The notes under the pieces were generated by a model that did no database searches, had not been told where the DNA came from, and worked only from the letters and a program-made list of their open reading frames with translations. Below, in pieces: positions 1 through 39,245 of a stretch of 39,245 bases of DNA. The stretch is from positions 1 through 39,245 of the forward strand of contig JBGAIN010000073.1 of assembly GCA_044225505.1 (NCBI GenBank), read 5' to 3'. The number at the start of each line of letters is the position of its first letter. Within the stretch, counting starts at the first letter, position 1. Position numbers and translations under genes: made by a program. The DNA comes from Limisphaerales bacterium (GTDB lineage Bacteria; Verrucomicrobiota; Verrucomicrobiia; Limisphaerales; SIBE01).

Positions 1-723
1 GTCTTTCCCAAAAGCCGCTTCGTAAAGCACTTTGCCCAGGGCGTAAATGTCGGCATGCGGCGTGCCTGGCCCTTCGGGAGCAATGTAACCGGCCGTTCCA
101 ACCAGTGACTTCGCCTCATCCACCGCTGCGACAAGGCCGGCATCTGCCAGTTTTGGCTCTCCGCCAATGAACAGGACATTCGACGGCTTCACGTCACGAT
201 GCACAAGCCCCTCGCTGTGCAGATGAGACAGGCCGGCAGTGAGTTTGAGGCCAAGTGCAATAACTTCACTTGCCGGCAGGGCGCCACGAGACTTTAAGTC
301 CGCGCGGAGCGTCCGTGGGCGGTACGTTTCGGGCATGGAACTGGAATCGCCGCGCCTCAACGCCGCGCTTGCCGACGCGACATCGTCTGCCAACTCCATT
401 ACATAGTAGAAGCCTGAGCCATCAAGCAAGAGTCCAAGTGTCAAAATGTCGACCAATCCCTGGTGAGCTCGTGAAAGCGGTTCGAACTTCTGCAACCCAT
501 TGAACTCCCGTTCGAAAGATTCGGCTGAAGCATGCCGATTGCGTCGAACAATTTTCACCGCCCGGTAGGTCCCGACTGCATTGCACCCCAGCCAAACTTC
601 GCCATACGCGCCTGAGGCAATGAGCCGAAACAGCCGATGGTCAGGAACAGAAGGGATTTCGCTTGTGTTAGTTTGTCCGCTCAGTGGGGACAGCTGCCAG
701 TCTGCTTGTTTGAATCGCTCCAT
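1..723 (-). CDS. Ser/Thr protein kinase (5' part; runs off the window edge)
   Basis: Not in the ORF track. Manual translation from ATG at 723: MERFKQ...IASGAYGEVWLG...AVKIV...YVMELAD...HRDVKPSNVL...LADAGLV...GTAGYIAPEG...DIYALGKVLYE, open to position 1. In-frame TAA lies two codons upstream of the ATG. Confidence 0.92.
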   Translation of the reverse strand, partial: MERFKQADWQLSPLSGQTNTSEIPSVPDHRLFRLIASGAYGEVWLGCNAVGTYRAVKIVRRNRHASAESFEREFNGLQKFEPLSRAHQGLVDILTLGLLLDGSGFYYVMELADDVASASAALRRGDSSSMPETYRPRTLRADLKSRGALPASEVIALGLKLTAGLSHLHSEGLVHRDVKPSNVLFIGGEPKLADAGLVAAVDEAKSLVGTAGYIAPEGPGTPHADIYALGKVLYEAAFGKD

Positions 724-1784
724 GCCTTACCAAGAACTTATATTGGAGAATGCAGTCCCAGGCCTTGGGAATCCAGCAGTAACGGACAAAGTGCCGTTAC
801 CGAGGTCGATATAGTTCACAACCGGGCTGTCAGGCCCGTTCGATGAGTTTACGGGCGTAGCCTTCTTGGCCTGTCAACAGAAGTAGAGCCCTTGAAATCT
901 AGCGTCTTGCCTGAACGACAAATTCCGGTATTGGATGGCGACCGTTCAGCGATAAGAAACCGTCCTGTCGGCAACAGCTCTCGCGACAACTTGGAGGTGT
1001 TCAAGTTAACGACACGATTAATGATTCGGACTTCATTGGTCTATCCCGAATGTCGATCTTACGGTTGTAGTGCATTACGATAATGCGGCGGAGGAATTCG
1101 CCGACCAACAGCCGCCACTGATCGCTTCCGGGTTCCATTGCGGGACCTAGCCAGCGACGGGTTATTGACCAACATCTGCGCCACCAAAGTCGTCATTGCA
1201 ATCGCGACCTCATCACGGTTCTTCTCCTGTCGCCAAAGCAAATGGCTCCGGCTCAATTACATCGATGAATTTTGTGGAGTGCTTTGCGTTGAGCCTACAG
1301 GCGGCAGCTAGAGCGTCTTTCGGATGCGATCTGTGAATTGGTTAACCTCAGCGGCGCAAAGGTTTAGAAACTTGGTGACAAATGGCACCTGAAGCCGGCA
1401 TTTGGGTTTCCAGCGCGGACTCGGCCTCGTCGAATCCGGCAGCCTTCCGCTAAGGGGTCGTCGAAATGTCTCACAGTTCGACAACAATTTGCGAACGTAG
1501 TGTGCGACATTTCCAAAGAACCGCTTCGCCGAAAGCGCAGCCACCATCGGTATCTCCATCTTTCACTGACGACAGCCTATGTCGGCTCCAGCGACAGCTC
1601 TCCAGTGACAACCTCAAAATCTCGAACTCGCCGTTGCCTCTCGCGTCACTTTTGTCGCTCGAAATGATGGGGTTAATTGAATCATAAAGGATTGAGCTTA
1701 AGCAGGTCACATCAATTGACGTCCTTCTTGGGAGGCTTGGCTCACATTTGCTCCAATGGCTTTTGCTTAGGGAGTTCATTCGGA

Positions 1785-1831
1785 GGTAACCCACACGTGA
1801 CCCACTCCCAGTGGGTTACCAGTGGGTCACC
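1785..1831. repeat. Four copies of a GGTRACCCAC-like 10-mer (2 direct + 2 inverted)
   Basis: ggtaacccac 1785-94, gtgacccact 1797-1806, gtgggttacc 1811-20, agtgggtcac 1821-30. Confidence 0.75.
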
Positions 1832-1895
1832 AGCGAAGGAAGAGGCGATCCAGGGGGGAAGAACATTGAGCGTTATAGGAAGATTATTTGGTTTT

Positions 1896-2966
1896 TCACC
1901 CGTCGGCCTGTTCTCCAAGTTGCCTGGCCAGCGCCATCAGCTCAGCGGAGTTTTCGAGCCCATCGAGGAATCTCAGTGGCATGGCCGCGAGCCCGACCTG
2001 CGCTCCCACGAGAGCCCCGGTGAGGATCGCGCGCGCCTGGTTCTGGCCGCCGCCGTTGATGGCGTGAAGCACCGCCTGCTCGAAGTCGTCGGGGAAGCGC
2101 GCTGCGAGATAGTAGGCAGCTGGCAGCTGATGATAAATCGCGCAAGGCATTCCATAAACGATGGAGACCTTCCACGGCGGCTCGATCCGGATGCCGGTAT
2201 CGTGGGCAGCTTCGGCCATATAGGAAGGCGTCAGCAGGGCGTCCGGTGAGGAAAACCGGCCGGCACGTGGCGGGTCAGGATCTCCTGTCCTGGGTGGACC
2301 AAGCCGCTCACGGGTGACGGCGTGAAAGGGCAGCTCGCCTCGCTTCACGAGATCCATGAGCTTGTCGGAGATGGCTGCATCAAACTTCTCGCCCCGCACG
2401 AGCAGCGCCAGCACGCAGCAATAGGCGGTCGTCATCGCAACGATCGCTTCATCCGCTTGGGTGAGCAGACAGTTCGCGCTGACGGTTTGCGCGACTTTTG
2501 CGGGCGTCTTCGCGTATCGCACCGCCAGCACCAGCGCACGCTCGGCGGCCTCGGTGGTGTCGGCATGGCCACCTGTCTCCTTCCACGATTGATTTTGCTC
2601 CACACGCCGGCGCCACGCTTCCCGAATCGACTGGCTGGTGTATCCGCCCGGGCCGCTCATTGGCGTTCCGTCGAGTCGTGGAAAGAGTTCTTCGTCAAGC
2701 CTGCGGCAGAAGTCTGATTCATCATAGCCGTTTCTTTCGACGACGGAGCGCAGCAGCATCGTCGTAATGATACCAGCCTGAGAAGGCTGCCCCGCCTTAA
2801 GCCCCGCGTGGTAGCGATGCGGCTTCGGTTCGGTGTAGTCGCTTATCCAATTGCCGTAATCGCGGCGCATCTCATCGAGGTCGTAATACCAGTGCGGGCC
2901 GACGCCAAGCGCGTCCCCAATCAACGCGCCCATGACTGCACCCGCCGCACGATCACTCAGTTTCAT
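1896..2966 (-). CDS. ADP-ribosylglycohydrolase family protein
   Basis: N-terminal DRAAGAVMGALIGDALG and C-terminal DFEQAVLHAINGGG..ARAILTGALVGA match the family. Start moved to ATG 2966 (MKLSDR) because the longer ORF overlaps the upstream VOC gene. Confidence 0.88.
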   Translation of the reverse strand: MKLSDRAAGAVMGALIGDALGVGPHWYYDLDEMRRDYGNWISDYTEPKPHRYHAGLKAGQPSQAGIITTMLLRSVVERNGYDESDFCRRLDEELFPRLDGTPMSGPGGYTSQSIREAWRRRVEQNQSWKETGGHADTTEAAERALVLAVRYAKTPAKVAQTVSANCLLTQADEAIVAMTTAYCCVLALLVRGEKFDAAISDKLMDLVKRGELPFHAVTRERLGPPRTGDPDPPRAGRFSSPDALLTPSYMAEAAHDTGIRIEPPWKVSIVYGMPCAIYHQLPAAYYLAARFPDDFEQAVLHAINGGGQNQARAILTGALVGAQVGLAAMPLRFLDGLENSAELMALARQLGEQADG

Positions 2967-2973
2967 AGACTTG

Positions 2974-3483
2974 TCAGTGGTTGACTTCCGCGGCCAGCCC
3001 ATCGAGATCCAGCGGATGTGTGAACATGGCGAGCCCGCCGTCCTTAGTGCGCGGCCACTGCTCCTGTGGTCGGTCCCAGTAAAGCTCGACGCCGTTGCCA
3101 TCTGGGTCGCGCAGATAGAGCGCCTCGCTCACGCCGTGATCTGCCGCGCCTTCAAGCGAAATGCCAGCGCGGGTGAGGCGGAGGAACGCATCAGCCAGTT
3201 CGGAGCGTGTGGGGTAAAGAATCGCGAGGTGATAAAGTCCGGTCCGGCCGGCCGGTGGCGGCGCCCCGCCCGCGCTCTCCCATGTGTTGAGCCCGATGTG
3301 GTGATGGTAGCCACCAGCAGAGACGAAAGCGGCGTCGCGGCCGAAACGTTGGGTGAGTTGGAAACCCAGCACGTCACGATAAAACGCCAGCGCACGCTCC
3401 AAGTCGGCCACTTTGAGATGCACATGACCAATCCTGACTCCTGGGGCGATCGGCTTGAATGGTTCGCTGGGATTCATTGGCAT
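2974..3483 (-). CDS. VOC/glyoxalase family protein (catechol 2,3-dioxygenase-like)
   Basis: IGHVHLKVADLERALAFY, GGYHHHIGLNTW, GLYHLAILYP, DHGVSEALYLRDPDGNGVELY. Ends 7 bp before the ARH start, suggesting an operon. Confidence 0.93.
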   Translation of the reverse strand: MPMNPSEPFKPIAPGVRIGHVHLKVADLERALAFYRDVLGFQLTQRFGRDAAFVSAGGYHHHIGLNTWESAGGAPPPAGRTGLYHLAILYPTRSELADAFLRLTRAGISLEGAADHGVSEALYLRDPDGNGVELYWDRPQEQWPRTKDGGLAMFTHPLDLDGLAAEVNH

Positions 3484-3772
3484 TTCCTGTCAGCGATCAC
3501 AATGGCCACCATGGTCTTCTGTTGCTGGGTTCTGCCTGCGACCCGGGCGACTCTTACGACGGGCCTGTGATTGCTCCTTCGGTTTGATCTGAATACACCC
3601 ATTGAAGGCAGAAAACAACCGCAACGTCTCGTGCTCACAACGAATGGAACCTCCTAACACTGCTGGTAAAACCGCTCGCTCGGCGTGAAATGGACGAAAA
3701 GGCACCGCTCTTAATGATCGAAAGTTGCCGTAGCGGGCTTTTCCTCCACTAAAATAATGAAACATAGCCGGC

Positions 3773-3907
3773 CTCCAACGCCAGTGCAGTTCCGCAGGGA
3801 TCAACCTTTAAGATCGTCTCCGGTGGCGTTTGGGAAGGAGGAACTCCGGCAGCGTGAATGATGCCAGAAATCACACCAAGCGACGTGGCCTTTTCCAAGA
3901 GAGCATG
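3773..3907 (-). pseudogene. Internal fragment of an SDR-family oxidoreductase
   Basis: HALLEKATSLGVISGIIHAAGVPPSQTPPETILKVDPCGTAL resembles the SDR segment around the NAG/HAAG motif. No Rossmann N-terminus or YxxxK follows. Confidence 0.55.
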
Positions 3908-4334
3908 ATGGGTCTTAAAGCATAATTTGCCTTGTTTGACGCAATGCGTTTCCTCTTCACGTATCTTACAGAAGAATATCGAGAGCGGTTGCAGGGATGC
4001 GACGTTGCAACACTGCAACGTTGCCGACATGCGAGGCTCGTTTCTCCAGATAAACTCGTGGGTAGCCGAGCTGGCGAGCTTTCAGGAGCCTCTCGACTGC
4101 CTTGACATCGTTGGGAGAAGTTCCATCTCTGGCGAAGAGAAGGATTCGAGGCATGCCGTTCGACCCAGGCAGGGAGGCCATAAGTGGCCCGTTTTAGGAT
4201 TGGAATATACTAACCGGCGCCGGTAGATTCCTCAGGAGCATGGATGGGCAGACAAGAGTTTATGCTGAAAAGGACGGACAAATCTCCGCCGGCGAAATAA
4301 GGAGAACCGTTGCATAAAAGGAGTTCGACGTAGA

Positions 4335-4877
4335 ATGTTTGCCACCGTCGTCCATGATTTGAAGAGTCCGGAGAACACGGGCATCATTCTTCGTACCCAC
4401 GTCGCATTTGGCGGCGAGATTTTCGTTATGGTCGGGCCGGAGCCGTGGCGGTTCAAAAAGCGGAGCCAAGCCTTTTCGAGACGACTAGAGAAGGTCAGTG
4501 ATATTGTTTATTTGCCCAACGATGACTCTTTTTTCGAGTGGTGCCGAGCCGAACGATTCACCCCGGTTGCCATTGAGATAGCCGAATCGTCGGCTTTATT
4601 ACCGTCTTTCCAGTTTCCAGAGCGTCCCGCGATCATTGTCGGACATGAAGCGAGCGGCTTGTCCGAGGAGTTCTTGCAGAGGTGTTTGCATGTAGTGACC
4701 ATCCCGCAATTCGGCCCGGTGGGATGTCTGAACGCGGCGGTTTCTTGCAGCATTGCTATCTACGAGCTGAACCGGCGACGTCCATTGGAGAGGGAGATCA
4801 AGGGTCATCAGTTCGCGGTTGCTCCCTCAGAGACACCGGACGGCGTCGGACCAGCGGCTGGAAGGATCGCGGAGTGA
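4335..4877 (+). CDS. TrmH/SpoU family RNA methyltransferase (cassette-borne)
   Basis: SPOUT motifs DLKSPENTGIILRT, IIVGHEASGLS, VTIPQFG..CLNAAVSCSIAIYE. Core site GTTCGAC (4323-29) sits 5 bp before the ATG. Confidence 0.9.
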   Translation: MFATVVHDLKSPENTGIILRTHVAFGGEIFVMVGPEPWRFKKRSQAFSRRLEKVSDIVYLPNDDSFFEWCRAERFTPVAIEIAESSALLPSFQFPERPAIIVGHEASGLSEEFLQRCLHVVTIPQFGPVGCLNAAVSCSIAIYELNRRRPLEREIKGHQFAVAPSETPDGVGPAAGRIAE

Positions 4878-4935
4878 ACGCTTCCATTTCATTTGCTTGC
4901 CTTTGGCTGAGCGTCCCTCAGCCTGATCGTTAGCG
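4845..4935 (+). mobile_element. attC site
   Basis: R'' GTCGGAC, 5 nt, L'' GGCTG(G)AAGGA ... L' TCCCTCAGCC, TGATC, R' GTTAGCG. R'' is complementary (1 mismatch) to GTTCGAC at the cassette start. Confidence 0.72.
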
Positions 4936-5002
4936 TCGCTCGCGTTAATTCTAACTTCAATCCTCCACACCGCATCACACCAACAATCGACAAACACACA
5001 CT

Positions 5003-5365
5003 ATGAGCCAATACATTGACGGATTTGTCCTCTCCATTCCGAAAGCCAAACTCGCCGCCTACAAAAAGCTTGCCACCAAGGCGGCAAAAATCTGGCGCGA
5101 GCACGGTGCTCTCGAATACCGAGAATGCGTCGGTGATGACATGGAGGTCGAGCACATGCTCGCCTTCCCAAAGATTGCGAAGTCCAAACCGGACGAAGTC
5201 GTCATTTTCGCCTATGCTGTATTCGAGTCGCGCAAACATCGCGATGCTACGAACAAGAAGATCATGGCCGACCCGCGCATCGCCGCAATGGTCACCGAAT
5301 CAAAAGCCATTTTTGACTGCAAGCGCATGGCATACGGCGGCTTCAAGACGCTGGTCCAAGTCTGA
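5003..5365 (+). CDS. DUF1428 family protein
   Basis: YIDGFVLSIPK..AYKK...WREHGALEYRECVGDD...FDCKRMAYGGF. Confidence 0.92.
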   Translation: MSQYIDGFVLSIPKAKLAAYKKLATKAAKIWREHGALEYRECVGDDMEVEHMLAFPKIAKSKPDEVVIFAYAVFESRKHRDATNKKIMADPRIAAMVTESKAIFDCKRMAYGGFKTLVQV

Positions 5366-5379
5366 GACGCTGAAGACAA

Positions 5380-5655
5380 ATGACCGCAACGCCCAATGAG
5401 CACATTTGCTTTTTGACCGATGACAACGGGATGGTTCTCACGCTGACGAACATGACGCTCGGCGCAGAATCGGAAGTTCGTTACCCGGCGACTTTCCACA
5501 TCGGCTTCATTCAGCCCACGGAGGCCGATGTTGATCGGATGAACGACCACTTGCGGGCCGACGGCTATGAAGTTCTGCCGCCGTCTCGACAGCGTGGTGC
5601 TTGGACGTTCTATTTCCAAGCGCCTGGAGGGTTTAGCATTGAGGTCCTTGGCTAA
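5380..5655 (+). pseudogene. 5'-truncated VOC family protein
   Basis: C-terminal half YPATFHIGFIQ...WTFYFQAPGGFSIEVL is present. The first betaalphabetabetabeta unit with its His ligand is missing. Confidence 0.65.
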
Positions 5656-5780
5656 GGGGTTCGCGGGCAAGTCGAATAGCACCGGGCCAGTCATGGAGGC
5701 GAACTATTGCTCTGAGCTTCGTTTTCGGAATTGCTCGAAGGAACTGGAGGACCACACCGATGGCATGAACTCGTATTCAA

Positions 5781-5807
5781 CGGCGGTCGCTTACCTTTCT
5801 GTCAGCC
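5781..5807 (+). mobile_element. Degenerate right arm (L'/R') of an attC site
   Basis: GGCGGTCGCTTACCTTTCTGTCAGCC resembles TCGCTCACCTTCACGTTGGGC at 14852-72 and lies 13 bp before ATG 5821. Confidence 0.4.
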
Positions 5808-5820
5808 GAAATGTGCTGTC

Positions 5821-6456
5821 ATGAGCGGGACAACACGCATTGGATTCGTCGGAGCGCCGATATTCTTCGCGGTGATTCCGCTCATCTGCATCCCTGCCGC
5901 CGAGTGGATGGCAGTCGCTCCGCGCGGCGACCAAGTATTCTCGTGGTACGGCATCATTTTTGTCTTTCCCACTCTCGCAGCGGTGCCGATGTTTCTTGCT
6001 GCACTCATTGGCCTTGCCTTCCGGCGCATCCGACGTTTATCCGCTGCCGTTGCGCTGTGTTCAGCGGTTTATTTCGTCGGCTTTTTCGTATCGATTCGCA
6101 TTGGTCAAAACGTCCGGATGCGTGCGTTTCATCAGTTGGCGGAGCGGAGCAAACCACTCACCGTGGCCATCCGCAATTTCGAGCAGAAGTATGGGCGCCC
6201 ACCGGATTCACTTGGAGCCCTCGTGCCAGAGTTCCTCCCGTCGGTCCCGTCGACAGGCATGGCTGCATACCCGGAATACCGTTATTCAACACCGGCAACG
6301 AACTATGATGGTAATCCATGGGTCATTACCGTTTTCACGCCATCCGGCGGCATCAATTTCGATCAATTCATGTATTTTCCACGGACGAATTACCCAAAGC
6401 TAGGCTACGGCGGTTGGGTTGAGCGAGTCGGAGATTGGGCGTATGTGCATGAGTAG
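5821..6456 (+). CDS. Hypothetical membrane protein (about 3 TM helices plus a soluble C-terminal domain)
   Basis: Hydrophobic segments followed by AIRNFEQKYGRPPDSLGALVPEFLPSVP. ATG at 5821. Confidence 0.75.
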   Translation: MSGTTRIGFVGAPIFFAVIPLICIPAAEWMAVAPRGDQVFSWYGIIFVFPTLAAVPMFLAALIGLAFRRIRRLSAAVALCSAVYFVGFFVSIRIGQNVRMRAFHQLAERSKPLTVAIRNFEQKYGRPPDSLGALVPEFLPSVPSTGMAAYPEYRYSTPATNYDGNPWVITVFTPSGGINFDQFMYFPRTNYPKLGYGGWVERVGDWAYVHE

Positions 6457-7341
6457 TGATTGGCGTCACGACTATTAAGTCCGCGGTCGATAGGCAAAAG
6501 CCTACGTGAAGGAGATTTCTTCCATTCCGTGGCATCACCTGTGACAGGCAGCTCATCCTCGACCCATTGTTAAGCTCTGCGGCAGAGTGATGCTCCATGC
6601 TGGGAACCCGGGTTCTACCGATCTCCGTCTGCGACTTCGTACTCAATGGGATTCGAGAAGACACAGGCCTGCTTTGCCTTCTGCAAGCGTCATCACCCGA
6701 GAAACCACCTCCGTGCGTCATTGGATCGTAAACGACCCGGCCTTTGAACTTCTCGGGGTGTTCAGGCTTATAGGTCATCTGCAAATGCACCGAAGAATGC
6801 GACGAGAGATACAGGATGTGTTCGGGTGACCAACCTGTTGGCTTTGTTCTGATCCCTTCCCATAGCTGAGGAATGACCAACGGTAAAATCCCGGCCAGCC
6901 ATGAGGTCGCATTCTGCACCAGGCAATAGTGCGAGCCCGCAGATGGATGGCACACGATCGGCTTAACGCTGTCCGTCGTATTGGAGACCTGGCACAACAC
7001 CCGAATCAGGCGCCTTGCATCCCGGCTGTAATCCTGCGGCTGACCGTTCCGTTGTAACCGCGGTCCGTCAAAAACAATGGGGTGCGTCTGCGATCGTCCG
7101 CCACCCTGGACTCGCGAGGTTTCCAGCAATCCGCTCGACGTCCGTCCACTGCCGCCAGGAGCTTGCCCCGAATTTCTCCGGCCGGTTTGGCCCATGCGGC
7201 TTATAGGCCGGACTCCACATGCAGTGGATAAATGTCTCGGAGCTTCAGAGCCACTTTCGGGATGGGCGTTTCCCAAAATCGGAACGCCCCCTCGGATGGC
7301 GCCTCTGAATTGCGCGGCCATCGCAGCCGTAGGCTGCTGGC

Positions 7342-9792
7342 ATGTTCCTTGCCATCGTGATTGTTCAAACTGTGAACGACTTGCGATTTGCCGTCAGACA
7401 GGTGCTCAGAAACCCAGGTTTCGCCGCGTTGGTGATTTTGACCCTCGCGCTCGGAATCGGCGCGACGTCTGCGGTTTTTAGCCTGATTCAAGGCGTCCTG
7501 TTAACACCTCCCCCCTTTCCCAATCCGGAACGGTTGGTCCTGATCAGTCCTGCCCGCATGGATGGCCAGCGTTACACCCGCGGCTGGCCGGCCGCGCAAT
7601 GGCAAGAATGGCAGACTCAATCGAAGGCTTTTGAGAGCATCGGCGCCTACGGTTGGGTCTTCAATTTCCTCGTCATGCGCGATGGCAGTGAATCCATCGA
7701 AGGAATGCGAGTGACGGAGGATTACTTCAAAGTGGTTGGCGTCACGCCGATGCTGGGCCGTGTCTTTGACGCAGCGGATGCTCTGCCAGATCCTGCCACG
7801 TCGATCATTATCGGTTACGATCTTTGGGAACGCCGCTTTAAGCGCGATCCCCATATCATCGGTCAGACCGTTCAGATTAGCCGGCAGCCGCACCGCCACA
7901 CCATCGTCGGAGTCATGCCGCCAGACGTCCGTTTCTTTCCCTCTCCAAGCGTGGCGCAAGAGCCGAACTACAACGTGGATTCCAAAGTGGACTACTGGAT
8001 TCCCACACGCATTCCCCCAGACCGGTTGAAGGCCCCGCTGGCCAACATTGTCGGCCGCCTGCGGCCAGGCGCGACGCTTAGCCAAGCGCAAGCGGAATTG
8101 ACCGCGCTCACTGCGCGTCAATCCCAGGCCGACAAAGATTTTGCAGGCATTGTTCCCCGGTTGGAATTGCTGGAAACTTTTGCCAATAAAGAAGGCCGCC
8201 GCTTGTTGATGCCGGTCGCCGCCGCAGTGGCGCTCGTCTTTTTGGTAGCCTGCGGGAACGCGGCGGGACTTTTGCTCGCGCGCGGTTTGCAGCGCCAGCA
8301 TCAGTATGCGTTGCGTTCCGCGCTCGGGGCGGGCCCTTGGCAATTGTGTCGGCCGGTCGTGCTCGAGAGTTTGCTGCTGGCTCTGATCGGGGGAGTTTTG
8401 GGCGCTAGTCTTGCGGTTTGGTGCGTCGATGCTCTCAAAGCCACCGCGGGATCGGGAATTCCTCGTCTGGACGCCGTTCGTCTCGGCTGGCCGGTGGCCG
8501 CCTTTTCCGTCCTGGCTGCGATGGTGGCGGGATTGGTGGCCGGGGTTTTGCCCGCCTGGCGCTCGATGCGCCGTGATTCGAGCAACGAGTTGAAAGCGGG
8601 CGGTCGCACCGCCAGCGTTGGTCGCCTGGAACGACGTCTTTTGAGCGGAGTGGCCTCTGCCCAGGTCGCTTTGACACTGGCGTTATTGGTGGGCGCCGGT
8701 TTGCTCATTCAAACAGTTGACTCGCTGGCGAAGATTCGGCCGGGTTACGACACTCACAATATCCTAACGATGAGCGTGACTACCGTCGGCACCAATTGGC
8801 TTGAGTTTCACACCCAGGCTCTCGATCGGGTCAGCCAGTTGCCGGGGGTTAAAGCTGCTGCGTTTGGCTGGGGAGTGCCTCTCACCGGAAACAAGTGGGA
8901 ACTTAATTTTGAGATGGACGGCCAGCCGGGCGGCTCTGCCATCAAGGATCAACTCACTCTTTTGAGCCGCTCCGTGACGCCGGATTATTTTGACGCGCTC
9001 GGCCTTAAACTGGTCGAGGGCCGCGCGTTTCGATCCACGGATAATCAGCAAGCGCCGCGTGTGGTCATCCTGAATCGAGCCGCCGCCGACCGCTTCTTCC
9101 CTGGCGGGCGGGCGCTCGGGCGAAAGCTAAAATTTTCCACGCTCGACACCAACACGATGGAGATCGTCGGGATCCTCGCCAATGCACGGACCGACGCGCT
9201 GACCGCGGAGGCTGAACTGGAGGTCTATTTTCCTTTCTGGCAAAACGGTGCGTTTTCAAAGCATCTGGTGATCCGCACCCATTCAGACCCGAGGAGGATG
9301 GCCAACGCGATCGAGAAGGAACTGCGCGCCATCGACCCGACCGTCTCGGTCGAGGGGATAAAAACCCTGGAAGAGATTCGCGCCGCGTCGGTGGCTTCGC
9401 GAACCTTCGCCATGAAACTTCTGAGCGCTTTTGCCTTTGCCGCGTGCCTGCTCGCCACCGTTGGGATTTATGGTGTGCTCTCCCTGGCCGCGAGTTCACG
9501 GCAGACAGAGATCGCGATTCGCATGGCGATTGGGGCGCAACGCGCCGACGTCATTCGCTTGATGCTCGTGGACGCCATTCGCCTGGCCGCGCTGGGGATT
9601 GGGGTCGGTATTTTGATCTCGCTGGCGCTGGCCGCCGGTTTGAGAACTTACTTATTCGGCATTGGCCCGACGGATCCCGGAACGTTGCTTGGCATGATCA
9701 CCGTCCTGGTGCTGATCACCCTGGCAACCGCATGGATCCCGGCCTGGCGCGCCGCCCGAACCGACCCACTCGCCGCCTTCCGCGCCGACTAA
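7342..9792 (+). CDS. ABC permease, duplicated MacB/FtsX type (ADOP family)
   Basis: DLRFAVRQVLRNPGF..ILTLALGIGATSAVFS, LVACGNAAGLLLARG, RSALGA, EIAIRMAIGAQRADV, PAWRAARTDP. Start may be GTG 7372. No ATPase gene is adjacent. Confidence 0.95.
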   Translation: MFLAIVIVQTVNDLRFAVRQVLRNPGFAALVILTLALGIGATSAVFSLIQGVLLTPPPFPNPERLVLISPARMDGQRYTRGWPAAQWQEWQTQSKAFESIGAYGWVFNFLVMRDGSESIEGMRVTEDYFKVVGVTPMLGRVFDAADALPDPATSIIIGYDLWERRFKRDPHIIGQTVQISRQPHRHTIVGVMPPDVRFFPSPSVAQEPNYNVDSKVDYWIPTRIPPDRLKAPLANIVGRLRPGATLSQAQAELTALTARQSQADKDFAGIVPRLELLETFANKEGRRLLMPVAAAVALVFLVACGNAAGLLLARGLQRQHQYALRSALGAGPWQLCRPVVLESLLLALIGGVLGASLAVWCVDALKATAGSGIPRLDAVRLGWPVAAFSVLAAMVAGLVAGVLPAWRSMRRDSSNELKAGGRTASVGRLERRLLSGVASAQVALTLALLVGAGLLIQTVDSLAKIRPGYDTHNILTMSVTTVGTNWLEFHTQALDRVSQLPGVKAAAFGWGVPLTGNKWELNFEMDGQPGGSAIKDQLTLLSRSVTPDYFDALGLKLVEGRAFRSTDNQQAPRVVILNRAAADRFFPGGRALGRKLKFSTLDTNTMEIVGILANARTDALTAEAELEVYFPFWQNGAFSKHLVIRTHSDPRRMANAIEKELRAIDPTVSVEGIKTLEEIRAASVASRTFAMKLLSAFAFAACLLATVGIYGVLSLAASSRQTEIAIRMAIGAQRADVIRLMLVDAIRLAALGIGVGILISLALAAGLRTYLFGIGPTDPGTLLGMITVLVLITLATAWIPAWRAARTDPLAAFRAD

Positions 9793-9826
9793 ACTGCATC
9801 GGCATTAAGCTCTCGGGGCTGGCAGA

Positions 9827-9901
9827 GTGGCAGCGGCGGGACGCCGTTGGCAGGGAATTCCGCTGCTTCATGGCCAGTCAGAGCCGGGACGGCTCTGCCA
9901 C
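9827..9901. repeat. REP-like inverted doublet
   Basis: GTGG-CAGCGGC-gggac-GCCGTTG (9827-49) and CAGAGCC-gggac-GGCTCTG-CCAC (9879-9901), followed by CGANNN x5 (9918-47). Confidence 0.65.
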
Positions 9902-9961
9902 TTTGAACCTGACAACCCGATAGCGATAGCGACCCCGACTTCGACCGCAGCCGGAACTGAG

Positions 9962-10054
9962 CGCTAACAAATCACTCCAGCGGATGCCGGGAGAGCGTTG
10001 CGGTCGCCGAGGGATCGGTCCTTGGCCAGGCACCGCTGAGTTTTGTCGTCAGGC
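9962..10054 (+). mobile_element. attC site
   Basis: R'' CGCTAAC, AAATC, then ACTC(C)AGCGG(A)TGCC pairing with GGCACCGCTGAGT (two extrahelical bases), TTTGTC, R' GTCAGGC (GTT mutated to GTC). Confidence 0.85.
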
Positions 10055-10104
10055 AAAAAGCTTCGCCTTGTTTGCACAAATTCCGTGGCGAGGTGTCAAA
10101 GATC

Positions 10105-10476
10105 ATGGATATGAAGCGAATACTCCTAGTCATCGCGGCGGTTTCCCTGATTATCGTGGTAGAGCATGACGTTCGCTCGCGTCGGGATGCGGGTCGTGGT
10201 GTCACGTCAGCCAAGATTCTCATGGCAGCGAAGGGCTATGCCGCGAGTTTGAAGGCGAAAGGGGTTCCGGTCCCCGACTCAGTCTCTGCCGAGACTTTGA
10301 TTGACCAAGGACTGCTCACTAGTCCTAAGGTGAGCGGATTCACCGGCGCCGGGGTGACCGTCAATCTGGCCGCTGATCCGAGCCGTCCACGGGACGTTGT
10401 CTTCTGGGCAAAGGGCGAGAATGACACGGAGTTTATGGCATTGGTGGACGGAAAGGTTCAGCAAGTTCGAAAATGA
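10105..10476 (+). CDS. Hypothetical exported/membrane-anchored protein (cassette)
   Basis: N-terminal hydrophobic helix, C-terminal ALVDGKVQ, flanked by attC sites. Confidence 0.7.
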   Translation: MDMKRILLVIAAVSLIIVVEHDVRSRRDAGRGVTSAKILMAAKGYAASLKAKGVPVPDSVSAETLIDQGLLTSPKVSGFTGAGVTVNLAADPSRPRDVVFWAKGENDTEFMALVDGKVQQVRK

Positions 10477-10521
10477 TTGTGGCAATCGGAGCGTTCTGAC
10501 TGCAAGAAAGCAGTGTCTTTA

Positions 10522-10590
10522 GGAACTGACGGCGAACTCTGACCCGCTCGCCCCTGCGAGCTTGCGTTTCCAGCGTCAGTCGTTCAGCTT
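10522..10590 (+). mobile_element. attC site with eroded left end
   Basis: GGAACTGACG ... CGTCAGTCGTTCAGCTTCGT-GTTCGGC. R'' is not recognisable. Confidence 0.55.
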
Positions 10591-10611
10591 CGTGTTCGGC
10601 GGATTGAAGCG

Positions 10612-11055
10612 ATGAAAATCACACGCGCAAAGATCATTGCCTTTTGGTCGCTGTTTCTTTTGTTGTGTCTCTTGCTCTGGCTTTCATGGCGTCATCGGAT
10701 TCTGTGGCTTTCCATCTTTATTCCTGCATGGGCGATTCTGGGTTTGATCAAGCCGCCGTCTTCGCCCATGCCGCGAGCATTGAAGGTGTTGTTTTTATCG
10801 GTATTCATTGTCTTTGCCCTATCGGTGGTCGTGCACGGGATCTTGTATCCTTCCTCGGCCGAGCTTTACCTTGTGGCAAAGATAGCGTGTTGGGGACTCT
10901 TGGTTCCGGCGCTTTGCGGCAAAGCCTATTTTGACTATCGGCAATTCACGGCAGTGCAGAGTGAGAGTGCCGAGCCCGGCGACCCAGCGAACGGGAACCA
11001 GCCCATTCGCTTGGCGACAAATTCAACGTCGTCGGCGCCTGGCTCCCGTCCCTGA
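10612..11055 (+). CDS. Hypothetical 4-TM membrane protein (cassette); C-terminal tail reads through attC
   Basis: Four hydrophobic helices. The last ~28 codons (AEPGDPANGNQPIRLATNSTSSAPGSRP) are attC sequence. Confidence 0.7.
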   Translation: MKITRAKIIAFWSLFLLLCLLLWLSWRHRILWLSIFIPAWAILGLIKPPSSPMPRALKVLFLSVFIVFALSVVVHGILYPSSAELYLVAKIACWGLLVPALCGKAYFDYRQFTAVQSESAEPGDPANGNQPIRLATNSTSSAPGSRP

Positions 11056-11069
11056 CCTTGGTGTTCGAC
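10969..11069 (+). mobile_element. attC site
   Basis: R'' GCCGAGC (1 mismatch to the complement of upstream GTTCGGC). CAGCGA(A)CGGGAACCAG pairs with CTGGCTCCCGTCCCTG. R' GTTCGAC. Confidence 0.8.
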
Positions 11070-11109
11070 ATCGGCATAGTCTTCCGCGATAACACGAGAT
11101 TAATTGGGT

Positions 11110-11349
11110 ATGGCCACAAAAGGTAAAGTACCGAGGCAGCACACCGAGTATCACAAGGACGGGAGTGTTTGGGGCAAGGGGATGATGATCGACGGCGTGC
11201 CCGCTGGATATTGGGAATGGTTCAGAAAAGACGGCACGAAGCTCCGGTCGGGGCACTTCGAAAATGGACTACAGGTCGGGGAGTGGATTACTTACGATAA
11301 GACGGGCCAGAAGTATAAAGTGACCAATATCAAGCCTAAGGCGAAGTAG
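11110..11349 (+). CDS. MORN-variant repeat / YwqK-antitoxin-like small protein (cassette)
   Basis: YHKDGSVWGKGMMIDGVPAGYWEWFRKDGTKLRSGHFENGLQVGEWITYDKTG. R''-like ACCGAAC lies 3 bp after the stop. Confidence 0.82.
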   Translation: MATKGKVPRQHTEYHKDGSVWGKGMMIDGVPAGYWEWFRKDGTKLRSGHFENGLQVGEWITYDKTGQKYKVTNIKPKAK

Positions 11350-11368
11350 TATACCGAACAAACCGGCG

Positions 11369-11707
11369 ATGGTCGCTGCATTCCGCGAGCGCTTCCCGGG
11401 CGTGCCGATCGAGCAAAACACGGTTGAATCGTCTGAGTTTTTCGACCGGACCTTCAATGGTGTGCTTGCTTGGGGGCTCCTGTTCTTGCTCAAGCCATTA
11501 GCTCAAGCGCTTGTCATCGAGAAGGTGGCGGGCGCGCTCCGCCCTGGAGGGCGTTTCCTCTTCACGGCCCCTCACGAGCCGCTCGAATGGCTGGATGCGA
11601 TGACCGACCGTCAGTCGCAGTCACTCGGGGCACAAACCTAGGAGCGAATGCTGCGCGATGCCGGTCTAACGTGGGTGGCCGAAGCGCAGGACGAGGGCCC
11701 GTTTTGA
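11369..11707 (+). pseudogene. Class I SAM-dependent methyltransferase fragment
   Basis: MVAAFRERFP...FNGVLAWGLLF...ALRPGGRFLFT. Motif I (GxG) is missing. In-frame TAG at 11639, and homology-like sequence continues (ERMLRDAGL...DEG). Confidence 0.7.
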
Positions 11708-11790
11708 AGTTGCTTGGGAAGTTCGGAGGGCTACATTGATAGCGTGAGCACGTTTTCCTCAGCAGTCGCTTACATAAATCGTTCGCGCCC

Positions 11791-12564
11791 ATGAATTCCC
11801 CTCTCGATTGGCAGCGAACACGCGGTTTTACCTTGATCGAGCTGCTAGTCGTCGTGGCAATCGTGGCAATTCTGGCGGCACTGCTGCTGCCCGCATTAAA
11901 CCGGTCGAAGGAGGCAGCCCGATCGACTCGGTGCAAAAGTAATCTCCGTCAGCTCGGATTTGCATTGCACCTCTATGTGCAGGACAACCAGGATCGCTAT
12001 CCGCGAGAAAGCATCTCGCCTGTGTCATTCACACGTTCTGGCCTTTGGACAGTAGCACTGAGTTCGACCTTTACCGGAACTGGCAATGGACTGTTCTGTC
12101 CTAGCCGCGTGCGGCAAAGCGTCGGGGGGCAATTCCCAAATGACCAGGTGTTTTGGTCCGGCGTGGCTTACGACTACAATACGCAAGGCACAGTTCGATC
12201 CCGGGAATCGCATTTTGGTCTGGCGTGGATTCGGAGCAGCCCTGGAGCTTTGGTAAGTCACGACGTAATCGAGAATCAAATCGCGTCTCCCGCCGAGATG
12301 ATTGCGCTAACCGAACCTGATCTACCATCGCCTCTGATAGCCGCCTCCGGGGAAAGGGTCGAGTTATCCATCGTCAGCCTCAGCATGGGCCGGTCCACGA
12401 ACTGGACGGGCGCTATTCACAACGGCTCCGGTAACGGTTTACTATGCGATGGCCACACCGAGTCTCGAAAGCAACGTTTGTGGCAGGAGCGCAACGACAG
12501 TAAAAGGCGTCGTTGGAATATCGATAACGAGCCCCATCCGGAGACATGGCCGGCCCAAGATTGA
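11791..12564 (+). CDS. Prepilin-type N-terminal cleavage/methylation protein (DUF1559 / H-X9-DG family)
   Basis: [29 protein letters not shown]...[10 protein letters not shown]-terminal [13 protein letters not shown]. Confidence 0.93.
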
Positions 12565-12584
12565 CGTTCGATCATGAAAACGGG

Positions 12585-12680
12585 CCCGAACCTGGCAGTG
12601 GCGAGAACAGCGGTGGACGGACGCTCTTCGCGGCGGCCTACGCGGGGGATCAACGCTACCGATCACTTTGGTCGTTCGGC
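12585..12680 (+). mobile_element. attC site
   Basis: R'' CCCGAAC 20 bp after the prepilin stop. AGTGG.. pairs with ..TCACT, then TTGGTC and R' GTTCGGC. Arm pairing is only partial. Confidence 0.65.
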
Positions 12681-12752
12681 ATGAAGCGCAGCGTCGCATT
12701 CCGTTTGGCTTTCGGCATGGTAGTGAGTGGGCTACGTGGCTGCGCCGCTCCG

Positions 12753-12841
12753 TTCCGACCGACGCTGGCGACAAACTCGGTTCACCCGCTTGCGCTCCGA
12801 GCGGGTTCTCCAGCACCAGTCGCGGGTCTTGATCGTTGGGC
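12753..12841 (+). mobile_element. Degenerate attC site
   Basis: TTCCGAC..GCTGG ... ACCCGCT/AGCGGGT inner hairpin ... CCAGC..TTGATC-GTTGGGC. Confidence 0.55.
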
Positions 12842-12871
12842 AAACTAGAACGTCGGAATTCCCCGGACACA

Positions 12872-13714
12872 ATGCGCCTCCTGACACCTGCTGACGAACC
12901 TCTCTTCAATGCGTTTCTCGCCTCGCACCGGGACAGCTCGATGTTCCTGCGCGCGAACGCGCGGCGCGCCGGACTCACCTACCGGGGAGGGGAGAATGAG
13001 GCGACCTACGTTGGAGTTTTTCGTGGTGACCGAATCGCTGGCATCGCGGCCCACTGCTGGAACGGCATGGTGCTTCTGCAGGCTCCCGAGCACGCGGCGG
13101 AGTTAGCACGGGCGTGTGTGGATCTGAGCGGCCGAGCCGTCACCGGGCTCGTGGGGCCGCTCGAACAGGTTCAACTGGCGCGGACTGCCCTGCAGATCGC
13201 CGCCGCGGATCTGGCGTTGGATGGCGCCGAGGGGCTCTACGCCCTCGACTTATCGGAGCTCATCGTTCCTGAAGCGCTGTCGAACGGAGCGGTGGTGTGC
13301 CGACCGCCGCACGCAGAAGAACGCGACACACTCTGCGCATGGCGGATAGCCTATGACATCGAGATCCTGGGTGCCACGGATTCAGAGGAACATCGGCAGC
13401 GCTCCGCGCGTTTTCTCGACGCGCAGATCGCAGAAGGAAACGCGGGGGTTGCGATTTCGGATCGCGTGCTTGTGTCGCTGTCGGCTTTCAACGCCAGCCT
13501 CCCAGATATCGTGCAACTGGGCGGCATCTACACGCCACCCGAGTTTCGCGGGCGCGGCTTTGCCAAGGCTGCCGTGGCGGCGTCGCTTCTGGTGGCCCGC
13601 GATCGGGGAGCGTCTCGGGCCGTCTTGTTCACCAACAATCCGAGCGCTGTCCGGACCTACGCCGCGATCGGATTCAAGCGAATTGGGGACTATTCGCTCC
13701 TCCTGCTACGATGA
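12872..13714 (+). CDS. GNAT family N-acetyltransferase (cassette)
   Basis: VQLGGIYTPPEFRGRGFAKAAV...LFTNNPSAVRTYAAIGF. Flanked by GTTGGGC (12835) and its exact complement GCCCAAC (13739). Confidence 0.92.
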   Translation: MRLLTPADEPLFNAFLASHRDSSMFLRANARRAGLTYRGGENEATYVGVFRGDRIAGIAAHCWNGMVLLQAPEHAAELARACVDLSGRAVTGLVGPLEQVQLARTALQIAAADLALDGAEGLYALDLSELIVPEALSNGAVVCRPPHAEERDTLCAWRIAYDIEILGATDSEEHRQRSARFLDAQIAEGNAGVAISDRVLVSLSAFNASLPDIVQLGGIYTPPEFRGRGFAKAAVAASLLVARDRGASRAVLFTNNPSAVRTYAAIGFKRIGDYSLLLLR

Positions 13715-13738
13715 CACCGCGATACGAGCCGGAGCGCT

Positions 13739-13776
13739 GCCCAACAAGTCGGGACAACGAGTCAGTGGCGAGAACA
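13739..13776 (+). mobile_element. Left arm remnant of an attC site
   Basis: GCCCAAC R''. CAGTGGCGAGAACA is identical to 14 bp of the 12585 attC. Confidence 0.5.
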
Positions 13777-13960
13777 TGAAAAAGTCGGCTAGCGACCGCC
13801 TCTCGCTTTTGGATTGTGATAAACGAACCGGAATGGGCATGCTTCGCCCCAGCCCACTTGGTAAGGAGCGATTTATGGAGCGACAAATGCCTAGATCGTT
13901 GGCGAAATTCAACAACCAGGCGTTGCGTGAACAGGGTTCGGAAACGGCGACCCGCTCCCG

Positions 13961-14446
13961 GTGTTCAATGAGATTGTGAAGGCAACGCGGAGATTCAGGC
14001 TGCTGGCGGTTACAGCAATCGGACTGGCGATGACATGGCTATGGGCCGCCCCGCCGGTGACGAAATCTCTTCTCTACATTCATTCGAACGGATGGACGGA
14101 TGCTGATCTTGTGAGGCATATCTGGCCGGTCCGTCTGGTCCAACCCGGATGGGTCACCAGCCCGCCTCAGTATGACTACCTGCGCTGGACACAGGCTGAG
14201 ACACTGGCCCGCCTCTCTGTAGTGTTCATTGCTTGGATCGCAAGTGTCGGGGGAATCGTCCGAACATCACTCCGCCGTCAGCCATTCAACCGGCCCAGCA
14301 GGTCAAAACGACGAATGAGCCGCGAGAAGATCAACCTGGAAATTAAGCCGCGCGGAATGACGCTAAGCATTACGCATGGTCGTTTGCTATTGCTCTCGGG
14401 CATCTCGCGCTTCCTCGTCAAAGCTCCTAGAATCCAAGCATGCTAG
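13961..14446 (+). CDS. Hypothetical membrane protein (boundaries uncertain)
   Basis: Two hydrophobic helices; the C-terminal third looks like run-on sequence. Confidence 0.45.
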   Translation: MFNEIVKATRRFRLLAVTAIGLAMTWLWAAPPVTKSLLYIHSNGWTDADLVRHIWPVRLVQPGWVTSPPQYDYLRWTQAETLARLSVVFIAWIASVGGIVRTSLRRQPFNRPSRSKRRMSREKINLEIKPRGMTLSITHGRLLLLSGISRFLVKAPRIQAC

Positions 14447-14658
14447 AACCAGCGCAGATCGATCGAATGTCGACGGCGGAGCGTTTGCAGGCGATGGAGC
14501 AACTCTGGGAGGCACTCTCCAGATCCCCCTCCGACGTGCCGTCACCGCGTTGGCAAGGAGAGGTATTGGCTGAGAGGAAGGCTCGGGCGGAACGGGGTGA
14601 GGTCAAGTTCTTAACCTTGGAACAGTTACGAGCACGTCTGAGGCCCGACTCGCGATGA
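14440..14658 (+). CDS. Addiction module antitoxin (TIGR02574-like)
   Basis: MSTAERLQAMEQLWEAL...PSPRWQGEVLAERKAR...FLTLEQLRARL; ATGA overlap with the downstream toxin remnant. Confidence 0.88.
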   Translation: MLEPAQIDRMSTAERLQAMEQLWEALSRSPSDVPSPRWQGEVLAERKARAERGEVKFLTLEQLRARLRPDSR

Positions 14659-14779
14659 CTGTCGTCGTCCTGGAGGATGCGGGGAGGATTTGGAGGCGGA
14701 CACGGCTTGTGTCTATGCCATTCTCGACATGCGGAAAGATCCTCGGGGATTGGAGTCGGCTTTGCAGAAAAGAAGATAG
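14655..14779 (+). pseudogene. RelE/ParE toxin remnant (frameshift plus internal deletion)
   Basis: MTVVVLEDA, frameshift, then EDLEA joined directly to the C-terminus DTACVYAILDMRKDPRGLESALQKRR*. About 41 codons in total versus ~100 typical. Confidence 0.75.
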
Positions 14780-14872
14780 CGAACCGGTCGGTGGAGCGAG
14801 TAGCGGCGGCCGAGCACTTCGGTCGAGATTGATCGTCGCGGGCTGTTGCTATCGCTCACCTTCACGTTGGGC
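14778..14872 (+). mobile_element. attC site (best preserved)
   Basis: R'' AGCGAAC overlaps the toxin stop, then CGGTC. GGTG(G)AGCGA(G)TAGCGGCGGCC pairs with GGCTGTTGCTATCGCTCACC, then TTCAC and R' GTTGGGC. Confidence 0.88.
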
Positions 14873-14959
14873 GTCATAGGCGCCGCACCAGTAATTGCTC
14901 GCCTTTGGGACTACGGCTGGCTTTGGCACGATGTCGTGAGTCTACCTTCCAGTGCTTCG

Positions 14960-15165
14960 ATTACCGGCCACCGTGTCTTGACACATGAGGAAGCGCAGCT
15001 TCGGCATGGACGCAATGTCAGGCATTGAGTCGTCCTTGGCGTCGAATGCCAACCAACCCATGCTGGGTAGATCAACGATGGCCGCAAGGCCCTGAGCCGT
15101 GACTGCAACTTTGCTGTCATCCACGTTCAGGGCAAAGTGTCCATCGAGCCCAACCAGTATAGAAA
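14960..15165 (-). pseudogene. Leucine-rich-repeat-like gene fragment
   Basis: GLDGHFALNVDDSKVAVTAQGLAAIVDLPSMGWL..DDSMPDIASMPKLRFLMCQDT shows LRR-like periodicity. No credible start or end. Confidence 0.4.
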
Positions 15166-15183
15166 ACCCGTGGGGCTGGCCGG

Positions 15184-15855
15184 TCACACGTGGCCACTTA
15201 CCGGTCGATGGTTGGACCCATCTGGCCACGCGCAGATGCAGACTCGATTGCCCGCCCGGTCGGCGAGCGTCCAGTGCGATGGCGCATGCGACTCATCGAC
15301 GATACGTCCTCCCGCTGCAATCGCTGCCTCGAGCCGTGCTTTGAGATGTTCGTGCGCAACAGACACGTCGATGTGCATCGCGTGTCGCAATGGCTTGGCC
15401 TGGGCGAGTTCCTGCATCCAGATGGTTGATCCGTGCCCAAGTGGGTCGACCGCATTGTCGTCGGCCATCGGGGTATAGCCGAGGACAGCGCGCCAAAAGC
15501 CGACGTCAATGGCATCGCGCTTCGCCGCGATCGCGACCTGCACTTCCTGCACGGCCGCACGCTCGGGAACTGCACCGTATTCCCGAGCGACTGCTGAAAC
15601 GGCCCGCGCGAGCTCGACGTGCCATGGCTCGAGGCTCCAAACGTCGCGGCTGAGCCGGACGGTGACGCGACTATCGGCAAGTGTGAGCAGCAGTCCCGCG
15701 CCCGCAATTCCTGGCGTCTTCGCTACCGCCTCGGCCAAGCGGGCCGCCTCGCTCAGCGAACCGACGCGAAAGACGGCGGTCGCGCCCCCGTGCAATATCA
15801 CCCAGTCAGCAACACCCTCAGCGGCGAGGAAACCATGCCAACCTTGCTCGCTCAT
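15184..15855 (-). CDS. Pterin-4a-carbinolamine dehydratase-like domain + VOC/glyoxalase fusion
   Basis: N-half ...VTVRL...ELARAVSAVARE; C-half FWRAVLGY, DPLGHG, AMHIDVSV, AGGRIV, WTLADRAGN. GGAGG lies 6 nt before ATG 15855. Confidence 0.82.
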   Translation of the reverse strand: MSEQGWHGFLAAEGVADWVILHGGATAVFRVGSLSEAARLAEAVAKTPGIAGAGLLLTLADSRVTVRLSRDVWSLEPWHVELARAVSAVAREYGAVPERAAVQEVQVAIAAKRDAIDVGFWRAVLGYTPMADDNAVDPLGHGSTIWMQELAQAKPLRHAMHIDVSVAHEHLKARLEAAIAAGGRIVDESHAPSHWTLADRAGNRVCICAWPDGSNHRPVSGHV

Positions 15856-16200
15856 GCGCATCCTCCATTTTTATACGGCGGTCGGCAGCCGATCGACATC
15901 CACATCCTCAGAGGTGCAAATAGCACGCTCGCTAGCAGGGCCGTGATGGCGGATCCGATCAGGAGTCGTTTACGGAATGGCTTCATTCGAATTAGCGCTT
16001 GGATAATGGATCTCAGTCAATAGACACCGGGCCACGATGATTTTATATAATTCATCGACGAGTTCAACTTCGCCAAGTTCCACGGCCACTTCAATAGGCT
16101 CTGACGATACGAGACTCCAGAAACTTCTCCAGGGGCTCTGGCAAACGGCTTGCCGTTCGCCCGGCTTTGCAGCACGTTGCTTTCTAGTATACCCGTGGCG

Positions 16201-16294
16201 ACTCAACCGATCCGTGGAGCGAAGCACGCTGGGTGACCTTTTTGCGGCGGCGAATGCTCGGGGGCGCCGCTATCGCTCACGTTTGTTGTGAAGC
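16201..16294 (+). mobile_element. attC site with mutated core
   Basis: R'' ACTCAAC, CGATC, CGTG(G)AGCGA pairing with TCGCTCACG, TTTGTT, R' GTGAAGC. Confidence 0.65.
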
Positions 16295-16326
16295 GTTGCA
16301 TTGCGGCCCATTTGAACAGACAGTTT

Positions 16327-16824
16327 ATGAATCTATTTCGACATATTATCACCACTGCAGTTTGCAGTGTCGTCTCTTTTGTCGCTATCGCAGGCGAACA
16401 AGCGGGCGCCCAAGACAAATGCGTTGCAAACCAACCCGTTGCTGTAGAACTGCAACGTCTTCAAGGAACATGGCAGGGAGTTATGGTGGGCCAGGAGAAA
16501 GATGGTCCCGTTACCATCACGATTACCGGCAATTCACTCCACTTTCACCGGGACCCAAAGTTTTGGTTTAAGGCAACATTCACACAGCCGGCCGGAACAG
16601 ACCTAAATCAACTCCACGCCACCATCAAAGATTCTGCTCCGGAACAGAAAGAGAGCGTCGGCAAAGGGGTCGTCGCTATCTACAAGATAGAAGATAGGAC
16701 ACTGACCTTGGTTCCATTAGCTGGCGGTGACGAAGAGACACCGAAAAGCTTTAAAGCCATTGAAGATAAAGGATTGCAGCGCTACGAACTGCGAAAGGTG
16801 GAACCTCAGAAGAAGAGTGCTTAG
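16327..16824 (+). CDS. Secreted TIGR03067-like domain protein
   Basis: Signal peptide, ELQRLQGTWQGV, AIYKIEDRTLTL. Confidence 0.75.
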   Translation: MNLFRHIITTAVCSVVSFVAIAGEQAGAQDKCVANQPVAVELQRLQGTWQGVMVGQEKDGPVTITITGNSLHFHRDPKFWFKATFTQPAGTDLNQLHATIKDSAPEQKESVGKGVVAIYKIEDRTLTLVPLAGGDEETPKSFKAIEDKGLQRYELRKVEPQKKSA

Positions 16825-17011
16825 CACCCAAAAGCGACCGAACCGGAAACGTCTGACCGTGCGTATGCGGACGCCGCATTTGCGCTCGCTTGGGGTCGCC
16901 CTGCAACTGCCGATGACGCGGCCGCGAGCGTCATTGGAGGTACGCCTCCGTGTCGTGGATGCCAGCGTGAGTGTTTCGTTCACAATCTTGACGAAACGTC
17001 TTGGCCAGCGC

Positions 17012-17039
17012 TTGCCGGGGTTTTCCGCTGCCGTATAAT
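17012..17039 (+). promoter_or_regulatory. Putative sigma70 promoter of the ECF gene
   Basis: TTGCCG-16 nt-TATAAT, ending 10 nt before ATG 17050 (near-leaderless, no RBS). Confidence 0.5.
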
Positions 17040-17049
17040 CCAGGCCGTA

Positions 17050-17610
17050 ATGACTGGAGTCACCCAGATCCTGCAGCGCGCGGAGCAAGGGGATCCCCAA
17101 GCGGCGGCGGAGTTGTTGCCGCTGGTTTACGATGAACTCCGTAAGCTGGCGGGTCAGAAGTTGGCGCGCGAGACGCCTGGGCAAACGCTGCAAGCGACCG
17201 CCTTGGTTCATGAAGCCTGGTTGCGTCTGGGGGGCGATGATCAACCGGCGTGGCAAAACCGGGCGCATTTTTTTGCGGCAGCGGCGGAAGCGATGAGGCG
17301 GGTCCTCATTGACCGAGCACGGCGGCGAAAGGCCATTCGTCATGGAGGCATGGCCGTGAAGACCGAGTTAGAGGCAATTGAACTGGCGGTTCCGTTGGAT
17401 GACGATCGTCTGCTGGCGCTGCATGAGGCTCTCGATCAGTTGGCGGAACACGACCCTGCGAAGGCGGAGTTGGTCAAATTGCGGTTTTTTGTCGGTCTAA
17501 AGATACCGGAAGCGGCCGCCGTCCTTGGCCTGTCGCCGACAACGGCCAAGCGTCATTGGGTTTACGCTCAGGCGTGGTTGTATCGGCGCATCAAGGCGCT
17601 CGCGACGTGA
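17050..17610 (+). CDS. ECF sigma factor, TIGR02999 family
   Basis: VTQIL...LLPLVYDELRKLA...TLQATALVHEAWLRL...NRAHFFAAAAEAMRRVLID...VKLRFFVGL...A.AWL. Confidence 0.96.
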   Translation: MTGVTQILQRAEQGDPQAAAELLPLVYDELRKLAGQKLARETPGQTLQATALVHEAWLRLGGDDQPAWQNRAHFFAAAAEAMRRVLIDRARRRKAIRHGGMAVKTELEAIELAVPLDDDRLLALHEALDQLAEHDPAKAELVKLRFFVGLKIPEAAAVLGLSPTTAKRHWVYAQAWLYRRIKALAT

Positions 17611-17661
17611 AAAGCCAACGGGTCCGCGATGTGACGCAGATGGCAGCCTCAGCGCCTTGGA

Positions 17662-20034
17662 CTAGTCTGGCGGGCGTCCCTGCGAGGGCGGTGGGCTTGC
17701 CTTCGAGACTGGAGAACGAACCTGCCAACGGAAGTGCTGCATTAGTCTTAGCGCAGCAAAGGTGCCCAGGGCCACGGTCAGGCCAGAAAGCCCGAGCGCA
17801 ATGACAAAAGGCTGCTTGGCCACTATCCCCAAGTCGACCAATAGGTAACTGCCCAGCCCACAACCGGCCAGTCCGCCGACCAGGATCCGCCAGCGCGAGC
17901 GAAATGGGGCCAAAGCGACGAACAAGGCGGCGGCGCCAAGGTAAAGCCACACATCAACTCGGACCTGGGAATCTTGTCGGTGGCCCAGCGCGTTGGCAAA
18001 GAGCGCGCTCAAGGTGTGAAGAATGGCGAGGATCTCCAGCAATTTGCTGGATCGTCGCAGGTCGAGGCTGCGAGCGCGTTCCGTAATGAGCATGAGTCCG
18101 AGGAAAAGCATGCCGTTGATCGCGAATGAAAGGGCTCGCAGCCGTTCCTCGTCAAAATAGCCGAACGTCCCTGGCGAAATGCCCAACCACTGCAACGTTG
18201 GCGCGTTCCAAGCGATGACGTCCAGGCAACCTGCCAGAGTGATGAGGGCAACGAGATGGAAGGGGAGTGTCCATCGGACGCGGCCAAGTCTTTCCAGGCG
18301 CAGCGCGGCGGGTTCCAAGGCGAGGAGGGGCAAACACCAGAGCGCCTGAATCTCCGGTTTTTGGTCGAGCCAGTTCCATTGCAGGAGAATGCTTAGATAG
18401 GAGCTCACCGCCAGCGTGGCGGTCGTCCACGCGAACCCGGTCATCTTCAAGCGCCACAAGCTAAACCCGGAAATGACGAAGGCGATCAACGATGCCACCA
18501 GCACCTGTTGGTTGGTAAAGGGTTCTGAAAATAATTGACGGACACCTGGCACAGGGCGGGCGAGCAGTCCGGATTCACCCAGCAGACTGAGCGTAGACGG
18601 AGCGACGGACAACGCTGCTCCGGCCAGAAACGTCGCCGCGGCCAACTCTTCGCGAAGGCGTTGTGAGAGGTGACCCGCCCCGATCAGTATCAAGGTGAAG
18701 CTGGTCGGCAACAGCCAGCGCCAAGGGGCGCTTAAATCATTTCGAAGCAGCCAAACCATCAGAACGGTAGCCACGACTGCCAGCCATGTGCCTCCGGAAA
18801 GGATGGTTTGCGGCAAAGTGATGCGCCGCGCTTCGATAATCCAATGATCTTCGTCGGCCAACAGACGCCGATGGACGACCTCCAGCGCGTCCCGCTCCTC
18901 GCCAGAGATGATGCGTTGACTCTCCCAGGCACGCGCTTGATTAGAGTATTCGCTGATATTCTGCCGCAGGAGATCGTTGTAGAGCTTGGGGCGGACGCGA
19001 ACCGGCTCGCCCACTAGAAACCTCCCCAGGTCGAGCGCAATTTCCTGTGCAGAGGGACGATCCTTTGGATCTTGCGCCAGGCAAGCCAAGCAGATGGCTT
19101 GCAGGTCTTCGGGGACGCCGACAGCGACATCGCGCACGATGGGCGGACGCGTCGTGGTGATCGCGTCGAAAACTCCTCGCACGTTACGGCCCGAGAATGG
19201 CGGTTGGCCGGTGAGAACTTTGAACATCAAGCTGCCAAACGAGAATATGTCCGATGAAGCCTGCAGCGGAGTGCCGTGAACCTGCTCGGGAGAGGCATAG
19301 AGCGGGGTGCCTTCAAACCCTCCCGGAGACGTTCCCGCCTCGTGAAAGGAGAGGGCAAGGCCGAAGTCAAGAATCCGCGGGCGCATATCCGGTCCCACGA
19401 CGATGTTCTCCGGCTTCAGATCACGGTGAACCAAGCCCCGCTCATGAGCAGCGCCGAGTCCGCGGGCAACTTCCCGGAGCAAACGGGCTTTTTGGTCGAA
19501 GCTGAGCTGAGCGCTGAATTTGTCGATGGGATAGCCGTCGACCAACTCCATGACGATGGCGGGGGGATCGGTCTCCTCCAGGACCGAATAGATGGTGACG
19601 ACTGCCGGATCGGTGAGGGCGGCGGTTCTTCGAGCCTCATCGACCACACGACGGCGAAGCGACTGATTCGGTTGAGGCTTGAGCACTTTGATTGCGACGT
19701 TCCGCTTGAGCTTTTGGTCATGCGCTCGATAGACGATACCCAGGCTGCCCTCGCCAATTCTGTGCTCAATCACATAGCCTGGGATTTGGGGAAGGTGGCT
19801 TGCCGATTTTCGATCTGCGGCCGCAAGCTCCAGGTCCAATTTTGTCTCCAGGCCGGCGGAGGGTTCAAGGAATGCACCGCCTTCTGCGTGGGCCTGGAGG
19901 AGGGATTCCACTTCGGCTTGCAGTTCAGGAGCGTTTGCGCATTGCCGAGAGATAAACTCACGCCGAGCTTGGCCCGCCGGCAGTTCGAGCGCCTGGCTAA
20001 AGATGTTTTCAGCGGTATGGATAGGCTTTTCCAT
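17662..20034 (-). CDS. Ser/Thr kinase with polytopic C-terminal membrane domain
   Basis: IFSQALEL..EVESLLQAH leader, IGEGSLGIVY, VAIK, HRDLKPEN, DFG, GTPLYASPEQ, followed by ~11-12 hydrophobic segments. Confidence 0.93.
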   Translation of the reverse strand: MEKPIHTAENIFSQALELPAGQARREFISRQCANAPELQAEVESLLQAHAEGGAFLEPSAGLETKLDLELAAADRKSASHLPQIPGYVIEHRIGEGSLGIVYRAHDQKLKRNVAIKVLKPQPNQSLRRRVVDEARRTAALTDPAVVTIYSVLEETDPPAIVMELVDGYPIDKFSAQLSFDQKARLLREVARGLGAAHERGLVHRDLKPENIVVGPDMRPRILDFGLALSFHEAGTSPGGFEGTPLYASPEQVHGTPLQASSDIFSFGSLMFKVLTGQPPFSGRNVRGVFDAITTTRPPIVRDVAVGVPEDLQAICLACLAQDPKDRPSAQEIALDLGRFLVGEPVRVRPKLYNDLLRQNISEYSNQARAWESQRIISGEERDALEVVHRRLLADEDHWIIEARRITLPQTILSGGTWLAVVATVLMVWLLRNDLSAPWRWLLPTSFTLILIGAGHLSQRLREELAAATFLAGAALSVAPSTLSLLGESGLLARPVPGVRQLFSEPFTNQQVLVASLIAFVISGFSLWRLKMTGFAWTTATLAVSSYLSILLQWNWLDQKPEIQALWCLPLLALEPAALRLERLGRVRWTLPFHLVALITLAGCLDVIAWNAPTLQWLGISPGTFGYFDEERLRALSFAINGMLFLGLMLITERARSLDLRRSSKLLEILAILHTLSALFANALGHRQDSQVRVDVWLYLGAAALFVALAPFRSRWRILVGGLAGCGLGSYLLVDLGIVAKQPFVIALGLSGLTVALGTFAALRLMQHFRWQVRSPVSKASPPPSQGRPPD

Positions 20035-20216
20035 TGCGCCGTAGAGGGCAGCGATGAGCTTAGCATTCCTCTGTGACGCAACCAGTTAAAAGCCGCTGCA
20101 AAATTCCTGGTCCTTTTTTACTCAGGATTGCGCGTTGAGAGTTGAAGACTTTGCCCGTCGAGAGTGCGGTGGGCAAAGGGAACAGAACAAGAACATCCAA
20201 TTGCACTGCAGTACCT

Positions 20217-20795
20217 ATGAAAAAGTTTCAGTTTTTCGCCAGTATGGCGGTCGTCACGCTGTTGAGCGCCTGCTTGCCCTCATTAAACCCGTTCTACACG
20301 GAACGCGAACTTCGGTTCGAGCCCGGGTTGCTGGGTGAGTGGCACCAGAAGAATGTCAGTGATGGCCCTGAGTTTTGGGAGTTCGAAAAGACCGGAGACC
20401 AGAACTACAAGCTCACGGTGACAGAGAAAGACAACAAAGACGGCCAGTTTAACGCGCACCTATTCCAATTGGGTGACAAGCTTTTCCTGGATATCATTCC
20501 GGCGGAATGCAAGTTTGCTCCCATCCAGACCGACCTGGTCGAATACTCGGTCTTTCCGGGCCACTTACTTTTCCAGATTGCCCAACTAAAGCCGACGCTC
20601 AAAATCGCCTTCACTGACTTCGACTGGCTAAACAAGTTTCTGGAGAAGAATCCCAAAGCATTGGCGCATCACCGGGAAGAGAAGCGAGTGATCCTGACAG
20701 CGTCCACCCAGGATCTGCAAAAGTTCATTCAGAATCACCTCAACCCAGGCGAGCTCTTCAAGGAACCGATCGAGCTCTTTCGCACGTCCGAATAG
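20217..20795 (+). CDS. Hypothetical lipoprotein
   Basis: MKKFQFFASMAVVTLLSA-C lipobox, then LPSLNPFYT..LLGEW. Confidence 0.82.
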   Translation: MKKFQFFASMAVVTLLSACLPSLNPFYTERELRFEPGLLGEWHQKNVSDGPEFWEFEKTGDQNYKLTVTEKDNKDGQFNAHLFQLGDKLFLDIIPAECKFAPIQTDLVEYSVFPGHLLFQIAQLKPTLKIAFTDFDWLNKFLEKNPKALAHHREEKRVILTASTQDLQKFIQNHLNPGELFKEPIELFRTSE

Positions 20796-20858
20796 AGCAG
20801 TCTGCGAAACCGGGGGGCTTGTTAATGGCCTTCGGATGCTTAAGGGGTCGGTCAATCG

Positions 20859-20892
20859 AGGCGTACGCTTCTCAACTCGGAAGCGTACGCCT
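20859..20892. terminator. 13-bp perfect hairpin between convergent genes
   Basis: AGGCGTACGCTTC-tcaactcg-GAAGCGTACGCCT with a weak U-tract. Confidence 0.55.
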
Positions 20893-20991
20893 TTGCAGCA
20901 ACGTTGTTCATCCTTGGAGCGCCCGACGATTTGCCGTCGCCTGACCCAGCGACGCTGCTGCCCTTGGCTCGCTGATGGACGGCCAACGCCT

Positions 20992-23049
20992 TTATTTTAC
21001 TTTATAGAACTTGTGCGTACCGGCCGGCGTGACGCTGAATGGCGAGGCGGCACTGGCTACGTCTGTCCATTGGCCTGTGATTTCATCGGTACTTTGCAGG
21101 ACGCAACTGCGCCCTCAAAAAAATAGTTGCCATCCGACTCGGTGGCGCCGCCTCCAATACGCAAGACTGCTTCGTCATTCGGGCCGAAAACAACCGGCTT
21201 GGAGCCAGCCGCCGCGCCGTTGACGTAAAAGGTCTTGTTCGTGCCGTCATACACGCCGACCAAATGGGTCCAGGTGTTCGTTTCGACAGCTGGGCCAGGA
21301 ATGGTGTCCCAGCCTGACGTATCTCCTTTGCCGCTCCAAAATTGCCAGGTGTCCCCGGGTTCTGCATAGAAGATATAGCCCCGCTGAGGCGCGTCGGCGC
21401 GCGAGGTTAAGGGTGAGCGGTAGCCGCTGCCGCCGGTGACCTTGGCCCAGAGTTCGACTGTGAACTCTGGCGTGTTCAATGTCGCACTGAACGGAACATC
21501 GACCTTCTGCTGGCTTTCCGCAGAAAATTGAGCGGCAGCGTTGGTCTGTCCCTGAAATCCCGGGACACCGAGGGAGACGCCATTCAGGTATTCGCCATTA
21601 TTGCCGCCGACGCTGTCGGTGGCGACCTCTCCGGAGGTCTCGTCCAAGCGCCAATAGGAAACGGGCCCGTCCTCCTTCACGGTGTCCGCATAGCTCTTGG
21701 TCGCAGGCGAAGGCAGTTGCAGGACTGCCTCGTCGCTAGTGACGCTGCCAGCGGCGTTGCTCACGACGACCACGTACGGCCCTGTGTTGGCCGATTGCAC
21801 GTTTGTGACCTGTAAGGTTGAATTGGTGGCATTGGGAATACCGGCGCCTTTAAACTTCCACTGATAATTGAAGGTGCTGCTNNNNNNNNNNNNNNNNNNN
21901 NNNNNNNNNNNNNNNNNNNNNNNCACTAGCTGTCACGCTGAAGGTCACATTCGCTCCGCTAACAACAGTGCGCGAGACCGGCTGCTGGGTAATAACGGGC
22001 TTGCCGATATCCGCGACGGTCACGGCGGCTTCGGCGCTTGTGACCGCGTCGGCCGAGTTTTTGATGGTGACGGTGTAGCTGCCATTGGCGGCCGGTTGAA
22101 TGTTGGTGAAGCTGAGCGAGCTATTAGTCGCGCCGGCGATGTCTGTATTGTTCAACTTCCACTGATATGTTAGGGGCAAGCTTCCGGTGACGAGAGGGGT
22201 TAGGACCAATGCATCGCCCTTAAAAAGGTTGGTTGCCTGCAAATCCACCACAATCGCGGGCGTCACGGGAGCGGGCTCGGCGCCGGACCCTGCCCGGTAA
22301 TGCGCGAGGATCCGGTCGGCGGATAGCACGCGATTGTAGACAGCAGGTTCGTCGAGTTGCCCGTTGAAGAAAAATTGACCGACGGGATTTTCATTTGCAC
22401 TTGCTCCAATGCGAAGAACTCTGGCGCGGTTTGGGACGAAGTTAATCTGATCGGCGGCCACAATAACCCCGTTCACGTAAAACACCTTGTCTCGACCGTC
22501 ATACGTCCCCACAAGGTGCGTCCATTCTCCCGCGGTCAAACTTGTCCCAGCGAGCGCGTCCCAAGACGCAGCTCTCCCGTTCCAGAACTGCCAGGTGTCT
22601 CCCGGTTCGGCATAGAGGATGTAACCTGCCGTATTGCCAGAGGGCGTATCATCACGCGAGGCCAGGGGTGATCGATGCACACCAGATGAATCCGGCGCTA
22701 CGTTCGCCCAAACCTCGATGGTATAGTTGGTTGGATTGAGGACTTCGTTGTAAGGCACCTCAATTTTAGCGCTGCTGCCGTCGAAGCCGGCGGATGTATT
22801 CGCATCGTCCTTGATGGCGCCGGGTAGTCCGAAAGTGACAGGTGTGTCCAGCGTTTCGCCGTTTGCAGCGGATCCCAAGCTGCCGAGGTTTGTGATGGTT
22901 GTGCCGCCAGTCTCACCCAGGCGCCAGTATCCGACCGGTTGGTCCTGAAGCACGGTGGTTTGGTAATCCGCAGCACGCACAGCTGGATTCCACGCGTTGT
23001 GCAACACTAACGCCAGAATCATGATTGATCTCAGGGACATTGTTTTCAT
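20992..23049 (-). pseudogene. Secreted LamG/Ig-like repeat protein, interrupted by an N gap and an out-of-frame internal deletion
   Basis: Signal peptide, LamG (YWRLGE...WTHLVGTYDG...FFNGQLDE), two Ig domains (YQWK), second LamG cut at YFFEGAV (~21105). The C-terminal domain VLQSTDEITGQW...KFYKVK* continues in another frame to TAA 20992. Confidence 0.82.
21882..21923. other. Assembly gap (42 N)
   Basis: Run of N. The flanks read FSVTAS(G)|SSTFNYQW, so the true gap is probably only ~2 nt. Confidence 0.95.
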
Positions 23050-23310
23050 AATTTAGGTCACATAGAGCACTCTGGGACGTAACTCTAAGCCACGAGTTCT
23101 TGGATGTGTTTACTCCTCGGCGTCCTTCCTACGCTCAGCTTGGCTCAATGTCAACGCGACGCCAACTTTCTTAACCTCGCTCGCCTTCTTTGTTAAGAGG
23201 CGGAACACAGGTGCACCTCAGGACTGGATTCAGCGTCCGCGCTTTTTCCCGGCTCTGCTGAATGCATCGAGTCCGGGTCTTGTCTTCCTAGGGGCCGCCC
23301 TAGATTCGCG

Positions 23311-24717
23311 TTGAGTCTCGTGGCGGCATCAGTTAAGGACTATGGTACGAAACGCCCTTTGAAAGTTGCTATCCTTGTCCTCGCTGCAGCGCTCTTTCTG
23401 CCGGTCCTGCTGCGTTCTTCCAAACAACCGCGCCAATTCATAGATCTACCCGACGGATCCCGCATCACCTTTCTTGGTGTCGAGTTTGGGCAAAACCATG
23501 ACTATCCTCCAAATGCCAGAGCGCTGAAGTTTATCAGCCGGTTGTTGCCATTCTCGCTGCGCAATAGACTTGGGATCCGCGGTGGTTTCGCCATCGGCCA
23601 GGATTCTGTCTTCTTTTGGTATCGCCACGATCGACGGGCAGCGCAGTCGATAAACCTCGAACGAGCGGTTGTCGACGAGAACGGAGTGGAATCAGCGGTC
23701 GTCGATTTCGGATGCAGCCAGCAGCTCTCGACGAATGCGAATCTCGAAGGTTGCGGTGCGACCGTCTGGCCTCGGCGCAGCGCGCGATTAGGATTGCGCT
23801 TTTACCATTCGGACGGGACGAATCCACCGGCGCAGGTCGGCGAGTTCTGGATGCGAAATCCGGGGCGCATGAAAGCGCCGCAATGGATTCCGCAAGTGCT
23901 GCCGGCCAGCACCAATACGGGTGACCTGCAAATCACGGTTCTGGGTTTCGGGAATGAGAGTTCGCCGCACGCTTTGGACCTCCCATCCGCCGCATCCCTC
24001 CCTAACTCCGTGCTTCGCTTCCGCACCGCATGGAAAGGCCGGCCGTCGACGGCTTGGAGCATTCGTCAGGCTCTGTTTGAGGATGCAACAGGTAACAAAC
24101 TAACCCTTTGGGACCATTCGGACGCGGTTGGAGGTGAAGAGATCCTGCGGCAGAGCGATCGATTCCGGCAAAGACCGCCTCGCTGGCAGCTGCCGTGCAC
24201 ACTTTGGTCCGGAGAGGACGCCTGGAAAGTTCAGGTCTTCCTTGGCCCCAGAGCTGACGCAGAATTTAGTCCTGAGGAACTCTGGCGTCTTGGTAATGTC
24301 GACGTGCCATCGCCCGACGAAATCGTCCAGTTGAACATTAAGACGAACCTACAGGGTATTCCGCTGGTGGTGGACAGCTTGTGGGGGAAAGCGTCTGACC
24401 CGAGTGGGGAGGAGCATCTTTTCGCCGACAGAGACGTCCTGCTGCTGCAATCGAACGTTGGGGGTCCGGAGCCCGTCATAGTTCAGGTCGTTGATGACGC
24501 CGGTCGCACGGTCCAAGCGCAGGAACTCATTCAGTTTTCCAGGCAAGTCAACGCGAAAGGATGGGCAAGTTTTCGCGGTGTTCCGCTGAACATTTCTCAG
24601 GAATCGAAACGAGTCGAGATCACTTTTGGATTTAAGACCAACCGCACAGCGGTGTTTTTCTTACCCCCACCCCAGCGGGCAGCGTCCGCGTCCTCTGGAA
24701 AGGATAGGGTGCGATAA
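23311..24717 (+). CDS. Hypothetical membrane-anchored protein
   Basis: 468-aa ORF with an N-terminal TM helix, LPDGSRITFLGV and WPRR motifs. Start uncertain. Confidence 0.8.
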   Translation: MSLVAASVKDYGTKRPLKVAILVLAAALFLPVLLRSSKQPRQFIDLPDGSRITFLGVEFGQNHDYPPNARALKFISRLLPFSLRNRLGIRGGFAIGQDSVFFWYRHDRRAAQSINLERAVVDENGVESAVVDFGCSQQLSTNANLEGCGATVWPRRSARLGLRFYHSDGTNPPAQVGEFWMRNPGRMKAPQWIPQVLPASTNTGDLQITVLGFGNESSPHALDLPSAASLPNSVLRFRTAWKGRPSTAWSIRQALFEDATGNKLTLWDHSDAVGGEEILRQSDRFRQRPPRWQLPCTLWSGEDAWKVQVFLGPRADAEFSPEELWRLGNVDVPSPDEIVQLNIKTNLQGIPLVVDSLWGKASDPSGEEHLFADRDVLLLQSNVGGPEPVIVQVVDDAGRTVQAQELIQFSRQVNAKGWASFRGVPLNISQESKRVEITFGFKTNRTAVFFLPPPQRAASASSGKDRVR

Positions 24718-24897
24718 AGAGGCTTCGAACGGAATGAGAGAATGCAGATGCCAAGCCGTGAGTCGACCCGGCACAGCCTGCGCCAGAAGTCTCTCTTTTT
24801 CGTCGGAATCCCCCTTTATCTCACCGCATTCTTACACGCGGGTTAGGTGTTCCGTTGCCTATGTCCAATTTTTCGGGGGGCGGGTAACAATAGATGC

Positions 24898-26350
24898 GTG
24901 CAATCGCGGAACGATAACGAACTCCTTCAAGGTTATTGCGAAGACGGCGATGAGGCGGCTTTCGCCCAGATCGTAGAGCGCCATCTCGCGCTGGTCTACT
25001 CGGTCGCGCTGCGTGTCACGGTCGATCCTCACCTGGCGGAAGATGCGACCCAAGCGACGTTCGCCGCCCTAGCGAAGGAGGCGAGCCAACTGGTCGCGCG
25101 ACCGGTCCTCACGAGTTGGCTGCACCGGACGGCCTTCAATCAGGCGGCTAATATCGTTCGGAGTGAAACGCGGCGCCGAGCTCGCGAGTTGGAGGCGGTA
25201 ACTATGCAATCCAATCAACCCGATGACAATGGCCGTTGGGGGGAAATTGCTCCTCTGCTGGATGCTGCACTCGACAAACTCGCCGACGCAGATCGATGCC
25301 TGCTCTTGTTGCGCTATTTCGAAAAGAAAACAGGTCGAGAAATTGCCGCCGCGCTGAACTTATCGGAACCCGCGGCTCACAAACGTGTCAATCGGGCTCT
25401 CCTCCGGCTCCGCCGCTTACTGGCGCCGGCCAACGTCTCCGCGGCCGGGCTTGCCGCGTTGCTGTCGGCGGAAGCTATCGTGACCGCGCCTGTGGCGTTG
25501 TCCGCTACGGTCGCAGCGGTGGCGATCGGAAACTCGGCTGCCGGCACGGCAGGGGTGACCACTTTACAGACTATGGCTATGTCTAAATTGAAGATCGCTG
25601 TCGTCAGCGCCTTTTTCTGCGCCAGTGCTCGCCGGTCCAATCATTCTGCAGCATCAAGCGCTAAAACAACTCCGCCAGACCAACCACAGTCTGCAGGCGC
25701 AACTCCACCAAGCAGAGGCGCTTCGCACCGAGAAAGAGGCCTTGTCCCGGCAATTAGCGGATGCTCGTGCTAAAGAGTCCGCGAGCAAAACGCAGCTGAG
25801 TGAACTCCAGCGTCTGCGGGGTGAGGTGGGGCTGTTACGTCGAGAAAGCCAGGAACTGGCCCGGCTCCGATCCGCATCGCCTGCCGGCGGTGCATCCGGT
25901 CCTCCCGAGCCTGACTCATACATTCCGTCAACCGCGTGGGCAAACGTTGGAGCGGAGAAGCCGGAATCAGCCATCCAGACGTTTTTCTGGGCGGCCAAAC
26001 AGGGCGATACAAATGTGTTCAGCGGCCTGTTGCGCTGGCGGCGTGATCCAGCCATTCCTGACTCGAAAGCGCTCGATGATCAGTTTACCGCCTCGCTTGT
26101 TGCCGGCTCGGCGAATTTCGCAGGTGAAGTCCGCGGATTCCGTATTACGTCCGTGGACCTCCGCGGAGAAGGGGAAGATGCCAGTTTGGGCATCGAGGTG
26201 ACCAACGATATTGGAAAGACAGAGCCGCACCTGTTGCGACTCGTCAAGGAAGACAATCAATGGTTTCCGGTCATGAATATCTGGGAGGAAAATCCGGGGA
26301 GTATCCGCGCTTCTTTGGATGTTCCCCCTAAGCTGAGAGAAGCGAACTGA
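24898..26350 (+). pseudogene. ECF sigma factor with TM, coiled-coil and C-terminal extension; frameshift at ~25615
   Basis: DNELL..GDEAAFAQIVERHLALVYSVA...AEDATQATF, region 4 LLLRYFEKK..EIAAAL..KRVNRAL. The hydrophobic helix KIAVVSAF continues as VLAGPIILQHQ in the +1 frame (ORF 25625..26350). Confidence 0.85.
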
Positions 26351-26458
26351 GTGGTCAATTGTCTAGGCCTCTTCGGGACCGATGACACTTCTTCCGATGC
26401 TTGCCACGGATTGCTCGATTGGCACATTCTTCTGGACCGGCTCGATCTACGAAATAGT

Positions 26459-26941
26459 CTAACGTTGAGTTCGCTCTTTGATGGCAAGCAAACGCCGCAC
26501 GGCGTCTAAGTCGCGCTCTCGTCCGATCGCTTGCTTCGACGCGATTAGTGCATCCAGATCCAAGAAACGAAACCGACCATAGGTAAAATTGGCTTCAACA
26601 CTTCGTGCCAGCACCGTTCGGAAATCTCCCACTCCAGCAACTTCACTGAGACAGTCCAGTTTTCCGAGGTCTGTTTGGAGGTAAAGATTCTTGAATTCGC
26701 CGAAGGCAGGCCGTGTGTTTTCGAGAGCCAGCTTGCTTGAGGTCAGACGGTGAGTAGGATGCAGATCCTGGACGGCCGATGCAATTCGATCAACGCTCGC
26801 TTCGCCAAACGGACAACAAATGTCGAGGTCAAACGTGGCTAGCGGTGCACCATGGAAAACGACGCAAACTCCCCCGATAATCACAAATTCCAGACCGCTT
26901 TCTTTGAGGCGGGTCAGGAGAGCTTGATCATTCTGGGCCAT
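26459..26941 (-). CDS. Nucleotidyltransferase family protein
   Basis: FVIIGGVCVVFHG..ATFDLDI, LIASKQAIGRERDL. Confidence 0.85.
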   Translation of the reverse strand: MAQNDQALLTRLKESGLEFVIIGGVCVVFHGAPLATFDLDICCPFGEASVDRIASAVQDLHPTHRLTSSKLALENTRPAFGEFKNLYLQTDLGKLDCLSEVAGVGDFRTVLARSVEANFTYGRFRFLDLDALIASKQAIGRERDLDAVRRLLAIKERTQR

Positions 26942-27149
26942 GCGATTCACCAGCGTTCCGGACCTCGTCCAGGAAATTAATCACCTGCTGATGCTCCGCC
27001 AATCGCTCCTCCGGCGTCAGTCGCAAGAATGCCTCGATGAGCGACATATCGATACCGGCTGCGTGCGCCGCTCGCCACGCCGGCCCGGCGTCGTGTGGGA
27101 CGGTGTATTCTCCGTTGATCTCCGCCCATGTCGCGTTGTCGATCACCAA
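26928..27149 (-). CDS. Small partner protein (putative antitoxin)
   Basis: AGIDMSLIEAFLRLTPEERLAEH; overlaps the NTase start by 14 nt. Confidence 0.72.
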   Translation of the reverse strand: MVIDNATWAEINGEYTVPHDAGPAWRAAHAAGIDMSLIEAFLRLTPEERLAEHQQVINFLDEVRNAGESHGPE

Positions 27150-27272
27150 TGCACTGTAGCCAATCGCTGGTGACTTTCAATGCTTCGTCACGCCGAATCG
27201 GGTGGGAGAGGTTCCCCGCCAAGCCATTCGATGGTTGAGCTGGTTCTGATCGAGGGAGTCCAAGTCCGACAT

Positions 27273-28673
27273 TCACGGGACTGAACGCGGCGAAAGCCGG
27301 AAGTAACTCGATCCGTTCAGCGCGGCGACGGGGAGATTGCAGGTATTCCAGCCCTGCGCGAAGGTCGTCTTCGCGCTCACTGCATGCCAACTGGGAGACT
27401 CGACACTGGTGGTGGACTGCAGTTCCCAAGTCTGCTCCGATTCCGGCCAGGATAGAGTCAAAAAATTGCCGTCCGCCTGCGCCGACAGCCACGGCTTGAA
27501 CATGGGCCGCATGAAAGAACCCGCGATGGGAGGAAGGCCCAGCAGCGCCATGGCGATGTTTCCCGAATCACCGTTGCGCAACGGTTGCTCGCGATCACTG
27601 TAAGAGGGGCGCCGAGTTTCGGGATCGAAGCGATCGACGAAGAGCCGGTAGAGATCGACGCCGCGGGGAATGCCTGCTCCCCAGAGGCAGAGTGGGATGG
27701 TGTAGACCTTCGGGTCGGTAAAATCGATGTGCCATCCTGCGATATCCCCGCCACCGTGGTCCGAGGTGAGGACAATGGCCGTTTGGCGATGCAATCGTGG
27801 ACTCGTGTCTATCGTGGCCATGAGCCGCGCCAAGTGGCTATCGACGCCTTTAACGGCTTCGCGATATTCTACGCTGCCCCAGAGAAAGTAATGTCCGGTG
27901 ATGTCAGGATCGGCCAGGTGCAAGAACATGTAGGCCGGCGCGGAGTTTAACAGCTCCGAGATAGCGCCGTTTACAACATTGGAGTCACTAAACCGCACGT
28001 TGGCCGGGCTTAGCCAATCAATGAGTTCGGCTCGGTCAATCTTGTTTCGACCATACCCAGGTCCAAGCCCGCTTGTCATGCCGTGCTCTGCGTCGTAGCT
28101 ACGGACGAAGAACGCGAACTTCCCCTTGCCTGAGAAAAATGCGGTGGAAAGTCCTTGGTCGTGGACAACGTCAAAAGTGCTCGCCTTGTAAGGCGATTCC
28201 GGCTGGGCAAAGTTATGGAGCGTCCAAGGAAAGCCCGGATCATAGTCCACGTTCACCCCATGCGGCGCGGGCAATTCGAAACCATCAGGCTGTTCCAGAG
28301 CTGGCCGCCCGGTAAGCATCGAGGCATGGTTCGGCTGCGTTACAGAGTTGTCTGAATCACAACGTGCGTTCAACGTCCAGGCGCCTTCGGCCAGCAAGCG
28401 GGCGAACCCCGGGAATTCGTTTGGAGACGATTGAAGGTAATCCTTTAAGAATACGCTCCCGAGACCATCCAGGCTAATGTGTAAAACGTGACGAATCCGC
28501 GCAGAGTCGGGCCGATCCGCTGCGTGCAGGGAGATTCCAGGTGCCAAAACTGCCGTCCCCATTCCGACGGCTAGTGACAAAACCCTTGGAACGACGTTCC
28601 CAAAGGTGTTTCGCCAGGTTTTCACGGTCAGTCTCGGTCTGCCAAGCGTAATGGACGCGAGGCGGTCGTGCAA
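27273..28673 (-). CDS. Alkaline phosphatase/phosphodiesterase family protein with C-terminal beta domain
   Basis: HISLDGL, SVTQPNHASMLTG, HLADPDITGH, LTSDHGG. Start uncertain (possibly GTG 28625). Confidence 0.88.
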   Translation of the reverse strand: MHDRLASITLGRPRLTVKTWRNTFGNVVPRVLSLAVGMGTAVLAPGISLHAADRPDSARIRHVLHISLDGLGSVFLKDYLQSSPNEFPGFARLLAEGAWTLNARCDSDNSVTQPNHASMLTGRPALEQPDGFELPAPHGVNVDYDPGFPWTLHNFAQPESPYKASTFDVVHDQGLSTAFFSGKGKFAFFVRSYDAEHGMTSGLGPGYGRNKIDRAELIDWLSPANVRFSDSNVVNGAISELLNSAPAYMFLHLADPDITGHYFLWGSVEYREAVKGVDSHLARLMATIDTSPRLHRQTAIVLTSDHGGGDIAGWHIDFTDPKVYTIPLCLWGAGIPRGVDLYRLFVDRFDPETRRPSYSDREQPLRNGDSGNIAMALLGLPPIAGSFMRPMFKPWLSAQADGNFLTLSWPESEQTWELQSTTSVESPSWHAVSAKTTFAQGWNTCNLPVAALNGSSYFRLSPRSVP

Positions 28674-28766
28674 GGACTGCGGTCGGCGGGCCGGGCCTGC
28701 CGGGAACAGTGCGACTGCTGCAGGAGGAGCCTGCTGGCGCCATCTCCCTCGGATCTGTTAAACCAG

Positions 28767-30383
28767 CTAAAAATCTTTGAGCAGGCTACGGAGTGGGGTG
28801 CCCGTGCAGCCGGCGGGCTCGTTGATTCTTAAGATCGCGCAGAGGGTCGGAGCAATATCCGTAATACTCGCTGGGCCGGAGTAGCGCCCGGTTTTGAAAG
28901 CCGAACCATAAAAAAGGATTGGCACATGCGTGTCGTAGGCATACGGGGAACCGTGCGTGGTGCCCGTCTTCGAGCTGCCTGGAAGCAGATAGGGTTTCGT
29001 GACGAGAACCAGGTCTCCGCCTCGCTCCGGGTTGTAACCATTCTGCGCCATTTGCCCGATGGGACCGGAAGCGCGTCCGTCCAACAGTTGTTCCCTCGAA
29101 TAGCAGGCTTGGAACTTGCCGCTGGCCAACGCGATCTCCCGCACCAAGGACGTCACTTGATCCACCGTCAGTTTCTTCTTCTCGATGATGGCATGGTTCA
29201 GGTAGAGATTGCCGCCGTAGGTCTTGGAGGCGGCTAAATACCGGCCTGGACCAAACTCCTCGTTCAACTGAGACTTCACATCGTTTAAGAATTCTCCCTC
29301 ATCCCAACGAGCATCGGAAAGGCGCTCGTGACGGGCGAAGTCCGCCGTGGGAGCGACGCCATGATCAGCCGTCAACGCCATGAGCAGATGGTCGGAACCT
29401 ACTCGCTCGTCCAAGTAATTGAAGAAGTCGTTCAATTGCCTGTCCAAGCGCAGCACAACGTCGCGCGCTTCCTGCGAGTAAGGGCCGAACCGGTGGCCGA
29501 CGGAATCCACCGACGAAAATGAAATCGTGAGCAGGTCAATTCGACCTTCCTGCCCGAGCTTCTCGCCGTCCACCGCCGCCCGAGCAAACTCCGCCAGCAA
29601 CTGATTGCCGAACGGAGTCGCAACCACATCGTCATAATTGTCGTCGGCCGCTGGCACCTTATGATCGAAAACCGGCTTTTTCTCTTTGCCCAACGTCCCT
29701 TCCCCATGGCCTGTATCGCTCTCGGGATAGTACTTCTCGTCGAGAAGCCTTGACCATTTTTGGCCGACATACTGTTTCGGCAGTTTGCGGGCATTGAACT
29801 CTTCCACCCAGCCAGGCAACCGCTCCATGTAATATGTGCTCGTCACGAAATTGCCGTTCTTGCCATGATACCAGAACGCTCCTTTGGGTTTTCTCCCCGA
29901 CGGTAGAATGGCACCCCGATCTTTAATGGAGATTCCGATGACTTTGGAATTGAAACGAAGGCGCATTTCGTCCGCGAACGTGTTTCCCACCAGATTCCGC
30001 GGGGAGGAGCGAGCCGCGCCCGGAGTTGCGCCGACCCCATCGACGGACTGGTCTTCAGTGCAATAGACGTCCTTGCGAGTGTTCTTATCGAACCAATCGT
30101 TGCTGATGATGCCATGGGCGGCGGGAGGGGAGCCGGTGGCAATACTCGCGTGCCCCGGTCCTGTGACCGTCGGGACGTAGTTGAAATGGCCGAAGGTGGC
30201 AAAGGCGCCGCGTTCTGTAAAACGCTGGAAACCGTTCGTTGTCAACTGATCCCCATAGCGTTCGAGATAATCGTATCGGAACTGATCCACCACGATCAAG
30301 ACGACGAGCTTCGGGTCTGCTGCGCCCAAGGAACACACGGAGGTCAGGGCAACGGCCGCCAGGCAAGAAGTAAACCAACGCAT
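28767..30383 (-). CDS. PafA-type alkaline phosphatase
   Basis: Signal peptide MRWFTSCL, IVVDQFRYDYL, PTVTGPGHAS, SIKDRGAIL, DSVGHRFGP, LTADHGV, TTHGSPYAYDTHVP. Confidence 0.92.
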   Translation of the reverse strand: MRWFTSCLAAVALTSVCSLGAADPKLVVLIVVDQFRYDYLERYGDQLTTNGFQRFTERGAFATFGHFNYVPTVTGPGHASIATGSPPAAHGIISNDWFDKNTRKDVYCTEDQSVDGVGATPGAARSSPRNLVGNTFADEMRLRFNSKVIGISIKDRGAILPSGRKPKGAFWYHGKNGNFVTSTYYMERLPGWVEEFNARKLPKQYVGQKWSRLLDEKYYPESDTGHGEGTLGKEKKPVFDHKVPAADDNYDDVVATPFGNQLLAEFARAAVDGEKLGQEGRIDLLTISFSSVDSVGHRFGPYSQEARDVVLRLDRQLNDFFNYLDERVGSDHLLMALTADHGVAPTADFARHERLSDARWDEGEFLNDVKSQLNEEFGPGRYLAASKTYGGNLYLNHAIIEKKKLTVDQVTSLVREIALASGKFQACYSREQLLDGRASGPIGQMAQNGYNPERGGDLVLVTKPYLLPGSSKTGTTHGSPYAYDTHVPILFYGSAFKTGRYSGPASITDIAPTLCAILRINEPAGCTGTPLRSLLKDF

Positions 30384-30490
30384 TAAGTCCTTAGACGGTC
30401 GAGCGCTGTGCTTGGTTACGAGGCACTTCGCAAGGTCCGCCGCCTCAACGGAGGAGGTACGCCTCGTCTTGACCGCTGGAATCCCCAGTA

Positions 30491-32005
30491 TTAAATCGCG
30501 GGGTTTCGAAAGGCCCAAAGTTGGGTGGACGTTCGAAAGTAGATCGTGTCATCGACAATCGCGGGCGTGGTCACACAGCGTTCTCCCAGCGAGCAGCGGC
30601 TGATGACCTCGGGCTTTTCACCCGCCTTAAAGATGGTCACATTTCCATCCAGTCCGACAATAAAGAGATGGCCATCGGCACCGACCGGCGAGGCGTAATA
30701 GCCCGACGTCGTCCCAACGCGTTCCTGGAGGTAACGAGTCTGACCTGATTTGGCGTCGAAACAGGAAACCATGCCGCCGTCTTTTACCAGATAGACCGAA
30801 CCTTGGTAGAATAGGGGAGAGGGCACGTAGGGCAGTCCGCGACTTTGCTTCCACACCACGTTGGACCGGGTCAGGTCGCCTTTCCCCGGGCGCACTGCCA
30901 TCGCGGAATTCTCGCCCCGGCTGAAAGTTTTCACGCGCCCTTCCCATTCGGCAGAGGTCACCTTGCCGTCGCGGTTCTCGTCGAGGAACGAAAAGAGAAT
31001 GTTGATCATGGGATCGTTCGCGACCTCAGGCTTCTGCAGCGCTCCATCTTTGTCGCTATCGAGCTTTTGGAGCACGTCCGGAAAGAGTGGCATGGGCATG
31101 TCCTTCTGGCTGGGCGACCAACCCGCATAGAACAACAGGCCATCCCCCAGCACCGGGGTGGTGCAAGCGGCGCTGGGCAGGCCGTTCACCGACCACGACT
31201 CCGCGCCAGTCTTGAGATCATACCCTTTCATTTGCACGACACCGGCCACCACGACCTCTGCTGCTCCGTCGTGTTCCCATACAATCGGCGTGGAGTAGCT
31301 CGAGAAGAACTCGGGCCGTTCCTGGCGCCACAGGGGCTTCCCATCCTTGGCATTCACCGCGAGCACAAAGGAGCCCAAAAGCATATCCCGATTGAGCACA
31401 ACCGTGTCGCCGTGAACGATGGGGGAAGTGCCAGTGCCGAATTCTCCGACATGTTGGGCCGGTGGCATCGGGACCCGCCAAACTTCTTTCCCTTCAAAGT
31501 CGTAACACAACAATCCGCACGAACCGAAGTAGACGTAAACGCGCTCGCCATCACAGGCTGGGGTGGACGCTGCTGGACTTCCTTCCGTCGGATGAAACGT
31601 CTCGATCGTTTCGGCCGGGGCGACTTGTTTCCATAAGACCTTTCCCTCTTTCCTAGCCAGGCAAAGCGTCTCGAGTTTTCCGTCTTCGAACGCCGTGAGA
31701 AAGATGCGATCGCCCCACACGCAAGGCGACGAGGCCCCCGCCGGCACCTGCACGCGGAAGATTTCGTTGGTGCCCGGCCCAAATCTCAAGGGAGGTTTCG
31801 CGTTCTCGGCGATGCCCGACCCATTCGCGCCTCTGAATTGCGGCCAAGCGGCACCAGCCTCGCTGGTGGGAAGCGCCAGCAGTCCAACGATGCCCAGCAA
31901 GCTGGACCACACCGGTAACGGAGAGCGGGTCTTGCGGAATTGCGGTGAATGCGATTGCTCGGCGTGGCGTGAATCTTCCTGGGCACGGAACTTTAACTGG
32001 TCCAT
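30491..32005 (-). CDS. PQQ-like beta-propeller protein with an EF-hand pair
   Basis: WPQFRG, repeated SSP/STP blades, LDSDKDGALQKPE and LDENRDGKVTSAEW. Confidence 0.92.
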   Translation of the reverse strand: MDQLKFRAQEDSRHAEQSHSPQFRKTRSPLPVWSSLLGIVGLLALPTSEAGAAWPQFRGANGSGIAENAKPPLRFGPGTNEIFRVQVPAGASSPCVWGDRIFLTAFEDGKLETLCLARKEGKVLWKQVAPAETIETFHPTEGSPAASTPACDGERVYVYFGSCGLLCYDFEGKEVWRVPMPPAQHVGEFGTGTSPIVHGDTVVLNRDMLLGSFVLAVNAKDGKPLWRQERPEFFSSYSTPIVWEHDGAAEVVVAGVVQMKGYDLKTGAESWSVNGLPSAACTTPVLGDGLLFYAGWSPSQKDMPMPLFPDVLQKLDSDKDGALQKPEVANDPMINILFSFLDENRDGKVTSAEWEGRVKTFSRGENSAMAVRPGKGDLTRSNVVWKQSRGLPYVPSPLFYQGSVYLVKDGGMVSCFDAKSGQTRYLQERVGTTSGYYASPVGADGHLFIVGLDGNVTIFKAGEKPEVISRCSLGERCVTTPAIVDDTIYFRTSTQLWAFRNPAI

Positions 32006-32095
32006 GGCGTCGAAGGCTAGTGGCCCAGACCAGCCAGGGCAAGGCTTGGGTGAACGAAAGCGACCCAGGCGTCGCAGGGTCGGTTAAACCTTAGA

Positions 32096-32118
32096 GTGGC
32101 AGCGGCGTCTCGCCGCTG
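32096..32118 (+). repeat. REP-like palindrome
   Basis: GTGG-CAGCGGC-gtctc-GCCGCTG, same family as 9827-9901. Confidence 0.6.
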
Positions 32119-32210
32119 ACAGACACTGGCGATGCGTTATGGGTGAATAGAGTGGGGGAACCGTCAGCTTTCAGCGTTTCGACAGGCTCAACGCATGCTT
32201 TTCCCATCAC

Positions 32211-32268
32211 GTGGGGCGAGCTTCCCAGCTCGCCATTCCCGATTCGCGACCTGGGAAGGTCGCGCCAC
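32211..32268. repeat. REP-like inverted doublet
   Basis: GTGG-GGCGAGC-ttccca-GCTCGCC, 10 nt, CGCGACC-tgggaa-GGTCGCG-CCAC. Confidence 0.7.
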
Positions 32269-32273
32269 TTCAT

Positions 32274-32392
32274 TTTCTGCTTTCAGCTTTCAGCTTTCAG
32301 CGTTTCAGCGTTTCAGCGTTTCAGCGTTTCCCAAGAGGTCCCTAGTCCTTGGTCTCTGGTCGTTGGTCTCCAAAGCAGCGTTTCAGCTTTTC
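32274..32392. repeat. Short tandem repeats TTTCAGC/TTTCAGCG and TGGTCNN
   Basis: tttctgc, 2x tttcagc and 4x tttcagcg (32274-32330), tggtctc tggtcgt tggtctc (32350-70), further copies at 32164-80 and 32376-92. Confidence 0.85.
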
Positions 32393-32403
32393 CGCCCCGC
32401 CTC

Positions 32404-34170
32404 CTACAGCTTCAGCCGGAAGTAGCGCTGGGTGGACGACGGTGCCAGGAGCAACGGGTGCGTGGCCCCGGTGAGATCGCTCCAAGGCCCCGCCAGCTCC
32501 TCGGCCGTTTGCAGCGTGCCTTGGTTCCAGTCGAGGCTCACCTGTTTTTCGGCGTACTGAATGGTCAGTGACGGGGCCGGCGCGACGGCGGGCTCAACCT
32601 GGATCTTGAACAATGCGATGCCGTCGATGGCGTTATTGCCGAACTGCCAGCCTACCATGTAAGCATGCCCGAGTTTGTCCTTCGCTAGCCCTCCAAAGAT
32701 AAGGTCCCGCTTGCCAAACGTGGCAATGTTCGAATCGATCGTCGTTGCCTGGCCCGTCTGGATATCGAAACTGACGAATTTGTTTTGGTTAATGCCCCCG
32801 TAGCGATAGACCAACGCATAGAGGTGCTGCTCGTCCTCGCTTAGAATCAGATTGCTGACGCGCGGGTCGGGATCCGCTTCCAACACCCCCAACGCCTCGA
32901 GTTCCTCGGTGGCAAAGGTGAAACGAAAGATGCTGCCATCATAGGTGATGAAGTAGATCCGGCTCCCGTCCTTGGTGTAGACATGCAAGCGCCAGCCGGA
33001 TTTATCCGAGTCGTTCGCGCCGAGAAAGCCGTCCCCGTACGCTTTCCCCGTGTCCGTCCAGGTCCCGGCGGTGTTGTCGTATTTGTGAATTTGGATCTGG
33101 CCTGGAATCGTGCCGCGCATCGGGACATAAGCGTTCCCGGCGTTATCGAGAGCGAAGCTGCGAATGATACCGTCCGAGTAACCAAAGCCGGTCTGAGCAA
33201 TCATCCGGATCTCGCCCGTCTCGAGGTTCAGGCGGTAAAAGTATCCGTCGCCATAAGTGACGCCGTAAATAATCCGCGGCGTGCCTCGAGTCATTTCCAT
33301 GGCAATCGTTCCGTAATTCTCCACGTGCACGCCGATGTTGCCCTGAACCGTTTCCATCGCCTTGTTCAAGTAGTTCGTGGCGGTCTTGCTGAGATCCGTG
33401 ATGGTGTCGTTCTCGATCGCGTAGATGTGGGTGCCTCGATGATCCGCGAGTGTGCCCCAGGAATTGTCGTGCGTGGCAAAGTAGAGCCGGCCATCGCCGC
33501 CGCGCAGCAGGCGAGTATGCACCTTGGCCTGATTCTCCGTCGGGAGCCAATTGTCCGCCGCGGTCGAGACCGACTTGAGGTCATTGAGGAACCTCATTTT
33601 ATTGAGGTTCGGATCGTATTTAAAAACCAAGACGTTCCCGCTTGGGAACCCTTCTTCGTTACTGATGGCGGTGTAGATATTGCCATTGTCGTCATTCCCG
33701 AGAGCCCACCAACAGGAGTTCCAAACGAAATTGGGATATAGGGGAGTGCCCGTCGGCGATCCGTCTTCTGTGAAATGGATCTTCTCGTAAGTGAAGAATC
33801 CTGAGCCGGCCTCAGCGCCCCGCAACCCAGACGACGTTGACCAAATCAACGCGGCGAGGAGGGCGGACTTCCGGGCGTATTCCCAAAGGGCGCTCGTGCG
33901 AACCGGCAAAGCGAGCCAATGTTCACGCGGTTCGGGAAGTACGTCGCCTCGACTTTTCCAGCGCTTGCCGCCAGGGCAGAGATTACGGAATCGGTTCTCG
34001 ATGGCAGCGAGAAGTTTTCTTCCGGATCGCTCGGTCTTCGAGCAATCGCTAGGTTGTTTGAAAATCACGTTGATAATGGGTTGCTTTTCTGGACGTCGCA
34101 GGATAGCGGGAGGTTCTGTGGGCGTCGGGATCACCAGGGGTAAGTTTCTGTGAGTGAGCGTGGCTGTCAA
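32404..34170 (-). CDS. Hypothetical secreted beta-propeller protein (true start probably ~33900)
   Basis: Signal-like KSALLAALIWSTSSGLRGAEAG, blades GNIYT/GRLYFATH/GSRIYF, QAKVHT, C-terminal LDW..GTLQ...GPW...YFRL. Confidence 0.75.
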   Translation of the reverse strand: MTATLTHRNLPLVIPTPTEPPAILRRPEKQPIINVIFKQPSDCSKTERSGRKLLAAIENRFRNLCPGGKRWKSRGDVLPEPREHWLALPVRTSALWEYARKSALLAALIWSTSSGLRGAEAGSGFFTYEKIHFTEDGSPTGTPLYPNFVWNSCWWALGNDDNGNIYTAISNEEGFPSGNVLVFKYDPNLNKMRFLNDLKSVSTAADNWLPTENQAKVHTRLLRGGDGRLYFATHDNSWGTLADHRGTHIYAIENDTITDLSKTATNYLNKAMETVQGNIGVHVENYGTIAMEMTRGTPRIIYGVTYGDGYFYRLNLETGEIRMIAQTGFGYSDGIIRSFALDNAGNAYVPMRGTIPGQIQIHKYDNTAGTWTDTGKAYGDGFLGANDSDKSGWRLHVYTKDGSRIYFITYDGSIFRFTFATEELEALGVLEADPDPRVSNLILSEDEQHLYALVYRYGGINQNKFVSFDIQTGQATTIDSNIATFGKRDLIFGGLAKDKLGHAYMVGWQFGNNAIDGIALFKIQVEPAVAPAPSLTIQYAEKQVSLDWNQGTLQTAEELAGPWSDLTGATHPLLLAPSSTQRYFRLKL

Positions 34171-34566
34171 TGCCAGTTGTGCACGACTTGGAGTTGTGCC
34201 TCGGTTTTGTCCCGAAAGGCTTCAGCATCGATGGTATGGCCGACGTCGATTGTGGGCGGTTGAGCTTTCCACGGATTCCAGATGCGATTCGAGTCCGCTG
34301 GATCGTTCCACTCTGCGAAGCCCAACGATAGAGTCCGCAGATTGCTCGTCTCGGATTCAGTTTTGTTGCCAGGCCGCGACCTCCATCTCCCTTCCGACTT
34401 TCAGGTTTCATTTCATTCTCTAGCCTCCGGTCTTTTGCTCGGTGGCCGGAATGTGTACCAAGTTGTCCCAACGGCAGTGTTGCGCTCAGTCCCAAAATTG
34501 GCTTAGCCTCACGGGGTTGAGGAATCGTTTGCTGGCTCGACGAGATGTCCTTATTGACAAGTTACT

Positions 34567-35191
34567 ATGAATCTACTGCTTAATCGCCAAACTCTGCTGC
34601 TCATTGCCTGCGTGTCCATGGCGTCGGCTGTTAAGGCGGACCTCATCGTGAATGGCGGGTTTGAAACGCCTCCCATCACACCTAACCCGTTTGGCTACAA
34701 CTATCGCACTGGGTCGGATCTAACCGGTTGGACAATTACGACCGCCCACGGTGGCATTGCGCAGTTCGATTCAACGTATCGTCCCGTCGGGGCTGGATCG
34801 TATTCAATACAGATTGAGTCAGGCCCTCAAGGGGTCACGCCAGGCGACACCATTGCTCAAACATTCGCCACCACGGTAGGCCAAACTTACCGCGTTTCGT
34901 TTCTGCTCTCGGCCTACGATTCGGGAGAGGCGCATCAATGAATGTGGATGTTGGGGGAGCACCGCTGAATTTCACTGCGTCTCGACTAGCTATATTCCGT
35001 ATTCCTTCGACTTTGTCGCTTCCTCGTTGAGCACGACGCTGACGCTCGCCAACGTCGGGGTTTACGCCGTTTCATATCCGCAAGTCGACAGCGTATCTGT
35101 AACGGCGGTTCCTGAGCCATCCACCATGATCGCTGGAGGATTTTTGCTCTTACCGTTGGCCTTTCGCGCATTGCGCCGCTTTCGCAGTTGA
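34567..35191 (+). pseudogene. PEP-CTERM protein (DUF642-like) with two frameshifts
   Basis: Signal peptide, LIVNGGFE, QTFATTVGQTYRVSF. Frameshifts at ~34928 and ~34981, then SYIPYSFDFVASSLSTTLTL...VPEPSTMIAGGFLLLPLAFRALRRFRS* (TGA 35189-91). Confidence 0.85.
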
Positions 35192-35540
35192 CTTTAGTCT
35201 GATCAAATAACTCTGGATGATTTCGCGGACCGGGGTTCTAGGGAACCCAGGTCCTTTTGTTTCGGTTCGTGGACCTGGAGGCCTTGTAAGGCCGAGGAGT
35301 CGTTCGGGTTTTCGTATAAGACTCCGCCGTTGGAAACGCGTCCAATCGGCCATGCGAAAACGGTCAGCCAACGAGGCCATTTCTATTGCGCATCGTCTAT
35401 CGGCCTGGGAGGGGGGCGAAACCAATCGCAACCCGTTAGCTGAACAAGCGCATGTTCGTTTATGGAGCGAACAATTGCCGCGTCGGGCTGGCCGTCATCT
35501 CGGGCGGAGTGCAGTTATTCGAACTGGAGAGAGTAATCTC

Positions 35541-35574
35541 AAAACAAAAAGGCGTTGGTCGATACCAACGCCTT
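35541..35574 (-). terminator. Rho-independent terminator
   Basis: AAGGCGTTGGT-cgat-ACCAACGCCTT with a U-rich tract on the minus strand, 27 bp after the stop at 35602. Confidence 0.85.
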
Positions 35575-35601
35575 CGAGAGACCGAAGTGCCCGGTTAGAG
35601 C

Positions 35602-36270
35602 TTACCAGGCAACCTTCTTCGAATTTCTTACTGCACGAATTCCTTGAGCTGCAAAGGGAACGAGCAGGAGCAGGCCGGCAACCCAGGTCGATGCTTCAGG
35701 AACGGCCGTGAACTGAAAATTAGGACCCGCGTAATTTTCTGATTCCCAGTGGTTTCCGGGGTAGCCGCCGGGAAAATTAGCGTGTTCGGGCCGGTTATAA
35801 CGGCTTTCGCCAAACGTGATGTTCGGATCGACGGTTTGCAGTGTAAAGGGTGTCCACCAGCGCCATGCGTCGTCGGCAGAGTAGCCGCCGATCACGTAGG
35901 TGGTGCCAGCGCTCAGCACGACTGGCGTTGCCAGAGTGTGATACCGGTAGCCGTTGACTACAAGAGTGTCTGACGAAGTCACATTAGCGGAAAACAAAGC
36001 ACTCGCCGTGTTTGGGCTATTGCCGACGTCTGGATAAATGGAGACGTTCAGCCCGCCGCTGGTGGCGAACCCGTCGGTTCCTTCGTCCCAAAATCCCAAC
36101 GCCGTGACTTTGATTGGGACCGATGGCGTAAAAGTGAAACCCAAGTCAGCTGGGTTTATCCCGAGCGTAGTCCCCGACGGCGGCGTCAGTGCGGAAAGAT
36201 CCGCATGGGCGAGCGTTGTTGATAACACAATCGCCGAGACCGGCGCTAGAACTCCGAATAGATTTTTCAT
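35602..36270 (-). CDS. PEP-CTERM-type protein with DUF4082-like domain
   Basis: Signal peptide, LGFTFT...VTALGFWD, LATPVVLSAGTTYVI, then VPEASTW + TM + RAVRNSKK. Confidence 0.88.
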   Translation of the reverse strand: MKNLFGVLAPVSAIVLSTTLAHADLSALTPPSGTTLGINPADLGFTFTPSVPIKVTALGFWDEGTDGFATSGGLNVSIYPDVGNSPNTASALFSANVTSSDTLVVNGYRYHTLATPVVLSAGTTYVIGGYSADDAWRWWTPFTLQTVDPNITFGESRYNRPEHANFPGGYPGNHWESENYAGPNFQFTAVPEASTWVAGLLLLVPFAAQGIRAVRNSKKVAW

Positions 36271-36694
36271 AGGGCTTTATTTCGGTTCCCAGTACCTACA
36301 GCCTCTGAGATTCCGCGTCCATTATGGCAGCCTATCCCAGATTCTCTATCCTCTATTGGGACATCTTGAGTCCGTTTTGGGCCATGAGAATCTACCCGCC
36401 ACCGGGCTTAATCGATAGAATAGAAGTATGGCGCCTCGTGTTGTTTCTGGAATTGGAGAATGGGTGAGATCCAGCGCTCGGGGGCAGGGCAGGAACGGGC
36501 GATCGACGACTCACCTTGAGGGCCGAGGCGACGTTAGATTGTCGTAGAGAGCTATACTCGGCGGCGGCCTCACGTGCTGTTCACGAGATTGGCTTGCTGG
36601 TTCTCGCGCTGCCATGAGAGTTCTTGAAGGTCCCTGAAAGACCCTCAACGACCCATTATGGAGCCGTTTGTATGTGATCGCAAAGCGCTAAGGA

Positions 36695-37162
36695 TCAACG
36701 TCGTAGATGGATTTGTGACCTCTTGCTGGTCGCCTCTTTTGCACCGGTGAAGTAGACCGCCTCGCTTACATAGGACGAGCTGTTCAAGACATCGATCAGA
36801 ACATCACCAATCTGGTCCATTTCATCCAAGGTTACAAATCCATCGGCACCTGCTTCCAACATCTGGGCCGCAACGCCAGGGCTCTGCTGGCTTGAGAGCA
36901 CAACGACTTTAGACCCAGTTGTCGAGCGGATCGATCGCACGAGCTGCCTCCAGTCCCGACCGGACTGAGACGCATCGATGAGCACCAGACCCGGGTGCAG
37001 CTTCTCGGTCTGAACAATCGCCTTGTTTGCCGGGCAGACTGCGCATATTGCCAGACTCGCTTCGCCCTTAAGTATGGAGGAAAGCAGCCCACCCGTACCT
37101 AAAGGGGAAGCCACAATTAGGAGGCGAGTCTTCTTTGAGGCCACTTGAGTGGGCGCCTGCAT
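36695..37162 (-). CDS. Stand-alone atypical response-regulator receiver (NarL-like)
   Basis: TRLLIV, LHPGLVLIDAS, KVVVLSS, MLEAGADGFV, SYVSEAV. No HTH. Start uncertain (ORF extends to 37291). Confidence 0.72.
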   Translation of the reverse strand: MQAPTQVASKKTRLLIVASPLGTGGLLSSILKGEASLAICAVCPANKAIVQTEKLHPGLVLIDASQSGRDWRQLVRSIRSTTGSKVVVLSSQQSPGVAAQMLEAGADGFVTLDEMDQIGDVLIDVLNSSSYVSEAVYFTGAKEATSKRSQIHLRR

Positions 37163-37648
37163 CGGCGATGAAATCATGGGCATTTGTTGAGTTGGAAGCA
37201 ATTCGAACGCCAAACCGACCTTAACAACCGTCGCTGGAGGAAGAGATGTTCGAGATCTGAGCTTGCCGGTTCCCACTGCATTCACCGCCATTTTGTCAAG
37301 GATCGGTCAAGGCCTTTCATTCAAGGAAGCTTGCGTCGATCTCAGGCAAACAGAGACGTCGCTCACGAGCGATCCCAAAAGCCTTTGGATGCATGGAGCT
37401 ACTGTCGCTATGTCTCAGAATTGACTAATCATGTCCTCTTATTGGATAGTTCTGCTTGAAACGAATCACTAATTATTCTGCGTATTCGCTTACAGCGTTG
37501 AAGTCGGGAGTTGTAATACGGGAATGCATTCGAGCGATTCTAGCGGCTGTTGTTGTTGCCTCGTTGGCCGCACGGCGAGGACCTGCCTATCCACGTCAGC
37601 CGATTTAGAGTCGGTCTTCTCCTTTCGCAAGCCCATGGGTTTCATCCA

Positions 37649-39245
37649 ATGAAGAATCTTCTATCGGTCATTTTTCTGGTAATCTGTGCGATCATCAGTC
37701 CACGCGCGGAGAATCGTTCACCATTCATTTGAACGACACGATCTCTGATGGCGTGCTCGGCCGGCGCCGGGAACATCGGCGCGGCCGGCGAGATCGATAG
37801 CTACACGTTCGACGCGACCGCCGGGCAGGTCATTTATCTCCAAGCGCTCGCCACATCGCCACTTCTTTACTGGGATCTGGCGAATCCAAACGGCGGCGTG
37901 ATCGCGTCTTTCTGGACGGACTATAGTTCCGGACGGTTAGTCTTGTCAGAGACTGGCAGTTTTCGCATTCGGGTGTTTTCGACAAACGGCGAGACCGTGG
38001 GTGCTTACGGATTCAAACTGTGGACCGTCCAAGACGATGTATTTGCGATAGCACCAGGACAGATCGTATCGGAGGACAATCCTGGATCTGGTGCGGGAAA
38101 CATCGAACAACCGGGCCAGTGGGATATTTACACATTTATGGGGACCGTCGGCCAACTCGTTTACTTCGATGCTAATTCGACGTCTCCAGGCCTTTATTGG
38201 GACGTCGCTGATCCTGACGGAAATCAGATTACATCTTCTTGGTTAAGCAACGATCTAGGGCGATTCCGCCTGAATCGGACGGGTCCCTATCGAATAAGAG
38301 TTTACGCGGTCCACGGCGACGAAGTCGGACCGTATAGCTTCAGTGTGGCGAGAGTCCAAGAAGATCTGTTTGCCATTTCTCTTGGTCAAGTTGTCTCGCC
38401 TAACGTTCCGGGTCCGGGAGCAGGAAACATTGAACAGCCAGGAGCGTGGGATATTTACACGTTTGAAGGAACCGCAGGGCAGGTTGTCTATTTGGATTCC
38501 CTGGAAATTCCTGCTGCTTACCAGTTATATTGGGATTTGACGAGTCCGATGGGAACTCAGCTTTCGTCTTACTGGCTCGATGCGGACCTCGGACGGTTCT
38601 TGTTGACCGAAACTGGCACGTATCAGATACGAGTCTATGGAAACGCGGCGAATGCGGCGGGCACCTATCGCTTTAAACTCTGGGAGAGCGAAGATAACCG
38701 AATTCCAATTACCTACGGCCAGACCGTTTCACCCGATGTTCCGAGTGCCGGGGCCGGGAATATCGAACGACCGGGAGCCTGGGATCTTTACACGTTTGAA
38801 GGAACTGCAGGGCAGGTAATCTACCTGGACTCGCTGGAGGTATCTTCCACTTACGAACTGCGTTGGGATTTGACGAGTCCATTAGGAACTCGACTTTACG
38901 ATCAGTGGATGAACGACGATCTCGGGCGGTTCCTATTGACCGAAACTGGCACCTATCAGATACGGGTCTACGGAAATGCCGCGAACGCGACAGGCACCTA
39001 TCGCTTCAAGCTTTGGGAGAGTGAAGACAACCGATTTCCGATTTCCTACGGCCAGACCGTCTCACCCGATGTTCCGAGTCTCGGCGCTGGGAAGATCGAA
39101 CAACCGGGAGCGTGGGACCTTTACACGTTTGAAGGAACTGCAGGGCAGGTGATCTATCTGGACTCGCTGGAAGTCTCATCAAGTTACGAACTGCGTTGGG
39201 ATTTGACCAGTCCGTTGGGGACTCGACTTAACGATCAGTGGATGA
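37649..39245 (+). CDS. Large secreted protein with tandem PPC-like domains (5' frameshifts; runs off the window)
   Basis: Only its signal-peptide part is in the ORF track. Signal peptide MKNLLSVIFLVICA; open frame from ~37748 to the end with 5 repeats GAGNIE.PG.WD.YTFEG.AGQV.Y...W....P.G......W...LGR..L.ETG.Y.IRV. YTF codons at 37802, 38129, 38456, 38789, 39122 (spacing 327/327/333/333 bp). Confidence 0.88.

Follow-up and report, generated by a model that had tools for sequence, protein, structure and literature searches.

The window, by which is meant the whole 39,245-nucleotide stretch of DNA analysed here, probably holds what remains of two or more chromosomal integrons in tandem, which have lost their intI genes by deletion and are now mostly frozen and eroding. 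The array (Table 1) lies between flanks of 4.8 kb and 23 kb on its contig and retains two promoter/attI heads, A and B. An earlier note had read it as an integrase-less, decaying cluster of attC sites (a CALIN), which was right as judged by covariance matches without a neighbouring intI; the two heads, and an intact integrase gene on another contig, had been overlooked.

Table 1. Array features and associated genes, in order of position
Position	Strand	Feature	Details
3749–4030	-	SDR oxidoreductase gene fragment	NF005395, E=8.5e-12 over 46 aa; occupies place of divergent intI
4186–4329	+	Head A: promoter-like element plus attI	Crossover G/TTCGAC at 4323
4335–4877	+	Cassette gene, SpoU-family RNA methyltransferase	PF00588, E=5e-22
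4845–4935	+	attC	R1 38.7 bits; R'' core altered to GAC; R'' equals head A core at 6/7
5003–5365	+	DUF1428 gene	PF07237
5380–5655	+	5'-truncated glyoxalase gene	PF00903, model positions 60–121 only
5681–5807	+	Decayed 127-bp attC	R1 14 bits, E=0.11; 5781 is its right part
5821–6456	+	Cassette gene	No Pfam match; unnamed Atlas clusters at 0.96–0.97; no attC behind
7342–9792	+	ADOP-family permease gene, non-cassette	TIGR03434 above cut-off; 2.45 kb
9813–9913		REP-like palindromic repeat	9 further genomic matches at E<1e-3
9917–9961	+	3' end of multicopy mini-cassette	84–92% identity to 11 places across 8 other contigs
9962–10054	+	attC	R1 48.4 bits; both extrahelical bases; R' core GTC
10072–10476	+	Cassette gene	No Pfam match; unnamed Atlas clusters, commonest phylum Verrucomicrobiota
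10478–10600	+	Decayed 126-bp-class attC	Right arm retained; no R1 match at E≤5
10612–10971	+	Cassette gene, small membrane protein	C187 carries a second copy (90% identical across 302 nt)
10969–11069	+	attC	R1 33.7 bits; R'' core altered to AGC
11104–11349	+	Cassette gene, MORN-like repeat	PF07661, E=3e-4, below cut-off
11353–11787	+	Left attC arm fused to methyltransferase fragment, then lone right arm	PF13649 partial
11791–12564	+	Cassette gene, prepilin-type DUF1559 protein	PF07963, PF07596
12585–12680	+	attC	R1 26.2 bits; both cores intact, L stem damaged
12744–12841	+	Decayed attC	After ~60-bp gene stub; score 23.4, within null range
12836–13714	+	Cassette gene, GNAT acetyltransferase	PF00583, PF08445
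13739–13760	+	Left attC arm	R'' equals upstream R' at 7/7; fused to head B
13804–13942	+	Head B: second promoter/attI head, more decayed	Crossover G/TTCGGA at 13936; within array
14293–14388	+	Decayed 96-bp-class attC	72–79% identical to sites on C156, C216, C314
14440–14778	+	Addiction-module antitoxin gene and broken, putative partner gene	PF09720, E=7e-14
14778–14872	+	attC, best preserved	R1 44.9 bits; both cores, L stem, two extrahelical positions intact
15184–15861	-	Glyoxalase-like gene, antisense to array	PF18029
16201–16294	+	attC	R1 27.5 bits; R' core altered to GTG
16288–16840	+	Last cassette, TIGR03067-like protein	TIGR03067, E=7.5e-7, below cut-off

The covariance-model check that the earlier note had proposed did yield matches. 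The model (R1) was derived from 23 attC sites, all on contigs other than that of the window, and of its 14 matches in the window at E≤5, six are attC sites with 26–48 bits (E 4e-11 to 5e-5); the CALIN definition asks for at least two clustered sites, and six are present at E<1e-4 by this non-window model. All six are co-oriented, as had been claimed, being matched on the bottom strand, and have the R''/L''/L'/R' layout, with the AAC and GTT cores both intact in two. A second, independent scan, combining a weight matrix with pairing and trained on 24 non-window sites, returned the identical six at a score of at least 28; the genome as a whole attains this score 78 times, its reversed version three times. 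Thus six of the eight full sites originally listed were recovered at E<1e-4, whereas those at 10522 and 12753 have decayed and gave no R1 match at E≤5, although each retains a recognisable right arm. Among the half sites listed, those at 11353 and 13739 are genuine left arms, the second also being fused to head B; that at 5781 is indeed part of an attC, but of the decayed site at 5681–5807 (E=0.11) rather than a lone half; and that at 4323 is not a broken attC but the attI crossover of head A. A right arm ending at 11787 and the decayed site at 14293–14388 had been missed, as had a possible left-arm relic at 16819, placed by eye within the last cassette. The observation that sites lie just after a stop codon holds for 9962, 12585 and 14778, but not for 4845 and 10969, where the gene reads into the site. 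Both extrahelical positions of 9962 and 14778 are unpaired in the R1 alignment, in keeping with the original reading, and the L stem, unpaired spacer and extrahelical bases are seen in the alignments of 9962, 14778 and 4845. An exact-repeat search found no attC family, its sole pair being the 5746/11725 arms (the lone right arm, with R' at 11781–11787, is 73% like that at 5746–5794), and Rfam gave four chance-level matches at E≤5 over positions 1–20000, none of them relevant.

The results for folding of the bottom strands, a further check proposed for these sites, were mixed. The L stem was recovered by free folding for 9962 and 14778, albeit with z-scores that were not significant, and in all eight sites tested folding was no better than that of shuffled sequences (z -1.41 to +0.99); the predicted R-box pairing probability exceeded 0.1 in only two of ten sites. 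Within the training set, 89% of cells were paired and both sides had changed in 19 of 23 pairs, although these sites had been picked for pairing. The poor folding might suggest that the elements are dispersed palindromic repeats, or that the array is an artefact of assembly or binning, the bin having 4.7% contamination and three head-bearing contigs lying at the 92nd–95th percentile of tetranucleotide distance. We regard this explanation as very improbable, since neighbouring attC pairs are co-oriented in 47 of 47 cases genome-wide, which is not the random orientation that the earlier note had named as a ground for refutation, and the same class of site flanks cassettes beside an intact intI. 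Moreover, the contig of the window itself falls at the 42nd percentile, and contigs from other studies span 4947–10708 (a single contig of another study), 12305–13997 and 13980–16367. Indeed, none of the outcomes named as refuting (a lack of covariance matches, bottom strands without box pairing, or random orientation) was encountered outright.

Evidence of cassette insertion followed by erosion comes from the sites that bracket the cassettes. In seven window pairs, 22 of 28 variable bases agree between the upstream R' and the downstream R'', where permutation gives 14.9 (p=0.0016; of ten pairs, the three placed by eye were left out), and elsewhere in the genome the match is 75/84 against 44 (21 pairs). 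Both cores are intact in two of the six best window sites versus 52/69 elsewhere (p=0.048, inflated by the choice of training sites), and several cassette genes are fragments, which makes it doubtful that the array serves as a cassette reservoir, as had been supposed. The notion of diverse donors is likewise unsupported, since four of ten window sites (4845, 9962, 10478–10600 and 14293) have relatives on other contigs with 70–85% identity, and the attC style of the window is present in 12/12 genomes of the family; site 9962, for example, is 82–85% identical to sites on contigs C162 and C330, and the right arm at 10478–10600 is 77–84% identical to seven others (C122, C132, C156, C219, C311).

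The heads, each of ~140 bp, were identified by homology to the regions that adjoin intI genes elsewhere. A model built solely from intI-adjacent copies matched head A at E=6e-19 and head B at 1.8e-6 (1.8e-3 for head B when the model was built solely from other genomes), and the reversed genome gave no head match at E≤1. Head A shares 74–77% identity with the intI-proximal regions on C311 and C292, the alignment ending at the GTT, and this head family adjoins the intI start in C311, C292 and two other genomes, L046 and L047; in the latter two the intI genes themselves look interrupted (split matches). The hexamers TTGGAA (4200–4205) and TAGATT (4224–4229), 18 nt apart in head A, would resemble a cassette promoter; they fail a promoter consensus scan and those of head B are decayed, while the TTG...18 nt...TA spacing is conserved across head copies. 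The R' core agrees with the R'' of the first attC at 6/7 positions for head A and at only 4/7 for head B; pooled over ten heads, agreement is 32/40 against 19.2 expected (p=1e-4), C204 (degenerate core) and C280, C166, C330 and C293 (incomplete heads) being omitted. The proximal attI unit on its own gives a weak signal, ranking 46 and 16 of 78,408 window positions. The 13739 left arm, joined to head B via a short shared word, probably marks a deletion. At 21126, a position scoring highly as attI-like was discarded because it is the A-rich end of a LamG gene, a candidate R'' at 14259 (7/7 with head B) was set aside because it lies inside a reading frame, and a LexA-box reading of a conserved head motif was dropped, the motif being absent upstream of both lexA genes.

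The presence of these heads bears on whether a local integron is required at all. Small CALINs are reported to arise by cassette insertion at genomic attG sites (10.1101/2022.09.11.507474), or a fragment of array may have been moved by rearrangement, and the block at 9917–13739 is headless and starts at the REP-like repeat, as such an origin would allow. Behind 4323, conversely, the first cassette is preceded by a 140-bp element with homology to intI-adjacent attI regions, which attG insertion would not supply, and the block behind 13936 is in the same position; for both blocks this origin is largely refuted, and it seems improbable for the array overall.

As the earlier note had stated, no tyrosine recombinase is present in the window, nor was an intI relic found by tblastn and an 11-sequence IntI profile across the 39-kb contig. 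An intI adjoining attI, as in a complete integron, is also lacking: upstream of head A lies an SDR fragment, with no IntI match. The suggested genome search for intI found one intact copy, on contig C60, and several relics besides, alongside 11 heads and ~75 attC sites in 28 clusters. The C60 IntI scores 268 bits against TIGR02249 (cut-off 265), and residues 10–308 align to PDB 2A3V with the IntI-specific insertion included; the catalytic R-K-H-R-H-Y motif was read by eye. The closest relatives of the family's integrases are those of Verrucomicrobiota; a Verrucomicrobia marker family matched only weakly and in part, so assignment to the phylum is based on these integrase relatives and on Atlas taxa. 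Recombinases within arrays on C122 and C201 were rejected as missing integrases, TIGR02249 matching in two pieces and far below cut-off; that on C201 adjoins an IS91-type transposase gene. A graded series is seen in this one genome, from the intact intI (C60b) through a full-length pseudogene (C311), the 5' third of the gene (C60a) and stubs (C162, C292) to none detected (C152, twice, C204, C222, C122 and C339), and the intact integron C60b sits directly behind the array of C60a, providing a live model of tandem arrangement. Since no intI relic lies beside either window head, deletion of intI at the window locus is inferred from these other loci.

On the preferred reading, an integron integrase would have used attC x attI recombination to insert cassettes singly at attI (crossovers at 4323 and 13936), downstream of a cassette promoter, with the intI genes being deleted later and promoter and attI left behind. 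The permease gene, which divides the array into two blocks, and the REP-like repeat would have come to sit mid-array, and deletions may have fused cassettes to leave half sites. Intact genes close to head A may still be transcribed. The two main pieces of the C311 integrase are 57–68% identical to the integrases of L042, L046 and L047 and 40–51% to the C60 IntI, which belongs to another subgroup than the integrase matching the window's head type. Non-cognate attI/IntI pairs are generally inefficient (PMC8946536), and new insertions at the window heads are for this reason probably inefficient too; at most, the C60 IntI might release cassettes lying between the small number of sites still able to fold, of which 14778 is the best. 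The array is therefore probably mostly frozen and eroding. Because the assembly, in 342 contigs, is 95% complete, an intact intI of the cognate type could have escaped assembly.

A distributed, working integron, in which heads spread as nested integrons or portable modules and one IntI serves orphan attI in trans, is an unlikely alternative with several observations in its favour. The 11 heads, of two types, occupy about nine places in unrelated contexts, some stacked within arrays (C152b, C122 and C222 are inside or just behind other arrays); the intact integron on C60 is itself nested; one mini-cassette comes first behind both head types (C311, C162, C60a); and orphan heads occur in four related genomes. 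Furthermore, the C311 mini-cassette is 97.2% identical to another copy, while the adjacent intI has three stops and a frameshift (expected stops 0.5–1.1, P(≥3)=0.015–0.10), a hint that the cassette arrived after that integrase died. However, gene conversion among the copies accounts equally well for this, both window heads are decayed, and the window cassettes and sites are read as old because their closest copies are just 70–90% identical. In addition, a same-genus genome (96% complete) in which no integron integrase was found has a head and 19 attC matches, so heads endure where the enzyme is lacking. It is similarly doubtful that the family's integron forms a genome-wide network, one integrase feeding about a dozen orphan heads, whereby a whole integron behind another array's attC would be excised as a giant cassette and re-inserted elsewhere, then lose intI while promoter and attI stay as extra docking and expression sites. 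Were this true, many CALINs would be live satellite integrons, recognisable only by lineage-specific attI models. With one integrase, two head types and 11 heads, the genome offers a test set for use of orphan attI in trans.

A DNA search with head A matched two of 301 genomes of the order, its own among them, and heads were present at one of eight fetched array loci in G002 and two of eight in G001, such that most arrays there show none by these head models. The left flank matched six of 31 genomes, none across the locus; since no relative shares it, the ancestral state is not seen. None of the sequencing runs listed as containing this DNA is an RNA run. In contigs from four runs, belonging to four studies, no joint was seen at an attC or attI position, which is not evidence of inactivity because contigs drop rare variants, and in run X6 there was no cover at ~13840–14400 and no contig bridging that gap.

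A CALIN is a cluster of attC sites without integron integrase (Cury et al. 2016, PMC4889954); in the available text of that survey, half have intI elsewhere in the genome, 95% lack a nearby pseudogene, and Verrucomicrobia are among the phyla listed with integrons. The window is similar in having at least two co-oriented attC, no neighbouring intI or pseudogene, and intI elsewhere, but differs in retaining two promoter/attI heads, which would be invisible to that survey since only exact class 1–3 attI sequences were matched; its 4-kb rule would also cut the array at the permease. Its supplements (Fig. S6, tables) may list such genomes. Xanthomonas chromosomal integrons with inactivated intI and CALINs (10.1101/2025.06.18.660453) are comparable in that integrase activity was lost repeatedly and arrays then froze, and their CALINs are said to be mobilisable in trans; there, however, intI occupies one ancestral locus (ilvD), as opposed to the scattered heads here. 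As in SALIN/CALIN formation at attG (Loot et al., 10.1101/2022.09.11.507474), cassettes lie far from any integrase, but the points at which they were inserted here are homologous attI heads rather than unrelated places in the genome. Delta-attI-type cassettes of mobile integrons (PMC12901181) also place attI-derived sequence within an array, whereas head B is the whole promoter-plus-attI region from a chromosomal integron, seemingly a leftover after a nested intI was deleted. A literature search that did not extend to most subscription journals turned up no account of CALINs retaining attI heads, nor any of integrons in this order, and the available text of PMC8352920 lists no taxon-specific attC model for Verrucomicrobia. 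CALINs as such are already known; what the stacked heads retained here add is anatomical evidence for the integrase-loss route. This matters since 95% of CALINs lack an intI pseudogene (PMC4889954) and attG insertion has been offered as an alternative origin, whereas here survival of the attI head makes the scar of the lost platform directly readable, and a single genome displays all stages between an intact intI and none at all. Models of attI specific to a lineage can therefore sort CALINs by origin.

The cargo of the array is ordinary. PADLOC gave no match in 11 of 11 proteins, and resistance-family matches are weak and below cut-off. The broken gene beside the antitoxin has no family match and, from its position, may be the antitoxin's partner, and no attC lies between the DUF1428 and glyoxalase genes. 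The mini-cassette whose 3' end precedes site 9962 derives from a four-helix-bundle (23S IVP family) gene, a near-complete relative of which matches PF05635.

attC-like sites on the other contigs of the genome were gathered first by a pairing-only scan, and two models were then built with the window excluded, namely a weight-matrix-plus-pairing score trained on 24 non-window sites, with the line set at ≥28, and a covariance model from 23 non-window sites. The former returned 78 matches at or above 28 in the genome versus three in the reversed genome, and placed six window sites above the line. The covariance model recovered the identical six, each on the bottom strand, at E values from 4e-11 to 5e-5; among its 14 window matches at E≤5, the stretch 5681-5807 scored E=0.11, and across the genome it matched 66 of the 150 candidates scored, training sites counted in. 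These six window sites are real attC sites. Of the eight full sites called in an earlier note, the remaining two, at 10522 and 12753, had no match to the covariance model, and of each only the right arm is kept. The whole genome has 75 attC sites in 28 clusters, with neighbouring pairs co-oriented in 47/47 cases.

Free folding of the sites gave z values between -1.41 and +0.99, and such weak folding is consistent with decay. Both cores (AAC of the R'' box and GTT of the R' box) are kept only at 12585 and 14778, that is by 2/6 sites in the window versus 52/69 elsewhere, and 14778 alone keeps the L stem together with both cores. Stronger evidence for the sites than free folding was provided by the cassette brackets, in which insertion by an integrase is expected to leave the R' box before a gene complementary to the R'' box behind it. 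Agreement was found at 22/28 variable positions in seven window pairs (14.9 on average under permutation, p=0.0016), and at 75/84 variable positions in 21 pairs elsewhere in the genome (mean 44).

Positions of features in the window
Feature	Position	Content
attC sites	4845, 9962, 10969, 12585, 14778, 16201	above threshold in both models
Block 1	genes 4335-6456	head A, then SpoU, DUF1428, glyoxalase fragment, unknown gene
ADOP permease	7342-9792	after block 1, together with a REP-like repeat
Block 2	9917 to left arm 13739	3' end of multicopy mini-cassette (9917-9961), six cassettes or remains, GNAT gene, left arm
Head B	13804-13940	second head copy, within the array
Block 3	head B to about 16840	
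Sequence shared with contig C290	14885-14960	76 bp
ECF sigma factor and Ser/Thr kinase genes	17050-20034	
8-nt tandem repeat	32298-32395	short run, intergenic between two genes
Open-ended gene	37748-39244	at contig end

The window comprises contig C152 in full. Its genome (9.0 Mb in 342 contigs, 95% complete, 4.7% contaminated) encodes one intact integron integrase, on contig C60, which scores 268 bits against the TIGR02249 cut-off of 265 and has an alignment with PDB 2A3V that extends over the length of the protein; eight of the first ten of its nearest relatives come from genomes labelled Verrucomicrobiota or Limisphaerales, which points to this phylum for the window's genome too. The sequencing runs containing most of the window are, where labelled, bioreactor or activated-sludge metagenomes. 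A second, broken intI lies on contig C311, and its product shares 57-68% identity in the main pieces with the integrases of three loci from other genomes (L042, L046 and L047), but only 40-51% with the intact C60 enzyme. The C311 pseudogene is this genome's sole member of the integrase subgroup associated with long heads, the head being a stretch of ∼140 bp made up of a promoter-like element and attI.

Window 4196-4298 shares 77% identity with the DNA that separates the broken C311 intI from its first cassette, and window 4186-4318 shares 74% with the copy on contig C292. Alignment of four head copies breaks at GTT, which corresponds to 4323 in the window. Given this break and the homology to intI-proximal DNA, 4323, previously taken for an attC half site, is instead the attI crossover of head A, and its R' box matches the R'' box of the first attC at 6/7 positions. 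A profile search revealed head B. As a guard against circularity the profile was rebuilt from intI-adjacent copies only (C311, C292, L046 and L047), and in the whole genome it found head A at E=6e-19 and head B at E=1.8e-6; a profile from other genomes only gave 6e-6 and 1.8e-3, respectively. The head profiles had no match at E≤1 in the reversed genome.

Eleven heads in the genome can be aligned on the crossover. In ten of these the core agrees with the first attC at 32/40 positions (mean 19.2, p=1e-4), some partner sites having been placed by eye. An intact intI lies beside one of the 11, a full-length pseudogene beside one, a 5' third beside one and stubs beside two, and six have no detectable intI beside them. 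The 5' end of the long head has conserved promoter-like spacing, suggestive of that function, and its 3' end is the short unit that directly separates intI from the first cassette on C60, a position that this unit also occupies in several other genomes. The long head resembles a tandem repeat of the short unit, with a 12-base motif present two to four times (L042, L160, L180, L184 and C339), an arrangement reminiscent of the attI1 direct repeats. The palindrome GGACA-N7-TGTCC, conserved immediately upstream of intI, between this gene and the promoter-like element, at C311, C292, L042, L046 and L047, is a candidate regulator site. Head homologues at C280:66282-66424 and C166:18397-18474 precede ordinary genes, with neither a GTT crossover nor attC behind, and may be cassette promoters that have been retained to serve a fixed gene.

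Since 4947-10708 is covered by one contig of another study, the junction at the permease is real. The left arm at 13739 and head B are joined via a short shared word, and on C60 an intact integron lies directly behind the array of another head, an arrangement that by analogy shows what the undeleted state of this junction would be. Deletion at 13739/head B may, to judge from the shared word, have removed the remaining attC together with a nested intI, and intI would have been deleted at both window heads. The array has a history of integrase-type insertion, retains its heads, has no local intI and is decaying. The alternative origin in the literature is insertion at attG sites (10.1101/2022.09.11.507474).

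The array probably has little activity at present. A rival reading, that orphan heads are served in a network by the C60 integrase, has one quantitative hint: behind the C311 head, the first cassette shares 97.2% identity with another of its copies even though the adjacent intI carries three stops versus 0.5-1.1 expected (P 0.015-0.10). Gene conversion would account equally for this identity. Non-cognate attI/IntI pairs are generally inefficient (PMC8946536).

The earlier reading as a decaying CALIN holds, with site hits, no local intI and core loss, and the array falls within the CALIN definition of PMC4889954. In that study, intI pseudogenes were found near only 15/279 CALINs, and the attI search was limited to class 1-3 sequences. 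Similar integrase decay, at one locus, is seen in Xanthomonas (10.1101/2025.06.18.660453). No account of retained heads in such arrays was found in the literature searched. The array is a real, decaying CALIN of known kind, and its anatomy is an informative variant.

Among related genomes, attC matches were found in 28/31 searched and in 12/12 family members; matches to an integron integrase (threshold E≤1e-40) came from 13/31, 6/12 family members and 0/2 same-genus genomes. Heads without an IntI match in the 1.1-7.7 kb upstream occur at seven loci in G001, G002, G006, G007 and G010. Orphan heads are counted as firm in four of these genomes, not five, since in G010 one copy sits at the edge of a contig and the second, like the copy in G006, gives a weak match (E 4e-4 to 1.4e-3), and since heads L158, L181 and L183 are followed by no attC match. 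By the head models, 13 of the 16 G001 and G002 arrays examined have no head.

The mini-cassette (∼250 bp or shorter) is a four-helix-bundle (PF05635) gene that has lost an internal part and has inverted repeats at its ends. The genome has more than 15 copies of it (window, C60, C311, C162, C209, C273, C114, C221, C82, C132, C252, C324, C148, C298 and others), and at three heads it occupies the first cassette position; its behaviour resembles that of a selfish or regulatory cassette. The stretch shared with C290 (10533-10608 there, 79% identical, ∼600 bp from an attC match) is probably a shared cassette remnant. On C201 (∼700-3398) and C122 (∼45411-48199), there is an element with a gene for a Xer-like tyrosine recombinase and, behind it, one for an IS91-type transposase (on C201 with PF04986 and PF14319). 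Both elements are reversed in orientation and located precisely at the AAC of the R'' box of an attC, and removal of either element on paper restores the attC. An ISShvi3 copy adjacent to an attC is mentioned in PMC9229058. In the window, the open-ended gene encodes a series of five PPC-like repeat domains, each of ∼110 residues (327-333 nt). The ECF sigma factor and Ser/Thr kinase genes are convergent; such pairs are usually co-oriented.
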